Source: a virus. From it: a stretch of DNA of 64,000 bases. The stretch lies in IMG/VR virus record IMGVR_UViG_3300031555_005516. One strand, 5' to 3'. This document shows positions 1 to 64,000 of this stretch, piece by piece (positions within the stretch are counted from its first letter, which is position 1; each line of letters begins with the position of its first letter). The translations under genes and the position numbers were made by a program. The notes under the pieces are model-generated. The model searched no databases and had not been told where the DNA came from. It worked only from the letters and a program-made list of their open reading frames with translations.

Positions 1-65
1 GGAGAGATATGGGACTTGTCTATTGTTGACAAGTCCCCACCCAAAAGTTTGTGCAAAATGCCATA

Positions 66-94
66 TTGACAAATCATTAAGTATATGGTATAAT
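66..94 (+). promoter_or_regulatory. Class I sigma70-type promoter (TTGACA-N17-TATAAT with TG extension)
   Basis: TTGACA at 66-71, TGGTATAAT ending 94, 17 nt spacer; first of 13 near-identical early promoters. Confidence 0.7.
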
Positions 95-130
95 ATATAT
101 GTAAGATAAAGAAAGGAAAGGTACATATCT

Positions 131-421
131 ATGAGACCAAAAGAAATAAACTCTAATATTGACAGAATTATCCACACTTGCACCATCACTGCAAAGTCGA
201 ACGAAGTTCCAAATCTCACACTCCGTTTAAACGATTTGCCCGAAGATAAGGCAAAGAAAATCTATAAAATAGTAAAAAATGCGTTTCGTGAGGTAGAGGT
301 AGTTAGCGAAACCACAGGAGAGGTTTTGATATCTCATTATGTAGCTGATGATTGGTTCGTTCCGCTTTACCGCTATAATTCCATAATGGAAGCAATCATT
401 GCAGTGTGTGAGGGCGAGTAA
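131..421 (+). CDS. hypothetical protein in the antitoxin position, immediately upstream of a MazF-like toxin gene
   Basis: 96 aa ORF with RBS gaaaggaaagg; ends 27 nt before the mazF-like ORF. Confidence 0.45.
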   Translation: MRPKEINSNIDRIIHTCTITAKSNEVPNLTLRLNDLPEDKAKKIYKIVKNAFREVEVVSETTGEVLISHYVADDWFVPLYRYNSIMEAIIAVCEGE

Positions 422-447
422 TCGCCCTCTATAGAGAGGAGATACAT

Positions 448-780
448 ATGGAAATCAAAAGAGGACAAATATATTATGCTGATTTGTCGCCCGTCGTCGG
501 TAGCGAGCAAGGGGGATATAGACCAGTGCTTATAATTCAAAATGATATAGGCAATAAAAATGCGCCAACCACAATCGTTGCGGCAATCACTTCAGTTCAA
601 TCAAAAAAGCGCATACCAACTCACATAAATCTCTCAGGCGCACTAATAAAAGATAGTTGTATATTAACTGAACAGTTGCGTACGATAGACAAGAGCAGAT
701 TAAAATGGTTGGTAACCGAAATTGATGAAAGCCTTATGCAAAAGGTCAACAAAGCAATAATGAAAAGTTTGGGGGTTTAA
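448..780 (+). CDS. mazF: MazF/PemK-family endoribonuclease toxin
   Basis: 110 aa; motifs GQIYYADLSP, GYRPVLIIQND, APTTIVAAITS typical of the MazF/PemK/Kid fold; RBS agaggag. Confidence 0.7.
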   Translation: MEIKRGQIYYADLSPVVGSEQGGYRPVLIIQNDIGNKNAPTTIVAAITSVQSKKRIPTHINLSGALIKDSCILTEQLRTIDKSRLKWLVTEIDESLMQKVNKAIMKSLGV

Positions 781-782
781 AT

Positions 783-977
783 ATGAAAACAAAAATAGTA
801 GCAGTATATGAAAAAGAAGAAAAAGAGAAAATAATCGCATATCAAACTGCAGTAGATAATCTTGGGGATATCTGTGCAAATGTGGACTGTCAAGGTATGG
901 ACTGTCTAAGTTGTCCGTTATGGTCAGCACGTTGTAGCTATGAAAAATTGCAAGATAGCCTTTTGAATATTGTATAA
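783..977 (+). CDS. small Cys-rich protein
   Basis: 64 aa ORF starting 3 nt after mazF-like stop; CxxxxC...CxxC pattern. Confidence 0.35.
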   Translation: MKTKIVAVYEKEEKEKIIAYQTAVDNLGDICANVDCQGMDCLSCPLWSARCSYEKLQDSLLNIV

Positions 978-1009
978 GAGAGGGCGCCCGCCCTCTTTTT
1001 TTCTTTTTA
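978..1009 (+). terminator. rho-independent terminator
   Basis: GC hairpin agagggcgcccgccctct followed by T-tract. Confidence 0.7.
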
Positions 1010-1104
1010 TCGGGCGGCACGAGCACAGTCGCGCGCGTGCCGATTTATCTGCAAGCCGGCATTTTGCACAAAAATCTGCACAAAACTTTGTTGATTATTA
1101 CCTA

Positions 1105-1133
1105 TTGACAAATCCCGATAAATGTGGTATAAT
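1105..1133 (+). promoter_or_regulatory. Class I promoter driving a short non-coding transcript
   Basis: TTGACA 1105-1110, TATAAT 1128-1133; followed by GTCAAGAGG start region but no ORF. Confidence 0.6.
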
Positions 1134-1139
1134 AAGTAT

Positions 1140-1250
1140 GTCAAGAGGAAAGGACGGTTGCAAGAGTAGTCGCAACTCCGCAAGGATAACCAAAGACTTT
1201 CTCTACTGCAATAGAGTAAAGACAAGTAGCAAAGTCTTTTGAAAATTTTT
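1140..1250 (+). ncRNA. candidate small RNA (promoter-proximal transcript ending in hairpin aaagacttt...aaagtcttttg)
   Basis: no ORF between two tandem promoters; inverted repeat caaagacttt / aaagtcttttg at 3' end. Confidence 0.3.
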
Positions 1251-1271
1251 GCAGAAATTTTCAAAAACCTC

Positions 1272-1300
1272 TTGACAAATACATAAAAGTATGGTATAAT
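1272..1300 (+). promoter_or_regulatory. Class I promoter
   Basis: TTGACA 1272-1277, TATAAT 1295-1300. Confidence 0.7.
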
Positions 1301-1330
1301 ATAGATACCAAAGAAAGAAAGGAAATACTT

Positions 1331-1753
1331 ATGAAAGAAATTATTCACTATACTTATGAAGCTTTTGACGGAAAATCTTTTACAAATGCAAAAGAGTGCC
1401 AAGAATATGAAGCTACTTTACGGTCAAAAAGTCTCGGTTTAAAAATGCTTAATGATGAATTTCAAGAGCTTACTCTTGATGAAGAAGGGTATGAAAGTGC
1501 ATATTATCTTATCATCAATAAGCAAGAAGATATTGAATATATAAAGCATATTGCAACAGAATATGGGTATTCTTATCCGTGGGATAGAGGCTCTAATTGC
1601 AAAGAAAAAATCGGAATTTATAAATATAATTGCAAATATGATGGTTGGGAAAATTACGATGATATCTTCGCTGAAATCAGAGAAACTTATACAAAGTTGC
1701 TTACTTTCCGCAAAGATATGACACCCTTTGAGCGCAAAAGCTCCACCGTATAA
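1331..1753 (+). CDS. hypothetical protein
   Basis: 140 aa ORF, RBS aaggaaa, behind class I promoter. Confidence 0.5.
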   Translation: MKEIIHYTYEAFDGKSFTNAKECQEYEATLRSKSLGLKMLNDEFQELTLDEEGYESAYYLIINKQEDIEYIKHIATEYGYSYPWDRGSNCKEKIGIYKYNCKYDGWENYDDIFAEIRETYTKLLTFRKDMTPFERKSSTV

Positions 1754-1802
1754 TGCGGTGGACTAAGGAAGAGCGCATTGGAAAAATTTGGAAATTCGCA
1801 TC

Positions 1803-2108
1803 AAAGGAGAAAAAATGAAATACTATAAAATAACCACAACCACAATCTTCTGTGGTACTGACAACGAACACTATATTGCTTCACAAGAGCCTATGAGCGA
1901 AGAAGAATTGCGAGAAACCGCAGAAGAATTAACAAGAGAAAATGCGGAAAGTTTCGAATATCTTGTAACAGGTTGGAATGACGAGAATGTGGAAGATATG
2001 AACGAAGATGAAATTCAAGAGCTTCTTGATAATTATTATGCCGATTGCTCTTATGAGTATGAGGAAATTTCAAAAGAAGAATATGAAGAAAACATGGGTG
2101 TGGAATAA
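1803..2108 (+). CDS. acidic hypothetical protein
   Basis: ORF in frame of 1788..2108, start at ATG 1803 after RBS aaaggagaaaaa; very acidic C-terminus. Confidence 0.45.
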   Translation, partial: KGEKMKYYKITTTTIFCGTDNEHYIASQEPMSEEELRETAEELTRENAESFEYLVTGWNDENVEDMNEDEIQELLDNYYADCSYEYEEISKEEYEENMGVE

Positions 2109-2190
2109 TCCACACCCATTGACTTTTATAAAATTTTATATTATAATATAAATGTAAAAAGAAATAAGAGATACAAGGAGGTCGCGCGGT

Positions 2191-2493
2191 ATGAAGTATC
2201 ACTTCATCCACGCTCTTGTCATCACTTCTTTTGAATCATCACTAACTCCCCTTGATTGGGAAACCCTCTCAGCGCAAGACTATCCACTTCACACGCTATA
2301 TTGTGAAGAGTTGGGCGCCCTTCTCTTTCATTCTGACAATCAAAAAAATGATTGTGCAGAGTTAATCTCCTTCTTAAAGGAAACATTTAAAATTTTAAGC
2401 ATTCCTGCTGAATGGGAAAATAAAATTATAATTATGAGTGATGATGAAAATGAGTATGATGCGCAAGACGTGTTGAAACACTTCAGCCATTAA
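2191..2493 (+). CDS. hypothetical protein
   Basis: 100 aa ORF with RBS aaggagg. Confidence 0.4.
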   Translation: MKYHFIHALVITSFESSLTPLDWETLSAQDYPLHTLYCEELGALLFHSDNQKNDCAELISFLKETFKILSIPAEWENKIIIMSDDENEYDAQDVLKHFSH

Positions 2494-2718
2494 GCTGACG
2501 GACGAAGGCGGTCGCGCCAAGTCCGATTTTCCGCGACTTAGACCTCTGCAACATTTGCCGCGAATTTTGTCAAAAGTTCGGGGCTTTTTCTTTTTCCTGC
2601 AATTACCCACACGCAACTTAAAGTGCCGGCCGGCGCCTTTTCAGCCGAGCGGCGCCGTTTTGTGCATTTTGTATACTTCTCGCTATTTTTCTGCTGAAAG
2701 TTTGTGCAACATTACCAC

Positions 2719-2747
2719 TTGACATTTTCCCTTAAATGTGGTATAAT
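2719..2747 (+). promoter_or_regulatory. Class I promoter
   Basis: TTGACA 2719-2724, TATAAT 2742-2747. Confidence 0.7.
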
Positions 2748-2773
2748 ATAGGTGTGAAAGAGAGGTAAACACC

Positions 2774-3241
2774 ATGAACAACGAAATCATCAAAGCAATG
2801 AACAGAAAGTCCAAGAAGAACACCTTCCGCAAGTGGTGGAGCAAGAACGGCTATAAGGTCAACAGAGTAATCTTCTTCCCTATCTGGATTATAATGGTTA
2901 TCTCTGAAAAGATACAGAAGAAACTCAATGCTCGCCAAGTATGGAACGAGGAGAGAGTTGACGAAATCCTTCGCTACTATATTCCCCGTAGAGCAGAATG
3001 GGATGCCGAAGAAGAGGAATTCTACTTCTTTGACAACGGCTACGGATGGAACATGAACCTCGCTAAACAGTATCTCAAAAGAAAAGACCGCAGATGGTGG
3101 AAAAACCACACACATTGGGGCGGTGGCGATGTTCGCAAGTATTTGATTGAAAAGTTTGAGCTGGAGGGCTTCACTAAAAAGGTAGTAAGCGACTATTCCG
3201 ACCAAACTGAAATCATCTTCAAGTTGAACGAAAAAAATTAA
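2774..3241 (+). CDS. hypothetical protein
   Basis: 155 aa ORF, RBS gagaggtaaa. Confidence 0.5.
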   Translation: MNNEIIKAMNRKSKKNTFRKWWSKNGYKVNRVIFFPIWIIMVISEKIQKKLNARQVWNEERVDEILRYYIPRRAEWDAEEEEFYFFDNGYGWNMNLAKQYLKRKDRRWWKNHTHWGGGDVRKYLIEKFELEGFTKKVVSDYSDQTEIIFKLNEKN

Positions 3242-3260
3242 AAAAATTTCTCAAAACCTC

Positions 3261-3289
3261 TTGACAAATCGCCACTTTTGTGGTATAAT
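3261..3289 (+). promoter_or_regulatory. Class I promoter driving non-coding transcript
   Basis: TTGACA 3261-3266, TATAAT 3284-3289; ~160 nt with no ORF before the next promoter. Confidence 0.6.
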
Positions 3290-3464
3290 AATAATGTCAA
3301 GAGGGGAACACAAGACCGAAAGACAAGAAACAGTGGACAGGCAGATACGATACTTTCAAGGACAGTGCGCACTGACTCGCTTGGGTTGGACTCAGAAACA
3401 ATTCTGTTGAGTATGAGTAGGTCTTGTATAAGAAAAATAGTTGCAAATATTTTTCGAAAACCTC

Positions 3465-3493
3465 TTGACAAAACCTACATAATATGGTATAAT
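3465..3493 (+). promoter_or_regulatory. Class I promoter
   Basis: TTGACA 3465-3470, TATAAT 3488-3493. Confidence 0.7.
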
Positions 3494-3519
3494 ATAAGTG
3501 TGAAAGAGAGGTAATACTT

Positions 3520-3696
3520 ATGAATATTAAAGGTAAAACATACTTTTGTCCTTGTTGCCACAATCCTGTAGCCATAGGTAAGCAAGGTTGGTCGCCAAGT
3601 TTCCTTAAATATAATGAAGAATACTTTTGTCCCGATTGCAACCAAACTTTTGTAGTAAGATATGAGAGAGTGAGGGTAGATATTATCAATGATTAA
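3520..3696 (+). CDS. small zinc-ribbon protein
   Basis: 58 aa, two CxxC pairs (CPCC...CPDC); RBS gagaggtaa; not in ORF track (<60 aa). Confidence 0.4.
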   Translation: MNIKGKTYFCPCCHNPVAIGKQGWSPSFLKYNEEYFCPDCNQTFVVRYERVRVDIIND

Positions 3697-3868
3697 ATGT
3701 CCAAATTGCGGTAGCACCGCACAAGTCTACAAAATTGACGATAGACAGTGCGCACTTACCAAAATAGAAAAATATAAATGTGGGTGTGGGTGCAACTTTT
3801 CTGCCGTATGGGAATTGAAACAAATTCACGACGGGAAAAAAATATATGATGTTGAAATGAGGAAATGA
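3689..3868 (+). CDS. small zinc-ribbon protein
   Basis: 59 aa, CPNCGS...CGCGC; overlaps previous stop (ATGATTAA). Confidence 0.4.
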   Translation: MIKCPNCGSTAQVYKIDDRQCALTKIEKYKCGCGCNFSAVWELKQIHDGKKIYDVEMRK

Positions 3869-3869
3869 A

Positions 3870-4121
3870 ATGAATAAAATCAAAACCTTTTTCAATCTTG
3901 ACCGCCCATATGAGTTTGATATCACAGACATAACCGCTTTAATCTACACGATATGCGCTATAGGTGTTATGTGCGGAGTGGATATGACGATACTGTTCTT
4001 CATAGGCTCGGCAATATCAACCGCATTTTGTTTTCAAACAAGGCGGCTAAACCTTATACTATTAAATGTATCGCTTTTTGCGATGAACGGATACTATATT
4101 ATCAATTTGATTTGGGGGTAA
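3870..4121 (+). CDS. small membrane protein
   Basis: 83 aa with two hydrophobic segments. Confidence 0.4.
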   Translation: MNKIKTFFNLDRPYEFDITDITALIYTICAIGVMCGVDMTILFFIGSAISTAFCFQTRRLNLILLNVSLFAMNGYYIINLIWG

Positions 4122-4123
4122 AT

Positions 4124-4312
4124 ATGAAAATTGTAATGACTACAAAAGAATACGAAGAAACGAGAGATAATGTCTTGGTTGACCCTTGTGCATTTATTAA
4201 TTGTAGCACTCTTAAATGCGACCATTGTCCACTAAGAGAAGCCGCACAGAAGGTGCGTGAAGCACAAGATAGTTTTATGAAGGTTATCAATTCAATTTAT
4301 CAGGGAGAGTAA
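4124..4312 (+). CDS. small Cys-containing protein
   Basis: 62 aa in the frame of ORF 3953..4312, start at ATG 4124; followed by hairpin+T tract. Confidence 0.35.
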   Translation: MKIVMTTKEYEETRDNVLVDPCAFINCSTLKCDHCPLREAAQKVREAQDSFMKVINSIYQGE

Positions 4313-4329
4313 TCTCCCTTTTCTTTTGC
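4304..4329 (+). terminator. rho-independent terminator
   Basis: hairpin gggagagtaatctccc followed by ttttcttttg. Confidence 0.6.
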
Positions 4330-4449
4330 CCGGCGCGCGCCCGACCGTTGCGCGCCGTTTTTGTGCAAAGTGCACAATTTCACATCTTTTTTCGCCAAAT
4401 GTTTGTGCAACTTGACGAAAAGAAATTTCCCATTTTCTCTTGACATTTT

Positions 4450-4478
4450 GCGCCCTTTGTGGTATAATATTAATGTAG
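4450..4478 (+). promoter_or_regulatory. Class I promoter driving short non-coding transcript
   Basis: TTGACA 4450-4455, TATAAT 4473-4478; ~60 nt transcript GTAGTCAAGGGGCAGGG... with no ORF. Confidence 0.6.
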
Positions 4479-4557
4479 TCAAGGGGCAGGGAGTTCTACC
4501 AAACCGAATGGGGCGATGTAAGCTAAAAAAATTTTTGAAAAACTTTTCAAAAACCCC

Positions 4558-4586
4558 TTGACAAATCACTCAAAGTGTGGTATAAT
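4558..4586 (+). promoter_or_regulatory. Class I promoter
   Basis: TTGACA 4558-4563, TATAAT 4581-4586. Confidence 0.7.
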
Positions 4587-4614
4587 ATATACACAAGAGG
4601 AAAGGAGATAACAA

Positions 4615-5058
4615 ATGACGAAAGCAATCTACTTTGATTTAGATGGCACTATTGCTGACCTTTATGGCGTAGAGGGCTGGTTAGCAGACCTTGAAGCACA
4701 CCGCACTCGCCCTTATGACGAAGCCAAAGTAATGCACAATATGTCCGCACTTGCAAGAGCATTAAACAAGGCTCAACGCAACGGCTATCGTATAGGCATT
4801 ATATCGTGGCTATCTAAGAGCGCAACAGATGACTATAACAAAGCGGTCGCAAGAGCAAAGCGCAAATGGCTCAAAAAGCATCTCAAATCTGTAAACTTTG
4901 ATGAGGTGCATATAGTCCCCTATGGCACTCCAAAGTCAACAGTAACAAAAAATATCGGCATACTGTTTGATGATGAAGAGCGCAACCGCCTTGAGTGGAA
5001 AAAAGGCAAGGCATATCCGCCAGAAAAAATTTTTGAAGTTTTGAAAAAAATTTCGTAA
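4615..5058 (+). CDS. HAD-superfamily hydrolase (small phosphatase/nucleotidase-like)
   Basis: 147 aa; motif I FDLDGTI, later S/T and K motifs, DD near C-terminus. Confidence 0.55.
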   Translation: MTKAIYFDLDGTIADLYGVEGWLADLEAHRTRPYDEAKVMHNMSALARALNKAQRNGYRIGIISWLSKSATDDYNKAVARAKRKWLKKHLKSVNFDEVHIVPYGTPKSTVTKNIGILFDDEERNRLEWKKGKAYPPEKIFEVLKKIS

Positions 5059-5064
5059 AACCTC

Positions 5065-5093
5065 TTGACAAATCCGTCAAGATGTGATATAAT
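5065..5093 (+). promoter_or_regulatory. Class I promoter
   Basis: TTGACA 5065-5070, TATAAT 5088-5093. Confidence 0.7.
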
Positions 5094-5152
5094 ATATATG
5101 TCGAGAGGGAAAGGAAGCAATCCCCTATGACAGAAAGAGAGGAAAAAAAGAA

Positions 5153-5869
5153 ATGAACATTATGGTATTTGACACCGAAACCGCAGGTTGTTGCACTCAA
5201 ACCTTACTTAACATAGGCTATTGTATAGCAGATGTTGACCTAACCACTTTTAAGTATCGCATACTTAAAGGTAGAGATTATCTCATAGGCAAACATTATA
5301 AGAACCGTCTTTGGCTCTTGAATGATATGTTTGTTAAGGCAGAAAAACTTATCAAGTTTGATACCAATGTAGAAAATGGCTCTGCTATTCTCCGAACTGA
5401 AAAACAGATTTTTGAACAAATGTCAAGAGATATAGCGAAGTATGGTATAACCTATGGCTTTGCATACAACTCTGACTTTGACGAGGATAAATTCCGCAGA
5501 ACCGCAGTTGAACTTAATCTTCACAATCCCCTTGATGATATAAAGGTTGTCGATATATGGTGTAATGCACAGAATTGGATATGCTCCACCGAGGATTATA
5601 TCGCATTTTGCAATGAGTACGAACTCCGCACTCCAAGTGGTAAATATATCCCCACCTCTGTTGAGGGTGTAACCGCTTTCCTTAACAATGACAAGGAATT
5701 TGTCGAAGACCACACCGCACTTTCCGATGTGCAATGGGAACTCCGCATACTCTGTGAATTAGGTAAAAGAGGTTGCAACATATTTCAAGAGGGCGCAAGA
5801 AATGGCTGTCTCACTCCTGAAGGTGAATGGGTATTCCCTTTCCATAAGCGCAAAGAGGTAGAGGACTAA
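5153..5869 (+). CDS. DEDD-family 3'-5' exonuclease (DnaQ-like)
   Basis: 238 aa; Exo I motif MVFDTETAG at N-terminus, downstream acidic motifs. Confidence 0.55.
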   Translation: MNIMVFDTETAGCCTQTLLNIGYCIADVDLTTFKYRILKGRDYLIGKHYKNRLWLLNDMFVKAEKLIKFDTNVENGSAILRTEKQIFEQMSRDIAKYGITYGFAYNSDFDEDKFRRTAVELNLHNPLDDIKVVDIWCNAQNWICSTEDYIAFCNEYELRTPSGKYIPTSVEGVTAFLNNDKEFVEDHTALSDVQWELRILCELGKRGCNIFQEGARNGCLTPEGEWVFPFHKRKEVED

Positions 5870-5914
5870 GTCCTCTACCACCAAAAAAAATTTAAAAAAC
5901 TTTTCAAAAACCTA

Positions 5915-5943
5915 TTGACAAATCGTCAAAAGTATGATATAAT
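5915..5943 (+). promoter_or_regulatory. Class I promoter
   Basis: TTGACA 5915-5920, TATAAT 5938-5943. Confidence 0.7.
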
Positions 5944-6008
5944 ATGAATGTAAGGTTGAGATACACCTACAAAATAAAAAATATTTAAATAAAGAGAGGA
6001 AAAAAATT

Positions 6009-6404
6009 ATGGCAGAAATCAAGTACACACAGAAGCAGATGTATGAAGAGGTTATCAAGATGGCGAGCGGTGAGCCTACCTCAATCCCTATGGATAAGGT
6101 AATCGAGTTTGCCGAGAAGAAACTCGCACAGTTGGCAAACAAGGCTTCAGGCGGTTCGGCAAAGAAGGACGAGGAACAGGAAGCGTTCTTCGAGGTAATC
6201 CGTGACATTCTTTGCGAGTGCGCAGATGTCAAGGGTATGCAGTGCGGTGCTATCGCAAAGGACGAGAGAGCGGCAACTTTTGCTTGGAAAGACGGCAAGG
6301 AAACCTCTTCTCAGAGAGTGTCCGCAATGCTGAAGAAGCTCGTTGACAAGGGTGATGTGGTCAAGACCACTGACAAGAAAGTGACTTATTTTCGCCTTGC
6401 GTGA
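6009..6404 (+). CDS. small protein, member of a 4-copy paralogous family (MAxKKITK...KKVxYFxL)
   Basis: 131 aa; shares N-terminal MAEIK/MAEKKITK and C-terminal KKVTYFRL pattern with 6972..7406, 16021..16413 and 51847..52116. Confidence 0.5.
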   Translation: MAEIKYTQKQMYEEVIKMASGEPTSIPMDKVIEFAEKKLAQLANKASGGSAKKDEEQEAFFEVIRDILCECADVKGMQCGAIAKDERAATFAWKDGKETSSQRVSAMLKKLVDKGDVVKTTDKKVTYFRLA

Positions 6405-6445
6405 GTAAGCAAGGGAGAGGGCGCAAAACCCTCTCCCATACATAA

Positions 6446-6515
6446 CGGTGGGTAGTTTAGCGGTAAAAACAGTGTGTAGTAAGCACAGAGGTGAGTTCAA
6501 ATCTCACACCATCGC
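6446..6515 (+). ncRNA. tRNA-like element (imperfect; possibly degenerate tRNA)
   Basis: D-arm-like tagtttagcggtaaaaac and T-arm gtgag-ttcaaat-ctcac, acceptor pairing 6/7; only ~70 nt, anticodon arm ambiguous. Confidence 0.25.
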
Positions 6516-6585
6516 AGAGCATTAAATCCAAAGCCCCCTAAGCGCAAGGAGCGGTGAGAAAGTGAGAATGCTCAACCTCGAGGAT

Positions 6586-6617
6586 AGACCTCTGCGACGG
6601 CAGAGGTCTTTATTTTT
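6586..6617 (+). terminator. rho-independent terminator
   Basis: hairpin agacctctgcgacggcagaggtct followed by ttatttttg. Confidence 0.7.
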
Positions 6618-6744
6618 GCCGTGGCGCGAGCGGCCGCTCCGCCACGATTTTCCAGTTTTTTCCATAAGTGGCATTTTTTATCAAGCGCTTGGCGCCCGTC
6701 AATCTGCACAAAAAATTCCCTAAAACTTTGTGTAATATTCCGTA

Positions 6745-6773
6745 TTGACTTTTTTAATATTCTATGGTATAAT
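6745..6773 (+). promoter_or_regulatory. Class I promoter driving short non-coding transcript
   Basis: TTGACT 6745-6750, TATAAT 6768-6773; transcript CGTAGTCAAGGGGAGAGG... is a paralogue of the 4480 transcript. Confidence 0.6.
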
Positions 6774-6863
6774 ATTATCGTAGTCAAGGGGAGAGGCAAA
6801 GGGCGGTGAGGCTACCCGCTTGAATGAAACCAAAAAATTTTTTGAAAAAATTTCAAAAACCCC

Positions 6864-6892
6864 TTGACAAAACCACAAACTTGTGGTATAAT
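6864..6892 (+). promoter_or_regulatory. Class I promoter
   Basis: TTGACA 6864-6869, TATAAT 6887-6892. Confidence 0.7.
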
Positions 6893-6971
6893 ATATATGT
6901 AATCAAGAGGGAACACCCCTTGAAAATAAAAAATTTGAAAGGGCGGTCACAGACCGCAAAGGTAGAAAATT

Positions 6972-7406
6972 ATGGCAGAAAAGAAAATCACTAAGAGAGA
7001 GAATTTCGAGAACATTCGTGCATACCTTGAAGCCAACGGAAAGACCGAGTGGGCAGAGGTTATGGCTCACGAGATAGACCTCCTCGCTCGTAAGAACTCC
7101 AAATCCGCAACTCTCTCTCCCTCACAGAAAGACGCTCTTGCTATAGCGGAGATAGTCAAGGACATACTCGCAGAGGTCGAGGATAACAAGGGTATGACCG
7201 TAGGCGCAATCCTCAAAGACGAGCGCATAAAGTCCTATGTGTGCGCTAACGGAGATAGCGTATCTTCTCAGAAGATAACCGCTATATTCACTAAGGACAC
7301 CGTATCCGACAAGAACCCCAACGGCGCATTTATCCGTACTGTTGAGAAGAAAGTCGCATACTATTCCCTTAACTATGGTGTTGAGGGAGAGGGTGAGGGA
7401 GAGTAA
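6972..7406 (+). CDS. small protein, paralogous family member
   Basis: 144 aa; MAEKKITKREN... C-terminal KKVAYYSL; low-complexity GEGEGE tail. Confidence 0.5.
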   Translation: MAEKKITKRENFENIRAYLEANGKTEWAEVMAHEIDLLARKNSKSATLSPSQKDALAIAEIVKDILAEVEDNKGMTVGAILKDERIKSYVCANGDSVSSQKITAIFTKDTVSDKNPNGAFIRTVEKKVAYYSLNYGVEGEGEGE

Positions 7407-7454
7407 TCTCCCCACCCATTGAAAAAAATTTTTTAAAAAGTTTTACCAAACCTC

Positions 7455-7483
7455 TTGACAAATAGCCGAGAGTATGGTATAAT
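7455..7483 (+). promoter_or_regulatory. Class I promoter
   Basis: TTGACA 7455-7460, TATAAT 7478-7483. Confidence 0.7.
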
Positions 7484-7520
7484 ATATATGTCAAGAGGAC
7501 AGAAAGAGAGGTAAACAGAA

Positions 7521-7946
7521 ATGGCAAGTGCATACACTCCATACAGACTTAAAGGCGGTAGAGTAGTCAATGTTCCCAATGCTGAAATAACCAAACTCCA
7601 AACGGCTCTCAAATGTAGCAGAGCAGAAGCGGTTGATTGTTGGTTATATGACGAGGGATATATCGACTGTCCCGAAGCAGACGAGCTGACCGCCAAGGCA
7701 AAAGAAAACAAAGTAAGCAAAGGCGCAAGGGCAGAGGTCAAGCAGAAAACACAGAGAGAGCGAGTAGTTAAAGAGGATAAGGTCAAAGAGGACATTATCC
7801 AAGCGGTAGCGGATATGCTTCCTAATCTCCAAGCCGAGAATGTGGTCATAGAGAAAAAAGGAAAACTTATCACCTTTACCGTAGGCGCAGATAAATTCAA
7901 GTTTGACCTTATAAGACAAAGACCGCCCAAAGAAAGCAAGGGGTGA
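7521..7946 (+). CDS. hypothetical protein
   Basis: 141 aa ORF, RBS agagaggtaa. Confidence 0.45.
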   Translation: MASAYTPYRLKGGRVVNVPNAEITKLQTALKCSRAEAVDCWLYDEGYIDCPEADELTAKAKENKVSKGARAEVKQKTQRERVVKEDKVKEDIIQAVADMLPNLQAENVVIEKKGKLITFTVGADKFKFDLIRQRPPKESKG

Positions 7947-7985
7947 AAACCCCTTGCATACATAAAACGAAGGAGAGGAAATGAT

Positions 7986-8213
7986 ATGAAAATCTATGTA
8001 ACTATTGTCAAAGAAATAGAAGTCGATGATTGCTTTGAAGGTCTTGTGGACATTGAAGAGCCTATCAACTATCACGAACTTCACGAAGAATTTTGCAATC
8101 TTTTACAAGAGAAAATGGAGTTGCCGTTAGGTGCAAATGCAACCGAAACCACTACCGAATGGATAGAAGATGCCTATACAACAGATTGGCGTTGTTGTCT
8201 GTTTGAAAGTTAA
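7986..8213 (+). CDS. hypothetical acidic protein
   Basis: 75 aa, RBS aaggagagg. Confidence 0.4.
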   Translation: MKIYVTIVKEIEVDDCFEGLVDIEEPINYHELHEEFCNLLQEKMELPLGANATETTTEWIEDAYTTDWRCCLFES

Positions 8214-8254
8214 TATCAAACATCATCAAAAGAAGAAAGTGAGGAAGAAGAAAA

Positions 8255-8575
8255 ATGACCGCATACGAAGAACTAAAAGCGTGGTGTGAGAAACACCTTA
8301 ACACAGATTGTTATAAGGTAGTCCCAGAGTCTCGCTCCTATCTCGCAACTATCTATTTTGCCGAATTTGCCGATACAGGTTTAGGTATGGTTTGCTTTGC
8401 GCCTGATGGCTCAGTTGCAGGATTGGGCGCAATAGATGAGGATGATATGATGGAGCATATCGAGGACTATGAGCGCACAGAGAAAGCGCCAAAGCCTGAC
8501 CCTATGCCGACCTTTATTGGCGGACAGATGGTGCGCCAAATGATAGAGGCTTATGAACGCAATATGAATAAATAA
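8255..8575 (+). CDS. hypothetical protein
   Basis: 106 aa, RBS gaggaag. Confidence 0.45.
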   Translation: MTAYEELKAWCEKHLNTDCYKVVPESRSYLATIYFAEFADTGLGMVCFAPDGSVAGLGAIDEDDMMEHIEDYERTEKAPKPDPMPTFIGGQMVRQMIEAYERNMNK

Positions 8576-8579
8576 ATAA

Positions 8580-8617
8580 AGGTGTGCAGAATAACTAAAA
8601 ACTGCACACCTTTTTTG
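8580..8617 (+). terminator. rho-independent terminator ending the early plus-strand block
   Basis: hairpin aggtgtgcag...ctgcacacct followed by tttttt. Confidence 0.75.
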
Positions 8618-8619
8618 TG

Positions 8620-9210
8620 CAAATCGCCGGCACGCCTACCTCCGGTAGGCTGCCGATTCCAGCACTAGACCACCATTCCATACTTCTATATGCGATTGTT
8701 TAAATAGTTGATTGATTTTCATTTTCCCTAAATACACCTCATAGCAGATGTACATTGAGCTCGGGCCGCGGGCGACCGCGAAAGCCCGTCTAGAGCCTGG
8801 ACCAGCGCTTCTATACTTATACGCTCGATTTTGCTGTTTGTTTCATTTTAGCGAAAATCCTGTAAATTTTATTTCAAAACATATGAATTCTTAATCAAAA
8901 AGTGATATTTCTAATGTTTTTTATTTATTTTAGCTCTTTTAATAACAGCAAATTTTAAACTCAGAGCCAGTTTTTAAGAGATGCGCGCTCAATAGCGAAG
9001 AATAATTGGATTTTTATAGTAATTTATGTTATAATTATTATAGAAAGAGAATAAAAGGGGGGCAAAAGGTGAAGATATTAAGGGAAGCCGTGACTTGGGG
9101 GTAGTATAGGTGCGCACTTCCAAAAATTGGTAAAAACGTAAAAATTGGAAAGGCGCACTTTCCTCTAAATATGAAACAGTTAGAAAAATTAGGGGAAAAG
9201 TGCGCTAAAG
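8620..9210. other. gene-free convergent intergenic region with GC hairpins and direct repeats (candidate ori / packaging or other cis element)
   Basis: no ORF in any frame even allowing TAG read-through; hairpin gcctacc-tccg-ggtaggc; repeated cttctata..cgattg units; recurring attccagc motif. Confidence 0.3.
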
Positions 9211-9214
9211 TTAT

Positions 9215-9907
9215 TCAATTGATATTCTTTTTTATTCTCCACTCTGCAACTTTTACAGGGATAGTTCCATAGATCTCTTTAAAACGCTTTTGCGCTTTCT
9301 TATAAGAGTTCTTTTCTTTGGTAATATCTTCGCCATTCTCTTGACGATAGAAAGCATTTGCCGCTTCTTCTTCAGAAATTTTTTCCTCTTTAAGAATTTG
9401 TTTCCAATGTATCAGCACATCTTCTGGTAATGGAGTATAATCAATAAACCAAACCCACTAATATTTATCATTATGCTCTCCATATTCATTCATAGCGGGA
9501 CCCACATAGCGCTCAACTACAGCTGGGACACTGGTGTGTCCAAACTCTTCATAGCCAAACTCAGATATTGCTTCTCGCGCCACTCTTGATTTACTATTAG
9601 GAGCATACTCTGTTCCTAACGATGCAATAGCAAAAGTAGTATAGCTTTTCTTCTTTCGCTCTGTTAATTCACGTGAGTTAACTTTGCGCGGCAGTGGCTT
9701 GTATTCACCAATGACTTGTTTTATATAGATTCTAATTGGGCGCCCTTCATAGATTTCATAATCATAAAACTCTTTAAGCCATTCGAATAAATCTTCTTTA
9801 CGATTGCGAAATTGATACGTAGTGATTCCTGTCAATTCAAAAAACTCGCCTTTAAAGTCATAAATTTTTCCTGCTTCAATCATTTGATATTCATCTCCTT
9901 TCATCAA
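9215..9907 (-). CDS. hypothetical protein with one in-frame TAG (track ORFs 9458..9907 and 9215..9418 are one gene)
   Basis: the two minus-strand ORFs are in the same frame, separated only by TAG (…EHNDKY-TAG-WVWFIDYTPLPEDVLIHWKQ…). Confidence 0.5.
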
Positions 9908-10085
9908 TAGGATACAAGCTTTTCTTGCATATTTTTTTGTGTAACCTATATAATTTACCGGTTACACAAAAATTTCAACACGATAATTCTTTTTTCAACA
10001 CTTTTACTTGTTCATTAATATATAAAAATAAAAGTAACACATTTATCTAATTCTGCCCTAAGTTTCTATAACCCAGTCCTGCGCA

Positions 10086-10115
10086 ACAAAAAAAGGTGAG
10101 TATTTCTACTCACCC
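10086..10115 (-). terminator. rho-independent terminator for minus-strand gene 10161..10532
   Basis: on minus strand, hairpin ggtgagtagaaatactcacc followed by ttttttt. Confidence 0.65.
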
Positions 10116-10160
10116 CCTAGGGCGCCAATTCCAGCGACTGGCGCCCTCTCCTTTTACCTC

Positions 10161-10532
10161 TTAAAACATTCCCTTGAAGAATATATCTCCATCAAGTCCA
10201 AAATGTTTATCCATATCTCCCTGCATTTCTGCAAGCTTTATATACAAAGGAATCATATCCTCAAGTTTCTTTATTACCTCTTCGGCTCTGTCTACTTCCT
10301 CTTGACCCCATTCCTCATCTTCATCCAAGAGGTCAAAAGCCTGAGAATAACACATCAGCGCATTAATTAGATAGGCGCGGCCCTCTGCCTTAAGCGCTTC
10401 CTTCGCGCTCTTGTTTTCTTTATTCTGTCTTAGCGCCTCCTCTTGTCTAGCCTTTTCTGCTTTAATCTGGTTCAGCGCCTCATTAATTTCTTTATCAGAA
10501 GCGCCATTCATGATCATATCTTCTATATTCAT
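10161..10532 (-). CDS. hypothetical coiled-coil protein
   Basis: 123 aa ORF. Confidence 0.45.
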   Translation of the reverse strand: MNIEDMIMNGASDKEINEALNQIKAEKARQEEALRQNKENKSAKEALKAEGRAYLINALMCYSQAFDLLDEDEEWGQEEVDRAEEVIKKLEDMIPLYIKLAEMQGDMDKHFGLDGDIFFKGMF

Positions 10533-10788
10533 TGGTGTTCACTTTTTAATCCTTTCTTATTTTCTATAATTATTATAACATATTTTTTTGTATAAGTCAA
10601 ATTAGAGATACTAATCTCTATAAGGAAGACGGTAACGAGGGAGAAGAAGAGTGGGGTTGGATTAGGTTCCACCGCAACTTCACATTTTCTATAATTTTAA
10701 CACATTTTTTATAATTTTAGCTACAACTCACCAATCTTATCCAATCTTCTTTGATTTTCCTCAATCCTACCTAACCTTCTCTCCTTCC

Positions 10789-11178
10789 TTACCATATTCT
10801 TTTCAAGTGATTAAAGTCCCAGCATCCATTCTAATCCGCATATACTATTGCATCTGTTACAGTGTCTATCTTATGAATAACTCTTCTACATCCTGGTGGC
10901 ACAATCGAATTTAACACGGGCTATAGCTATTTTATTATTCTCTATTCGTGAAAGTCCAACCACTCTTCTTTACATTCTCCAGCTACATATAATCCTAAAT
11001 CTATAGGTTGCGTATAATATAATCTTCCAAGTATCCAATACATTTTATTCTTTCTCCAATCATCTTCATCCCTACTCATTTCATACAGATGCTACTTCGC
11101 TCTTTTTTTTATATGTTTACTCTTACCTACATAGTATACCCTTCCACTCGCATCTGCAATTATATAAATTCCACACAT
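10789..11178 (-). CDS. GIY-YIG homing endonuclease, 5 in-frame TAG codons
   Basis: minus-strand frame MCGIYIIADASGRVYYVGKSKHIKKRAK-TAG-HLYEMS... continuous for 129 codons with 5 TAG and no TAA/TGA; GIY...YVG...R...H motif. Confidence 0.6.
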
Positions 11179-11261
11179 ATCTTCTCCTTTCTCCCGTTCA
11201 TCCCGGGACAGCGCAATTATATTTACATTCAAAATGCGTAGCATTTTGTTTGTAAAAAGAG

Positions 11262-11460
11262 TACAGAATTTGTACAAATTTCTTGTAAATTTGAACATAT
11301 AAGATAACAAATTACAAATTACAAAGAATTTGTACAAATATGCCACTTCATACAAAAATTTTTGTAGAAATTATTTGTAAATCCTACTACTTTTTGTAAA
11401 ATCATTTTTACAAATTTACAAAACTTGTAAAATCATTTTTACAAACATTTGTAAAGCTGC
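11262..11460. promoter_or_regulatory. operator-like cluster: palindrome TTTGTACAAA x2, ACAAATTACAAATTACAAA, 21-bp direct repeat TTGTAAAATCATTTTTACAAA x2
   Basis: seen directly at 11268-11285, 11318-11335, 11300-11318, 11378-11450. Confidence 0.45.
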
Positions 11461-11463
11461 TAC

Positions 11464-11850
11464 TTACATTAATCCCCACATAGGATCATTTCTTTTCTCC
11501 CAACCTTCATCATGATATATAGAGGCGGCAGATACTCCTAATTCTGCGGCCACTTTCGCTGCGCCTATTCCTGTCCTTGCAAGGCGCCAAACCTCTTTAC
11601 TATCTATCTTTTTCTTGCGCCCATTGGTTTTACCATTTTCTATCTTCCGCGCATAATCATCTTTACTTGCATCTATTCGACCACGCAATAGATTAACATA
11701 AGAAACAATATTTGGATCTTCTGCATGTGCGGCAGGCAATTCTGTTCCATGTCTAATAATATCCGCAATAATCTTATCTTGTTGATCAATAGGTAACATT
11801 GCAATGGCATCAAGCCAATCCTTATGAACTACAAATGTAATATCAGCCAT
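11464..11850 (-). CDS. HTH DNA-binding protein (candidate regulator)
   Basis: 128 aa; helix-turn-helix-like segment GIGAAKVAAELGVSAASIYH. Confidence 0.45.
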   Translation of the reverse strand: MADITFVVHKDWLDAIAMLPIDQQDKIIADIIRHGTELPAAHAEDPNIVSYVNLLRGRIDASKDDYARKIENGKTNGRKKKIDSKEVWRLARTGIGAAKVAAELGVSAASIYHDEGWEKRNDPMWGLM

Positions 11851-12043
11851 TGCGCAAACCCTCCTCTATAATCTTATCAAAATCTTTTTGGAAGGTCTCA
11901 TCTTTATAAAAAATCCAAACAATCAATCTATTATTCTTTGGATTGGGCATTGTAGAAAAGACCTAATGTCCTTTCTCAATCATCTTCATTGCGTATGGCT
12001 TTCGATAAACAAAAGCATACTCTTGTTCTTCGTGTTTTGGCAT
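11843..12043 (-). CDS. small hypothetical protein with one in-frame TAG
   Basis: MPKHEEQEYAFVYRKPYAMKMIEKGH-TAG-VFSTMPNPKNN...; stop overlaps next start (ATGGCTGA). Confidence 0.4.
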
Positions 12044-12062
12044 AATTGGTATCTCCTTTTAG

Positions 12063-12251
12063 TTACTCTTCATCCTCTTCTTCAAGAGAATCAAATTTTT
12101 CATACTCTATTTCATATTCGGCATCTTTGCCTCTTCCCCACTTCATAAGTATAATTCCCTTCTTGCGCAAATTAGCCTATGTTCGCGGAAAAGAGTTAAT
12201 TAATGTGGATTCACTTTTGCCGAGCAAAGCGGCCACCTCTTTTAATGTCAT
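12063..12251 (-). CDS. small HTH protein with one in-frame TAG
   Basis: MTLKEVAALLGKSESTLINSFPRT-TAG-ANLRKKG...; HTH-like N-terminus. Confidence 0.4.
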
Positions 12252-12371
12252 ACTCTTATCCTCCTCTATTTATATATAAAAATTAATTCAAGCATTTTAT
12301 TTGAAAATGTCCAAACTTTTTGCTTGAATAATGCTTTATTTTGTATAATTCTACTGCTTTTTTGTCGTATT

Positions 12372-12410
12372 TTTGTCGAAACACAAATTTGTAATTACAA
12401 ATTACAAAAA
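12372..12410. promoter_or_regulatory. palindromic operator-like site TTGTAATTACAA plus ACAAATTACAAA
   Basis: related to the 11.3 kb operator cluster. Confidence 0.35.
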
Positions 12411-12469
12411 ACATCCTTCTTGTTAGTAAGGCGCCAATTTTTACTAATCAGCGCCTTTTTTCATCTCTT

Positions 12470-12796
12470 TTAACCTTGTAATATAGTCACTCTTCTGCGC
12501 CTTTTTCCGACCTTTGGCGCAGACTCTTGTTCATTAATATATCTTTTTAAATAATCAACATAATTTATCAAATCATTTAAATCACTACGCATTATATTGT
12601 GTCTATTATATAAATCTTCAATATATTCTGCATTCTGTCCTATTTTATTAGTCATCTTAGAACGCGCATTTTGCGCCAATATTATCTCTTCTTTTAATTC
12701 TTCTTTTGTCGCATACTCTATGGGTTTTACAATAGATCTTTCATTGAGTAAACCTGTCCTTACATAAGCTCCTTTACCCATATCAAAATAATTCAT
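12470..12796 (-). CDS. hypothetical protein
   Basis: 108 aa ORF. Confidence 0.45.
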   Translation of the reverse strand: MNYFDMGKGAYVRTGLLNERSIVKPIEYATKEELKEEIILAQNARSKMTNKIGQNAEYIEDLYNRHNIMRSDLNDLINYVDYLKRYINEQESAPKVGKRRRRVTILQG

Positions 12797-13222
12797 TTAT
12801 TCTACCTCTCTTTGATACTTCAATGTCTTAAGCGCCGGTCTGATACTTAATCCTACTCCACGCTTTTCTATAGTCTTCTTTAAGTTGTCAATTTGCGCTT
12901 GTAAATTTTCAAGTTTATCACTTAAAAGATCTACTAAACTAATAGAAACAGTATCCTTCCATTCAAGTGCAGAATCATTAGATTTTACAGTAGCTATAGC
13001 ACTTGTATCTATTCCCTTGGCGCAATCTGCGGTTATTGTAAAATTATTCGCAGTCCCAGTTAAACCATCAAGCGCCGCTGAGATCGATTGCAAATCATTA
13101 TTAGCAATAGTGTAGGTACACATAGTATTATCTCTATTAAAGCTATCTCCAAACCAAGCTTCATTTGTTTTCTTATACGGCATTTTCATCATCTCCTTTG
13201 CATATGCCAACAGTAATGGCAT
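12797..13222 (-). CDS. hypothetical protein
   Basis: 141 aa ORF. Confidence 0.45.
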   Translation of the reverse strand: MPLLLAYAKEMMKMPYKKTNEAWFGDSFNRDNTMCTYTIANNDLQSISAALDGLTGTANNFTITADCAKGIDTSAIATVKSNDSALEWKDTVSISLVDLLSDKLENLQAQIDNLKKTIEKRGVGLSIRPALKTLKYQREVE

Positions 13223-13634
13223 AATCTTCTAATCCTAATTTAATTATTGTTTCTGCAACAGTCGCACGCGGTAAATTGCAGTCAAAAAATATCTTGTTAT
13301 TATAGTTTTCAATTTCTTCTTTGGTTAAGGTTGGAAGCGTTCCTTTTTCATATTGAACTACCCACATTTCATCACCATTTTCAAAGCGATATAGTTTTGA
13401 ATTATTTAAATTAGTAGTGGTAAGTAATTTAATATTTTTGTTTTTTAATGAAGCCAATCTTAAATCAACATACTCTTGCACTTTTCCAACATTTTTACCT
13501 AATATAAAAATATATCGTGTAAGTTCAAAAGGTTCAAAAATAACCTAATTGCGCCCATCGTTGTATACACGCCGCCCATAGTCAATTCCAATATAGATTA
13601 AACAAGCTAATAATAAAAGCAATCCAATTTTCAT
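13173..13634 (-). CDS. hypothetical secreted/membrane protein with one in-frame TAG
   Basis: ATG at 13634 gives hydrophobic N-terminus MKIGLLLLLACLIYIG, then TAG, then in frame into ORF 13173..13481. Confidence 0.4.
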
Positions 13635-13727
13635 ATATTTCTCCTATCATATTTTCTTTTTATACACCTTTATTATAATATAAATTTAAAAATAAGTCAA
13701 GTATAGTTTCATCCGCATTTTTCATTA

Positions 13728-13756
13728 TTGATTTTTTGAAAATTTTATGATATAAT
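13728..13756 (+). promoter_or_regulatory. Class II promoter (TTGATT-N17-TATAAT, ATGATATAAT extended -10)
   Basis: TTGATT 13728-13733, TATAAT 13751-13756. Confidence 0.65.
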
Positions 13757-13790
13757 ATATATGTAATAAAGAAAGAGAGGAAATAAAAAT

Positions 13791-14114
13791 ATGAAAGATA
13801 TTAAGAATGTAAGAGTAACCAATGCTCCCGTGATAGACTTTGATGAGCTCGAGTGCGAGTTTGAAATCAAGAAAGAGGAATACTCATTCTATAATCGCGC
13901 CGACCAGTATGAGGGATACTTTTGGTTCGGTACTGACGAGGATGATGTTGTCTATTGCGAGCAGGAAATTGAGGGATTTCTTGAGATTATGAAGCAGCAT
14001 CCTGAGTGGGATTATTCTGATGCTATCAGACATCTCCAGAACGATCTTGACCTTATCAAGGCTCTGCGCGAAGCAGGTTACACTGATGGCGTCATTATCT
14101 ATATTTGGTGTTGA
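13791..14114 (+). CDS. hypothetical protein
   Basis: 107 aa, RBS gaaagagagg. Confidence 0.45.
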   Translation: MKDIKNVRVTNAPVIDFDELECEFEIKKEEYSFYNRADQYEGYFWFGTDEDDVVYCEQEIEGFLEIMKQHPEWDYSDAIRHLQNDLDLIKALREAGYTDGVIIYIWC

Positions 14115-14156
14115 GCGCCGCTGGAAAAATTTGGAAAAACGCGAGGTAAAAAGAAA

Positions 14157-14384
14157 ATGATTACAAACATCTGTATTTCAATTACAAATCCTTACGCAAT
14201 AGGAGTTTCTGAAAACTTCTACTATCCATCAGTAGACATCTTTGATAAAGAAGAGATGGATTACTGCATAAATGAAGCTTGTGGCACTTATCTTGATATG
14301 CACAGCGATATCTGGAACACTCTTTCAACACCTTTTGAAACTATCGCAGAGGCTTGCGAATATATTATTGAGGAGGTTAAATAA
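14157..14384 (+). CDS. hypothetical protein
   Basis: 75 aa. Confidence 0.4.
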   Translation: MITNICISITNPYAIGVSENFYYPSVDIFDKEEMDYCINEACGTYLDMHSDIWNTLSTPFETIAEACEYIIEEVK

Positions 14385-14647
14385 TGACACCTAATTTTAA
14401 AACCCCTTTTTCCGCTTTTACCGCAGGAAATAACAATCCATCATCTTTTGCTATTGCACATCATTATGAATCAATAGACCTTGCTATTAGGAAGCTTGTT
14501 GATCTTCATAACGATGATTATGATATTGAAGATCCAAAAATCTTTAACGATACTCTTGAGCGCTATAGTCTCCTTGATGATGGATTTTGTTCTGAAGCTG
14601 AATATATAAAGCAGGAGGTTAGAAAAAGAATATGTGGACAATCATAA
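14384..14647 (+). CDS. hypothetical protein
   Basis: 87 aa. Confidence 0.4.
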   Translation: MTPNFKTPFSAFTAGNNNPSSFAIAHHYESIDLAIRKLVDLHNDDYDIEDPKIFNDTLERYSLLDDGFCSEAEYIKQEVRKRICGQS

Positions 14648-14880
14648 TTCTTATTGCAGGAGTAATTATTACTACTGTTACGGCGTTGGTTATAAGTGCG
14701 CGTCATTCCGACTATGAAGAGGATATAATCGTCCCCAAAGGACGCAGATTTACCAATTGCAAAGAATGTAATCATCTAATTTCTTGGAGTGAAGAAAACG
14801 CATCGGTTAAACACAGTAATGGTTTTCTTGTCTCTTGCCCTCAATGCAAAAGAGTAATAAAGGTATTTTACGAAGAATAA
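14632..14880 (+). CDS. membrane-anchored zinc-ribbon protein
   Basis: 82 aa; N-terminal TM, CKECNH...CPQCK. Confidence 0.4.
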   Translation: MWTIIILIAGVIITTVTALVISARHSDYEEDIIVPKGRRFTNCKECNHLISWSEENASVKHSNGFLVSCPQCKRVIKVFYEE

Positions 14881-14890
14881 TAAGCATTTA

Positions 14891-14922
14891 GAAGCGACGC
14901 ATCTGCGCCGCTTCTTTTTTAT
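14891..14922 (+). terminator. rho-independent terminator
   Basis: hairpin gaagcgacgcatctgcgccgcttc + tttttt. Confidence 0.75.
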
Positions 14923-14950
14923 TGATTTTTTAAATTTTATATGTTATAAT
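14922..14950 (+). promoter_or_regulatory. Class II promoter
   Basis: TTGATT 14922-14927, TATAAT 14945-14950. Confidence 0.65.
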
Positions 14951-14981
14951 ATATATAGAAATAATGAAAGAGGAAATAAAT

Positions 14982-15818
14982 ATGACGAAAGAAGAAAAGG
15001 TATTATTTGAATTACTTAATAAAACAATTACAAGTATTCCAGAGCGCTTTTGTAGCGAAGATTGTGATTGGCAATTGACAGATCAACTAGCAAATGAAAA
15101 ATGGCTTGACTGGTCAGTGACGAGCGGTATAAGCAAAGCAGTAATTTTAATTAAAAACGCGTCTTTTGTTATTAAACTTCCTTTTTCTCATATGTTTAAC
15201 GAAGATGACTACTCTAATGCTCATTATGAATGGAGAGAAGAATGTGATGACGCAATAAAAGAAGCTGAAGCGCGCAATGCTAGCCAGGCAGAGATAGATA
15301 TCATCTGTGAAAATTATAAGGCGGCAGAGCCTATGTGCGATGATGATAGATTTTATTATAAGCTTGAAGGAGCAACTTATATCGATATTGAAGAAATGCA
15401 AAAAGAACCGGACTGGGATTATTGCAATCTTGAATGTGTAATTTATAACAAAGCAGTTGAAAGAGGATTAGGCGCCTATTTTGCAGAAGAGCATTTTCTA
15501 GGAACACTTGATTGTAATCATCCTGTTTATATTCAAACAAGATGCACTCCTATTGAAGAATTAAATTATGATTATTCATCTGTTGAATATAGTAAGAAAA
15601 GCGCAAAAACGCGCGCCCGCTGTAAAGAGCTTGATATCTATTGCTTTAATCCTCTATGGATTGCAGACTTTATAGAATACTATGGAGAAGACGAGTTAAA
15701 GCGTCTTAATACTTTCCTTAATGAAATGAATATTGGCGATTTGCGTGGTAGTAATATTGGCTATCTTGATGGCGCGCCAATCTTGTTTGATTATTCAGGC
15801 TTTAGGTATTGGGATTAA
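14982..15818 (+). CDS. hypothetical protein
   Basis: start at ATG 14982 after RBS gaaagagg (track start 14964 lies within RBS). Confidence 0.45.
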   Translation: MTKEEKVLFELLNKTITSIPERFCSEDCDWQLTDQLANEKWLDWSVTSGISKAVILIKNASFVIKLPFSHMFNEDDYSNAHYEWREECDDAIKEAEARNASQAEIDIICENYKAAEPMCDDDRFYYKLEGATYIDIEEMQKEPDWDYCNLECVIYNKAVERGLGAYFAEEHFLGTLDCNHPVYIQTRCTPIEELNYDYSSVEYSKKSAKTRARCKELDIYCFNPLWIADFIEYYGEDELKRLNTFLNEMNIGDLRGSNIGYLDGAPILFDYSGFRYWD

Positions 15819-16020
15819 TAAGAATAGAATAGTGACTGCACCTTGAAAAACTTAAAATTTTTTGATATAATAAATATGTAAGATAAAGAAAGTGGCGAAT
15901 AAAAGAGTTAATAAAAAAATCTTTAAGTCAATGCTACTTTGGTTGAAAAAATAAAAAATTTTTGGTATAATAATAACACCAAATAAAAATAATATAATAA
16001 TTTTAAAGGAGAAACAAATT

Positions 16021-16413
16021 ATGGCAGACAAGAAAATCACTAAAGCAGAAGTACTCGGAGTAATTCTTGAGGCAATGGCAGACAACGCAGATGTAGTAGC
16101 ATACTGCGAAAACGAACTCGCTCTTCTTGAGAGTAAGAAGGTTAAGGCAAGAGAGCGTCAGGATAAGAAGAGAGCTGAGGGCGATGAGCTTCAGGCTAAT
16201 GTAGCGGCTACTCTTACCGAGGATCCTCAGACAAGAGATGACATCCTTGCAGCAACAATCGAGGCTACAGGAGATGAGACTTTGACTGTGGGCAAAGTTC
16301 AGGCTAAACTTAATAACCTTGTTAAGTTCGGTCAGGCTTCTAAGTGTGAAGTTAAGACTGAGGACGGCAAGAAGAAGACTGCTTATACCGTTTTTACTGG
16401 CGACGCAGAGTAA
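16021..16413 (+). CDS. small protein, paralogous family member
   Basis: MADKKITKAEV... C-terminal KKTAYTVFT. Confidence 0.5.
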   Translation: MADKKITKAEVLGVILEAMADNADVVAYCENELALLESKKVKARERQDKKRAEGDELQANVAATLTEDPQTRDDILAATIEATGDETLTVGKVQAKLNNLVKFGQASKCEVKTEDGKKKTAYTVFTGDAE

Positions 16414-16441
16414 TTTAAGATAATTAAAAATTTAAGTAATA

Positions 16442-16479
16442 AAACAAACGGCGGCGCCAATTGCCGCCGTTTGTTTTTC
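16442..16479 (+). terminator. rho-independent terminator
   Basis: aaacaaacggcggcgccaattgccgccgtttgttttt. Confidence 0.75.
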
Positions 16480-16495
16480 ATTAAAGGAGGATAAA

Positions 16496-17323
16496 ATGAA
16501 ATATTGCGGTTTTTATTCTAATAAAATAAATATGAAAATTTTTGACGAAATATCAATTATCTATGAAGATCAATCAAAAGAACTTTTAGGATTTTTACAA
16601 GAATATCCAGACCAGCGCATCAATCTTATTGTACGAGATATTGAAAAATTCTATAATAATCAAGAGTGGATTAAACTTGAAAAAATAAAAGAAGCTATGC
16701 CAGAAAGAGAACTTTATATTTGCTTTGGAGGCGCCAAGCGCTTCTCTATGATTGAAGATTTGAGAATAGATGAAATTATAAACAACCTACACACAATCCC
16801 TTATTTCACTGGAGATTTAGCTACTAACTTTTCACAGCTAACATATCTTTTAGATTTTGGCGTAAGCGATGTTTATATAGGAGAGAATCTTGGGTTTGAA
16901 GTAGAAGCGGTTAAAAATCTTTGTGCAAAATACGGCGCCCAGGTTCGCGCCTATCCAAACGTGGCGCAAAGTGAAATAAGAACCTCTGATACAATTACTA
17001 AATTCTTTATTAGACCGCAAGATGTAGGCGTCTATGAAGAATACATTGATGTATTTGAGTTCTGGGGTCCTCTTGATAGACAAAAAATATTGCGCCATAT
17101 TTATGAAAAGCGCAACTGGATGGCATCTTTAAAAGATATTATTCTTGATTTTGATGAAGATATAGATTCGCATCGCATTCTTTCAGTATTTGCAGAGACT
17201 CGAAAGAATTGTGGTAAAAAGTGCGAAAAAGGCAATGGTTGTAGGGTATGCTATACTGTTGCTTCAATCGGACAAAAGCTTGAAGAAAAGCATCTTTATG
17301 CAAAAGCAATAAAAGATGATTGA
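16496..17323 (+). CDS. hypothetical protein
   Basis: 275 aa ORF, RBS aaaggagg. Confidence 0.45.
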   Translation: MKYCGFYSNKINMKIFDEISIIYEDQSKELLGFLQEYPDQRINLIVRDIEKFYNNQEWIKLEKIKEAMPERELYICFGGAKRFSMIEDLRIDEIINNLHTIPYFTGDLATNFSQLTYLLDFGVSDVYIGENLGFEVEAVKNLCAKYGAQVRAYPNVAQSEIRTSDTITKFFIRPQDVGVYEEYIDVFEFWGPLDRQKILRHIYEKRNWMASLKDIILDFDEDIDSHRILSVFAETRKNCGKKCEKGNGCRVCYTVASIGQKLEEKHLYAKAIKDD

Positions 17324-17378
17324 TTTTCTAAAAAAAATATGATATAATAAATTATAAAATAAAAAAGGAGAATAAAAA

Positions 17379-17690
17379 ATGGCTAAAGGACAGCAATTTA
17401 AAAAGGAAGTTCAAGAAAAAATTTTGCAGTTATTTCCTAATTCCTTTTTGCATAATGATGCGAAGGAAATAAGAATTTGTGGCATTGAAGAGGGGCAGCC
17501 AATCCAGATTAAAGTAACTTTAACCTGCGCTAAAGAGAATGTAGAAATGGGCGCCGATGCAGCTATACCGGGCGATTTCCCAGCGCCTAAGATGACAGCA
17601 CCAACCCCTCAGCGCACCGTCCCTGTTGAAAAAACAGCAGATGAAAAACAAAGAGTTGAAGATGCATTAAGAGCACTTGGAATGATTTAA
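17379..17690 (+). CDS. hypothetical protein
   Basis: 103 aa, RBS aaaggag. Confidence 0.4.
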   Translation: MAKGQQFKKEVQEKILQLFPNSFLHNDAKEIRICGIEEGQPIQIKVTLTCAKENVEMGADAAIPGDFPAPKMTAPTPQRTVPVEKTADEKQRVEDALRALGMI

Positions 17691-17708
17691 CATGAAAGGA
17701 GAGATATT

Positions 17709-18011
17709 ATGAGTAATAAGGCACCGCAACTATTACGATATACCGAATGGAATGATGGCAATGGTAACTGGCATTGTAATGATACATCAGACTTGTGTAG
17801 TGTTAGAGCTTTATGGGCAACTCCTGCATATATGCTCAATATCTCTCCTGCAGAATATGTTACTCTTTTAGTAGAGCAATTTCATCCAGACCGCATCAAA
17901 TATTTTAAAGAGGCAGATGTCTTAGTCTATTCTTGGCGCAATATAAATGATATGAGGCGCTTTAAGAATTGGCTCAATGCGCAGGCAAGGAAGCATAATT
18001 TTGTAGTTTAA
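17709..18011 (+). CDS. hypothetical protein
   Basis: 100 aa, RBS aaggagag. Confidence 0.4.
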   Translation: MSNKAPQLLRYTEWNDGNGNWHCNDTSDLCSVRALWATPAYMLNISPAEYVTLLVEQFHPDRIKYFKEADVLVYSWRNINDMRRFKNWLNAQARKHNFVV

Positions 18012-18043
18012 TAATAAAAAATTACTAAACAATGATTTCTTCA

Positions 18044-18072
18044 TTGATTTTTATAAAATTTTATGATATAAT
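18044..18072 (+). promoter_or_regulatory. Class II promoter
   Basis: TTGATT 18044-18049, TATAAT 18067-18072. Confidence 0.65.
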
Positions 18073-18104
18073 AAATTGTAAAATGAAAGAGAGGAAAAAA
18101 ACAA

Positions 18105-18416
18105 ATGAGAGATTTTTATAAGTTTACAGTAAGATGGCAGAATGAAGATTGTCAGCCTGAGATTTCTGAAGGAATTATTACTGGAGAAAGTTTTTCAGAT
18201 GCAGTCCAGCAACTCGTAGAGTACCACTTTGATAATATTAAAAGTATTCAGGTTGAGCCTATTGGAGAATGCGGTGGAATGCTTCTTTTTGAAGAAATGC
18301 TTGAATATCTTAACTACAAAGAGAAAGAGGAAGCATTTACTAGCGCGGTAGGACCTCAGCTTCGAGTGGCGCTTGAAGATGCACTGAGCGTGGAAAATAG
18401 TGATATAGAGGAGTAA
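18105..18416 (+). CDS. hypothetical protein
   Basis: 103 aa. Confidence 0.4.
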   Translation: MRDFYKFTVRWQNEDCQPEISEGIITGESFSDAVQQLVEYHFDNIKSIQVEPIGECGGMLLFEEMLEYLNYKEKEEAFTSAVGPQLRVALEDALSVENSDIEE

Positions 18417-18420
18417 GAAA

Positions 18421-19164
18421 ATGACGAATGTAATGGAGAGAGTGCAGAAGCATTATGAGCGCGCGGTAGAGCATTATGGTGCAGGCGCAGTTCTTGGCGT
18501 ATTTTGTTATGGCTCTTGGAATTATAACACAGCGCTTGAAAATTCGGATGTCGATACCAAGTGTATCCTTGTCCCTAATCTCTATTCTCTTGCTATTAAG
18601 CCATACGAGGTAAAGCATCTTCATATTGACGATGAGGTTTGCGAGTGTATGTCGATAATGCATATGGTTGCAAATTGGAAGAAGCAGAATATCAACTTTG
18701 TTGAAATTCTGTTTACCGACTATTGCATTATCAACCCTTTCTATCAAGAGGTTTGGTATGGTTATTTTTCTAAAGAGATGCGTGAAAGGATTGCGCGCTA
18801 TGATATTGCGGCAGCAGTTAAGTCGATGTCACATCAGGCGCTTCATACAATGCATCAAGACCCAACTGATCTTAAGAAACTTATGAATACTGCAAGAATT
18901 GCTAATACTCTTGCAAATCTTGTAACCAATAGAGATAGGTCCTATAAGGATATTATCTGGCAGAACGAAAATATTCGTGGTATTCGCACTCTTGAGACGC
19001 CTATTCCTCCTAACTTTATAAAAGATATGGAAATCTACTTTGAGTCGATGATTGAGCACGCCGATAGTTGGGGAACCACTCCGTGGGAAAAGCAGGCGCT
19101 TGACGAGTTTCTTGAAAGTTTCATTTTAGATATGATTAAATACAGAATGCAGTCACTTCAATGA
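18421..19164 (+). CDS. Pol-beta-superfamily nucleotidyltransferase (minimal NTase domain), immediately upstream of tRNA array
   Basis: GS...enSDVDT motif (CYGSWNYNTALENSDVDTKC) typical of nucleotidyltransferase fold. Confidence 0.5.
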   Translation: MTNVMERVQKHYERAVEHYGAGAVLGVFCYGSWNYNTALENSDVDTKCILVPNLYSLAIKPYEVKHLHIDDEVCECMSIMHMVANWKKQNINFVEILFTDYCIINPFYQEVWYGYFSKEMRERIARYDIAAAVKSMSHQALHTMHQDPTDLKKLMNTARIANTLANLVTNRDRSYKDIIWQNENIRGIRTLETPIPPNFIKDMEIYFESMIEHADSWGTTPWEKQALDEFLESFILDMIKYRMQSLQ

Positions 19165-19178
19165 TGACTGCTACATAT

Positions 19179-19253
19179 ACGGGATTAACTCAGCGGAAGA
19201 GTAATCGCCTTCTAAGCGATAAGCCAAAGGTTCGAATCCTTTATCCCGTGCCA
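19179..19253 (+). tRNA. tRNA-Arg(TCT)
   Basis: acceptor acgggat/atcccgt, anticodon stem atcgc/gcgat, loop cttctaa, T-arm aaagg-ttcgaat-ccttt, encoded CCA. Confidence 0.7.
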
Positions 19254-19342
19254 CAAGGACAACATGGGGAATGTAGTAAGCGTCTCGCCGCAAAAGGAGA
19301 CCAGATGACCGTGCTACCCGTTCGGCGGTTGGAAGTAAATAT

Positions 19343-19418
19343 GCGCCACTAGCTTAGGTGGTAAAGCAGCTGATTCTTAATCAGCAGACCCAAGGTTCGA
19401 GCCCTTGGTGGCGCACCA
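19343..19418 (+). tRNA. tRNA-Lys(CTT)
   Basis: acceptor gcgccac/gtggcgc, loop ttcttaa, T-arm caagg-ttcgagc-ccttg, CCA encoded. Confidence 0.75.
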
Positions 19419-19546
19419 AATGCGATATAAACCTCATCTCTATTCGGGTTTATATAAAGACTGAAAGAAGTGTTTAAACATAGAGATAAAAACACTAGCA
19501 AAGGACAACTCTATCAGAATCGCCTTAGATACCTTTGCATTTTTAT

Positions 19547-19621
19547 GCGGGATTAGTTTAATGGACAGAACGTGGCGCTACGGACGCCAAGACAAGGGTT
19601 CGATTCCTTTATCCCGTGCCA
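19547..19621 (+). tRNA. tRNA-Arg(ACG)
   Basis: acceptor gcgggat/atcccgt (G1.U72), anticodon stem tggcg/cgcca, loop ctacgga. Confidence 0.65.
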
Positions 19622-19714
19622 ATACACAACCGACGGACAAGGCTTAGGCGTATGAAACAGGACGGTGGGACGCGTGTGGTCGAGTTTGTGTTAATAAACA
19701 AAAGGAGAGAGGAA

Positions 19715-19873
19715 ATGAGTAATAAAAAGCCGCTTGAAGCAAAAGAGACTCAAGCTATGCGTAAAGAAAGAATGCGCAACTCGCCCTCTCTGCATACAAG
19801 AGTAATTGAAAGTAAGAAGAAACATAATCGCAAGCGTGAAAAGGCGCACGACTGTCGCTCTATGGAAGATTAG
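19715..19873 (+). CDS. small highly basic protein
   Basis: 52 aa from ATG 19715 after RBS aaaggagagagg; ends in TAG then continues 11 codons to TAA if TAG is read. Confidence 0.3.
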   Translation: MSNKKPLEAKETQAMRKERMRNSPSLHTRVIESKKKHNRKREKAHDCRSMED

Positions 19874-19952
19874 GGTAAAAATTTTTTCAAAAGTAATTAA
19901 AGTATTAAAAGAAATTTTAATATAATAATACCCACTCAGAAAGGAGAGGCTT

Positions 19953-20198
19953 ATGGGTTGGAAAAGAAGTAGAGACCAAAGAAGACGAGATAAACACTGT
20001 TATTCCCAAACCAAAACTTGGTATGGTAAAGGTGTTTACTATGATGAAGAAAAAGGTATTTATCGCAGATATCAAATGCCAGAGCGAGTTCGCTTTGTTA
20101 AGCGAAAATGTAATCGCGCTGTCCGTCGCTATAAAGGCGATTTAGGCAGCAAAGGAAGATATCGTAAAATTTCTGAGTTTTGGTGGGAGGTTTTATGA
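19953..20198 (+). CDS. small basic protein
   Basis: 81 aa, RBS aaaggagagg. Confidence 0.35.
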   Translation: MGWKRSRDQRRRDKHCYSQTKTWYGKGVYYDEEKGIYRRYQMPERVRFVKRKCNRAVRRYKGDLGSKGRYRKISEFWWEVL

Positions 20199-20205
20199 GA
20201 GATAT

Positions 20206-20280
20206 AGGGGATTGGTGTAACGGCTAGCATACGCGGCTCCAACCCGCTTGGTCTGGGTTCGAATCCTAGGTCCCCTGCCA
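20206..20280 (+). tRNA. tRNA-Trp(CCA)
   Basis: acceptor aggggat/gtcccct, loop ctccaac, T-arm ctggg-ttcgaat-cctag, CCA encoded. Confidence 0.65.
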
Positions 20281-20334
20281 AAAACATTTTAATCCATATC
20301 TTAAGGCATTTAAAAGTAATTTCTTGCGCAATTA

Positions 20335-20363
20335 TTGATTTTTATAAAAAAATATGATATAAT
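20335..20363 (+). promoter_or_regulatory. Class II promoter
   Basis: TTGATT 20335-20340, TATAAT 20358-20363. Confidence 0.65.
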
Positions 20364-20403
20364 ATATATATGTAATAATGAGAGAGGAAGAAAAGAAAAA
20401 AAA

Positions 20404-20622
20404 ATGAAAGCAAAAATAAGACTTGATACAATGCGTGATGTTCAAGAGTTTGTTAACATCACAACTAAGATGGAAGGCGCAGTTCATATCACCGATGGAG
20501 CGGGGCTTAAGGTTAATGCAAAATCATTGCTTGGCGCACTTTATGCAATGGAGTTTGATGAACTCTGGTGCGAAGCAGAGAATGATATTTATCGAAATAT
20601 AAGCGATTTTATTATCGTTTAA
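20404..20622 (+). CDS. hypothetical protein
   Basis: 73 aa from ATG 20404 after RBS gagaggaag. Confidence 0.35.
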   Translation: MKAKIRLDTMRDVQEFVNITTKMEGAVHITDGAGLKVNAKSLLGALYAMEFDELWCEAENDIYRNISDFIIV

Positions 20623-20632
20623 TCATTCTCTA

Positions 20633-20661
20633 TTGATTTTATTAAAAAAATATGATATAAT
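20633..20661 (+). promoter_or_regulatory. Class II promoter driving non-coding leader + tRNA cluster
   Basis: TTGATT 20633-20638, TATAAT 20656-20661; no ORF for ~370 nt downstream. Confidence 0.6.
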
Positions 20662-20667
20662 ATATAT

Positions 20668-21037
20668 ACAATAGAAAAGCAAAGAAGCAAAAAGTGAACG
20701 GAGTTGCGTAGTCCCGTGAAAGTCTGAAAGACAACTACGCTTGGTATAGTCGCAAGGACTGCATGAGGTCTGCGTGACATTGGGAGAATACTCAACTCCT
20801 ATGAAAAAATGAGCGTGGCTTCCTCGTGACGGAGCTGACGTTGTGGGTGTGAAAGAGAGAGAACCCTCCGCATAGGAGCTGCATTTACTTTTGTTCTCCA
20901 ACCTGCAAGCGAATTGCAAAAGTGGGTGAATAAAGGCGGGAAATACCTGTAAGCATCAGTAGACAACCGTTAGGAGTCTGAAAATGCTTGTGTACACACG
21001 CGGTGGGGATAACCGCGATACGAACCCCTTGGAATAT
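20668..21037 (+). ncRNA. GC-rich non-coding transcript upstream of tRNAs (candidate structured RNA)
   Basis: ~50% GC in a 35% GC genome, no ORF, promoter immediately upstream. Confidence 0.3.
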
Positions 21038-21111
21038 GGGACCTTAGCTCAGATGGTAGAGCAGTAGAATGGATAAGCTATGTGGCAACGGTTCGAGTCC
21101 GTTAAGTCCCT
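21038..21111 (+). tRNA. tRNA with canonical acceptor/D/T arms but aberrant anticodon arm (identity unresolved)
   Basis: gggacct-ta-gctcagatggtagagc...aacgg-ttcgagt-ccgtt-aagtccc; anticodon region gtagaatggataagctat gives only a 4-bp stem with an 8-10 nt loop. Confidence 0.45.
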
Positions 21112-21324
21112 CTTATGTATAGGTTCACGATAATCCTATATTAGTAAAATCGTTTAGATAAACCCGCCGTTGATGGAGTGACGGTGTAGGGTATTTAATG
21201 AAGATATGGCGCAACAAATTACCCGTTTGTGAGTTGCGAGGTGGCATAATCAAAGGGCGGTTAGGGAGTAATCCGAGAGAAAACACCACGCTACTTGATG
21301 AGCGTTAAATGCATCAAGGCATGC

Positions 21325-21401
21325 GGTGCCGTTGAGAAGTGGTTTAACTCCTAGGGTTTTCATCCCTATATTCGCAGGTTCGAATCCTGTCGGCATCACC
21401 A
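21325..21401 (+). tRNA. tRNA-Glu(TTC)
   Basis: acceptor ggtgccg/cggcatc, anticodon stem taggg/cccta, loop ttttcat, CCA encoded. Confidence 0.6.
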
Positions 21402-21451
21402 GAAACGCGGTCAGAGGTACAGCGCGTAATCGAAATTACTGTCCCTCATAT

Positions 21452-21526
21452 GGAGCTTTAGTTAAGTGGTTACAACGAGGCGTTCTCAGCGCTTAGGCGA
21501 AGGTTCAATTCCTTCAAGCTTCACCA
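21452..21526 (+). tRNA. tRNA-Glu(CTC) (tentative)
   Basis: acceptor ggagctt/aagcttc, anticodon stem aggcg/cgctt, loop ttctcag, T-arm gaagg-ttcaatt-ccttc. Confidence 0.5.
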
Positions 21527-21850
21527 TATTAATGCCGCCCATCAACTAATAAGAGCGCCGATGGGGAAGAGTTAATCTCTTAAGGTCGCGCCACTCCTGT
21601 CCGAGTGGGAGTATAAATAAAAATCAGGCGTACAGTGCCAACTTGGCTGTACTTAATGGGAAGTTGGGATAAGGTTCCGAGGGTACTGTAAACTCTCACT
21701 TTATATCGCGGATGGGCATAGTGCTCACCAGAGCCTCATAAGCTCAGGGTGATCGGGGCAGTACCGATATCCGCACCCATAAATCCAAGAGAGGCGGCGA
21801 TGGGTAACTGCCGGCTTGGCTGTAGCATGCACTGGCGCCTCATTTTATAT

Positions 21851-21940
21851 GCAAGATTGGCGGAATAGGTTATACGCGCCTGTTATAGGGACGGGTTATA
21901 TACTCCATTAATGCTGGTTCGATTCCAGCATCTTGCTCCA
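21851..21940 (+). tRNA. tRNA-Leu(TAG), type II (long variable arm)
   Basis: acceptor gcaagat/atcttgc perfect, D-arm gcggaataggttatacgc resembles Leu tRNAs, loop tataggg, T-arm gctgg-ttcgatt-ccagc, 90 nt. Confidence 0.55.
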
Positions 21941-22017
21941 GTCCTCAGAGAACAAATGTCGAGGTTAAAATAGATGTGTGGTTGACTGACCTAAAGTTAT
22001 TTTATATGGGCGATTAA

Positions 22018-22106
22018 ACCGTTAAGATAGGCGGGTTAGACTGTAAATCTAGCGTCATTGTGACTCGAGTGGGTTTGATTCCCTCATCGCCCACCAATGA
22101 AATTTT
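22018..22106 (+). tRNA. tRNA-Tyr(GTA), type II
   Basis: acceptor gggcgat/atcgccc perfect, anticodon stem ttaga/tctag, loop ctgtaaa, long variable arm, CCA encoded. Confidence 0.6.
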
Positions 22107-22128
22107 AATCAATTACTATGAAACTTCT

Positions 22129-22157
22129 TTGATTTTTACAAAAATTTATGATATAAT
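22129..22157 (+). promoter_or_regulatory. Class II promoter
   Basis: TTGATT 22129-22134, TATAAT 22152-22157. Confidence 0.65.
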
Positions 22158-22192
22158 ATATATGTAAGATGAAAGAGAGGAAAAAAGAAAAA

Positions 22193-22537
22193 ATGAGTGT
22201 TGATTATGAGTCAGTTTTAATTTATGGATATAAAATATCTAAAAGTGAAATTAAGCGCCTTGAGGAAGAAACAGGTAAGTTCATAGAAGAGTTCTGCGAT
22301 AAGTACGATGGAACTGACAAGTACTCATTTATCACAGATAATGCCTATGGCAACTATGGTGATTACTATTTTGGAGTCACTCTTGGTCGAGAAATTGATC
22401 TTGACTCAATAGACGCTATCTGTTGGTTTGAATATGAAACAGATGCTATTGATAAAGAATTTGAAAATGCTTTTGGAGATATGTCTTTTGCAGATACTCA
22501 TCATCCAATGATGTATCATTTTGTTCGCGTCTGTTAA
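22193..22537 (+). CDS. hypothetical protein embedded in tRNA array
   Basis: 114 aa from ATG 22193 after RBS gagaggaaaaaag. Confidence 0.4.
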   Translation: MSVDYESVLIYGYKISKSEIKRLEEETGKFIEEFCDKYDGTDKYSFITDNAYGNYGDYYFGVTLGREIDLDSIDAICWFEYETDAIDKEFENAFGDMSFADTHHPMMYHFVRVC

Positions 22538-22556
22538 GGCGCAAAAGCCTCACTAT

Positions 22557-22644
22557 GAGGCGACACGGGGGAGTGGCGGAATTGGCGAGACGCCCGCGAC
22601 TTAAAATCGCGTACATTAGAAACGCTGTGAGTTCGAATCTCATC
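22557..22644 (+). tRNA. tRNA-Leu(TAA), type II
   Basis: acceptor gggggag/ctccccc perfect, anticodon stem cgcga/tcgcg, loop cttaaaa, A73, CCA encoded. Confidence 0.65.
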
Positions 22645-22973
22645 TCCCCCACCAGTCCCTTAAAGGGATCGATATCATACTCACCGATGAAAGCCAGATT
22701 CGGTATATAAATTAGTGGCGCTTCAAGTGGAAGGTTGTGTGTAAACCGATTAAGAAGAGAAAACGCAAGTGGAACACACAATACATAAGGTATGGGAATA
22801 AAGCGGCCCCACTAAGTAAGAGCAGCTTAGAGCGAATGCCTTAACAGGAGAAGGACAACTCCCCAAAAGCGCCCAACATTACGCAGAGGGAAAAACCCAA
22901 CAACTGGCTCACTGACGGGTTGTAAAACACAGTGACAAGATAAGGGCGTATGTTGGCGCAGCTTATCACTTAT

Positions 22974-23066
22974 AGTGGGGTAAGCCTAATTGGTAAGGCA
23001 GTAGGTTGCTAACCTACCAGTAATCGAGTAATCGGTGTGTGAGTTCAAGTCTCACCCTCGCTGCCA
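22974..23066 (+). tRNA. tRNA-Ser(GCT), type II
   Basis: acceptor agtgggg/cctcgct (2 G.U), anticodon stem gtagg/cctac, loop ttgctaa, long variable arm, G73. Confidence 0.6.
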
Positions 23067-23587
23067 GCTGTCGTTAATGCGGCGACATAAAAGGTGAAAC
23101 TCCCTAAGTTGGAAGCGTATTGGTGGACCATCCACAATCAGAAGTAGCGTTTGTCGATAGCGAATAGTCGAATCGTTGCAGTCTTTACAAGGCGCCATAT
23201 GGGACTGCGCAGAGTACGATAACCTCTGCTTTATATGGAGGGTTAATTGCGACGGCTCGCAACACCGTCTTGAAAACGGTTGGTACGGCTAGTACCCGTA
23301 TGGGGATCGACACCTCAGCTCTCCGCCAGAGGCTGGCACGCCGCCATAATTTGGATTGCCCAAAGATGCGTGCATCTATATAGAAACACCTGTAAGCAAT
23401 AAGCAGGTCTGGACGCAGATAAAAAGTAAAACGGTTAAGCGTAAGTCGACAACGCGGAAAAGTGGAATAGAGGCAACGCCGATCCACTTAAAGTTTCTAT
23501 TTTCGTTGGAGTAATCCAACTCTTGGTAGAGCAAATGGAACCATAAGGAAAAGCAATACGCGGCTGGCAACTTACTGCCACTTATAT

Positions 23588-23666
23588 AGGAGAGTAGCAC
23601 AGATGGTTAGCGCACAGTCCTGATAAGACTGAGGTCGGTTGAGTTCGAGTCTCCCCTCTCCTACCA
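23588..23666 (+). tRNA. tRNA-Ile(GAT)
   Basis: acceptor aggagag/ctctcct, anticodon stem cagtc/gactg, loop ctgataa, CCA encoded; T-stem partially mismatched. Confidence 0.5.
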
Positions 23667-23687
23667 AAATTTCAAAAGAAAAGAGAA

Positions 23688-23760
23688 ATAGTGGTTCGAA
23701 TCCATTCCTGTCTCCTAACCGGGGATGGGTAGTTTAAGTGGTTAAAACACTCATCGCGAG
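23688..23760 (+). ncRNA. orphan tRNA 3'-half-like (T-arm agtgg-ttcgaat-ccatt + acceptor) followed by tRNA 5'-half-like segment (ggggatgggtagtttaagtggttaaaac)
   Basis: 3' half has no upstream partner; ggggatg can pair with the upstream cattcct, suggesting a permuted, split or degenerate tRNA. Confidence 0.25.
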
Positions 23761-24030
23761 CTTTTGAAATTTGTTACAAGGAGTCATGACCTTGTCGTAA
23801 CATTGGTTAGCTATCCTAATGGTAAACCATGAGCGCGAAAATGCTCTAAAAACGATAGCAAGGGCAACCTATTGTCCGACCCCTGCCGATTATCAGCATA
23901 AGCGCAGTGCACGGCGCAAATAGGAGGATTGTCAGTTGTCTTATCTAACTATCTAAACTGAATAGTCAAGGGATACGAAGATCCCTCCCCGTAGCTGTTC
24001 GCGGGAGGTAACGAAGAGAGCAGCATCTAT

Positions 24031-24108
24031 GGGGGACTAGCTCCAATTGGCTAGAGCACGACACCTGCAATGTCGGGGTTATGAGTTCGAATCTCATGTC
24101 CTCCACCA
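24031..24108 (+). tRNA. tRNA-Ala(TGC)
   Basis: acceptor gggggac/gtcctcc with G3.U70 (Ala identity element), anticodon stem cgaca/tgtcg, loop cctgcaa, CCA encoded. Confidence 0.65.
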
Positions 24109-24112
24109 TTAT

Positions 24113-24188
24113 GCGTCTTTAACTCAGTTGGTAGAGTGCCATCCTTACAAGTTGGAAGTCGGCGGTTCGAGTCCGTCAAAACGCACCA
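24113..24188 (+). tRNA. tRNA-Val(TAC)
   Basis: D-arm actcagttggtagagt, loop cttacaa, T-arm ggcgg-ttcgagt-ccgtc, CCA encoded. Confidence 0.6.
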
Positions 24189-24363
24189 GTGCGTTGTCAC
24201 GCACGAGTATATTTTTACCTTTTTGCGAAAGCGGTCTTAGAAGGGCTCGTTTCACCCCATCGTTTTGGTTCAACTCCAAAATAAGCAAAAAGGGTTTGCG
24301 AATATGGTACATTGATAGTATGTGACCTTTCTTAGGTTGAGAGGTGGGTTCGATTTCCCACCT

Positions 24364-24392
24364 TTCTCCCATAATTGATTTTTAATAAAAAT
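24364..24392 (+). promoter_or_regulatory. Class II promoter inside tRNA array
   Basis: TTGATT 24364-24369, TATAAT 24387-24392. Confidence 0.6.
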
Positions 24393-24572
24393 TTTGTTAT
24401 AATATATATATACAAAATGAGAAAAGAAAAAACAAATACATATTGGTGACTGGATTTAGCGGTAAGACCTGTTCAGATAAACGCGTATCAACAGGCGCAA
24501 GTTAATCAGTCTTAAATCAGGAAACTTTCCTTTGGGCGTGCATTGCCCGCTCTGAGCCAGTCCTTTCTATAT

Positions 24573-24652
24573 AGTCTCGTAGCTCAGTCTTTGGCTAGAG
24601 CGCTAGTCTGTCACACTAGAGGTCGCGGGTTCGAGCCCCGTCGGGACTGCCA
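24573..24652 (+). tRNA. tRNA-Asp(GTC)
   Basis: acceptor agtctcg/cgggact, anticodon stem ctagt/actag, loop ctgtcac, T-arm gcggg-ttcgagc-cccgt, CCA encoded. Confidence 0.6.
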
Positions 24653-25342
24653 GAGGTGCCAATGCCTAATCATTGGTCAGGAGGCTAACCTGTGCGGTAA
24701 TACGCAGAGCGTCCGGGGTCCCGCATCCGTGAGCAACGGGGGAAAGATAATAGGTGCCACGATGCCGATAACAATTTGGGAGTGAATATTACTTGATGTA
24801 ATTAGCTCATTCTTAAAATCCTAGGTCTGAATGAGATACAGCTCTGTGAGGCAATAAAATGCAGTGGTAAATGGAGTTTGATGAACAGCCTATTCCACCC
24901 AGCTCTAAGGGTGAGTACTCGAGGTCTGGAGCAACGAGTAAATAAACAAAGTCTCCAGAGTCGTTTTGCGGTGTCGGAGAAAACCGCCATAGAGCGCAGG
25001 CTTTGAAGGTCATGAGGGATTAGAGCAATTGCCCCACTGGTAAGGAAGAGGAATGGAAATGCGCGGAAGTTCGAACACCTTCAAATCTACTAAGACCTCT
25101 GGAGGGGATGTTCCTCTCACATCAACAGAGCGAGTAGAGAGCGAAGTCGCAAACGCTATATAAGAAGACGAGTAATAGTGTTGAGTCTCAAGACACAGGC
25201 AGCGGTGGGCCAAATATCCGCTGGAGTTTCGCTTCCAAGATGAAATGCGAGATTTATGATGTGGCTTAGTAGTAGCGTAGGTTTATCCGACAAAGCTATG
25301 AAAGGCGCGGGCCCAGCTTCCCGTATCCAAGAGCTGGAATTT

Positions 25343-25418
25343 CGGGGTGTAGCCTAGTTGGTTAGGCGCTTGCTTTGGGAGCAAGATCACGCGGGTTCGA
25401 GTCCTGTCACTCCGTCCA
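25343..25418 (+). tRNA. tRNA-Pro(TGG)
   Basis: D-arm gcctagttggttaggc, anticodon stem cttgc/gcaag, loop tttggga, CCA encoded. Confidence 0.65.
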
Positions 25419-25737
25419 ATAACTGTGCCTAAAAGATTCTTAGGGCAACGATTGGCGCCAATCCTTCTCCCAGTAGTTGGATAATTAGCGCATTAGATAC
25501 CTCCTATATAGAGTTCGGAGAGTGTTTCTCTTGCTGGGTATAAAAACTCTCCTCCTCTCTTTCTACATATGATTCTTTAGCCAAGTTCAGTTAAGGCAGC
25601 AGGCTGCAACCCTGTGATCGTTGGAGCGAAGCCAACAAGAATCTCCATTGTTTTACCGTAGCAAAGAAAAACGGTATGCAGAGACTTTCATCTAACCACC
25701 ATTAGATGAAAGCAACCTCCAAGTTAAAGAAAAATCA

Positions 25738-25766
25738 TTGATTTTTTTAAAAAATTATGATATAAT
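25738..25766 (+). promoter_or_regulatory. Class II promoter
   Basis: TTGATT 25738-25743, TATAAT 25761-25766; followed by 37-codon ORF 25801..25914. Confidence 0.55.
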
Positions 25767-25940
25767 ATATTTGTTAAGATAAAGAAAGGAAATAAAAGAA
25801 ATGAGAACAATTGAAAGCCTTCAGGCAAGAATAGAATTGCTTAAAAGCCGCAAACGCGAAAATGGTAGAATTATCCGTAAGTTAGAGCGGCAGATTAGAT
25901 CACTTCAAAAGTAATAATCGTGCTGCTACCACTTCGACAT

Positions 25941-26027
25941 GAGCGTGTAGTACAGCGGCGAGTACAAGGGACTTTTAATCCCTCGACATTATGTCCATCG
26001 CGGGTTCGATTCCCGCCACGCTCACCA
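25941..26027 (+). tRNA. type II (long-variable-arm) tRNA with anticodon TTT (Lys codon AAA) - unusual combination
   Basis: acceptor gagcgtg/cacgctc perfect, anticodon stem aggga/tccct perfect, loop cttttaa, variable arm cgacattatgtccatc, T-arm gcggg-ttcgatt-cccgc, A73, CCA. Confidence 0.5.
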
Positions 26028-26056
26028 AAAATAAAAAGGTAGCGTAAGGATAATTT

Positions 26057-26085
26057 GTTGAAAAAATAAAAAATTTATGATATAA
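26057..26085 (+). promoter_or_regulatory. Class II-like promoter (TTGAAA -35)
   Basis: TTGAAA 26057-26062, TATAAT 26080-26085. Confidence 0.5.
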
Positions 26086-26274
26086 TAAATATGTAAAATA
26101 AAGGCGATGCAATATAAACTCCTGACCCGAGTTTCCATCAACAAATTCTCGATCCAAAATTGCTCGAAAGAGGTCGCTAATCGTGGTTGAAATAGAGGAT
26201 TGGTGGACAAGTGGACACATGCGGCTTTGACCCGCACGAAGAAGGGGCGGTACCTTCATCCTCTGCCAAGATAT

Positions 26275-26351
26275 TCTCGGTTAGCTCAGTTGGTAGTAGC
26301 ACAAAGCTGTTAACTTTGGGGTCTGAGGTTCAAGCCCTCAACCGAGAGCCA
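26275..26351 (+). tRNA. tRNA-Asn(GTT)
   Basis: acceptor tctcggt/accgaga perfect, anticodon stem caaag/ctttg, loop ctgttaa, T-arm tgagg-ttcaagc-cctca, CCA encoded. Confidence 0.7.
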
Positions 26352-26567
26352 ACAGTCAGTTTAATCTGGCAACCGCGAAGACATGGATTAGCACTAAACT
26401 ACCACCGACTCAGACCAAGGTGCGGCTTACCGCGATATGGTAACGAGGTATGTGGCTTGTGGCAAAGCGGGATAAAAATTGGCAAAGTAAGTGCTTATGA
26501 GACTTTCTCATAGTTTTCCTCCCTTTCATAACAGCTTGGGTTGTGCTGCAAACAACCTTCTAAAAAT

Positions 26568-26645
26568 GTCAGTCTAGCCCAATTGGTAGAGGCACTAGTC
26601 TTAGGAACTAGCAAGTGATGGGTCCGAATCCCTCGATTGACACCA
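26568..26645 (+). tRNA. type I tRNA with anticodon TAG (reads CUA; Leu-like anticodon on a short-variable-arm body)
   Basis: acceptor gtcagtc/gattgac, anticodon stem ctagt/actag perfect, loop cttagga; T-stem imperfect, T-loop tccgaat. Confidence 0.4.
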
Positions 26646-26649
26646 TGGA

Positions 26650-27280
26650 GCTACTTCCAAGCCGTAAGGTGAATGTAGATGACTTCTGGAGTATTCAGGA
26701 TCATAAGAGTACTAACCACGAGCCAACCTCGCAGCACGAGCACGAAAGCGTTGGTGACTATACGGTATCAATAGGCGAATCCGTACGCGCGACGAGGCAT
26801 GATGCGAAAAATCAAAAAGGTGGCAGCTTGCTCGAAACGATTATTGGAACTTGGACATAAATTAATTCGATATTGATGTGGAACGGTACTGCCAAAAACC
26901 AATCTGATCCAAGCGGAAACCGAAAGGTTGAAACATTAATATTCGATATAAGTAAATAACCTTGATTTCATTGAGTATTTTGAGGTGATTACTACTGAGA
27001 AAATCAGAGTAGGCTTGAGAGAGCGCTCACGAAAATGTAATTGAAATCAAATGTCGAGAAAATCGTGGATTTCGTCCACTCGAAAAGTAGTTTAGCGACG
27101 AAAAGTAGAGTGCGATTGGCGCCTAGGATGTGGTGTGGTTCTGGTAGACCTCTTAACGAATGTCTAAGCCAGATGTAGATTGAAAGATGAAACGGTTATC
27201 TACTCGAATTGTGGAAGGTAGCAAATACCCGATGCCCAAAAGAAGAAGATATGCGGTTGGCTGACCTAAGGCTTCACCTC
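26650..27280 (+). ncRNA. ~630 nt GC-rich non-coding region within tRNA array (candidate large structured RNA)
   Basis: no convincing ORF (track ORF 26615..26860 overlaps the tRNA and looks spurious); GC content much higher than the genome. Confidence 0.25.
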
Positions 27281-27282
27281 CC

Positions 27283-27367
27283 TATTTAATATGCACCTGT
27301 CGCATAGTGGCCGATTGCACTCGCCTTGTAAGCGAGAGACCATGTCCGCGTTGGTTCGAATCCAACC
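27283..27367 (+). tRNA. type II tRNA with anticodon TGT (Thr codon ACA) - unusual combination
   Basis: acceptor gcacctg/caggtgc perfect, anticodon stem ctcgc/gcgag perfect, loop cttgtaa, variable arm agaccatgtccgc, T-arm gttgg-ttcgaat-ccaac, CCA encoded. Confidence 0.5.
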
Positions 27368-27384
27368 AGGTGCTCCATGGCGTC

Positions 27385-27988
27385 AAGAAGAAAACCTGCA
27401 CGCGGTGACGCTGCACGCTCTTACCCAGTGGCTAATTTCTTCAAAAGGCAGCGCACGCCTGTGAGTCGGTTTTTACTGCGAAAGTGTTGCGGGGAGCATA
27501 CCTTATTAAACCCCTGTGGCTGGGATATAAGCTCGGAAAAATAGACACTTCCTCCCCGAGGAGACCGTTAGTGTCACTAACAGACAGCGTTGGGAATTCT
27601 GTCTGTTCTCCCATTTACTTGATAAGCAGAACTGTGCAAAGGTAGCGCCTTTAGGAATGACCAATGGGCCGAAGACAGGTGGTCACTGCGCAAATATCAA
27701 GTAATTTATAACAACGCTTAAGAGAGCCTCTGCCCCAAACACAGCGCTCCGTCAAGAGAATCCGTTTGGCACGGTCTTGCAAAAGATAGTACTCGGTAGG
27801 GTTGGGAAAAGCGTGGATACAATTAACTACTCCACGGGAAAATTCAATTGACAATCTTAAGCACAATCTGCGCTATTGGTGTAAAGGAAACATTGGAGTC
27901 TTCCAAACTCCCGTTGCGGTGTCAGGATCCGCATAGCGCTCCATGCCCTTGTTATTCGGGCACATTTTTCTACCCTTCCTTTCTTTAT
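27385..27988 (+). ncRNA. ~600 nt GC-rich non-coding region ending at a strong terminator (candidate structured RNA)
   Basis: no ORF; hairpin-rich; terminates at 27989-28025. Confidence 0.25.
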
Positions 27989-36232: not shown

Positions 36233-37638
36233 ATGTATAAGGCTTATATAACTACACTTAAAAATGTGCGCCCTCATCCCAATGCAGATAGACTGCTTCT
36301 TGCAGACTGTTTTGGAAATACTATATGCGTCTCTCTTGATTATAAAGAGGGACAGCTTGGTATCTATCTACCTACCGATGGTCAGGTATCAGTAGAATTT
36401 GCTAAACATAATAATCTACTTCGTAAGAAAGACGAAAATGGAGTGAATATAGGTGGCTACATGGATCCTGACAAACGCAATATAACCGCTATTCGTTTGC
36501 GCGGAGAGAAATCAGATGGTATTTTCCTTCCTTTATCTGCGCTCGACTATTGCTTCGAAGATGAGGCAGCCGCCGCGCATCTTAAAGAGGGAGATATAAT
36601 CGAAGGTCTTGTTAATGGACACGAGATTTGTTGCAAGTATATTCCTCGTTCTAATACTCGTCGCGGTTATGTATCAGATGGAAACAGAACTCGTAAGAAG
36701 AAGGTCTCTACCGCGCCTTTGTTCAAGGAGCATGCTGACACTGAGCAGTTAGCTTATAACCTTGGCGCTTTTAAGCCTGGTGACGAGATTGAGATCACGC
36801 TTAAGCTACATGGCACTAGTCAGAGAACTGGTTATCTGCCTACTCTAAAAGGATACAAGCGTAGCCTTTGGGATAAGATCACTCGAAAAGAAGGTACTCC
36901 TATATATGACTGGGGCGGTGTTTCTGGCACCCGCCGCGTAGTTCTTGAAGATTATGAAGGTGGGTTTTATGGCTCTAATGAGTTTAGAGAAAAACATTCA
37001 AAGACTTTTGAAGGAAAACTTTGGAAGGGCGAGACTATTTACTACGAGGTAGTTGGTTTTACAACCGATGGAAAGCCTATTATGGGAGATGCAAATAATA
37101 AAAAGCTAAATGATAAAGATTTTATTAAACAGTATGGTGAAACTACTCGTTTTTCTTATGGATGCGCTCCTGATGGTTTAAAGACAATGTATGGCAATGA
37201 TGATAATGGAGTTTTTTCTATTTCTGTGGAAGTCCCTCAGTCAGATATCTATATCTACCGTATGACTATGACTAACGAGGATGGTGATGTAGTTGAGTAT
37301 ACTCCTGACTTCATGCGTTATCGCTGTGAACAGATGGGAGTAAAAACCGTTCCTGTAATGTGGAAAGGTATTATTCCTGACCACTGCGCGTCAGCAGACG
37401 ATCCTACTATTTCTGCGGGTGAATGGGTTTTAAGGCAGAGCAGTTTTATGATGGTCCCGATCCGATAGGCAAGACCCATGTGCGCGAAGGCGTAGTGGTT
37501 CGTATTGTTAATAGGCCTAAGTTCGCCGCATTTAAACATAAAAATTTTAGTTTCAAATGCTTAGAGGGGCTGGTTAAAGCTGAAGCAACTGCTCCCGATG
37601 TAGAAGAAGCACAAGAAGTTGAAGTAACAGAAGAATAA
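36233..37638 (+). CDS. RNA ligase (Rnl2-like nucleotidyltransferase) with N-terminal tRNA-binding (Myf/EMAP-like) domain; interrupted by a -1 frameshift near 37423-37468
   Basis: N-terminus HPNADRLLLADC like the tRNA-binding domain HPNADKL; motif I LKLHGTSQ (KxHGxN); motif IV EGVVVRIV and motif V KFAAFKHKN lie in the second frame (ORF 37423..37638), which overlaps ORF1 by 45 nt. Confidence 0.5.
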
Positions 37639-37646
37639 AAATAAAA

Positions 37647-37671
37647 AAGCCACGACTATGTGGCTTTTTTG
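37647..37671 (+). terminator. rho-independent terminator
   Basis: aagccacgactatgtggctt + ttttt. Confidence 0.75.
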
Positions 37672-37697
37672 ATTTTTTATAAAAATTATGTTATAAT
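37669..37697 (+). promoter_or_regulatory. Class II promoter
   Basis: TTGATT 37669-37674, TATAAT 37692-37697. Confidence 0.65.
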
Positions 37698-38051
37698 AAA
37701 TTATAAAAGAAATGAAAGAGAGAAAATAAGATGTTTACAGATGCAAAAACGGTAAGAGAAATAGCAAACAAAATAAATACAAATAAAAGACAAAGAGCAA
37801 GAGAAGTTGTCTAAGCTGAATGGGAAGAATTTATTGCTCCGAGAATTATTGCAGCCGCAGAGGTTGGCACTTATACCTGTAGTTATTTTTGGGCTGCTAA
37901 TACACTGATGGAACAGGGTGTTGATATGCATCTTTTTCAAGATGAGTTAAAAAAGTTTTTAGTTTTACTCGGATATAATGCAGAAATAGGAACCGATGAA
38001 CTTATGGGAGCAATAGTAAAAATAACGGTATATATAAATTGGAGGAACTAA

Positions 38052-38513
38052 ATGAGTAAATTGATTATGATGGTAGGTATTCCAGGATCGGGTAAGTCGA
38101 CCTATATTAAAAATAATTTTCCAGATATAACACCTGTATCAAGAGATGCAATCCGTTTTGAATCACTTGATGAAAGAGGCGGCGAATACTTTGACTACGA
38201 AGATGAAGTTTTTGATAAGTTTATTCGTCAAATTATCGGTAGCCTTGTAGCAGATGAAGTAACAATAGCAGATGCTACTCATCTTAATAAAAAATCACGC
38301 GCAAGAGTGCTTGATAAAGTGCGTAAGTTTGCAGATGAAATTGAGGCAGTGGTACTCGATACAAGTGTAGAAACTGCATTTAAAAGAAATGACCAACGCG
38401 AAGGGCGCGCTTGGGTTAAGCATGGTATTATCCGCCGTATGTTTTTCACAATGGAGATGCCTGAAGAGGCAGAGGGGTTTAATAAAATAACTGTTATAAA
38501 GGAGGAAGAGTAA
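38052..38513 (+). CDS. pnk: polynucleotide 5'-kinase (P-loop kinase domain, T4 Pnk-like)
   Basis: 153 aa; Walker A GIPGSGKST, SRD motif, lid R residues; operon with phosphoesterase and RNA ligase. Confidence 0.65.
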   Translation: MSKLIMMVGIPGSGKSTYIKNNFPDITPVSRDAIRFESLDERGGEYFDYEDEVFDKFIRQIIGSLVADEVTIADATHLNKKSRARVLDKVRKFADEIEAVVLDTSVETAFKRNDQREGRAWVKHGIIRRMFFTMEMPEEAEGFNKITVIKEEE

Positions 38514-39076
38514 TGAGTAAGATTTGGATCACGTCGGATCTGCATCTGGGGCATGACCGCGAATTTATTTGGGGCGCCCGAGGCTATGCAGATGTAAATG
38601 AAATGAATATTAAGCAGATTGAGAAATTCAATTCTGTGGTATCTGACGAAGACGAAGTATGGATTCTTGGAGATCTCGTTCTTGGCGACATTGAAGGCGG
38701 CCTAGCGCTTCTTAAGCAGCTTAAAGGTAAAATTCATGTTTGTCTCGGAAATCACGATACTTCAAGGAGAGAGCAGGCTTATCGCGATATGGGCTGGGAT
38801 GTGCAGCTTTGCGCGCGCCTAAAATATAAGAAAATCAACTTTTATCTTTCACATTATCCTACTATTACTCACAACCTTAAGGAGAAAGAACTCTGGCAGG
38901 TTGTAGTGAACTTATATGGTCACCTTCATCAGACATCTAACTTTTATAAAGGAGATCCTTGGATGTATCACGTAGGAGTGGATAGTCATGACGGATACCC
39001 TGTTTCTCTTGATCAAGTTCTCGAAGATATCAGAGCAGAAATGAATAAATGTGAGGAGATGCTTGATAATGACTAA
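38513..39076 (+). CDS. calcineurin-like metallophosphoesterase (candidate 2',3'-cyclic phosphate / 3'-phosphate end-healing phosphatase)
   Basis: motifs DLHLGHD, GDLVLGD, GNHD, H...H typical of lambda-phosphatase-like binuclear metallophosphoesterases. Confidence 0.65.
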   Translation: MSKIWITSDLHLGHDREFIWGARGYADVNEMNIKQIEKFNSVVSDEDEVWILGDLVLGDIEGGLALLKQLKGKIHVCLGNHDTSRREQAYRDMGWDVQLCARLKYKKINFYLSHYPTITHNLKEKELWQVVVNLYGHLHQTSNFYKGDPWMYHVGVDSHDGYPVSLDQVLEDIRAEMNKCEEMLDND

Positions 39077-39174
39077 TATGATACACATTATAGCTCCTAT
39101 TTGGGAGTGGATTATAACAAATAGATTTGAAATCGAAAGATTAATAAATAATTGGATAGAAGGAGATAACTAAT

Positions 39175-39603
39175 ATGAAACATACTCTTATAGAAACACT
39201 TCACGATGAAGCACAGCACGCCTATATTGTAACAATAGGAACCAATATGGGGCAATTTACAGGCGCCGTTCAATGCAAAGAAGAAGATTATTATAACGAA
39301 TCAAGATATTTCGGCTTTGAGCTTGCTGAAATGAAGGCTGAGATTGAATATTGCCGAGCTCAGCGAAGACATTGGAATGATCGTCTAAAGGCACTTACTC
39401 AGTTTTGGAGAGAGATGTCTGCAACTCGCACTTATGATCAGGACGCGTTTTGGGTAAAGAAAATGCGCATAGCTGTTGATGATGCTCGTAATAAGCGTTG
39501 TTATTGGGCAGATAGAATTATTACTCTAAAATCTCTTTATTATGAAAAAATAAAGAATTTTGATGCGGCTAATGCAAATCGTAAAAGCTTTAAAGAGGTT
39601 TAA
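39175..39603 (+). CDS. hypothetical protein
   Basis: 142 aa. Confidence 0.45.
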   Translation: MKHTLIETLHDEAQHAYIVTIGTNMGQFTGAVQCKEEDYYNESRYFGFELAEMKAEIEYCRAQRRHWNDRLKALTQFWREMSATRTYDQDAFWVKKMRIAVDDARNKRCYWADRIITLKSLYYEKIKNFDAANANRKSFKEV

Positions 39604-39606
39604 GAT

Positions 39607-39909
39607 ATGATAGATACTTATAAGACGAATATTATTAACTAGGGTTTAGATAATGAGCCGCCTAATATTACCCCATTAAATCTAAATACCCTTACTCTTG
39701 AACGAAATTCTGTTCTTGTTGCACGCTTTTCTAAAGATAGCGGATATGATATAGATGAATTACGCGAACTAAGAAAGATGCTAAAAGAAACTTTCCCATG
39801 TCATCAAGTTATTGTTTGGTATGATGATGTTGATTTTATGGTAATAAATGATAATGGATATAAAGCAGAAAGGTTAACAGGATTAAATGAAGACTCGAAT
39901 TACTATTAA
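39607..39909 (+). CDS. hypothetical protein with one in-frame TAG
   Basis: MIDTYKTNIIN-TAG-GLDNEPPNITP... 100 codons open apart from the TAG; absent from ORF track. Confidence 0.4.
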
Positions 39910-40501
39910 AAATACTTTTCGACATTTTGGAAAAATATGTAAGCATAAATATTGGGTATTTTATTATTGTTGTAAAGCAGGTATCCCTTGGCGCGGAATT
40001 AAACACGATATGTCCAAGTTCTCACCGACTGAATTCTGGGAGTCGGTGAGATATTATCAAGGTAATCGCTCTCCTATTGATGCCTGTAAGGAAGATAAAG
40101 GCGTCTCTAAAGCATGGCTACATCATAAAGGGCGTAATTCTCATCACTACGAATATCACCAAGACAACTTTGATAACGGTGGACAGCCGCTTCAAATGCC
40201 TTATAAAGATGCTGTTGAAATGCTTTGTGATTATCTCGGCGCCGGGCGCGCTTATATGGGGAAGGATTTCACTTACCAAAAGGAATATGAATGGTGGTGT
40301 AAAAAATGTGAAAAGCCTTTAGCAATGCATCAAAATACCAAAGATTTTATTACCCACGCATTAAAACAGTTAACTCATGGGTTAAAATTACAAGATATTG
40401 ATTTAGCATGGATTTATGAATGGTATGAATCTCGTGAATTAACAGAAGAGTTTTATAAGGGTGTAAAAGAGTCTTTAGAAAAGGAGAAATCTAATGGCTA
40501 A
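39887..40501 (+). CDS. hypothetical protein
   Basis: 204 aa ORF. Confidence 0.45.
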   Translation: MKTRITIKNTFRHFGKICKHKYWVFYYCCKAGIPWRGIKHDMSKFSPTEFWESVRYYQGNRSPIDACKEDKGVSKAWLHHKGRNSHHYEYHQDNFDNGGQPLQMPYKDAVEMLCDYLGAGRAYMGKDFTYQKEYEWWCKKCEKPLAMHQNTKDFITHALKQLTHGLKLQDIDLAWIYEWYESRELTEEFYKGVKESLEKEKSNG

Positions 40502-40991
40502 ATACTATGCATATACAGATGGTTCTAGTCGCGGAAACCCTGGTCCAGGTGGTTGGGGAATGATCGTGATGAGCGGAGACGATTCTGAAATTCTTTTCTT
40601 AGAACACGATTCTGAAGATAATGTAACCAATAACCGTATGGAACTTAAAGCAATGATTTGCGCCCTCAATTATGCAGAGTCTAATCCACAACATCAATTC
40701 GTTATTTACTCTGATAGCGCCTATGTTGTTAATAGCATTACTCAATGGGCCGATACCTGGGCTAAGAATAATTGGACAAAAAAAGATAAAAAACCTATTC
40801 AAAATTTAATATATATACAAGAAGCTTATAAATTATATCAACAACTTAGTTTTGCCACGCAAATTCTGCAAGTACCAGGACATGCAAATATATTAGGTAA
40901 TGAATTAGCAGATTGCTTAGCTACAGGTAATATAAAACAATTTAACAAGCTTTGTGAAGAGTATAATATTAAATACAAAGGAGAAACCTAA
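40494..40991 (+). CDS. rnhA: ribonuclease H (RNase HI)
   Basis: YTDGSSRGNPGPGGWGMI...NNRMELKAMICAL...VIYSDSAYVV...NWTKK; catalytic DEDD arrangement. Confidence 0.75.
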   Translation: MAKYYAYTDGSSRGNPGPGGWGMIVMSGDDSEILFLEHDSEDNVTNNRMELKAMICALNYAESNPQHQFVIYSDSAYVVNSITQWADTWAKNNWTKKDKKPIQNLIYIQEAYKLYQQLSFATQILQVPGHANILGNELADCLATGNIKQFNKLCEEYNIKYKGET

Positions 40992-40992
40992 T

Positions 40993-41850
40993 ATGGATCA
41001 AAAAAAATATCTTGTTTATATGCACGAAAGAAAAAAGACTGGTTAGAAATACTTTGGTATCACTTCTGCTTCTGCCACGGCTAGATGGCGTAATGGTAAC
41101 GGGTATAACAAAAATTAGCGTTTTTGGCGAGATATACAAGAAGACGGATGGCAAGAAGGATTTATCCATTCTATTTTACATGAAAATCTGTCTGAAAAAG
41201 AAGCTTTAGAACTAGAAACAAAATATATTTTACAATACGAAACTTATCTTCCAGAAAAGGGCTATAATAAAAGAATTAAAGATGGATGTAGAGATGCTTT
41301 ATCAAATGAAGCTCGTCAAAATATGTCACAAGGACAAATAATAAGATATTAGCGAGAAGAAGAACATATTAAACAATCTATAAAAACAAAAGAAAGGTTG
41401 CAATAGTATCCTGAGCTTAAAGAATAGTGCGTACAAGCATTATAGAATTGGCGAAAAAATTTATCGCCTGAAGAAAAGCAAAAACATGATAATGCATACG
41501 GCTATGCTGTTAAGTGTTTAGAGACAGGTCAAATTTATCCTACTATTAGTGAAGCTGCACGAAAAACACATTGCGATAGAAAAGGTATCAATCGTTGTGT
41601 TTTAGGTCAAGCGCTATCCATTAATGGTAAACATTGGGTGAAAGCAGATGATAATATAACTACAATCGAAATAATTGAGAGTCGTCGTAAAAAAACAGGC
41701 CGAGCTCGATCTATAATTTGTTTAGAAACGGGTGAAATATTTTTAAGCATTGGAGATGCGGAACGAAAATATGGAGGAGACATTTAGCATTGCGTTATGG
41801 GTTTGCAGCAAACAGCTGCGGGATATCATTGGGAATATTATAATTCATAA
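40993..41850 (+). CDS. GIY-YIG homing endonuclease with NUMOD3 repeats; 7 in-frame TAG codons
   Basis: 285 codons with 7 TAG and no TAA/TGA; YLVYMHERKKTG-TAG-KYFGITSA (GIY-YIG), two TG(Q/E)IY(P/L)(T/S)I(S/G)(E/D)A(A/E)RK NUMOD3-like repeats. Confidence 0.65.
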
Positions 41851-41874
41851 CCAGTTCCCTATTGATTAATTTAA

Positions 41875-41902
41875 TTGATTTCTTAAAAAAATTTAATTAT
41901 AA
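41875..41902 (+). promoter_or_regulatory. Class II promoter driving the suppressor tRNA
   Basis: TTGATT 41875-41880, TATAAT 41897-41902. Confidence 0.6.
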
Positions 41903-41933
41903 TATATATGTAATAAGTTAAGAAATCAATATT

Positions 41934-42009
41934 GCGGAGTAGCCAAGCGGGAAGGCGGCACTCTCTAAAAGTGCATATGCGTGAGTTCGAATCTCACCTC
42001 CGCCGCCAT
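41934..42009 (+). tRNA. amber suppressor tRNA, anticodon CTA, tRNA-Gln-like body (tRNA-Sup(CTA) / Gln)
   Basis: acceptor tgcggag/ctccgcc (U1, G73 as in tRNA-Gln), D-arm gccaagcgggaaggc = tRNA-Gln D-arm, anticodon stem gcact/agtgc perfect with loop ctCTAaa, T-arm gtgag-ttcgaat-ctcac, CCA encoded. Confidence 0.7.
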
Positions 42010-42072
42010 TATTTAAACTCCTTTGAATTTTCAAAGGAGTTTTTATTTTATTTATTAATAAGGAGTTTCAAT

Positions 42073-42546
42073 ATGAATAAACAAAAATTTGATGCTTATC
42101 TGCAAAAGCTATATGAAGAATTAAACAAAGACTATAGATATGAAAAAGAAAGATGTTCGCGCCTTTATCCTGATTGGAAAGATGACGAATTCAATATGCT
42201 TGACAATCTTTTTATTTGGGGATACAATATAGATAAAAATATAACTCCTTCTTTCTACTCATGGGATGACGCTTATATCTATTATAACAGAGTTTCTAAA
42301 AAATACTTTATGACAATAGATACAGGATTTTATAATTTAAAGTATAATGCTGAGTTGGCTCGGACAGAAATCCAGCGTCTTCGTGAAATTGATTTGGCTT
42401 TTAGAAATTTTTTAGCCGAAAATGATCTTCCAATGATTGAACCTGTTTTTCCCTATAATGATCCGGCGCTCGAAGCTGATACTCTTCCTCAATTATATTT
42501 TAAATTTAGAGTAATGTTAGAAGGATATAAACAATATCTTCATTAA
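42073..42546 (+). CDS. hypothetical protein
   Basis: 157 aa from ATG 42073 after RBS aggag (track ORF 41932 start overlaps the tRNA). Confidence 0.45.
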   Translation: MNKQKFDAYLQKLYEELNKDYRYEKERCSRLYPDWKDDEFNMLDNLFIWGYNIDKNITPSFYSWDDAYIYYNRVSKKYFMTIDTGFYNLKYNAELARTEIQRLREIDLAFRNFLAENDLPMIEPVFPYNDPALEADTLPQLYFKFRVMLEGYKQYLH

Positions 42547-42619
42547 GGTCAATATTATTTAATTTTATTGATTTTCTTTTAATATATTATTAGAAAATAT
42601 ATTAAAGGAGGAAAAACCT

Positions 42620-43242
42620 ATGAAATTAAACACCGCGCGCTTGCGCATTTTAATTGGTATATTAAGTATGGCACTTCCTTGGATTGTTGCTTTACTCTTC
42701 GGCGGCATACCCTCATCTATTTCCGCCACTTATTATATCGCTCAATGTATAACCCCTTTTATGGGAATCTTATGCTCAGCATCTTTTCTTTTGATTTCCT
42801 ACCGAGGATATACTAAATTGGATGATATTATTCTGACACTTGCAGGAATATGTGGCTTGCTTATCTGTTTCTGTCCCTGTTGGGATGCATTAGCGCCGGC
42901 GCTAGTAGGAACCTTTTAGATTCCTGTAAACATTAGTGCAACCATTCATAATGTATCAGCTATTGTATTCTTCGGTCTTCTTTCTTACAACTCTTTATTT
43001 TTGTTTACAAAATCAAGCGGAGAAATGACTAAAAAGAAAAAGGCGCGTAATATTATCTATAGAATTTGCGGAATTGGAATGATTGCTTCATTTGGCATTT
43101 TGTTATTACCTTATTTCCGTATTTAGATTTGGTTAATAGAAACCATTGCGCTTTCTTTCTTTGGCATTAGCTTTTTAACTAAAGCAGATGTATTCCCATT
43201 CTTATTCTGTGATACAAGTTATAAACAAGGCGATGATTAATA
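42620..43242 (+). CDS. polytopic membrane protein with two in-frame TAG codons
   Basis: track ORF 42620..42919 continues in frame through TAG at 42917 and a second TAG to TAA at 43240; hydrophobic throughout. Confidence 0.45.
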
Positions 43243-43249
43243 ATTAAAT

Positions 43250-43284
43250 AATAAGCCTCAGATTTAATCTGAGGCTTATTTTGT
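43250..43284 (+). terminator. rho-independent terminator
   Basis: aataagcctcagatttaatctgaggcttattttg. Confidence 0.7.
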
Positions 43285-43312
43285 TGAAATTTTTGAAAAA
43301 ATATGTTATAAT
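43284..43312 (+). promoter_or_regulatory. Class II-like promoter (TTGAAA)
   Basis: TTGAAA 43284-43289, TATAAT 43307-43312. Confidence 0.55.
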
Positions 43313-43368
43313 ATAGTATAAGTAAATAAAAATGAATAAAAAATAAAATAAAGTAAAGGAGAAAATGA

Positions 43369-46300
43369 ATGACACAAAATTATCAAGCAGATAATATTAA
43401 ATCTCTTGATTACTTTGAGCATATCCGAAAGTATCCCGGTATGTATATAGGAAGTAAGGATGCAAAAGGATTACTTCATTGTGTAAAAGAGATAATTTCT
43501 AATAGTATTGATGAATATTTAAATGGAGCTGGTAATCAAATAAAAGTAACTATTTTACCAAACAATGGTATTCGCATAGAAGATAATGGGCGCGGCATTC
43601 CGCATGGTAAACATCCAAGTGGTTGTAGTGTGCTTCAAGCTTGTTTTGGTATTGCAAATACTGGCGGTAAATTTGATAATGCTACTGGAGAATCTGGATA
43701 TAATACTTCTGGCGGAGAACACGGAACTGGAGGTAAGGCTGTAAATGCTTTATCTAAATCTATGATTGTAAAAACCCGCCGCGAAGGCATTGAAGAAATC
43801 GTAGAATTTTCAAGAGGTCAATTTATTTCTCATAAAGAGAATAAAATTGACAAATCGATCACTGGAACTTCTGTTGAATTCTATCCTGACCCAGAAGTCC
43901 TTGAAACAGTAGAGTTTGATATTAAAGGTATTCGAGATATGATTCGAGAATTTAGCTTTTTATGCAAAGGGCTACATTTTATTTATACCGTTTTAGATAC
44001 AAAAGAAGATTTCTATTCTGAGCGCGGACTTGCAGATTATATGGATTATTTAAATCCAAAAGGAGAGTTTATAGCTGATCCTTTCTACTTCAATAGCGAA
44101 GAAGGTAAGTTTCAACTCGAGGTTGCTATTGGATATAGTAAATCTTATTCTTCTGTTATTAAACTATATACAAACAATATTCCCCAAGAAAAAGGAACTC
44201 ATTTGACAGGTTTTAAAACAGCTTGGACAATGGGATTAAATAATTTTGCAAGAGAAAATAAGTTAATTAAAGAAAAAGAAGAAAATCTTACTGGTTCAGA
44301 CTATGAAGAAGGTATGATTTTAATTCTAAACTTTAAGATGATTGATCCTGTTTTTAAAGGACAAAATAAAGAGGAGCTTAGTTCTTCTGAAGGTAGAACT
44401 TATGCGCAGAAGCTAACAACTCAAGCTCTTGGAGATTTAACATCTTCTTATAAAAATGCCTTTAAAACAATTATTGAAAAAGCCTTATCTGCAAGGAAAG
44501 CAAGAGAAGCTGCTAAAAAGGCGCGCGACGCGGCTCGAGGCGATAAAAAGAAAAAGGAAAAGGCGCTTAAGTTTGATTCAAAATTAGCAGACTGTTATTC
44601 AAAGGTTCGCGCTAACTGTGAAATTTACGTGACGGAAGGCGATAGCGCCTCCGGCAATATGAAAGCTGCCCGCGATAATGAGTTTCAAGCAGTGCTGCCC
44701 GTGCGCGGAAAGATATTAAATACGCAAAAAGCAGCCTTAGATAAAATTCAAAAGAATGCAGAAATTATGACTATGATTGAAGCCTTTGGTCTTAAAACCG
44801 ATCCGAAAACAATGAAGCTAACGTATGATAAAGACTCACTGCGCTATGGGAAGATTATTATAGCTGCCGATGCGGATGCAGACGGTGAACGAGTTTAAGT
44901 TGCGCCGATGAAAAACTTTACTGCTAACCAGCAGGGTATTGAAAAATTTAAAATTTTTGGTTAAAATTAGAATATGTGATTAGTACGATTTTCATATAAT
45001 AATAGAACAGAGATAAGAATTTTTCAATGCTAACGGGGAAGCCTGAGTATTGGTAATCCCGTGGGAACATTTATTAACTCTTATCTCCAAATACAAAAAG
45101 GAGATATATTATGATAGGAATTTATAAAATTACTAAAAAATCTAATGGAAAGTGTTATATTGGACAAACTAATGATATAAAAAGGCGCTTCTCTGAGCAT
45201 AAAAGAGGAGATAGAACCGATATCCCAGTAGACGTAGCTATTGGTTTATATGGAACTGAAGCTTTTGATTTTGAGATATTAGAAGAATGTTCATTAGAGC
45301 AATTAAATGAAAGAGAACAGTATTGGATTGCTTATTATAAAAGTTATCCAAATGGATACAATTGTAATCCCGGAGGAGAACAAGCATCTGTTGGTTCTTT
45401 AAATGGTAATGCAAAATTAAACGAAGAAGATGTTATGATAATTCGTAAAGCATACGCTAAGCATCTTCGCCAAAAAGATGTATATGAATTATTTAAAGAT
45501 AAAACTACTTTTAGTAACTTTCAATCTGTTTGGCAGGGTAGAACTTGGGCACACATTATGCCCGAGGTTTTTACCAAAGAGAATAAAGATTATTACATCT
45601 ATGAAAATAGCCGTGGCTCAAAAGGTAAAGATGCTCATTTTACAGATGAAGAAATTATTGCTATTCGCACTCGTTATATTAATGAAACTGCGAAGCAAAT
45701 TTATGAAGATTATAAAAACAGAGTCGCTTATCAAACTTTCCAAATGATTTTATGGGGTCGTTATTATGATAACCTTCCTATTTACAAGAAAAAAGAAAAA
45801 AAATGGGTTAATATTTGACCTGTATCGACTATTCCTTAAGCCTTCTGGGCAAGGAAGTAAGGCTGCTATTGGTACGCAGTTGGATTTTAGGAAACGAAGT
45901 CCATTAAATGCTGAAATGGTTTCCTCTCAAACAGAGAGTAAAAGATAGTCAGGAGAAATACTCAATTCTAATGTTTAATGGCACACATTAGAAACTTGTT
46001 TTACACATTTATATGGAATTTTTGCCCCGCTTTAATTGAAAATGGATATGTATATGCACTTGTGGCGCCGCTCTATAAGATTACGATGGGTAAAGATACT
46101 TATCTGTATTTAAGAGACGATAAAGAGTTGGCTGAGTTTCAAGAGAAAAATAGAGGAAAAAAGTATCAGGTCAATAGATTCAAAGGATTAGGCGAGATGT
46201 CAGAGGACGAGACTGAAATTCTTGTAGACCCAGGCTTAAGAGTGTTGAATCAGGTTACGGTTGAAGAAGCAAAGAAAGCAGATGTTTTGTTTGATCAGCT

Positions 46301-46373
46301 GATGGGCGTAGGAGTTGCAGCAAGAAAGAAATTTATTCAGGATCACAGTAAGGAGGCTAAGTATGGAGTATAA
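43369..46373 (+). CDS. gyrB: type II topoisomerase B subunit (GyrB-like), split by an intron: exon 1 43369..44886, exon 2 45981..46373
   Basis: exon 1 has GHKL ATPase motifs and ends ...KIIIAADADADG; exon 2 begins AHIRNLFYTFIWNFCPALIENGYVYALVAPLYK (cf. E. coli DADVDGSHIRTLLLTFF...ERGHVYIAQPPLYK); exon 1 ends in T, intron ends in G. Confidence 0.75.
44887..45980 (+). mobile_element. group-I-like intron in gyrB carrying a GIY-YIG homing endonuclease ORF
   Basis: 1094 nt insertion exactly inside the conserved Toprim DxDxDG|HIR motif; exon 1 3' U and intron 3' G; internal HEG 45111..45818. Confidence 0.6.
45111..45818 (+). CDS. intron-encoded GIY-YIG homing endonuclease
   Basis: MIGIYKITKKSNGKCYIGQTNDIKRRFSEHK...YWIAYYKS; 235 aa; no TAG. 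Confidence 0.7.
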   Translation: MIGIYKITKKSNGKCYIGQTNDIKRRFSEHKRGDRTDIPVDVAIGLYGTEAFDFEILEECSLEQLNEREQYWIAYYKSYPNGYNCNPGGEQASVGSLNGNAKLNEEDVMIIRKAYAKHLRQKDVYELFKDKTTFSNFQSVWQGRTWAHIMPEVFTKENKDYYIYENSRGSKGKDAHFTDEEIIAIRTRYINETAKQIYEDYKNRVAYQTFQMILWGRYYDNLPIYKKKEKKWVNI

Positions 46374-48699
46374 TAAAGTTGAATTAACACAAGAGTTATC
46401 AAATAACTGTATTGAGTACGCGGCCGCCGTGAATGAAGACCGCGCGATACCAGATGCTACAAGCGGTTTGAAACCCGTTGCAAGAAGAATTATCTATGGC
46501 GCATATGATTCGGGTAGAAGCTCCAATAAGCCTCATGTTAAGTGTGCAAATATCGTCGGTGATGTAATGGCTAGGTTCCATCCTCATGGAGATAGCTCCA
46601 TCTACGGCGCGCTTGTTCGCCTTGCACAGCCTTGGGAAATGAGATATCCGCTGATTGATTTCCACGGAAACATGGGTAATGTGGGAGGCGACGGCCCGGC
46701 GCATTATCGTTATACTGAGGCGCGCCTTGCTAAGTTTACAGAAGACGGACTATTGCAAGGATTAAAGAAGCGCAATGTGCGTTTTATGCGCAATTATGAT
46801 GAAACAACAGAAGAGCCTATGACTCTTCCTGCATTGTTTCCTAACTTACTTTGCAATCCGAATATGGGTATTGGATGGGCTATTGCTTGTAACTGGGCGC
46901 CACACAACTTAACCGAAGTCGCAGATGCAATTTTCGCATATATGGATGGCGCTGAGCCTATGTTGCCTGGACCTGACTTCCCAACAGGTGGTGTTGTAAT
47001 AAACAAAAATGACATCCCTGCAATAATGAAAACAGGTCACGGAACAGTAAAGGTTCGTGGTAGATATAATATTGAAAAGCAAAATATCGTCTTTTATGAA
47101 ATACCTTATGGAGTTCAAACAGAAGCTCTTCTTGCAGAAATTGGAAAGCTCTGTGATGCAAAAGAACTTGAAGGTATTGAGAATTTAAGAGACGAGAGTA
47201 ATAAGAAGGGTATGAGAATCGTTATCGAATGTGAGAAAGGCGCAAACCCTGACGCTATCGTAAAGCAATTGTTCGCAAAGACCGATCTCCAGTCCTCATT
47301 CTCGTATAACCAAGTCGCGCTTGTGGATAAGACTCCTACAGAGCTTAATTTGAAACAGTGTTGCGAGATTTATGTAAACCATAATCTGCTTTGTATTCAA
47401 AACGAAGCGCAGTTTGATTTGGAAAAGGCACAGGATAGACTTCATATCGTTGAAGGACTTCTTCGTGCATTGGAAGATATCGATAACATTATTGCGCTCA
47501 TTAAGAAATCTGCAAGTGCGACGGCCGCCAAGGATGCGTTAATCGCCACCTATAAGTTCTCCGAAGCACAGGCAAAAGCTATCGTAGATATGAAGCTTGG
47601 TAAGCTCGCTGGACTTGAAAAGGTTGAGTTGAATCAAGAGGCAGAAGAATTGCGCAAAGAAGTTGAGGAATTAAACACTCTCTTCCTTAATGAAACTAAG
47701 CAGCGTGAGGTATTGCGCGAGCGCCTTACTACATTTGTCAAGAAATATGGCGATGCGCGTAGAACCAGTCTTGAACAGATTGAGCTTCCTAAAGCAGAAA
47801 AGGAACTTGAAACTGTAGTGCCTGAAGATTGTGTTGTAATAGCTACGCAAAATGGTGACATTAAGAGAGTGCCTTCAAGTAGCTTTAAATTGCAGAGACG
47901 TAATGGCAAAGGGGTAAAGACAACAGATGACGCAATCCTTGATATGATTTCTACTAACACCGTTGATACCTTGATGTTCTTTACGGATAAGGGTAAGATG
48001 TATCGTCTCTTGGTAGATAAAGTTCCTACTGGAACCAATGCTTCTAAGGGTGGACGTATCGGCGCATTGATAAATCTTGAAGCAGATGAAAAAGTCGTAG
48101 CTATGACATCTCTATATCGCAAGAGCCAAGCAGAATATGTAATCTTTATTACAAAGCAGGGACTCTTTAAGAAGACTAAGTTAGAAGAATACCTTCAAAC
48201 TAAACGCACAACAGGTATTGCCGCAATTAAGTTTAAGGAAGGTGACTCGCTTGCCACTGTTACCTTTGCTAATGAAGAAGATTTTATCATCATTACAAAG
48301 CAGGGAATGAGTATTCGCTTTGAAACGAAAGATATCTCTCCTATTGGGCGCGTAACTTCTGGTGTAAAGAGCATTAAGTTAAATGATGGTGATGAAGTTT
48401 TGACTGGATTGCCTATTAAACACAAGACTGACACTCTTGCAACATTTAGCGCAAATGGCATGGGGCGCAAGACCCCGATTGAAGAATTCCCTGTTCAGGG
48501 CAGGGGTGGTAAAGGTCTAAAGATAGGAAGCGGAGACCTGTCCGGCGCAGCTCTTATCAGTGATGAAGATAACCTTCTCATAGTAGGTTCACCAAACAGT
48601 ATCTGTATATCAGCCACTGAAATTCCGCTTTTAGCGCGCACGGCGCAAGGTAATATAATGATTAAAAATAGCATTATTAAATCAGTAATAAAACTATAA
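46363..48699 (+). CDS. gyrA: type II topoisomerase A subunit (GyrA/ParC-like)
   Basis: start ATG 46363 after RBS aaggagg; IPDATSGLKPVARRIIYGAYD, HPHGDSSIYGALVRLAQPW, catalytic Tyr in AHYRYTEARL. Confidence 0.8.
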   Translation: MEYNKVELTQELSNNCIEYAAAVNEDRAIPDATSGLKPVARRIIYGAYDSGRSSNKPHVKCANIVGDVMARFHPHGDSSIYGALVRLAQPWEMRYPLIDFHGNMGNVGGDGPAHYRYTEARLAKFTEDGLLQGLKKRNVRFMRNYDETTEEPMTLPALFPNLLCNPNMGIGWAIACNWAPHNLTEVADAIFAYMDGAEPMLPGPDFPTGGVVINKNDIPAIMKTGHGTVKVRGRYNIEKQNIVFYEIPYGVQTEALLAEIGKLCDAKELEGIENLRDESNKKGMRIVIECEKGANPDAIVKQLFAKTDLQSSFSYNQVALVDKTPTELNLKQCCEIYVNHNLLCIQNEAQFDLEKAQDRLHIVEGLLRALEDIDNIIALIKKSASATAAKDALIATYKFSEAQAKAIVDMKLGKLAGLEKVELNQEAEELRKEVEELNTLFLNETKQREVLRERLTTFVKKYGDARRTSLEQIELPKAEKELETVVPEDCVVIATQNGDIKRVPSSSFKLQRRNGKGVKTTDDAILDMISTNTVDTLMFFTDKGKMYRLLVDKVPTGTNASKGGRIGALINLEADEKVVAMTSLYRKSQAEYVIFITKQGLFKKTKLEEYLQTKRTTGIAAIKFKEGDSLATVTFANEEDFIIITKQGMSIRFETKDISPIGRVTSGVKSIKLNDGDEVLTGLPIKHKTDTLATFSANGMGRKTPIEEFPVQGRGGKGLKIGSGDLSGAALISDEDNLLIVGSPNSICISATEIPLLARTAQGNIMIKNSIIKSVIKL

Positions 48700-48701
48700 A
48701 C

Positions 48702-48733
48702 AATAAGAGGGTGAATAACCCTCTTATTGATTT
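48702..48733 (+). terminator. rho-independent terminator
   Basis: aataagagggtgaataaccctcttatt + gattttttatt. Confidence 0.6.
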
Positions 48734-48755
48734 TTTATTAAAAATATGTTATAAT
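48727..48755 (+). promoter_or_regulatory. Class II promoter
   Basis: TTGATT 48727-48732, TATAAT 48750-48755. Confidence 0.65.
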
Positions 48756-48785
48756 ATATTATAAGAATAAAAGGAGAAATAAAAA

Positions 48786-49325
48786 ATGGTTGAGTATATT
48801 GTAAATTATGATTGTGAGCGAATTGGAGTATTTGATGCACTTCTTGAAAATTTTAGAGAATATGATGATTTTAGAGGATGTGGAATAACAAAAATTTGCT
48901 TACCCAAAGGTTTTGATTTTAATAAATTAAAAACAACATACTTTTTTGGATATCCTGTTGAATTAGATGAAAAACTCAATCGAGGACAATTTTCAATTAT
49001 TATGGAAACTTTTCCAAAGAAAGAAACAGAACAGCCTCAAAATAATACAGATATGGTTTATATAGTAAGAGTTAAACCAGAGTTCCAAATTAACTTTAAA
49101 AATACTACTATTAATCATAAGTTTGCAGGAAAAATATTGGCTCAAATCAGAGATGCTTATGTTTTTGAGCTAAACGGGATCTATGGCGCAACAGTTATTA
49201 TTCCGTTTGATTGGATTGAATGTATGGCGCCAAGCAAAAGGCATTTTGAATTAATGCAGAAAAAAGATTTACCATCTTGGATTAAGGAAAATTTGAATTT
49301 AGGTTGGGGAATAGAGGAGAAATAA
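48786..49325 (+). CDS. hypothetical protein
   Basis: 179 aa. Confidence 0.45.
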   Translation: MVEYIVNYDCERIGVFDALLENFREYDDFRGCGITKICLPKGFDFNKLKTTYFFGYPVELDEKLNRGQFSIIMETFPKKETEQPQNNTDMVYIVRVKPEFQINFKNTTINHKFAGKILAQIRDAYVFELNGIYGATVIIPFDWIECMAPSKRHFELMQKKDLPSWIKENLNLGWGIEEK

Positions 49326-49326
49326 T

Positions 49327-49569
49327 ATGCACAGTAAACATAATGAAGATTATACTATTCATTATAATGGAGATTTTAGTCAAGTGTTATGTGTGAATAA
49401 TAGAACAAATACGACAAGAGAAATTCCGCCTGCTTTATTTGCATTGCTATATGCCACAATAGCAGAGAATATTAAAGACAAACAAGATGATTTGTTCAGC
49501 GATTTAATTTGGGAGCAAGAAAAAATGGGCGCAAGAAATCAAAGTTATTGGGAGGAAGAAAATGAGTAA
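49327..49569 (+). CDS. hypothetical protein
   Basis: 80 aa. Confidence 0.4.
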   Translation: MHSKHNEDYTIHYNGDFSQVLCVNNRTNTTREIPPALFALLYATIAENIKDKQDDLFSDLIWEQEKMGARNQSYWEEENE

Positions 49570-51559
49570 TCTTAAAGAAAGAATGATTTTCCTTGTTGAT
49601 TATCTAAATAAATATCAGGATTTATATGATAAAGGTATGCCTGCAATTTCAGACTCTGCTTGGGATGAAGCATATCTTGAACTTAAAGAACTTGAAATTG
49701 CTATAGGAGAAGTGCTTCCAAACTCTCCAACTCAAAAGATAAGATATACAGTTGTAAGCGAGCTTAAAAAGGTAAAGCACGATGAAGACTTCCCTATGCT
49801 CTCTCTTGATAAAACAAAAGAGATTTCTGATATCGAAAATAAATTCGAAAATAAGCAATGGATTGCAATGGCTAAATGTGACGGTCTATCGTGTCGTCTT
49901 ATCTATCAGGATGGACGCTTAATTCAAGCAGCGACAAGAGGCAATGGTGAGGTAGGCGAAGATATCACGCACAATGCTAAGGTTGTGAAAAATATACCTA
50001 AGTGGATTCCACATGATGGCAGACTTGTAGTTGATGGAGAAATAGTCTGTTTGGCGCAAGACTTTGCACCTTTTGCAGAAGAATATGCTAACTCAAGAAA
50101 TTTTGCATCAGGCAGTATTAGATTGCTTGATGCGGCGGAGTCCGCCAAAAGAAATTTAAGCTTTATTGCATGGGACTGTATTTATGACGACGAAAGCGAA
50201 ACTATCGAGCTTCACCAACAGCTTGAGAATTTGGCTCTTTATGGGTTTACTATTGTTGATTATGTTAATGGCCCTAATGACTGGGAGTTAATCATCAAAG
50301 GAATTCAGTTAAATGCTCAAAATGAAGGCGTTCCCATTGATGGGGTTGTCTTTAAGCTAAACAATAAGAGCGAATATTATGCAGCTGGCATTACCGCACA
50401 TCATCCGAAAGCAGCGATTGCATTCAAATTTTATGATGAAGAATATGAAACTGAGCTATTAGATATTGAATGGAGCATGGGCAAAACAGGAGTGCTTAGT
50501 CCAGTTGCTATTTATCGAGAAATAGAAATGGAAAATACTATGTGCTCAAGGGCAAGTCTTCATAATATCAACACTTTAGTCGAGATTCTTGGTGAATATC
50601 CCTATGTAGGACAAAAGATAAAAACATATAAGGCGTTAATGATAAATCCTCAAGTAAGTTGGGGGCAAAAAGCTGAGGAAATATTGGGCGCGGATCCGGG
50701 TTATTATCTTAATGATTCAGAAATTAAATTCTTATTCCCGCCTAAGATATGCCCAATTTGCGGCGCGCCAACAGAAATCAGAGAGAGTGATAGTGGAACT
50801 GTTGAGCTGTATTGTTCAAGCGATACTTGCGAAGGAAAATTAATAAATCGTTTGGAGCATTTTTGTTCTAAGAAAGGTCTTGATATTAAAGGCTTATCTA
50901 AAGCGACTTTAGAGAAACTTATTGACTGGGGTTGGGTAACAAGAATAATGGATCTATTCTATTTGCATCAGCGTAGAAGAGAATGGATTGAAAAACCTGG
51001 ATTTGGAATCAAGAGTGTAGATAAAGTATTAGATGCTATTGAAACTGCGCGCCATACGACCCTTGAGAAGTATTTGAGTGCCATCAGTATTCCACTTATT
51101 GGTAAAACTTATGCGCGTCAGTTAGCGCAGACTTATGATGATTATGATATCTTTAGATTAACAATGCGTAGCGGAGCGGATTTTACGGAGCTTGATGGTT
51201 TTGGCCCAGCAATGCATGATGCTATTGTTAATTTTGATTATACAGAAGCTGATATGATGTATGACAGAGGTTTTATAGTGATTGAAGATGGACCTGGAAT
51301 AAGCGCACTGGAAAATTCTGGAAATGCGCTCGAAGGTAAAACTTTCTGCGTCACAGGTCGAGTTCACATCTGGAAGAATCGAGATGAACTTTCGGCAGCA
51401 GTAACCGCCGCAGGTGGCAAGGTAACATCATCAGTATCTTCAAAAACTGACTACCTTGTTAACAATGACATAAATTCTACTTCAAGTAAAAACCAAAAAG
51501 CAAAAGAACTAAATATACCAATAATTACAGAACAGGAGCTTTTAGATATGTTAAATTGA
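49562..51559 (+). CDS. ligA: NAD-dependent DNA ligase (LigA)
   Basis: 665 aa; adenylation motif KCDGLSCRL (KxDG), Cys4 zinc finger CPICGAPTEI...CSSDTC, C-terminal BRCT-like domain GKTFCVTGRV...GGKVTSSVSSKTDYLV. Confidence 0.85.
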   Translation: MSNLKERMIFLVDYLNKYQDLYDKGMPAISDSAWDEAYLELKELEIAIGEVLPNSPTQKIRYTVVSELKKVKHDEDFPMLSLDKTKEISDIENKFENKQWIAMAKCDGLSCRLIYQDGRLIQAATRGNGEVGEDITHNAKVVKNIPKWIPHDGRLVVDGEIVCLAQDFAPFAEEYANSRNFASGSIRLLDAAESAKRNLSFIAWDCIYDDESETIELHQQLENLALYGFTIVDYVNGPNDWELIIKGIQLNAQNEGVPIDGVVFKLNNKSEYYAAGITAHHPKAAIAFKFYDEEYETELLDIEWSMGKTGVLSPVAIYREIEMENTMCSRASLHNINTLVEILGEYPYVGQKIKTYKALMINPQVSWGQKAEEILGADPGYYLNDSEIKFLFPPKICPICGAPTEIRESDSGTVELYCSSDTCEGKLINRLEHFCSKKGLDIKGLSKATLEKLIDWGWVTRIMDLFYLHQRRREWIEKPGFGIKSVDKVLDAIETARHTTLEKYLSAISIPLIGKTYARQLAQTYDDYDIFRLTMRSGADFTELDGFGPAMHDAIVNFDYTEADMMYDRGFIVIEDGPGISALENSGNALEGKTFCVTGRVHIWKNRDELSAAVTAAGGKVTSSVSSKTDYLVNNDINSTSSKNQKAKELNIPIITEQELLDMLN

Positions 51560-51584
51560 CATATTTAAAAAAATAATATATAAT

Positions 51585-51857
51585 ATGACTATGAATAGAG
51601 AAGAGCGCAGAGCGCTCAAAAAGAAAATCGCACCTAAGGCTAAAGAGGTTGCCGCACTTGAAATCATGGCTCGAGATCCAGAAAAAAAAGATGAGTGCGA
51701 AGAAAAAATAAGCGCCATCATAGAATCTATGACCTTAATGGAGATGATGGCATTGGAAGATTATATTATGTCAAAGGGACTCTTAGAAGATAACTTTGTC
51801 AGAAATAAAAATAAAAATTCAACAGAGAAAAAAGGAGAACAAAATTATGGCACTTAA
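51585..51857 (+). CDS. hypothetical protein
   Basis: 90 aa. Confidence 0.35.
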   Translation: MTMNREERRALKKKIAPKAKEVAALEIMARDPEKKDECEEKISAIIESMTLMEMMALEDYIMSKGLLEDNFVRNKNKNSTEKKGEQNYGT

Positions 51858-52116
51858 GCCCAACTCAATTGCAGTATTTAACTATGTAAAAGAAAATGAT
51901 GGAGCAGATTTTACTGCCTAGGATATCGCAGAAGCTCTTAATCTTGAAGTAAAGAGTGTTAACGGTATTGTAACAAGTGCATTTCAAAAGAAAGGTCTTA
52001 TGGTTCGTGAAGAGGCCGAGGTCGAACTTGCAGATAACACACATAAGAAGGTAAAATTTATTCGTCTTACCGATGCAGGTCGTGACTTTGATCCAGAGGC
52101 ACCTGAGAGCAAGTAA
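51847..52116 (+). CDS. small protein with one in-frame TAG; fourth member of the MA(x)KK...KKVxFxRL paralogous family
   Basis: MALKPNSIAVFNYVKENDGADFTA-TAG-DIAEALNLE...HKKVKFIRLTDAG; absent from ORF track. Confidence 0.45.
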
Positions 52117-52167
52117 TAAGGAAGGATAGGGGTAATTTCTTAAATTACCCCTTAAATTGTAAAAGCT

Positions 52168-52392
52168 ATGGAATACGAATTACATTTATATATAAGTTTA
52201 CAGCCTTCTGATAAAGCAGAGTTCATTACTGATTTACCAAAAATGCCTCCAGAAACTCCTTGGTGGGGACAAGGAGCGGTATTAACAGAAGAGGAATATA
52301 CAAAATACTTTCCAGATGGATATCAAACCGGAGAAGGAATATTTAATCTTTTAAAAGATTTATATAATACAAAGGAGTCTACTTTTGTATGA
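52168..52392 (+). CDS. hypothetical protein
   Basis: 74 aa. Confidence 0.4.
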   Translation: MEYELHLYISLQPSDKAEFITDLPKMPPETPWWGQGAVLTEEEYTKYFPDGYQTGEGIFNLLKDLYNTKESTFV

Positions 52393-53585
52393 TAATAATA
52401 TGCGTAATATCAATTCTTCTTGGAGCGGGAGGTCTTGCTTATGGTATATGGACTAAAACCACGTCCGTAAAAGCTAATCACTATACGGCAGAGGAGAATT
52501 AGAAGCTGGAAGAACTTAATTAGTCATTACATGCAACTCGCAAAAGTTTAGAAGCTCAAAATGACTTATTGATAAAATCTAACAATGAAATTTCTCAAAA
52601 GTATGAAGAGAACTGCAAAAAAACAAAAAACTCTTACGACAAATTAAATCAACTAACTCAATAGAAGTTATTATTAATAGATGAAATTCAAAGTAAACAA
52701 ATTGAAAAAGCAGGAGTTGAGGCGCAAATCACCGCTTTAAGCAGCTCTGTAGAGACAATGTTAGGCGACCTAAAAGCTGCAGCCCGCGCATCGTTTGAGC
52801 AATACTGTGATACTCTTGATTATGAATACAAATAGAAAGAACAAGAGTTTGATATGGAGATAGATACTCTTGATCAATTATACTTTGATAGACTCCAAGA
52901 ACTTGATGCAAGAGAAAAAGGATTAATTGAAGAGCGCAGACAAGATATTGATGCTCTTGTATAGTTATTTTATGATAAGCAACAGTCAATGTCTAAAGAA
53001 TTGCAAGAAGAAGAGGCGGCAATGCGCGCCGATCTAGACTCAATCCGTAAAGAACTAGAAAAAATTCGTGCAACTAGGGCCGCCGCAATGGAAGCTCAAC
53101 TGCGCGAAGAAGAGATTAAAAACCAAGCAACATTCTATACTCTTCAACTTAATGAAGCAGATAAGCGTGACGTGGCATATCTTCAAAGTATCGAATATAA
53201 CTTGCGCGAACCAAGACCTCTACGCATGCTTATATGGTCTACGTTCTATAGAGATAAAGTCAATGACCTTGCGGCGCGCGTAGGTGCGGTGGGCGCAAGT
53301 GGAATATATAAAATAACTCACATTGACTCTGGTATATCCTATATCGGTCAGGCTAAAGATATTAAAGAGCGTTGGGTAACGCATGTTAAATGTAGTTTGG
53401 GTATCGATACCCCTGTAACAAGTCAACTCTATGCTTTTACAAGAGAAAAGGGTATTGACAACTTCACTTTTGAGATATTAGAGAAATGTAGTATTAATGA
53501 ATTAAATGAAAAGGAGAAGTTTTATATTGACCTATATCAAACATATGATTTTGGACTGAATAAAACTCGTGGGAATAACTAAATG
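52389..53585 (+). CDS. membrane-anchored coiled-coil protein with C-terminal GIY-YIG nuclease domain; 5 in-frame TAG codons
   Basis: ATG 52389 (ATGA overlap), N-terminal TM IIICVISILLGAGGLAYGIW, coiled coil with 5 TAG at Gln-compatible heptad positions, runs in frame into ORF 52989..53582 whose C-terminus GIYKITHIDSGISYIGQAKDIKERWVTHVK is a GIY-YIG motif. Confidence 0.5.
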
Positions 53586-53840
53586 TATATTAAACTAGAA
53601 TGGACAGATGAAATTGGTGATATTGAAGAAAAAGAATTTTGGTCATGGAATGAGTGTTTTAGCTTTGTCGCTGAAATATTAGTGAGGATAAACAATGAAA
53701 GTAACAAGAATTGAAATCTCTCTTGAATGGGAGGAGAGTGGCGAATTTGAACATGAAGGTTATTTTGACTCTATTGATGTTGCAATTCGTTATTTAAAGA
53801 AACTTAAAAAAGAAATAAAAGAAGAAAATATGGAGGATGA

Positions 53841-54416
53841 GTGGGAATGAATGTAGTAAATAATGTTAAAGTTTATGGACTTGAAGAATCAATTAAGCGC
53901 GCAAAATATCCAATGTCTGTTGATCCTTGGTCACTCGATTCTAATCTAACACAAGGTATTAAGAACTTGGCAAAAAGCGATATTGGTTCTGGGCATGATC
54001 AATTTTTAACTGGTATTATAGTTCAGTTTGATTTAACCTTTACTATTAAAGCTTGGACCGAAGCAGAAAGATATCATTTTTTTGATTTTGTATCCAGTCA
54101 ATCAACAATGCATCGTATTACAAAAATGGATTTGGATAATGCTTATAATGGGCATGTGGATCCTCGTATTATTAAAATTATGAAAGAAAAAGTAGCTGCT
54201 TACAATGAATGCGAGGATGAAAAAATTAAAGCTATTAGATATCTTGATGTTCTTTATTCAAATCCTTGCGGGATGAAACTTACAGCTGGTATGACAACCA
54301 ACTATCGTCAACTTAAAACTATTTATGCACAACGTAAAACACATAGATTGCCTGAATGGCGCGCTTTTTGCCAGTGGATTGAAACACTCCCAATGAGTGA
54401 ATTAATAACTGGTTAA
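53841..54416 (+). CDS. hypothetical protein (weak resemblance to flavin-dependent thymidylate synthase ThyX core; unconfirmed)
   Basis: 191 aa; SGHDQF...FTIKAW...SSQSTMHRI loosely similar to ThyX HGHESPFEH...FTFRI...SYSQQSQRY. Confidence 0.3.
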   Translation: MGMNVVNNVKVYGLEESIKRAKYPMSVDPWSLDSNLTQGIKNLAKSDIGSGHDQFLTGIIVQFDLTFTIKAWTEAERYHFFDFVSSQSTMHRITKMDLDNAYNGHVDPRIIKIMKEKVAAYNECEDEKIKAIRYLDVLYSNPCGMKLTAGMTTNYRQLKTIYAQRKTHRLPEWRAFCQWIETLPMSELITG

Positions 54417-54427
54417 TAGTTAATTTA

Positions 54428-54456
54428 TTGACTTTTTATACAATTTTAATTATAAT
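54428..54456 (+). promoter_or_regulatory. promoter (TTGACT-N17-TATAAT)
   Basis: TTGACT 54428-54433, TATAAT 54451-54456. Confidence 0.6.
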
Positions 54457-54505
54457 ATTTATATAAAATAAATGAAATAAATAGAAATGGAGATAAATTA
54501 ATTAA

Positions 54506-54889
54506 ATGACAAACAAAGAAGTATTTATTAAGGAAGTTGAGGATATGATTTGCAAGAGCTGTACTATCCTTTCAGCGGACGCCCGCGCCTACTTTGAGCA
54601 ACTTAAGGCAATTCCAGAAAAGGAGAAGGCTCCTTTCACAGAAAACGGCGCAAAGGTTCTTATCTGGATGCAGGAGAATTATGTATCTTATAATAATATC
54701 CTCAAGGCAAAAGAAATAGGAGATGGACTCTTCTGTTCTTCGCGCACTGTGTCTGGCGCCATGAGAAAACTTATTACCGACGGTTATGTAAGCAAGACAG
54801 AAGGAACCCCTACTTGTTATTCACTTACCGAACTTGGTATGAGCGTAACAGTAGTAATACCTGAAAAGAAAACCAAGGATGAAGAATAA
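54506..54889 (+). CDS. hypothetical protein (possible winged-helix)
   Basis: 127 aa. Confidence 0.4.
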   Translation: MTNKEVFIKEVEDMICKSCTILSADARAYFEQLKAIPEKEKAPFTENGAKVLIWMQENYVSYNNILKAKEIGDGLFCSSRTVSGAMRKLITDGYVSKTEGTPTCYSLTELGMSVTVVIPEKKTKDEE

Positions 54890-55047
54890 TGACCTGGGCA
54901 GAGCAAATGACTTTCAATTATGCTTTAGGCATGCTTAAAAAACACGGAATTACCATTTACAATTCAGATGGAAGCGTTCGTCCTGCTGATGAAGTTTTAT
55001 ATAAACTTGTTCAGCTTTATATTGCTGGCGATATTAATCTAAACAAC

Positions 55048-55076
55048 TTGACAAAGTAAAAAATTTTTGTTATAAT
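55048..55076 (+). promoter_or_regulatory. promoter (TTGACA-N17-TATAAT)
   Basis: TTGACA 55048-55053, TATAAT 55071-55076. Confidence 0.6.
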
Positions 55077-55139
55077 AATAAAGATATTGGACAAAAATAT
55101 TAAATAAGTAAAATAATTAAATTAAAAAAGGAGAAAGAA

Positions 55140-56105
55140 ATGAAGTACACAAAGAATTCAATTACAATTCAAGGAAGAGTTTACAGTTTTGGAGAAGCAA
55201 ATGGAAGAAATATGCTTGAGATTAAGACTGTAAAGAATGAGAAGTCTGAGAACTTCGGTAAGGAGTTTATTGCAGGAACCATCCAGGTAGCAGTAGATGA
55301 GGCAGGTCTTAATGTAATTCCTGTTCACTATACTTTTGTAAGTCCTACTACTAAAGCTGGCGGAACCAATAATACCTTTACTGCTCTTAAGGCACTTATC
55401 GATGGTGGCAAGACCTGGGTAAAGGATGGCAAGGATGCTGCGCCTATGGTTAAGCTTGAGCCTTCTTTTGCACTTAATGATTTCTATATCAATGAGAATG
55501 GCGAAGATAAACTCGTATCTCAGGTAATGCATGAAGGTGGTTTTGCAACAATAGTAAATACTCTTCCTGAAAACGAGGCAGAAAGAACTTATTTCCGTTG
55601 TGATATGGTTATCACAAATGTAACTCATGTAGAAGCAGATGAAGAGAAGAATGTTGACGAGCATGTTGCTATTCGTGGTGCGGTATTTAATTTCCGCAAA
55701 GAGCTTCTTCCTCTTACTTTCACAGTTAAGAATCCTAATGGTATGAACTATTTTGAAGGACTTGGCGCCTCTGGCAGTGAACCTGTTTACACTTGGGTTG
55801 AAGGTGTTATTAATTGCAACACTGTAAAAACTGAGGTTAAGGAAGAGACTGCATTTGGTGGTGACTCTGTCAGAACCTTTGAGCGTAAGACTAAGGAGTG
55901 GCTTGTAACTCGTGCGTCACAGAATCCTTATGATTTTGGTGAAGAAGGCATCCTTACGGGCGAAGAGCTTACTAAGGCTATGCAGGATAGACAGGTTAAG
56001 CTTGCTGAGGAAAAGAAGAGAAGCGAAGAGTATAAGGCACAGAAGAATAATCCTGTAGCAGCGCCCGCCGCTCCTCAAGCAAAAGCTGGTGGCTTTAATT
56101 TCTGA
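55140..56105 (+). CDS. hypothetical protein at head of replication/recombination module (possible ssDNA-binding/annealing partner of Sak4-like ATPase)
   Basis: 321 aa; position immediately upstream of the AAA_24/Sak4-like gene. Confidence 0.4.
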   Translation: MKYTKNSITIQGRVYSFGEANGRNMLEIKTVKNEKSENFGKEFIAGTIQVAVDEAGLNVIPVHYTFVSPTTKAGGTNNTFTALKALIDGGKTWVKDGKDAAPMVKLEPSFALNDFYINENGEDKLVSQVMHEGGFATIVNTLPENEAERTYFRCDMVITNVTHVEADEEKNVDEHVAIRGAVFNFRKELLPLTFTVKNPNGMNYFEGLGASGSEPVYTWVEGVINCNTVKTEVKEETAFGGDSVRTFERKTKEWLVTRASQNPYDFGEEGILTGEELTKAMQDRQVKLAEEKKRSEEYKAQKNNPVAAPAAPQAKAGGFNF

Positions 56106-56121
56106 TAGGAGGGCGATCTAA

Positions 56122-64000: not shown

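Follow-up and report, generated by a model that had tools for sequence, protein, structure and literature searches.

The locus at positions 36233..39076 of the window (the whole 64,000-nucleotide stretch of viral DNA analysed here, IMG/VR record IMGVR_UViG_3300031555_005516) holds a phage gene set for healing and sealing nucleic-acid ends, as supported by its content: a 5'-kinase, a metal-dependent phosphoesterase and a DraRnl-type RNA ligase. Cassettes of this type are already known, and in the phage studied here the function is probably incomplete, the ligase gene being split by a frameshift. The initial annotation, which described a healing and sealing cassette, was right in that the gene set is real, but the ligase gene does not read through as one intact enzyme: motifs IV and V lie out of frame.

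Gene Layout of the Cassette

The features of the locus, all on the plus strand, are as follows.

36233..37468, +, Rnl5-type RNA ligase, N-terminal fragment, 411 aa (ORF list; TIGR02306; PF21189; Foldseek of an intact homolog)
37423..37638, +, ligase C-terminal fragment, 71 aa, -1 frame, ATG start (ORF list; joined match to phrog_968)
37427..37435, +, frameshift site (protein alignment of 18 intact relatives; DNA comparison)
37642..37671, +, terminator-like hairpin, 13-pair stem and T-run, directly 3' of the ligase stop (consensus scan, pattern match only)
37669..37697, +, sigma-70-like promoter match, 10/12 positions (consensus scan, pattern match only)
37731..38051, +, small ORF (translation; tblastn; three-way alignment and HMM)
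38052..38513, +, stand-alone polynucleotide 5'-kinase, 153 aa (Pfam AAA_33; NCBIfam; PDB 4gp7; phrog_505)
38513..39076, +, binuclear metallophosphoesterase, 187 aa (Metallophos_2; phrog_547; AF2; Foldseek)

The three ORFs at 36233..37468, 38052..38513 and 38513..39076 exist as the initial annotation had them (ORF list), but its "three adjacent genes" are interrupted, since the hairpin, the promoter-like site and the small ORF separate the ligase from the kinase. The promoter-like site, TTGATT-17-TATAAT with an extended -10 TG, precedes a unit of small ORF, kinase and phosphoesterase, in which the phosphoesterase ATG overlaps the kinase stop codon (TAATG). The small ORF carries a premature in-frame TAA at 37812..37814; intact homologs are found just 5' of the kinase in two other viral loci, L001 (110 aa; tblastn E = 9e-11) and L027 (103 aa). 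Because an HMM of the small ORF, compared with the ORFs 5' of kinases, matched a homolog in L027 only, the small ORF is not a general third component.

The cassette lies in an early DNA/RNA-metabolism region of a phage of ~135 kb. Its position among DNA-replication genes makes a DNA-end role possible. A nucleotide search of cultured phages with the cassette gave a 49-nt match only.

Kinase and Phosphoesterase

The claim of a Pnk-like P-loop 5'-kinase was borne out. The protein matches Pfam AAA_33 (E = 6.5e-16), the polynucleotide kinase family phrog_505 and the kinase region of NCBIfam bacter_Pnkp (2.6e-14), and its closest solved relative is the kinase domain of CthPnkp (PDB 4gp7, E = 7e-7), nearer than the distant T4 Pnk (1ltq, E = 3e-3). 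The motifs comprise the P-loop GIPGSGKST, the general base D32, R35, T76 and the lid residues R112/R116/R119. Residues K15, S16, D32, R35, T76, R112, R116 and R119 align with K21, S22, D38, R41, T80, R116, R120 and R123 of CthPnk in 4gp7, the catalytic roles of which are described in PMC3902929. With every catalytic residue of the Clostridium thermocellum Pnk kept, the protein is predicted to be a P-loop enzyme of the polynucleotide kinase type. Among the matches of the kinase profile are also phage families with a kinase fusion, either to a phosphatase or to an RNA ligase (phrog_246, phrog_8238, phrog_505).

The phosphoesterase matches Pfam Metallophos_2 above the cut-off (E = 4e-11) and phrog_547 (E = 3e-42), and contains the metal motifs D9-x-H11, G53-D54, G79-N80-H81-D82, H114 and G136-H137-x-H139. 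Across 39 homologs, D9, H11, D54, N80, H81, H114, H137 and H139 are invariant. Its AF2 model (pLDDT 94) gave aq_1665 (1xm7), also the best PDB sequence relative, as the best Foldseek match (E = 9e-10), followed by MJ0936 (1s3l), Rv0805 and LpxH, and neither lambda phosphatase nor the CthPnkp phosphatase is among the top 50 matches. The protein has LGDLVLGD and GNHD, whereas the lambda/PPP motifs are GDxxDRG and GNHE. Of the earlier description as a lambda-phosphatase-like binuclear metallophosphoesterase, all binuclear metal motifs are therefore present, but we rejected placement in the lambda clade, the best sequence and fold relatives in the PDB being aq_1665 and MJ0936; the likeness to lambda phosphatase holds at the superfamily level only. 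For the nearest relatives with solved structures, the functions are either unknown or those of generic phosphodiesterases.

We compared 80 viral loci with a phosphoesterase homolog (42–88% identity). The kinase is upstream of the phosphoesterase in 72 of the 80, at a distance of ~100 nt or less in most and up to ~1.3 kb in a few; the two genes form a conserved pair. An Rnl5-type ligase is found within 6 kb in 45 of the 80 loci (28 of the window type and 17 canonical, NgrRnl-like).

Assignment of the Ligase

Rnl2 enzymes (T4 RnlB type) consist of an adenylyltransferase followed by an Rnl2-specific C-terminal helical domain, with no N-terminal OB. The initial annotation had named the ligase Rnl2-type; its motifs fit the Rnl5 type (DraRnl/NgrRnl) instead, with the OB domain first and no C-terminal domain, and we assign it to Rnl5. 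T4 Rnl2 was a marginal match (E = 0.27 by profile, E = 0.06–0.4 by fold), and the Rnl2 assignment was rejected.

The N-terminal fragment contains the OB domain (~residues 1–135), with HPNADRL at 36275..36295 inside it, and then the adenylyltransferase region with motif I, TLKLHG (KLHG at 36803..36814, lysine codon 36803..36805), and ends at an out-of-frame TAG. The C-terminal fragment stops 44 residues past EGVVVR, which leaves no domain C-terminal to the adenylyltransferase; DraRnl ends ~30 residues past motif IV (PMC1807946). Motifs Ia, III and IIIa were assigned by eye only.

NCBIfam TIGR02306 (RNA_lig_DRB0094) matches residues 7–201 with E = 5e-14, at 51.9 bits against a curated cut-off of 151, and the Pfam OB-fold model PF21189 matches with E = 3e-4, under its cut-off. 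Among the intact homologs PF09414 is found in 25/25 and PF21189 in 24/25; the homolog P0002 scores 24.1 bits (PF09414) and 23.0 bits (PF21189) against cut-offs of 27, and the alternative ligase of L027 clears both models. Judged by these scores, the window-type ligase represents a divergent Rnl5 subfamily under the curated thresholds. The joined 468-aa ligase model aligns over its full length with phrog_968, "RNA ligase" (E = 5e-63), and hhalign against an NgrRnl-like phage ligase aligned motif I (E = 6e-5); searches of the PDB with the single sequence and with a 19-sequence profile gave nothing significant. In a Foldseek search of the PDB with the AF2 model of an intact homolog, the top 13 matches were all NgrRnl (E = 5.7e-9, ~440 alignment columns each). 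Because this model is poor (mean pLDDT 54, TM 0.24–0.31, N-domain pLDDT 80–90), it is mainly the N-domain and local 3Di similarity that carry the fold match. After NgrRnl, the N-domain matched PheRS-B2, MetRS-C, EMAP II and Trbp111 (E from 2e-3 to 0.25).

The N-terminal domain that had been described as tRNA-binding is therefore indeed a tRNA_bind/EMAP-like OB fold, but not a new tRNA-recognition add-on, since the OB domain is the defining N-module of Rnl5. We know of no tRNA specificity for Rnl5 ligases or their OB module and, to our knowledge, these ligases have no established physiological substrate. The window-type ligase shares with DraRnl and NgrRnl an N-terminal OB domain followed by the adenylyltransferase with nothing C-terminal, and with DraRnl the motifs I (T-x-K-x-H-G) and IV (EGVVV); unlike them, it is ~125 aa longer, with insertions in the catalytic domain, belongs to the separate phage family phrog_968, falls below the curated cut-offs and is frameshifted in the window.

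Frameshift in the Ligase Gene

Motifs I, IV and V had been placed in one ligase gene. KLHG is in the 411-aa ORF, but EGVVVR (motif IV, 37486..37503) and KHKN (motif V, 37534..37545) are both in the separate -1 frame ORF 37423..37638, so the gene is frameshifted; in the alignment of 18 intact relatives the ligase motifs are carried in one frame. The conserved codons TGG (Trp) and GCA (Ala) are separated by 8 nt in the window (GTTTTAAG) and by 12 nt in the intact relative L107, a net 4-nt deletion with respect to the intact relatives of 460–490 aa. The C-terminal fragment shares 91% identity with the C-terminal end of the intact L001 ligase and has no further stops. Every relative encodes one continuous protein, so the deletion is recent and the site is not one of conserved recoding.

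An assembly or sequencing error is ruled out, because the identical lesion is found in three other contigs from three other samples (L021–L023), two of which also have private SNPs. No intact allele with >80% identity was found among 5.8 billion proteins. Read-through of the TAG would extend the wrong frame through four TAGs as far as a TAA (37625..37627) and leave motifs IV and V unrestored, and was rejected as a rescue.

In DraRnl the mutation E305A, in 305-EGVVV-309, makes the enzyme defective in adenylylation (PMC1807946), and by analogy motif IV would be essential here. As the deletion puts motifs IV and V out of frame, the sealing step in the window phage is probably lost or strongly reduced, with the healing enzymes kept. 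A search with the NgrRnl-like L027 ligase found no second ligase in the window. In sample 3300029705 the ligase-broken lineage occurs together with a related phage, the ligase of which is 78% identical and intact.

tRNA Array, Nucleotidyltransferase and HAD Protein

ARAGORN found 22 tRNAs in the window; the array is 9–17 kb from the cassette.

19179..27377, +, array of 20 tRNA genes (ARAGORN)
6446..6515 and 41933..42008, two tRNAs outside the array (ARAGORN)
18421..19164, +, Pol-beta-type nucleotidyltransferase, RlaP-like family (phrog_388; PF10127 in relatives)

The nucleotidyltransferase (NTase), lying 15 nt upstream of the array's first tRNA, matches phrog_388 (3e-11) and NTP_transf_2 (0.003) and gave no PF10127 match at E ≤ 0.1; PF10127 (RlaP) is matched by 12 of 25 homologs that are 50–94% identical to the window copy (best E = 6e-7). 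PDB searches with it were uninformative. The initial annotation had its position and type correct, and the family is probably RlaP-like, but the gene is unlinked to the cassette and is a peripheral component. The HAD phosphatase at 4615..5058, also proposed as a partner, is not supported as such: it lies 31 kb away and its best family is phrog_2643, 5'-3' deoxyribonucleotidase (1.6e-12). A role as a T4 Pnkp-type 3'-phosphatase found no support, with PF25109 (HAD_PNKP) at 20.3 bits against a cut-off of 27.6 and no kinase linkage.

Discussion

We consider it fairly probable that the locus is a known kind of phage module for healing and sealing RNA (possibly RNA/DNA) ends, with the healing part intact and sealing probably lost or strongly reduced here. 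Its intact part is a compact run of small ORF, kinase and phosphoesterase. The complete Pnk-type active site suggests that the kinase would move phosphate from an NTP to a 5'-OH polynucleotide end, and the metal site and constant pairing with the kinase suggest that the Mn/Ni-type metallophosphoesterase would turn 2',3'-cyclic or 3'-phosphate ends into 3'-OH. The upstream ATP-dependent ligase of the Rnl5 type would afterwards close the healed 3'-OH/5'-PO4 break. The likeliest ancestral role would be the mending of tRNA, or of other RNA, that host ribonuclease defences have cleaved, and a counter-defence against nucleases of the PrrC/RloC type may likewise be supposed.

An unlikely alternative is that the pair, ancestrally with the ligase, handles DNA or RNA-DNA ends in replication or repair (3'-phosphate/5'-OH nicks, primer junctions) and not damaged tRNA. 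Genes for RNase H and topoisomerase II occur in the neighbourhood of the cassette, as do those for NAD-dependent DNA ligase, helicase and primase, the phosphoesterase weakly matches the ligase-associated DNA-damage-response PdeM family (4e-5), and knockout of DraRnl sensitises Deinococcus to radiation (PMC5397189). However, Rnl5 enzymes seal nicks in duplexes and need a ribonucleotide 3'-OH strand according to PMC5397189 and PMC4408790, the phage has its own DNA ligase, and the co-occurrence of the RlaP-like NTase and the tRNA array favours RNA.

It is improbable that all three enzymes are functional and act together as a new T4-like counter-defence to anticodon nucleases, with the ligase finding broken tRNA by its own tRNA-binding domain. 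The tRNA_bind/EMAP-type OB fold (E from 2e-3 to 0.25), the 22 tRNAs and the RlaP-like NTase abutting the array are consistent with it, but motifs IV and V are out of frame and the OB domain is a generic Rnl5 module, needed in DraRnl for adenylylation and nick sealing (PMC1807946). Nor is the enzyme combination, described earlier as a different one, new: the survey by Iyer et al. 2021 of RNA-repair genes in jumbo and large phages (PMC7824862) already covers stand-alone Pnk, calcineurin-like/HD phosphoesterases, and RlaP with tRNA arrays.

A split ligase that still functions, by -1 ribosomal frameshifting in 37423..37468 or by assembly of the 411-aa and 71-aa fragments, is highly unlikely. The lesion seems fixed in the lineage (at least four assemblies), and the -1 fragment opens with ATG, is stop-free and keeps its 91% identity to an intact relative. 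Against this, the overlap, read directly, has no X_XXY_YYZ slippery heptamer, and the RNA downstream folds no better than shuffled sequence (z = +0.93); with all relatives unbroken, programmed -1 frameshifting was rejected and the deletion is recent. The nonsense codon in the neighbouring small ORF fits local decay, and the GGGTG-to-ATG spacing is poor for an independent start.

It is barely plausible that the phosphoesterase breaks down immune signals made of cyclic nucleotides, or 2',3'-cyclic nucleotides, and that the kinase acts on small molecules, with no polynucleotide repair: the structural neighbours of the phosphoesterase do include Rv0805, a cyclic-nucleotide phosphodiesterase, and MJ0936, a generic diesterase, its homologs in Herelleviridae phages have RNase H and further phosphoesterases beside them and no annotated RNA ligase in a range of 5 kb, and calcineurin-like phosphodiesterases are proposed as anti-signalling enzymes in PMC7824862, but the kinase keeps the polynucleotide-kinase-specific D-x-x-R and Thr acceptor site and the pair is linked to Rnl5 ligases in 45/80 loci.

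The healing and sealing module that we favour resembles CthPnkp of the Clostridium thermocellum Pnkp-Hen1 RNA repair system in its three chemistries (5'-kinase, binuclear metallophosphoesterase, ATP-dependent ligase) and in its kinase, which has the CthPnkp kinase domain as the closest solved relative and shares all its catalytic residues. It differs in having three separate polypeptides in two transcription units, an aq_1665/MJ0936-like phosphoesterase in place of a lambda-phosphatase-like one, and an Rnl5-type ligase in place of the Pnkp ligase module. With T4 Pnkp and Rnl1, the counter to PrrC, it has in common the healing of 5'-OH ends and of ends with a 2',3'-cyclic phosphate before sealing, and a distantly related kinase domain (1ltq). 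In T4, however, a DxDxT (HAD) phosphatase domain is part of the kinase polypeptide, Rnl1 carries its tRNA-specificity domain at the C-terminus and lacks an N-terminal OB, and it is for the T4 pathway that a link to an anticodon nuclease is known. Iyer et al. 2021 treat tRNA arrays with RNA ligases, Pnk, phosphoesterases and RlaP NTases as one counter-defence theme; the portion of that survey considered here names RtcB, Rnl1 and Rnl2 ligases and mostly HAD or 2H phosphoesterases, calcineurin-like/HD enzymes being a minority, and does not single out a stand-alone kinase and aq_1665-like phosphoesterase with Rnl5-type ligases.

We tentatively raise a broader proposal, itself unlikely: in large phages that so far are known from metagenomes, the kinase and aq_1665-like phosphoesterase may be a widespread two-protein enzyme for end healing, biochemically uncharacterised, preceded in many relatives by a small CxxC..CxxC zinc-ribbon protein, partnering two Rnl5 subtypes interchangeably and kept after ligase loss. 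If the healing pair outlives the ligase, the benefit would come from end healing alone, for example by clearing 2',3'-cyclic-phosphate ends or passing the break on to a host ligase.

For annotation, the ligase should be given as a frameshifted Rnl5-type gene and not as an intact Rnl2-like tRNA-targeted ligase, and the phosphoesterase not as lambda-phosphatase-like. The linkage of Rnl5 in phages to Pnk, phosphoesterase, RlaP-like NTase and tRNA arrays gives circumstantial support for a role in RNA-break repair, for which intact homologs (P0002 and the L027 ligase) would be convenient to test. The ligase-broken lineage and its intact relative in sample 3300029705 offer a natural comparison on whether sealing is needed at all.

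Structure of the ligase gene

The RNA end-processing cassette is made up of the following ORFs, taken from the ORF list:

36233..37468, plus strand, N-terminal part of the ligase, 411 aa
37423..37638, plus strand, C-terminal part of the ligase, 71 aa, in the −1 frame relative to the 411-aa ORF
38052..38513, plus strand, kinase, 153 aa
38513..39076, plus strand, phosphoesterase, 187 aa

The initial annotation placed ligase motifs I, IV, and V in a single gene. Motif I (KLHG, 36803..36814) and the HPNADRL sequence (36275..36295) are indeed located in the 411-aa ORF, but motifs IV (EGVVVR, 37486..37503) and V (KHKN, 37534..37545) lie in the other frame, in the 71-aa ORF. A joined 468-aa model gives one continuous match to phrog_968 "RNA ligase" (residues 2–446, E = 5e-63), indicating that the two ORFs are pieces of one ancestral gene. 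The junction ...ISAGEWIK(L/N)(K/V)AEQFYDGPDP... is uninterrupted in 18 aligned relatives, and at the DNA level the spacing of the conserved Trp and Ala codons is 8 nt in the window versus 12 nt in the intact relative L107, a net 4-nt deletion. In a search of 5.8 billion proteins, the truncated 411-aa product (P0001) was found on six contigs, and all other hits were intact relatives of 450–494 aa with at most 80% identity.

The sequence gives no hint of programmed recoding: the overlap (37423..37468) contains no slippery heptamer X_XXY_YYZ, and RNA structure downstream of it does not exceed that of shuffled sequence (z = +0.93). An assembly or sequencing error is ruled out by three short contigs from different JGI samples (L021–L023), 99.9–100% identical to the window, in which the lesion recurs; two of these contigs have private SNPs as well. 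The frameshift is genuine and confined to the lineage of the window, in which it appears to be fixed. Motif IV of the reference enzyme DraRnl is 305-EGVVV-309, and its E305A mutant is defective in adenylylation (PMC1807946), so a ligase product without motifs IV and V is expected to be inactive.

Interval between the ligase and kinase genes

Three features were distinguished between the two genes:

37642..37671, terminator-like hairpin 3' of the ligase stop codon, consensus match only
37669..37697, promoter-like site 3' of the hairpin, consensus match only
37731..38051, small ORF abutting the kinase ATG, from translation, with an in-frame TAA at 37812..37814

Homologs of the small ORF are intact at the same position in the related loci L001 (110 aa) and L027 (103 aa), and the TAA is shared by L021 and L022. 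The nearest intact relatives also have a YomU_Tube gene (257–266 aa) between ligase and kinase, which is absent from the window. Two inactivating mutations and one difference in gene content in this interval fit local decay.

In many more distant relatives (L031–L106), the ORF directly 5' of the kinase encodes a conserved protein of about 86–107 aa with two CxxC pairs (FYCxxCGxKGIPxxRK...HxKKLYCxxC...; e.g., L038 5290..5550 and L055 5226..5501). Judging by this pattern, the protein preceding the kinase–phosphoesterase pair looks like a putative zinc ribbon; it was not found in the window (tblastn, E > 2).

Assignment of the ligase family

The only Pfam match of the window ligase is a sub-threshold one to PF21189 (PHA02142 OB-fold), whereas PF09414 RNA_ligase is matched by all 25 of the 25 intact homologs and PF21189 by 24 of them. 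The NCBIfam model built on DraRnl, TIGR02306 RNA_lig_DRB0094, covers residues 7–201 with E = 5e-14, under its trusted cut-off. The AF2 model of the intact homolog P0002 is poor overall (pLDDT 54) and good in the N-terminal domain (80–90). When this model was compared with the PDB by Foldseek, the best 13 matches all fell on the RNA ligase of Naegleria gruberi (E = 5.7e-9 and weaker, alignments of about 440 columns), followed by N-domain matches to PheRS-beta, MetRS-C, EMAP II/p43, and Trbp111; T4 Rnl2 reached only E = 0.06–0.4, which argues against the Rnl2 type proposed initially. With hhalign, the ligase family aligns to an NgrRnl-like phage ligase (E = 6e-5, motif I aligned), itself matching NgrRnl with E = 9e-38.

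DraRnl has an N-terminal module resembling the PheRS B2 OB fold, motif IV EGVVV, and no C-terminal domain (PMC1807946), which is exactly the architecture of the window ligase. Since the TIGR02306, Pfam, Foldseek, and hhalign matches agree with this architecture, we classify the window ligase, on sequence and model comparison, as a divergent Rnl5-type enzyme enlarged by insertions of roughly 125 aa in total. The N-terminal domain, described earlier as a fused tRNA-binding domain, is the signature OB module of this family and no new fusion. A DraRnl homolog was noted in Aeromonas phage 44RR2.8t (PMC1807946), and 379 records of cultured phages, among them phages of Bacillus, Mycobacterium, Microbacterium, Gordonia, and Prevotella, annotate the window family as "RNA ligase."

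Kinase and phosphoesterase

The assignment of the kinase to the Pnk type is confirmed by matches to phrog_505 polynucleotide kinase (1.8e-17), AAA_33 (6.5e-16), and the kinase region of NCBIfam bacter_Pnkp (2.6e-14). Among solved structures, the kinase domain of Clostridium thermocellum Pnkp (4gp7, E = 7e-7) is closest; PSTK, Pnkp1, and T4 Pnk (1ltq, 3e-3) come next. Residues K15, S16, D32, R35, and T76 align with CthPnk K21, S22, D38, R41, and T80, and R112, R116, and R119 with R116, R120, and R123; these CthPnk residues have documented catalytic roles (PMC3902929).

The phosphoesterase matches Metallophos_2 (4e-11) and phrog_547 (3e-42), every binuclear-site motif is invariant across 39 homologs, and its AF2 model is confident (pLDDT 94). 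The nearest structure is that of the uncharacterized Aquifex protein aq_1665 (1xm7; E = 9e-10, TM 0.69), with MJ0936, Rv0805, and LpxH also close, and neither lambda phosphatase nor the CthPnkp phosphatase is among the top 50 structure matches. The proposed two-metal enzyme thus holds, as a member of the calcineurin superfamily, but not its likeness to lambda phosphatase. Its substrate is inferred from gene context only. Some homologs have a C-terminal extension of 40–60 aa, absent from the window copy; in the homologs P0217 and P0224, this extension is rich in Cys and ends in ...YKRDPPDGG(F/Y)YG.

Linkage of the genes across relatives

The kinase stop codon overlaps the phosphoesterase start codon (TAATG). 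Among 80 viral loci encoding a phosphoesterase homolog (42–88% identity), the kinase lies upstream in 72, with a gap of about 100 nt or less in most of these and up to about 1.3 kb in a few. A window-type ligase is found inside the 6-kb flank in 28 of the 80 loci and a canonical NgrRnl-like ligase in a further 17, including the closest phosphoesterase relative, L027 (88%). The NgrRnl-like ligase of L027 (2694..3884, 396 aa, motif I KIDG, E = 9e-38 to 5cot) lies between a sigma-factor gene and the kinase. Because it occupies the same slot, we consider the ligase position to be a swap site for two Rnl5 subtypes.

In a more distant clade (L005–L018), the ligase has two metallophosphoesterases and a weak HD-domain protein as flanking neighbors, and the kinase profile also matches phage families with the kinase fused to a phosphatase or an RNA ligase (phrog_505, phrog_246, phrog_8238). 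This recurring modular gene association is the main evidence that the kinase, phosphoesterase, and ligase activities work together. The case for strict coupling is weakened by Herelleviridae phages, in which homologs of the phosphoesterase adjoin RNase H and other phosphoesterases and no RNA ligase is annotated within 5 kb.

Genome context and reading of TAG

Two further genes had been linked to the cassette:

18421..19164, plus strand, NTase, weak NTP_transf_2 match only, its end separated by 15 nt from the start of the tRNA array
4615..5058, HAD protein, best match phrog_2643 (5'-3' deoxyribonucleotidase family), 31 kb from the cassette

The proposed role of the NTase in RNA repair is supported in outline: PF10127 RlaP is matched by 12 of 25 family members (best E = 6e-7), and RlaP enzymes add 1–2 nucleotides to damaged RNA 3' ends (PMC12776372). 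The HAD protein, which falls under the HAD_PNKP cut-off, is not counted as a partner given its best match and distance. The cassette is located 3' of a phage sigma-70 gene and 5' of genes for RNase H, DUF5662, topoisomerase II subunits, NAD-dependent DNA ligase, DnaB-like helicase, and primase, neighbors that place it in an early nucleic-acid-metabolism region. Since the phage encodes its own DNA ligase, the role of replicative ligase does not fall to the Rnl5 gene. Within the array, ARAGORN also calls a tRNA (21038..21112) whose anticodon has four bases (ggat) and to which it assigns no amino acid.

In this phage, TAG probably serves as a sense codon (coordinates tied to this observation: 41933..42008, 40954..41850, 52389..53582, and 42620..43240). 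An amber-suppressor tRNA with anticodon CTA lies at 41933..42008, and the 43 ORFs of 120 aa or more on the plus strand end in TAA (31), TGA (11), or TAG (1), where the one TAG terminates the broken ligase out of frame. Immediately 5' of this tRNA, an ORF resembling GIY-YIG/NUMOD1 homing endonucleases contains seven in-frame TAGs, two of them inside the GIY-YIG domain match, and no other stops; a second GIY-YIG-domain ORF contains five.

Past the frameshift, the original ligase frame has TAGs at 37466, 37493, 37562, and 37601 and then TAA at 37625, with no other stops; suppression of TAG would give a product of 464 aa whose tail is out of frame, still without motifs IV and V. In the 188-kb viral contig L003, an otherwise intact ligase (6001..7440) has a stop at codon 3 (MY*AY...), where relatives have Lys, which may reflect stop-codon recoding in that phage too. 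Region 8000..14900 of the window has no plus-strand ORFs of at least 120 aa in the standard code, and still none of at least 150 aa with TAG as sense.

Proposed function

As far as can be read from the sequence, the Pnk-type active site and the two-metal phosphoesterase site of the cassette are both intact, the kinase and phosphoesterase genes are conserved as a pair, and the Rnl5-type ligase has its lysine motif and loses motifs IV and V through the frameshift. In the proposed pathway, the phosphoesterase would open 2',3'-cyclic phosphates or remove 3'-phosphates, the kinase would phosphorylate 5'-OH ends, and the ligase would seal the healed break held in a duplex, for example, a tRNA stem-loop; in the phage of the window, sealing would be lost or much reduced.

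All component families have annotations in PHROGs, Rnl5 homologs have been known in phages since 2007 (PMC1807946), and the cassette theme is already published: PMC7824862 outlines tRNA arrays in phages together with RNA ligase, Pnk, RlaP, and a phosphoesterase that is calcineurin-like in a minority of cases. Our analysis corrects the annotation in that the ligase is frameshifted and of the Rnl5 type, the OB domain it carries is not a new type of tRNA sensor, and the phosphoesterase is not lambda-like. Taken together with that outlined framework, the tRNA array and the RlaP-like NTase make a putative role of the cassette against host anticodon nucleases plausible.

Follow-up and report, generated by a model that had tools for sequence, protein, structure and literature searches.

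In cells, E. coli supE (glnV/glnX) competes with RF1 at UAG and inserts Gln there; it is a cellular tRNA-Gln to which a point mutation has given the anticodon CUA. In phages, reassignment of TAG to Gln (genetic code 15) together with a phage-encoded Sup-tRNA(CUA) has already been published (Borges et al., 10.1101/2021.08.26.457843; Peters et al.; phAss-1). Such suppressors are found in code 15 gut phages of the crAss-like, Lak and Garnet/Amethyst/Topaz clades (Borges et al., 10.1101/2021.08.26.457843) and in phAss-1/Phassvirus (PMC10607447), and proteomic validation is described in PMC9523058.

The window analyzed here, a stretch of 64,000 nucleotides of viral DNA (IMG/VR record IMGVR_UViG_3300031555_005516), derives from a large gut or rumen-type phage. 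It resembles the code 15 gut phages in that a CUA tRNA is encoded by a large, AT-rich phage that also has a tRNA array, the TAGs are best read as Gln, replication genes are free of TAG, and a homing endonuclease is preferentially recoded, as reported there for a TGA-recoded Agate phage. A GlnRS gene is missing from those phages and, here, from the window, so that charging is presumably left to an enzyme of the host. The phage differs in representing a separate lineage; megablast of an 8-kb segment surrounding the tRNA found no match in the phage collection, and tblastn with the topoisomerase gave only matches of <40% identity to it. It further differs in that the suppressor is a stand-alone cassette between the RNase H and topoisomerase II genes, in a 1:72 pair that is consistently open or weak, in a 157-aa gene strictly linked to the tRNA, and in the absence of a release-factor gene from the window and of a theta/HDV-like ribozyme beside the tRNA (no Rfam match). 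TAG to Gln recoding of phages was known before, and the window adds one more well-supported example.

The suppressor tRNA gene and its surroundings

ARAGORN identified a 76-nt tRNA with the anticodon cta at 41933–42008 (+ strand). Rfam RF00005 matched 41933–42005 with 53.2 bits (E = 2e-10; gathering score 29) and was covered in full from model position 1 to 71; this score lies in the middle of the range of the 20 Rfam-confirmed tRNAs of the window (38–69 bits). The cloverleaf is the minimum-free-energy fold, and an alignment of 12 sequences revealed double compensatory changes in 15 of the 18 consensus pairs; at 3:70, a compensatory C-G in the window stands against G-C in relatives. Read 5′ to 3′, the tRNA is composed of UGCGGAG, UA, GCC, AAGCGGGAA, GGC, G, GCACU, CUCUAAA, AGUGC, AUAUGC, GUGAG, UUCGAAU, CUCAC, CUCCGCC, G and CCA. 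The anticodon loop C32 U33 C34 U35 A36 A37 A38 closes on a perfect 5-bp stem, the D-loop comprises 9 nt with G18-G19, the variable region has 6 nt, the T-loop is TTCGAAT, and the discriminator G73 (position 42005) is followed by an encoded CCA. The initial annotation, made from the DNA letters, had described a 76-nt tRNA(CUA) with the stem gcact/agtgc, the loop CTCTAAA, the D-arm GCCAAGCGGGAAGGC, U1, G73 and an encoded CCA; all of these elements were recovered, and ARAGORN and Rfam agree on the anticodon (34–36 = CTA). It had also listed the pair U1-A72, but position 72 is a C, and 1:72 is therefore a U.C mismatch, which Rfam flags as non-canonical. The lack of Watson-Crick closure of the 7-bp acceptor stem at 1:72 is atypical, yet no bar to RF00005 membership. 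Across ten syntenic lineages, 1:72 is U.C, U.U, A.A, A.C or U-A and never G-C, and G73 is kept in all syntenic relatives.

The tRNA gene is preceded by a putative promoter (41875–41914, + strand) that consists of a -35 element TTGATT, a 17-nt spacer, the -10 element TATAAT (41898–41903) and the conserved ATATATGTAAT. A consensus scan scored the sigma-70-like site TTGATT-17-TATAAT (41875–41903) at 10/12, a consensus match in AT-rich DNA. The -35 and -10 elements and the downstream TATATGTAAT are kept in the syntenic loci L027, L091, L092/93, L098, L099 and L101. The extended -10 motif TATAATATATATGTAAT, a 17-mer, occurs in 23 copies in the window versus 1.1 expected from shuffles, almost all on the + strand; the site agrees with the promoter of its own that had been ascribed to the tRNA, and the recurrent motif presumably represents what was then called 'class II'. 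Beginning 6 nt past the CCA, a terminator scan detected an intrinsic-terminator-like hairpin of 12 bp with a 4-nt loop and a T-run (42015–42052, + strand; scan coordinates of hairpin and T-run 42015–42042), and a hairpin with T-run is present at the equivalent position in L027, L091, L098, L099, L101 and L102. The retention of promoter and terminator in syntenic relatives supports the view that the CUA tRNA forms a putative stand-alone transcription unit. As already noted in the initial annotation, it lies as a single cassette outside the main tRNA array (19179–27377), at a distance of ~14.5 kb. In the closest relative, L092/93, the syntenic sequence is tRNA-like and fails both ARAGORN and Rfam; the locus can therefore decay. 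No tRNA is present at the suppressor position in the IMG/VR relatives closest by topoisomerase identity.

The tRNA is followed by a conserved 157-aa gene without TAG (42073–42546, + strand), which in every case follows immediately on a tRNA(CUA) and for whose product neither sequence nor structural relatives were detectable. The suppressor tRNAs of some relatives contain a second hairpin whose loop corresponds to a Gln or Trp anticodon (CUG or CCA). Within the limited coverage of a literature search, which is no proof of novelty, no natural tRNAs with two anticodon-like arms were found, and a check of similarly limited coverage for 1:72 mismatches in phage suppressors gave nothing relevant. 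Descriptions of a persistent non-G-C 1:72 pair with G73, a tRNA-linked 157-aa gene or two-hairpin suppressors were not found in the literature searched.

In-frame TAG codons and the residue at TAG

The 62 curated + strand genes stop at TAA (48) or TGA (14) and in no case at TAG, whereas 18 in-frame TAGs were found in seven curated + strand genes, with others in genes on the - strand, and Pfam domains run across in-frame TAGs. An RNA-ligase-like gene that seemed to end at TAG was rejected as an exception, as it contains a frameshift near 37,440 and its orthologues place the true C-terminus in another frame. Gene content and stop usage thus support TAG as a putative sense codon that is never a terminator in the window, in line with the earlier proposal that the tRNA would decode the TAGs of this DNA.

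The TAG-containing genes are mostly homing endonucleases or inserted genes. Upstream of the tRNA, where a recoded homing endonuclease gene had been annotated, Pfam identified a GIY-YIG/NUMOD1 endonuclease with seven in-frame TAGs (40993–41850, + strand), whose GIY-YIG match (residues 5–89) crosses two TAGs. The gene is 97% nt-identical to its copies in L092/L093 with 7/7 TAGs kept, while identity in the flanks falls to 88/76/62/55%; it follows that phages with the altered code exchange endonuclease genes. Contigs with 97% identity in the endonuclease gene are contained in the ENA samples ERZ28594710 and ERZ27316513. As 14 of the 21 codon differences are synonymous, the comparison indicates that purifying selection acts on the frame with its seven conserved TAGs. 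The insertion site of the endonuclease gene is the 3′ end of RNase H: the RNase H gene (40494–40991) stops early at ...KGET* in the window, the RNase H of L027 ends with ...ENWFPID*, and the codons AAC CAG TTC CCT ATT GAT TAA (NQFPID*) stand 3′ of the endonuclease gene as a relic displaced by the insertion (41849–41869, + strand). That the endonuclease might lie in a group I intron was rejected, since the insert is nearly all ORF and Rfam detected no intron. A second insertion concerns the 3′ end of the 157-aa gene, which is interrupted by a membrane-protein gene with two in-frame TAGs (42620–43240, + strand), assigned by translation and comparison with L027 and lacking a Pfam family match. 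Here, the relic NNKPQI* is located at ~43244–43267, and the 157-aa homologue of L027 ends with ...ENNKPQS* directly ahead of the topoisomerase promoter.

The other putative clients of the suppressor include a coiled-coil protein with a C-terminal GIY-YIG domain and five in-frame TAGs (52389–53582, + strand; Pfam E = 4e-8), with an 89% identical orthologue in L027 that has TAG positions in common, a LAGLIDADG homing endonuclease with one TAG (56378–57193, + strand; LAGLIDADG_3, E = 2.5e-19) and a GIY-YIG endonuclease with five TAGs (10789–11298, - strand; E = 1e-6). One in-frame TAG each was found in a non-mobile tail-fibre-like gene (28528–29184, + strand), where a weak Pfam Mtd_N match extends across it, in a conserved 100-aa gene with an orthologue in L027 (39607–39909, + strand; near the N-terminus, from the translation) and in a vertically inherited gene conserved family-wide with orthologues in >40 relatives (51847–52116, + strand). 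The TAG of the latter is aligned with A, Q, K, E, N, S, P or I.

The residue at TAG was tallied using curated genes and greedy non-overlapping ORF sets, the all-ORF version being polluted by wrong-frame shadow ORFs. Family-wide, TAG sites were aligned with Q in 22%, 28% and 53% of cases at 40–60, 60–80 and 80–99% identity, respectively, and Q was the maximum-likelihood residue by >170 log units, with E and K next in every likelihood test. When TAGs of relatives were compared with the residues in the window, Q was found 28, K 18 and E nine times, and Q was best by 49 units. At the window's own TAGs, Q was best by ~15 log units; this window-level signal rests partly on redundant orthologues and is modest because K, E, A and Q make up most of the residues aligned there. 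The endonuclease homologues P0001 and P0002, with Q at TAG positions, were discarded as evidence for Gln because their DNA reads TAG and the gene caller had used a table with TAG = Gln. Codon usage was also altered: CAG/(CAG+CAA) was 0.07 in TAG-containing genes and 0.43 in the others, a ~ten-fold depletion of CAG (odds ratio 0.10, p = 1e-10). As controls, GAG and AAG had odds ratios of 0.56 and 0.40, and a value of 0.44 was obtained when TAG was added to CAG. This CAG depletion, offset by the TAG count, points to TAG as a synonym of CAG and not of GAG or AAG. Alignments at family and window level and the loss of CAG from TAG-containing genes make Gln the best-supported candidate residue at TAG, in agreement with the initial annotation.

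Gln-type body, identity elements and alternative readings

In a comparison with ~90 tRNAs, the nearest neighbours of the suppressor after other CUA suppressors were all tRNA-Gln(UUG); identities to non-suppressor tRNA-Gln were 0.67–0.71, and the first other isotype (Leu) followed at 0.66. The tRNA-Gln(UUG) genes of the same phage family (L069, L071, L072, L074 and L082; 67–71% identity) share with the suppressor U1, xxGGAG-UA-GCCAAGCGGNAAGGC, a D-arm identical but for one base, a CAUGC-like variable region, the UUCGAAU T-loop and, in some of them, G73. Unlike the suppressor, they carry the sense anticodon UUG, pair U1 with A72 in Watson-Crick fashion, have 5 nt in the variable region and are located within tRNA arrays. 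The D-arm/T-loop pattern had a tRNA-Gln(UUG) as its sole bacterial-genome match, a weak test as the pattern fixed the 6-nt variable-region spacing and a single locus was returned. The neighbours and the shared D-arm and T-loop support a body of the predicted tRNA-Gln type, as had been proposed at the outset, and the family tRNA-Gln(UUG) genes are a plausible evolutionary source of the suppressor; no tRNA-Gln was found by ARAGORN in the window's own array. With supE, the phage tRNA has in common the tRNA-Gln body, CUA, U1, G73, G2-C71, G10, U35 and A37. It differs from supE, which retains U1-A72, G3-C70 and U38, by U.C, C3-G70, A38 and the 6-nt variable region, and in having a dedicated gene of its own in a genome in which TAG has ceased to be a stop.

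The bacterial Gln identity set, the roles of the pairs 1-72 and 3-70, and the glutaminylation of an amber tRNA-Trp have been described (PMC9976931). Of these identity elements, the suppressor contains G73, G2-C71, G10, C34, U35 and A37, G10 being the start of a 3-bp D-stem GCC/GGC like that of tRNA-Gln. The E. coli GlnRS determinants G3-C70, G36 and U38 are missing (3:70 is C-G, and positions 36 and 38 are A), and the anticodon-loop set U/C34, U35, G36, A37, U38 is incomplete, with A36 being unavoidable in a CUA anticodon. C-G at 3:70 is found in the window and in L098, G-C in L091, L092, L097, L099 and L101. U1 of the pair U1-A72 is present with C at position 72, so that the pair is already open, and the U.C end may plausibly be equivalent to or better than U1-A72 for GlnRS. 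The precedents of amber tRNA-Trp (PMC9976931) and supE indicate that GlnRS tolerates CUA. Neither a GlnRS gene nor a release-factor gene, both suggested as targets in the initial annotation, was found within the window by family matches and ORF sizes.

A functional amber suppressor might insert a residue other than Gln, most plausibly Glu via the indirect pathway with GatCAB failing to amidate, and Lys in second place. Opposite the TAGs of the window itself, K, E and A are indeed no rarer than Q; E and K rank right behind Q in the likelihood tests, and the suppressor has U.C at the position of the GatCAB determinant U1-A72 (PMC9976931). Amber suppressors are known to be prone to mis-lysylation (PMC1483225). 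Against this stand the lead of Q over E and K by >170 log units family-wide and by 15–49 at window-linked sites, the CAG-specific depletion, and a Gln-type body with G73, G10 and a D-loop of tRNA-Gln length, without the extra D-loop base of tRNA-Glu. As all published phage TAG reassignments are moreover to Gln, we regard insertion of another residue as unlikely. It is still less probable that the tRNA is a decaying, non-functional or non-decoding relic, with TAGs marking pseudogenes or cargo from other recoded phages. The location of most TAGs in homing endonucleases and inserted genes would fit such an origin, as would the no longer recognisable tRNA of L092/93 and the lack of a tRNA in the closest IMG/VR relatives. 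The window copy, however, is fully canonical (53 bits) and differs from its relatives by compensatory changes, and both promoter and terminator are undamaged and retained among relatives; vertically inherited genes, namely those at 28528, 39607 and 51847, contain TAGs as well, the endonuclease frame with its seven TAGs is under purifying selection, and TAG is never a terminator.

ARAGORN assigned the label 'tRNA-Pyl', as it does for any cta anticodon, and the CUA anticodon is the feature in favour of a pyrrolysine tRNA. In tRNA-Pyl, the D-loop is small and lacks GG, the variable loop measures 3 nt, the anticodon stem extends over 6 bp and T-psi-C is absent. With its G18-G19, 9-nt D-loop, TTCGAAT T-loop, 5-bp anticodon stem and 6-nt variable region, the suppressor was rejected as a member of this class; TAG aligns with Gln, and no PylRS or pylBCD-like ORF was present among the window ORFs scanned, which leaves pyrrolysine with practically no weight. 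The unpaired 1:72 might further suggest a tRNA of initiator type that uses UAG as a start codon, and the acceptor stem of the window tRNA (U1xC72/G2-C71/C3-G70/G4-C69) resembles that of E. coli tRNA-fMet (C1xA72/G2-C71/C3-G70/G4-C69). This highly improbable assignment was rejected, given an anticodon stem without the initiator-typical three consecutive G-C pairs, G73 instead of A73, G3-C70 in relatives, and the position of the TAGs inside reading frames, which requires an elongator.

Proposed decoding of TAG and its consequences

On the evidence of the tRNA, its relatives and the reading frames, we consider it probable that the gene encodes a functional phage amber suppressor that turns TAG from a stop into a Gln codon during infection (genetic code 15). 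Host RNA polymerase would transcribe the tRNA gene from the strong sigma-70-type promoter, which appears to belong to the class driving the small-gene clusters and the tRNA array of the phage, so that expression would be early or constitutive. RNase P would remove a leader of ~23 nt, and trimming at the 3′ end would stop at the encoded CCA. The tRNA would then be charged with Gln by a host enzyme, most likely GlnRS, which relies on U35, G73, G2-C71 and G10 and must open 1:72; the U.C mismatch would present this pair ready-opened and may offset the missing G36. The host may instead lack GlnRS and use ND-GluRS together with GatCAB, which would then have to recognise a CUA anticodon and a terminal U.C mismatch. 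Work by Seong and RajBhandary in 1987 is said to have found that an unpaired 1:72 weakens the use of E. coli initiator-derived suppressors by EF-Tu; the U.C mismatch could therefore carry a cost. Charged tRNA would compete with host RF1 at UAG, and TAG-containing genes would be fully translated only after the tRNA has accumulated. TAG-free replication genes would be readable from the start of infection, and homing endonucleases, inserted accessory genes, the tail-fibre-like gene and probably late genes beyond the window would be read later.

A more far-reaching and rather doubtful idea is that tRNA and 157-aa gene constitute a mobile two-gene 'code-switch' cassette, in which the protein serves as a new factor required for efficient UAG decoding and the open acceptor end restores GlnRS activity. 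The 157-aa protein might then antagonise RF1 or help to charge or deliver a tRNA with an open 1:72, the open end would be an adaptation that regains the GlnRS activity lost by the change from G36 to A36, and the two-hairpin suppressors could be another answer to the problem of synthetase recognition. The suppressor-linked 157-aa gene is in any case a candidate for how recoding phages cope with RF1, and the 1:72 pattern with G73 in ten lineages suggests a clear hypothesis on GlnRS kinetics and on how a suppressor that has lost an anticodon determinant is charged.

The window places the switch from TAG to Gln in a lineage without a cultured or annotated relative, and it needs to be translated with table 15 because at least nine genes are otherwise truncated. 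Endonuclease genes with in-frame TAGs would be silent wherever the suppressor is absent, which bears on the behaviour of selfish genes in recoded genomes.

The suppressor tRNA and its predicted promoter

ARAGORN identified a 76-nt tRNA with anticodon cta at 41933-42008 (+), whose 'Pyl' label is due to the anticodon alone. The Rfam tRNA model matched 41933-42005 with 53.2 bits (E = 2e-10, gathering score 29), mid-range among the 20 Rfam-confirmed tRNAs of a whole-window scan (38 to 69 bits), and flagged 1:72 as non-canonical. Manual parsing of the sequence gave UGCGGAG-UA-GCC-AAGCGGGAA-GGC-G-GCACU-CUCUAAA-AGUGC-AUAUGC-GUGAG-UUCGAAU-CUCAC-CUCCGCC-G-CCA. Thus, U1, the D-arm, the 5-bp anticodon stem, the CUA anticodon, G73 and the encoded CCA had all been described correctly in the initial annotation, and the observation of a CUA tRNA was confirmed by both the covariance model and ARAGORN. 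The U1-A72 pair did not hold: a C occupies position 72, which leaves a U.C mismatch. The cloverleaf is the minimum-free-energy fold, with 1:72 unpaired; its energy z-score of -0.7 is not significant by itself, as is usual for tRNAs. In an alignment with seven other CUA suppressors and four tRNA-Gln(UUG) genes, the consensus structure was a cloverleaf with double compensatory changes in 15 of 18 pairs and no predicted 1:72 pair.

Position 1:72 was compared among the suppressors encoded at the syntenic RNase H/topoisomerase II site of related viral loci. It is U.C in the window, L091, L092 and L098, U.U in L097, A.A in L027, A.C in L039, and U-A in L099/100/102 and L101; none of the syntenic suppressors compared has G-C, and all carry G73 and an encoded CCA. 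The 3:70 pair is C3-G70 in the window and L098 and G3-C70 in the others, a compensated change. The bacterial Gln identity set comprises G73, U1-A72, G2-C71, G3-C70, G10, U34/U35/G36, A37 and U38; an amber tRNA-Trp is glutaminylated by GlnRS, and an amber tRNA-Ser acquires Gln identity through changes at 1-72 and 3-70 (PMC9976931). Position 1:72 is also discriminated by bacterial GatCAB and GluRS2, which accept U-A and reject G-C. A weak or open terminal pair may have been selected in the phage tRNAs, where it would favour the Gln pathway and offset the loss of G36. Work on initiator tRNAs suggests that leaving 1:72 open may also lower EF-Tu binding. CUA tRNAs with the same tRNA-Gln-type D-arm were also observed on two unrelated viral contigs (L001, 255 kb, 3294-3368; L002, 1107-1182(-)), but these have a Watson-Crick G1-C72; thus, the open pair is confined to the lineage with the RNase H/topoisomerase cassette rather than shared by all phage amber suppressors.

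A consensus scan located a sigma-70-like site (TTGATT, 17 nt, TATAAT) at 41875-41903 (+), and a 12-bp hairpin with a T-run (42015-42042, +) begins six bases past the CCA of the tRNA. As sigma-70-like consensus matches are commonplace in AT-rich DNA (23 found versus 15 expected), conservation and the recurrence of a 17-mer weigh more. The -35 and -10 elements and the following TATATGTAAT are kept in the syntenic loci of relatives, where the flanking sequence diverges. The 17-mer TATAATATATATGTAAT has 23 copies in the window (≤3 mismatches) versus 1.1 expected, almost all on the + strand before small-gene clusters and within the tRNA array, and the copy of the suppressor tRNA is a perfect match. 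Thus, the tRNA uses the recurrent strong promoter class of the phage, presumably the 'class II' promoter named previously, and the stand-alone unit with its own promoter proposed there agrees with the predicted promoter, its retention in syntenic loci and the terminator-like hairpin. Expression of the suppressor tRNA from this promoter class would be early or constitutive. The extended motif TATAAT-ATATATGTAAT, a phage-specific promoter class, was observed at 23 sites from 89 to 58360, for example at 6887, 13751, 22152, 30722 and 41898.

TAG as a sense codon

With stops limited to TAA and TGA, the open reading frames included several convincing genes that contain TAG in frame: the GIY-YIG/NUMOD1 endonuclease gene directly upstream of the suppressor tRNA (40993-41850, +; seven TAGs), a coiled-coil GIY-YIG protein gene (five), a GIY-YIG gene on the - strand (five), a membrane-protein gene directly downstream of the 157-aa gene at the suppressor locus (two), and a LAGLIDADG endonuclease gene, a tail-fibre-like gene and two small conserved genes (one each). 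TAGs in window genes are spanned by Pfam domain matches. The seven-TAG endonuclease shares 97% nucleotide identity with copies on two ENA contigs; the conservation of 7/7 TAGs and the synonymous nature of 14 of the 21 codon differences indicate purifying selection on the read-through frame; the heavily recoded homing endonuclease seen initially before the tRNA is well founded. The terminators of 62 curated + strand genes are TAA (48) and TGA (14), with TAG in none, and the replication genes of the window are free of TAG. The single apparent TAG terminator, that of an RNA-ligase-like gene (36233-), was rejected: this gene is frameshifted close to 37,440, and the C-terminus known from orthologues (EQFYDGPDPIGKTH...) runs on in another frame in the region 37380-37650. 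The shift could stem from misassembly or programmed frameshifting, or mark a pseudogene.

The suppressor and the tRNA-Gln(UUG) of the family share U1, the stretch GGAG-UA-GCCAAGCGGNAAGGC, a CAUGC-like variable region, the UUCGAAU T-loop and G73. Among approximately 90 distinct tRNAs compared, the nearest neighbours, up to the first of another isotype, were all CUA suppressors or tRNA-Gln, which fits the tRNA-Gln body assigned earlier, and the single bacterial-genome match to the D-arm/T-loop pattern was a tRNA-Gln(UUG). A family-wide residue tally was obtained from non-overlapping ORF sets of about 90 loci, with substitution spectra from the same alignments. Q stood opposite TAG at 22%, 28% and 53% of informative sites at 40-60, 60-80 and 80-99.5% identity, respectively, and was the maximum-likelihood residue, with E and K >170 log units behind. 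At the TAGs of the window itself, Q was best by about 15 units, with K, E and A aligned about as often; for TAGs of relatives opposite window residues (Q 28, K 18, E 9), Q was best by 49 units. Q at the TAG positions of two database homologues of the endonuclease (P0001, P0002) was discarded as evidence because their DNA has TAG and the Qs are a gene-caller product. The ratio CAG/(CAG+CAA) was 0.07 in seven TAG-containing genes versus 0.43 elsewhere (odds ratio 0.10, p = 1e-10), with odds ratios of 0.56 for GAG/GAA and 0.40 for AAG/AAA as controls. Counting TAG with CAG raised the odds ratio to 0.44, inside the control range; thus, TAG acts as a CAG replacement.

The tRNA body, the family-wide alignments, the window-linked sites and the CAG depletion all point to glutamine as the inserted residue and support the initial interpretation. 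Insertion of glutamine at UAG by the phage tRNA after charging by a host enzyme is the most likely mechanism, and we consider it quite probable. The suggested search for a GlnRS or release-factor gene found neither in the window, where adequately sized ORFs matched other families or nothing.

The tRNA(CUA) cassette and its variants

The order RNase H, topoisomerase II is conserved throughout the family, and only a subset carries tRNA(CUA) and the 157-aa gene (42073-42546, +) in between, namely the window, L027, L037-39, L091, L092/93, L095-97, L098, L099/100, L101 and L102. Here, the endonuclease gene has entered the last codons of RNase H (insertion region 40985-41869), which stops early at ...KGET*; the displaced end NQFPID* (41849-41869) is still present downstream of the endonuclease gene, ahead of the tRNA promoter, and matches the RNase H end NWFPID* of L027. 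Likewise, the TAG-containing membrane-protein gene is inserted in the 3' end of the 157-aa gene (insertion region 42540-43267), leaving the relic NNKPQI* at about 43244-43267. Nucleotide identity between the window and L092, the closest relative, is 73% in the DUF5662 gene upstream of RNase H, 88% in RNase H, 97% in the endonuclease, 76% in the promoter region, 62% in the tRNA and 55% in the 157-aa gene. This profile is the pattern expected of recent homing with co-conversion of one flank, and TAGs in this part of the genome are therefore concentrated in recently acquired and selfish genes, which move between phages that use the same altered code. There are exceptions, in that two homing-endonuclease genes are without in-frame TAG (GIY-YIG, 45111-45818, between two topoisomerase subunit genes; HNH_3/NUMOD4, 33297-34070).

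At the syntenic site of L092 (about 2928-3003) and its equivalent in L093, a tRNA-like sequence keeps the CUA loop, U1.C72, G73 and CCA but has an aberrant T-arm; the L092 sequence gave no ARAGORN call and failed the Rfam tRNA model. It may be a decaying suppressor.

The 157-aa gene lies directly downstream of tRNA(CUA) in all ten lineages examined. Its product had no family match, and its confident AlphaFold model was without structural relatives. The strict adjacency may reflect function, which would make the protein a candidate accessory factor for recoding, or shared descent of one clade, with the gene merely inherited with the tRNA as a block. TAG-recoded relatives without the cassette near the topoisomerase gene exist, and the gene is thus not universally required at this locus.

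Several relatives encode 94-99-nt suppressor tRNAs with two tandem hairpins, both anticodon-arm-like: L039 8371-8467 (identical in L037, L038 and L114), L101 2346-2444, L056 481-576(-), L069/L070 158-253(-), and further examples in L103-L113, L118 and L119. Amber-type members have CUCUAAA (CUA) as their first loop and CUCUGAA, CUCUGAC or GUCUGCU, each with the Gln anticodon CUG, as their second; the search pattern demanded TCTG in the second loop, leaving L039 and L101 as the only unbiased amber examples. The opal type combines CUUCAAA (UCA) with CUCCAAA (CCA, the Trp anticodon) in a tRNA-Trp-like body with G73, and across this set the second stem covaries while the second loop is constant. 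Those of L039, L101 and L069 passed the Rfam tRNA model with 55-60 bits, in contrast to the L092 sequence, and the second hairpin took the variable-arm position in 3/4 folds. It is plausible, if speculative, that through the extra arm the synthetase still has access to the cognate anticodon.

Genome context and known recoding

The window (37.7% G+C) encodes topoisomerase II subunits, an NAD-dependent DNA ligase, a DnaB-type helicase, a primase, a sigma factor, a Sak4-like protein, RNase H, a kinase and phosphoesterase pair, the RNA-ligase-like gene and several homing endonucleases. ARAGORN found an array of 21 tRNAs (19179-27377) with no tRNA-Gln among them. Long variable regions were observed in array tRNAs that are normally class I (Ile-UAU, 90 nt, 21851-21940; Lys-UUU, 87 nt, 25941-26027; Thr-UGU, 85 nt, 27293-27377), as was an odd 4-base anticodon call (ggat, 21038-21112). 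Just upstream of the suppressor locus lies a possible RNA-repair set (36233-39076) of the RNA-ligase-like gene, an AAA_33/KTI12-type kinase (38052-38513) and a metallophosphoesterase (38513-39076); a weak HAD_PNKP-like ORF was seen at 4615-5058. An 830-aa ORF (30771-33263), unusual in a phage, clearly matched the major vault protein shoulder domain (PF11978, E = 3.5e-25), with a weak Vault_3 repeat match and no PHROG match.

No nucleotide match to the window was found in the phage collection, where the best protein matches were <40% identical. IMG/VR contained >200 relatives, mostly on contigs of 100-175 kb and with 43-72% topoisomerase identity, many of which look TAG-recoded or TGA-recoded in ORF-coverage comparisons. 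Within the tRNA array of the 120-kb phage contig L069 (3379-3650 (-)), an OLE RNA was matched (Rfam RF01071, 100 bits, E = 4e-25, partial model 281-595). OLE RNAs are otherwise known from Bacillota, and the match may hint at host range.

Suppressor tRNAs were reported in 40% of TAG-recoded genomes, with TAG→Q and TGA→W as the only reassignments, charging by host synthetases presumed, and a recoded intron endonuclease expected to be made only late (Borges et al., 10.1101/2021.08.26.457843). phAss-1 has three CTA suppressors typed Gln by tRNAscan-SE and no phage synthetase (PMC10607447), and the proteomic data of Peters et al. (PMC9523058) confirmed code 15, in which TAG is read as Gln. The literature searched gave no description of a consistently open 1:72 end, a tRNA-plus-protein cassette or two-hairpin tRNAs. 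Phage TAG→Gln recoding with a phage-encoded Sup-tRNA(CUA) is already well documented, and the window adds another case; its novelty is modest, the main points being the open end of the acceptor stem, the linked gene, whose product has an unknown fold, and the leads from related phages.

Follow-up and report, generated by a model that had tools for sequence, protein, structure and literature searches.

A td-type group I intron with a GIY-YIG endonuclease gene very probably interrupts the gyrB-like topoisomerase gene of a virus

The td intron of bacteriophage T4 and the orf142-I2 intron of Staphylococcus phage Twort, whose ribozyme is a crystallised IA2 intron, are the closest described counterparts of the element reported here. 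The td intron (IA2) interrupts the thymidylate synthase gene and carries the open reading frame (ORF) of its endonuclease, I-TevI, looped out from P6. It has a P2 between P1 and P3, a P3 that abuts J3/4, a P7.2 with a 3-bp stem and a 4-nt loop, and extended P9.1 and P9.2. The Twort intron is without an ORF and has a canonical P2 and a P3 adjoining J3/4.

Another kind of interruption is found in genes 39 and 60 of T4, which belong to the same protein family as the gyrB-like gene described below. The T4 gene is split some 20 to 30 residues upstream of the site described here, and T4 copes with the interruption through separate translation of gp39 and gp60 and through ribosome hopping, not through RNA splicing. 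Its mobA cassette encodes an endonuclease of the HNH type (MobA) and has no ribozyme. The T4 arrangement is a homing-endonuclease footprint in a topoisomerase B-type subunit, as is the insert described here, and split subunits of the T4 type retain added C- or N-terminal tails (10.1101/2022.08.31.505936). Group I introns are also numerous in the replication and packaging genes of the Jug phages and others known from gut and rumen metagenomes, where the endonucleases are stand-alone or intron-borne and splicing was confirmed by metatranscriptomes (PMC12880540). The genes split in the Jug phages are terL, nrdD and DNA polymerase, and topoisomerase IV is listed with the core genes that are intact; the introns, found with subtype covariance models, average ~206 nt (PMC12880540).

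We analysed a stretch of viral DNA of 64,000 nucleotides from IMG/VR record IMGVR_UViG_3300031555_005516, referred to as the window. The features of the locus are as follows.

43369-44886, plus strand: exon 1, with 506 codons up to ...DADADG, of a gene for a GyrB/ParE-like type IIA topoisomerase B subunit (Pfam)
44883-44907, plus strand: P1 hairpin, read directly; GUU(G)CGCCG pairs with CGGU of the exon and GAAC of the intron
44887-45980, plus strand: predicted group I intron of an IA-like subgroup (T4 td type), 1,094 nt, assigned from its helices, family covariation and the Rfam match of a relative
44913-44916, plus strand: P3 5' strand AAAC, pairing with GUUU at 45919-45922
44919-44936, plus strand: hairpin A, between P3 and P4; 96% of cells pair
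44938-45028, plus strand: hairpin B, long and variable, closed by GGU.../...GCU, just 5' of J3/4 (UAA) and P4
45033-45062, plus strand: P4 (45033-38 with 45057-62) and P5 (45041-43 with 45052-54), AACGGGGAAGCC...GGUAAUCCCGU
45063-45820, plus strand: P6, closed by G45063-C45820 and G45064-C45819; its loop contains the endonuclease ORF
45082-45106, plus strand: 7-bp hairpin UAUCUCC/GGAGAUA that includes the endonuclease Shine-Dalgarno sequence AGGAG (45099-45103)
45111-45818, plus strand: GIY-YIG homing endonuclease gene, 235 aa, I-TevI-like catalytic domain (Pfam, TIGR01453, PDB and phrog matches)
45826-45831, plus strand: P7 5' strand CGACUA (R element), pairing with 45946-45950 and G45952, A45951 bulged
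45832-45856, plus strand: P7.1, UUCCUU/AAGGAA with an inner GCC/GGC extension
45863-45879, plus strand: P7.2, CUGC/GCAG with the conserved 9-nt loop UAUUGGUAC
45882-45902, plus strand: optional extra hairpin "P7.3", GGAU/GUCC with loop UUUAGGAAACGAA
45919-45922, plus strand: P3 3' strand GUUU, immediately 3' of the conserved GAAAUG
45924-45938, plus strand: P8, CUCUC AAACA GAGAG
45939-45952, plus strand: J8/7 (UAAAAGA) and P7 3' strand (UAGUC-A-G, S element)
45953-45980, plus strand: P9 (GAG AAAUA CUC), then a tail of 17 nt up to the terminal G45980 (..UUUAAUG|)
45981-46373, plus strand: exon 2, AHIRNLFYTF..., 130 codons and stop, completing Toprim and encoding the GyrB C-terminal domain
46363-48699, plus strand: downstream gene for a GyrA/ParC-like A subunit (Pfam DNA_topoisoIV 6e-132; GyrA C-terminal repeats)

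A megablast search with the region found no match among 50,697 phage records, so the locus has no close sequenced relative there, and an exact-protein look-up found none on record for the exon 1 product. A first-pass annotation, made from the sequence alone, had proposed that a GyrB frame stops after DADADG at 44886 and resumes 1,094 nt further on at 45981, and both points hold. The ORF of exon 1 (43369-44898) reads ...IIIAADADADG-ERV*, with its glycine codon finishing at 44886 and the stop codon at 44896-44898; the ORF of exon 2 (45978-46373) reads M-AHIRNLFYTFIW.... The insert begins with GAACGAG and ends with UUUAAUG, and the exon 1 U (44886) and intron G (45980) at its borders are those the annotation had pointed out. 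Excision of 44887-45980 (1,094 nt) brings the exons together at GGU|GCA in frame, giving 636 aa with no stop; in the predicted ligated junction ...GCAGACGGU directly abuts GCACACAUU. At the other end of the gene, the ATG of the GyrA/ParC-like gene lies in an 11-nt overlap with the end of exon 2.

The joined product behaves as one protein in the profile searches. Exon 1 alone holds HATPase_c, DNA_gyraseB and positions 1-71 of the 96-position Toprim profile (46.4 bits); the spliced 636-aa polypeptide holds these two domains, Toprim positions 1-88 (57.1 bits) and DNA_gyraseB_C (Pfam). The GHKL ATPase, the transducer, a complete Toprim and the C-terminal tail, the parts expected of a GyrB/ParE protein, are all present in it. 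The break lies within the DxDxDG metal-binding loop of Toprim, that is, inside the catalytic motif where the split had been placed at first pass. Alignment of the spliced product, one of the checks proposed there, is gap-free over the junction with 17 uninterrupted homologues (DADxDG|AHI(K/R)NLFYTF), and a single unbroken match spans the break point in 74 of the 80 best relatives in IMG/VR; because of this continuity, the insertion is not a chance event. The exon/intron boundaries are thereby read directly at the protein level.

The insert contains a group I core, with the P4-P5-P6 and P3-P7-P8 domains, the P3/P7 pseudoknot and the R and S sequences. P1, P3, P4, P5, P6, P7, P7.1, P7.2, P8 and P9 could all be placed in the window, and together with their covariation in 58 to 63 relatives they support the earlier proposal of a self-splicing-type intron. 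The presence of P7.1 and P7.2 between P7 and the 3' strand of P3 is an IA2 character, and the two helices mark subgroup IA. P1 has 8 bp and sets the 5' splice site after U44886, which forms the wobble pair U44886•G44904; as drawn, it folds with -9.2 kcal/mol (z = -2.5). The P1 guides of family members at other sites or in other genes fit their own exons, each of which ends in U. A possible P10 of 3 bp would join U44901-G44902-C44903 to the GCA that opens exon 2 (45981-45983), and the terminal G is also found in all gyrB-hosted relatives with a 3' site set by protein alignment. J4/5 and J5/4 of the window intron are A-rich.

The family to which this intron belongs was collected with the pattern CTGTATCGACTA-N(10-40)-CTATTGRTACG, which at least 120 IMG/VR stretches match, and covariation was scored over 58 non-redundant members (58 to 63 non-redundant relatives over the analyses). 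Among the 58, 97.5% of cells pair versus 34-40% in slid controls, and two-sided changes occupy 401 cells versus 32-67; the covariation score was equalled in none of 500 shuffles. The secondary structure and its covariation are thus observed directly across the family. The covarying helices are P3 (two-sided changes in all 5 pairs, 91.7% of cells pairing), P4 (at one pair, 37 sequences have GC and 21 have AU), P5, P7.1 (100% of cells pairing, two-sided changes in all 5 pairs) and P7.2 (99.6%, with such changes in 3 pairs). P7, with its bulged A, is invariant: five of its six pairs do not vary and the remaining one forms in 56 of 58. The P8 hairpin is kept with a different stem sequence in every relative, P6 occupies 12-82 nt at the same position in ORF-less relatives, and "P7.3" occurs in about one quarter of the family, with 93% of cells pairing in the 14 members that have it. 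The window retains 71 of the 72 family columns conserved at 95% or above, a figure that overstates independent conservation, as the search pattern and filters had themselves fixed about 40 of these "conserved" columns.

Five homologues carry an intron at the same site; that of L119, at the identical codon boundary, has no ORF. Around the DxDxDG codons of topoisomerase B genes, introns are found at three sites within 12 nt, with further sites in the same gene. Enterococcus phages EF1/EF5 contain homologous introns whose annotation is that of hypothetical proteins. Within the window, a fuzzy motif scan gave no further member of the family.

The Rfam search proposed at first pass gave a divided result. 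The whole window at the gathering threshold, and 44700-46200 even at E<=10, yielded no group I (RF00028) or group II match, while an ORF-less member of the family (L143, 75-316) matched RF00028 end to end (model positions 1-253) with 28.7 bits and E=1.7e-5. The RF00028 gathering score of 50 bits was reached by no family member at the family's own position: at gathering level, 11 ORF-less relatives gave matches only to two unrelated canonical introns in L143. Rfam searches of the homologous loci L001-L003 gave weak matches to other introns only, none at the homologous position. Three features explain the low score: P6 holds a 708-nt ORF, P7.1 and P7.2 are inserted, and the P3 strand is displaced.

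Homology to td and Twort was seen directly when the elements were matched by reading their sequences against the window. The order P4-P5 / GACUA-P7.1-GUAGG-P7.2-CGAAAxG-P3'-P8-J8/7-UAGUC is common to all three, the P7 core GACUA/UAGUC is identical in sequence, and P3' takes an equal position (UCGAAAC-GAUAGA in td, CGAAAUG-GGGAUU in Twort). With td, the window shares the P4-P5 motif AACGGGGAA..AAUCCCGUG, the P4-P5 of td (AACGGGGAACC...CAAUCCCGU) being near-identical to its own, as well as an A-rich J8/7, a 3' end in ..UAAUG| and an endonuclease ORF looped from P6. Both introns sit in a DNA-metabolism gene and target a catalytic motif, although the host here is gyrB-like and not a thymidylate synthase gene. 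With Twort, the run GACUAUUCC..GGAAGUAGG-hairpin-CGAAAUGG-P3'-P8-..AUAGUC is nearly identical, and most family members share with it a GAAA loop on P9.

Away from the core, the architecture departs from both. The window has no canonical P2 between P1 and P3, the P3 5' strand (44913-16) following directly after P1. Whereas P3 adjoins J3/4 in td and Twort, as is usual for IA2, here hairpins A and B (44919-45028) intervene. Bases A44927, C44928 and C44929 of hairpin A form a kissing interaction with U45873, G45872 and G45871 in the P7.2 loop, which has 9 nt, in contrast to the smaller td loop; the middle pair forms in every one of 63 sequences, as U-A in 49 and as C-G in 14, and Twort has no such interaction. 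Hairpin B folds with -16.4 kcal/mol (z = -3.2), and a hairpin of 16-101 nt stands at its position in all but 1 of the 67 family members listed.

The 3' end of the window intron deviates from its own family as well. Its P9 is minimal, with 3 bp, unlike the extended P9.1 and P9.2 region of td, and its tail measures 17 nt versus ~9 in relatives. The 3-bp P9.0 of relatives, read from the alignment as pairings just 5' of the terminal G (e.g. GUG/CAC, GUA/UAU, GCG/CGC), cannot form. None of the aligned relatives shares the short P9, the missing P9.0 or the longer tail. Because the 3' splice site depends on the terminal G together with a P10 of 3 bp, splicing could be inefficient.

The protein encoded in the P6 loop belongs to the GIY-YIG family, as directly seen in its matches to Pfam PF01541 (46.8 bits, cut-off 22.6), TIGR01453 "group I intron endonuclease" (71.5 bits, cut-off 56.05), phrog_7168 (1.7e-29, full-length coverage) and I-TevI (PDB 1LN0, 3.8e-7). 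Of the "free-standing GIY-YIG endonuclease" of the first pass, the family assignment thus stands, while the gene proves to be intron-encoded. Identity to T4 I-TevI is 32% over the catalytic domain (aa 3-113), with GIY, YIG and the Arg, Glu and Asn residues conserved; past residue 113, the C-terminal DNA-binding part has no sequence similarity to I-TevI. By analogy, the protein is probably an active homing endonuclease that targets the intron-less site, the context of which in the L004 type is ...GATGCGGATGTAGACGGTGCGCATATT...; enzymes of the I-TevI type are expected to cleave some 20-25 bp upstream of where the intron inserts. The hairpin at 45082-45106 (-7.8 kcal/mol, z = -2.0) may sequester its Shine-Dalgarno sequence, in a regulatory role like that described for I-TevI.

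From this evidence, we are highly confident that a mobile, T4 td-type group I intron interrupts the gyrB-like gene at 44887-45980. The same locus could be read as a gene split by a mobile endonuclease cassette, its halves (509 aa ending in ERV and 131 aa from M-AHIR) being made separately and assembling non-covalently, as in the cited precedents of T4 gp39/gp60 and the split NrdA of Aeromonas phage Aeh1. A stop three codons past the break, an ATG exactly at the resumption point (45978), a degenerate P9/P9.0 region and the tolerance of the T4 B-type subunit for a split just upstream of this point are all compatible with it. The translation signals argue otherwise. AAGGAG lies 7-8 nt upstream of the starts of exon 1, the endonuclease and gyrA (8 nt before the exon 1 ATG; AAGGAGG 6 nt before that of gyrA), and the exon-2 ATG has no Shine-Dalgarno sequence within 5-12 nt upstream, the sole AGGAG nearby being 22 nt away and part of P7'/P9. 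This ATG is absent in two of the five same-site homologues (L176 ends in ..CACG| and L119 in ..AACG|), consistent with the first-pass view of it as spurious. Lacking a Shine-Dalgarno sequence and unconserved at this site, it makes separate translation of exon 2 unlikely. The break falls inside the metal-binding loop, the halves show a 3-residue read-through instead of the terminal tails of gp39/gp60-type subunits, and the ribozyme core is fully intact, which would be unexpected were splicing dispensable. Absence of a group I core, and presence of a ribosome-binding site before exon 2, had been named beforehand as grounds for giving up the intron; both were examined, and the core is there and the ribosome-binding site is not. 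We consider an unspliced split gene improbable.

It is very unlikely, too, that the element is a decaying relic, with a splicing-incompetent intron and a gyrB copy that is a pseudogene or poorly expressed. The peculiarities of the 3' end and the lack of an Rfam match in the window would suit such decay, but P9.0 and P9 of group I introns are peripheral and outside the catalytic core, of which the window keeps 71 of 72 conserved columns. Moreover, both exon frames are intact and conserved, the endonuclease ORF is intact with its catalytic residues, and the gyrA partner is intact, its start still overlapping exon 2. Other intervening elements are effectively refuted and have a negligible probability. 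An intein would be an in-frame extension, and the frame meets a stop at 44896; no Hint/intein domain occurs in the three encoded proteins (Pfam). For a group II intron there is neither a model match at E<=10 nor an encoded reverse transcriptase. A translational bypass gap has a parallel in T4 gene 60, with its 50-nt gap at the homologous codon boundary, but the insert comprises 1,094 nt with a structured ribozyme and a gene, which to our knowledge far exceeds any known bypass gap.

If the td-type intron reading is correct, the gene would be transcribed as one pre-mRNA in which the intron folds to a ribozyme that probably catalyses its own splicing. Free guanosine bound in P7 would attack the phosphate after U44886, held in P1 by the U•G wobble with G44904. 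The terminal G45980 would then occupy the guanosine site, with exon 2 aligned by the short P10 (GCA with UGC), and exon ligation at GGU|GCA would restore DADADG-AHIR in a 636-aa B subunit working with the GyrA/ParC-like protein of the next gene. The endonuclease would be produced from the P6 loop through its own Shine-Dalgarno sequence, which the hairpin may mask. In mixed infections it would cut intron-less alleles near DxDxDG, after which repair templated by the intron-bearing copy would propagate the intron by homing.

What is new relative to the known kind is the pair of hairpins between P3 and J3/4 that replace P2, one of them kissing L7.2, and the site shared with the T4 gene 60 gap, which follows ...TDADHDG (codon 46) at the boundary homologous to DADADG|AHIR. 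In the literature, the coverage of which was incomplete and makes for weak evidence of novelty, we found no earlier group I intron in a phage gyrB/topoisomerase gene and no earlier hairpins between P3 and P4. Tentatively, and with doubt prevailing, these observations may be read together as a hitherto undescribed structural subclass of the IA introns that is abundant in phages of gut and rumen. Its members would lack P2, and a perfectly covarying kissing interaction of 3-4 bp would tie a two-hairpin domain, placed between the P3 5' strand and J3/4, to an enlarged P7.2 loop. This architecture would keep the family under the Rfam threshold, and in phage topoisomerase B subunits the DxDxDG codons would be its preferred target. 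On the same tentative reading, the gene 60 gap may lie on a long-standing homing hot spot; a more speculative possibility is that it derives from an element formerly inserted at this site.

The understanding of how group I introns function is unchanged, and the mobile element is itself of a classic kind. For annotation, two "fragments" and a "hypothetical" spacer become one spliced gyrB/parE-like gene with an intron-encoded endonuclease, and dozens of IMG/VR contigs need the same correction, as do isolates such as Enterococcus phages EF1/EF5. The finding also brings to light a large intron family that escapes the standard Rfam model and that public annotation has mostly overlooked. The type IIA topoisomerase B subunit joins the phage genes colonised by td-like introns, and its Toprim DxDxDG codons, with three insertion points in so short a span, constitute a homing hot spot. 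The coincidence of the insertion site with that of the T4 gene 60 bypass gap offers a comparative handle on why mobile elements go there.

The first-pass annotation had described a GyrB-like reading frame broken after DADADG and resumed behind 1,094 nt, and the open reading frames together with an in-frame join confirmed this.

Reading frames of the split gyrB-like region
43369..44898, + strand, GyrB-like ORF, reading ...GKIIIAADADADG, then ERV-stop
45111..45818, + strand, 235-aa ORF, Pfam GIY-YIG
45978..46373, + strand, 131-aa ORF, beginning M-AHIRNLFYTFIW, Pfam DNA_gyraseB_C
46363..48699, + strand, GyrA/ParC-like A subunit gene, next downstream, starting with ATG

The product of 43369..44898 matched HATPase_c, DNA_gyraseB and Toprim in Pfam, the last over profile positions 1-71 of 96. 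Taking out 44887..45980 (1,094 nt) joined GGU^GCA (^, insertion point) in frame and gave a 636-aa protein, in which Toprim extended over positions 1-88 with 57 bits, versus 46 bits for exon 1 alone. The split is real, lies at the coordinates first given and is far beyond chance, since the junction is free of gaps when the spliced protein is aligned with 17 uninterrupted homologues (DADxDG^AHI(K/R)NLFYTF) and 74 of the 80 best IMG/VR relatives run uninterrupted through the break point of the window.

No close relative of the gyrB-region module was found among 50,697 sequenced phage records. The window carries 20 tRNA genes, 19 of them in an array of ~8 kb (19179-27374) and the other lying shortly before the gyrB region (41933-42005). 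It also encodes an 830-aa protein with a Major Vault Protein shoulder domain (30771-33263; PF11978, 3.5e-25), directly followed by a stand-alone HNH endonuclease gene (33297-34070; PF13392), a full sigma-70-type factor with regions 1.2-4 (35083-35979), an NAD-dependent DNA ligase with a BRCT domain (49562-51559) and a DnaB-like helicase (58918-60462).

The insert had been interpreted as a group I intron, for which Rfam models were the proposed check. Rfam detection failed: the search of the window returned tRNAs only, and no intron model matched 44700-46200 when the cut-off was relaxed to E<=10. The interpretation itself is supported, as every group I element could be placed by direct reading of the insert and by covariation within its family.

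Group I elements visible in the insert by direct reading
P1: exon CGGU + intron GAAC with GUU(G)CGCCG, U44886 opposite G44904
P4-P5: AACGGGGAAGCC...GGUAAUCCCGU
P6: GG/CC helix around the endonuclease ORF
J6/7 and P7: UGUAUC-GACUA
P7.1: UUCCUU/AAGGAA
P7.2: CUGC/GCAG
P3 3' strand: directly after the conserved GAAAUG
P8: CUCUC/GAGAG
J8/7: UAAAAGA
P7': UAGUC-A-G, A bulged
P9 and 3' end: P9 short, terminal base G45980

A 3-bp P10 is also possible between U44901-G44902-C44903 and the GCA of exon 2.

Homologues of the insert (handles such as L001 denote homologous loci, mostly IMG/VR stretches) were located with a pattern of two conserved blocks, which matched at least 120 IMG/VR stretches; some have 12-82 nt in place of the endonuclease ORF. 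In Enterococcus phages EF1 and EF5 the DNA polymerase gene is split, and a spacer within it shares 77% identity with the 3' part of the insert, which has matches in Lak megaphages too. In EF5 (L001, MF001361 127368-128192) the homologous intron, lying between DNA polymerase gene fragments, is labelled only "hypothetical protein", and in Lak-A1 (L002) it has no annotation. Homologous inserts ~1 kb long, each encoding a MIGIYKI... endonuclease, are present in the gyrB relatives L013, L021 and L029.

Pairing was counted per cell in 63 non-redundant members, ORF trimmed and with <90% pairwise identity. Our own count gave 91% for P3, versus 28-50% when slid, 96% for hairpin A, 99.5% for P4, 92.5% for P5, 100% for P7.1 and 99.6% for P7.2. 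With a pair-counting tool run on a trimmed gap-free alignment of 58 sequences, 97.5% of cells were paired versus 34-40% in slid controls, both sides had changed in 401 cells versus 32-67, and the covariation score of 0.484 (0.08-0.10 in the slid controls) was reached by 0 of 500 shuffles. The alignment is biased towards the tested helices because it was built around them; the signal is robust despite this, given the slid controls and the up to six pair types per pair. Of 72 columns with at least 95% conservation across the other members, the window retains 71; over half of the 72 were preset by the search pattern and filters. A compact member (L143 75-316) matched the whole RF00028 model with 28.7 bits (E=1.7e-5), below the gathering score of 50, and P1, P4, P5, P6, P7, P8 and P9 fell where they had already been placed. 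Two more canonical group I introns on the - strand of L143 (13518-13821 and 14842-14969) are recognised by Rfam with 59.3 and 52.0 bits; such phages therefore host several intron types. The family is large, mostly unannotated and missed by standard Rfam screening.

T4 td and Twort orf142-I2 were taken from their own records for comparison. The td intron reads AACGGGGAACC..CAAUCCCGUG, with I-TevI inside the P6 loop, continues after the ORF as GACUA-UCCC UUUG GGGA-GUAGG-GUC AAGU GAC-UCGAAAC-GAUAGA (P3')-P8-GAGAUA-UAGUC, and ends in AUAAUG^. The order of elements is identical in the window and many sequence words are shared, which makes td with I-TevI the closest known system. Unlike td and Twort, however, the family lacks a P2: P1 leads straight into the P3 5' strand, and hairpins A and B, the latter 16-101 nt long across the family, intervene before J3/4 (UAA) and P4. 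The P7.2 loop is enlarged to a conserved 9 nt, UAUUG(A/G)UAC, in which G(A/G)U pairs with the A(U/C)C of the hairpin A loop (window 44913-45028 with 45863-45879; loci L084-L203), a pairing that is not in td or Twort. The middle pair covaries perfectly, as 49 of the 63 members have U-A, 14 have C-G and none deviates; the search pattern permitted either purine at this P7.2-loop position and left hairpin A unconstrained. No description of this P2-less, two-hairpin arrangement with loop pairing was found in the searchable literature, and novelty is not claimed.

The endonuclease scores above the cut-off of TIGR01453 (group I intron endonuclease) and matches the I-TevI catalytic domain (PDB 1LN0, E=3.8e-7). 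Over residues 3-113 its identity to T4 I-TevI is 32%, and the GIY, YIG, Arg, Glu and Asn positions are kept; for the C-terminal half, no similarity to I-TevI was detected. Its Shine-Dalgarno sequence, AGGAG (45099-45103), could be masked by a perfect 7-bp hairpin (45082-45106, -7.8 kcal/mol), and comparable pairings occur in L013 and L029. The arrangement recalls the translational control reported for I-TevI.

T4 genes 39 and 60 show that the pieces of a phage topoisomerase can be translated separately, and the two halves here might likewise be separate proteins. The evidence is against this. AAGGAG lies 7-8 nt before the starts of exon 1, the endonuclease gene and gyrA, but nothing of the kind stands at that distance from ATG 45978, where the only AGGAG is 22 nt upstream, inside P7'/P9. 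Among five introns at the same codon boundary, three end in ..AUG^ (window, L095, L029) and two do not (L176, ..CACG^; L119, ..AACG^); the L119 intron lacks the endonuclease ORF entirely. Thus no strong, conserved ribosome-binding site before exon 2, which the first-pass annotation had named as evidence against an intron, was found, and the ATG itself is missing in two relatives. An intein, a group II intron and a translational bypass were ruled out by the Rfam search at E<=10, by Pfam and by the structure itself.

Non-splicing readings taken together are improbable; what weight they keep comes from the 3' end of the window intron, which departs from its relatives. In these, three bases after UAGUCA pair with three before the terminal G as P9.0 (GUG/CAC, GUA/UAU, GCG/CGC), and the P9 hairpin has 6-7 bp and, most commonly, a GAAA loop. 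In the window (45953-45980), P9 is truncated to GAG/CUC, P9.0 cannot form and the tail is 17 nt, which leaves splicing efficiency and 3'-site choice dependent on the terminal G and on P10. Within the tail, UAAUG-UU-UAAUG forms a near-repeat. The supported reading is that the phage's gyrB-like gene is interrupted by a td/I-TevI-like group I intron.

Inserts occur in gyrB homologues L008, L013, L017, L018, L021, L029, L093, L095, L112, L115, L116, L119, L131, L137, L176, L183, L201 and L202. Three family insertion points lie within 12 nt of the DxDxDG codons, GGU^GCN (window), GACGU^CGAUGG and GAUGCU^GAU; a further one is in the KG^LGEM motif (L008, L017 and others), L018 has an additional insert near residue 450, and L201 has two introns within one gyrB gene. 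The gyrB-like gene is a hot spot for introns; it is absent from the hosts listed in a 2014 review of bacterial group I introns. The first coding piece of T4 gene 60 (L204, NC_000866 2458-2990) has 46 codons and ends ...TDADHDG. The 50-nt gap bypassed in translation begins exactly after this, at the codon boundary that corresponds by homology to the splice site 44886/45981; the T4 39/60 split lies about 20-30 residues upstream of that boundary. As a mobile element the intron is of an ordinary kind, and the two parts worth follow-up are its structural variant and the coincidence with the gene 60 gap.
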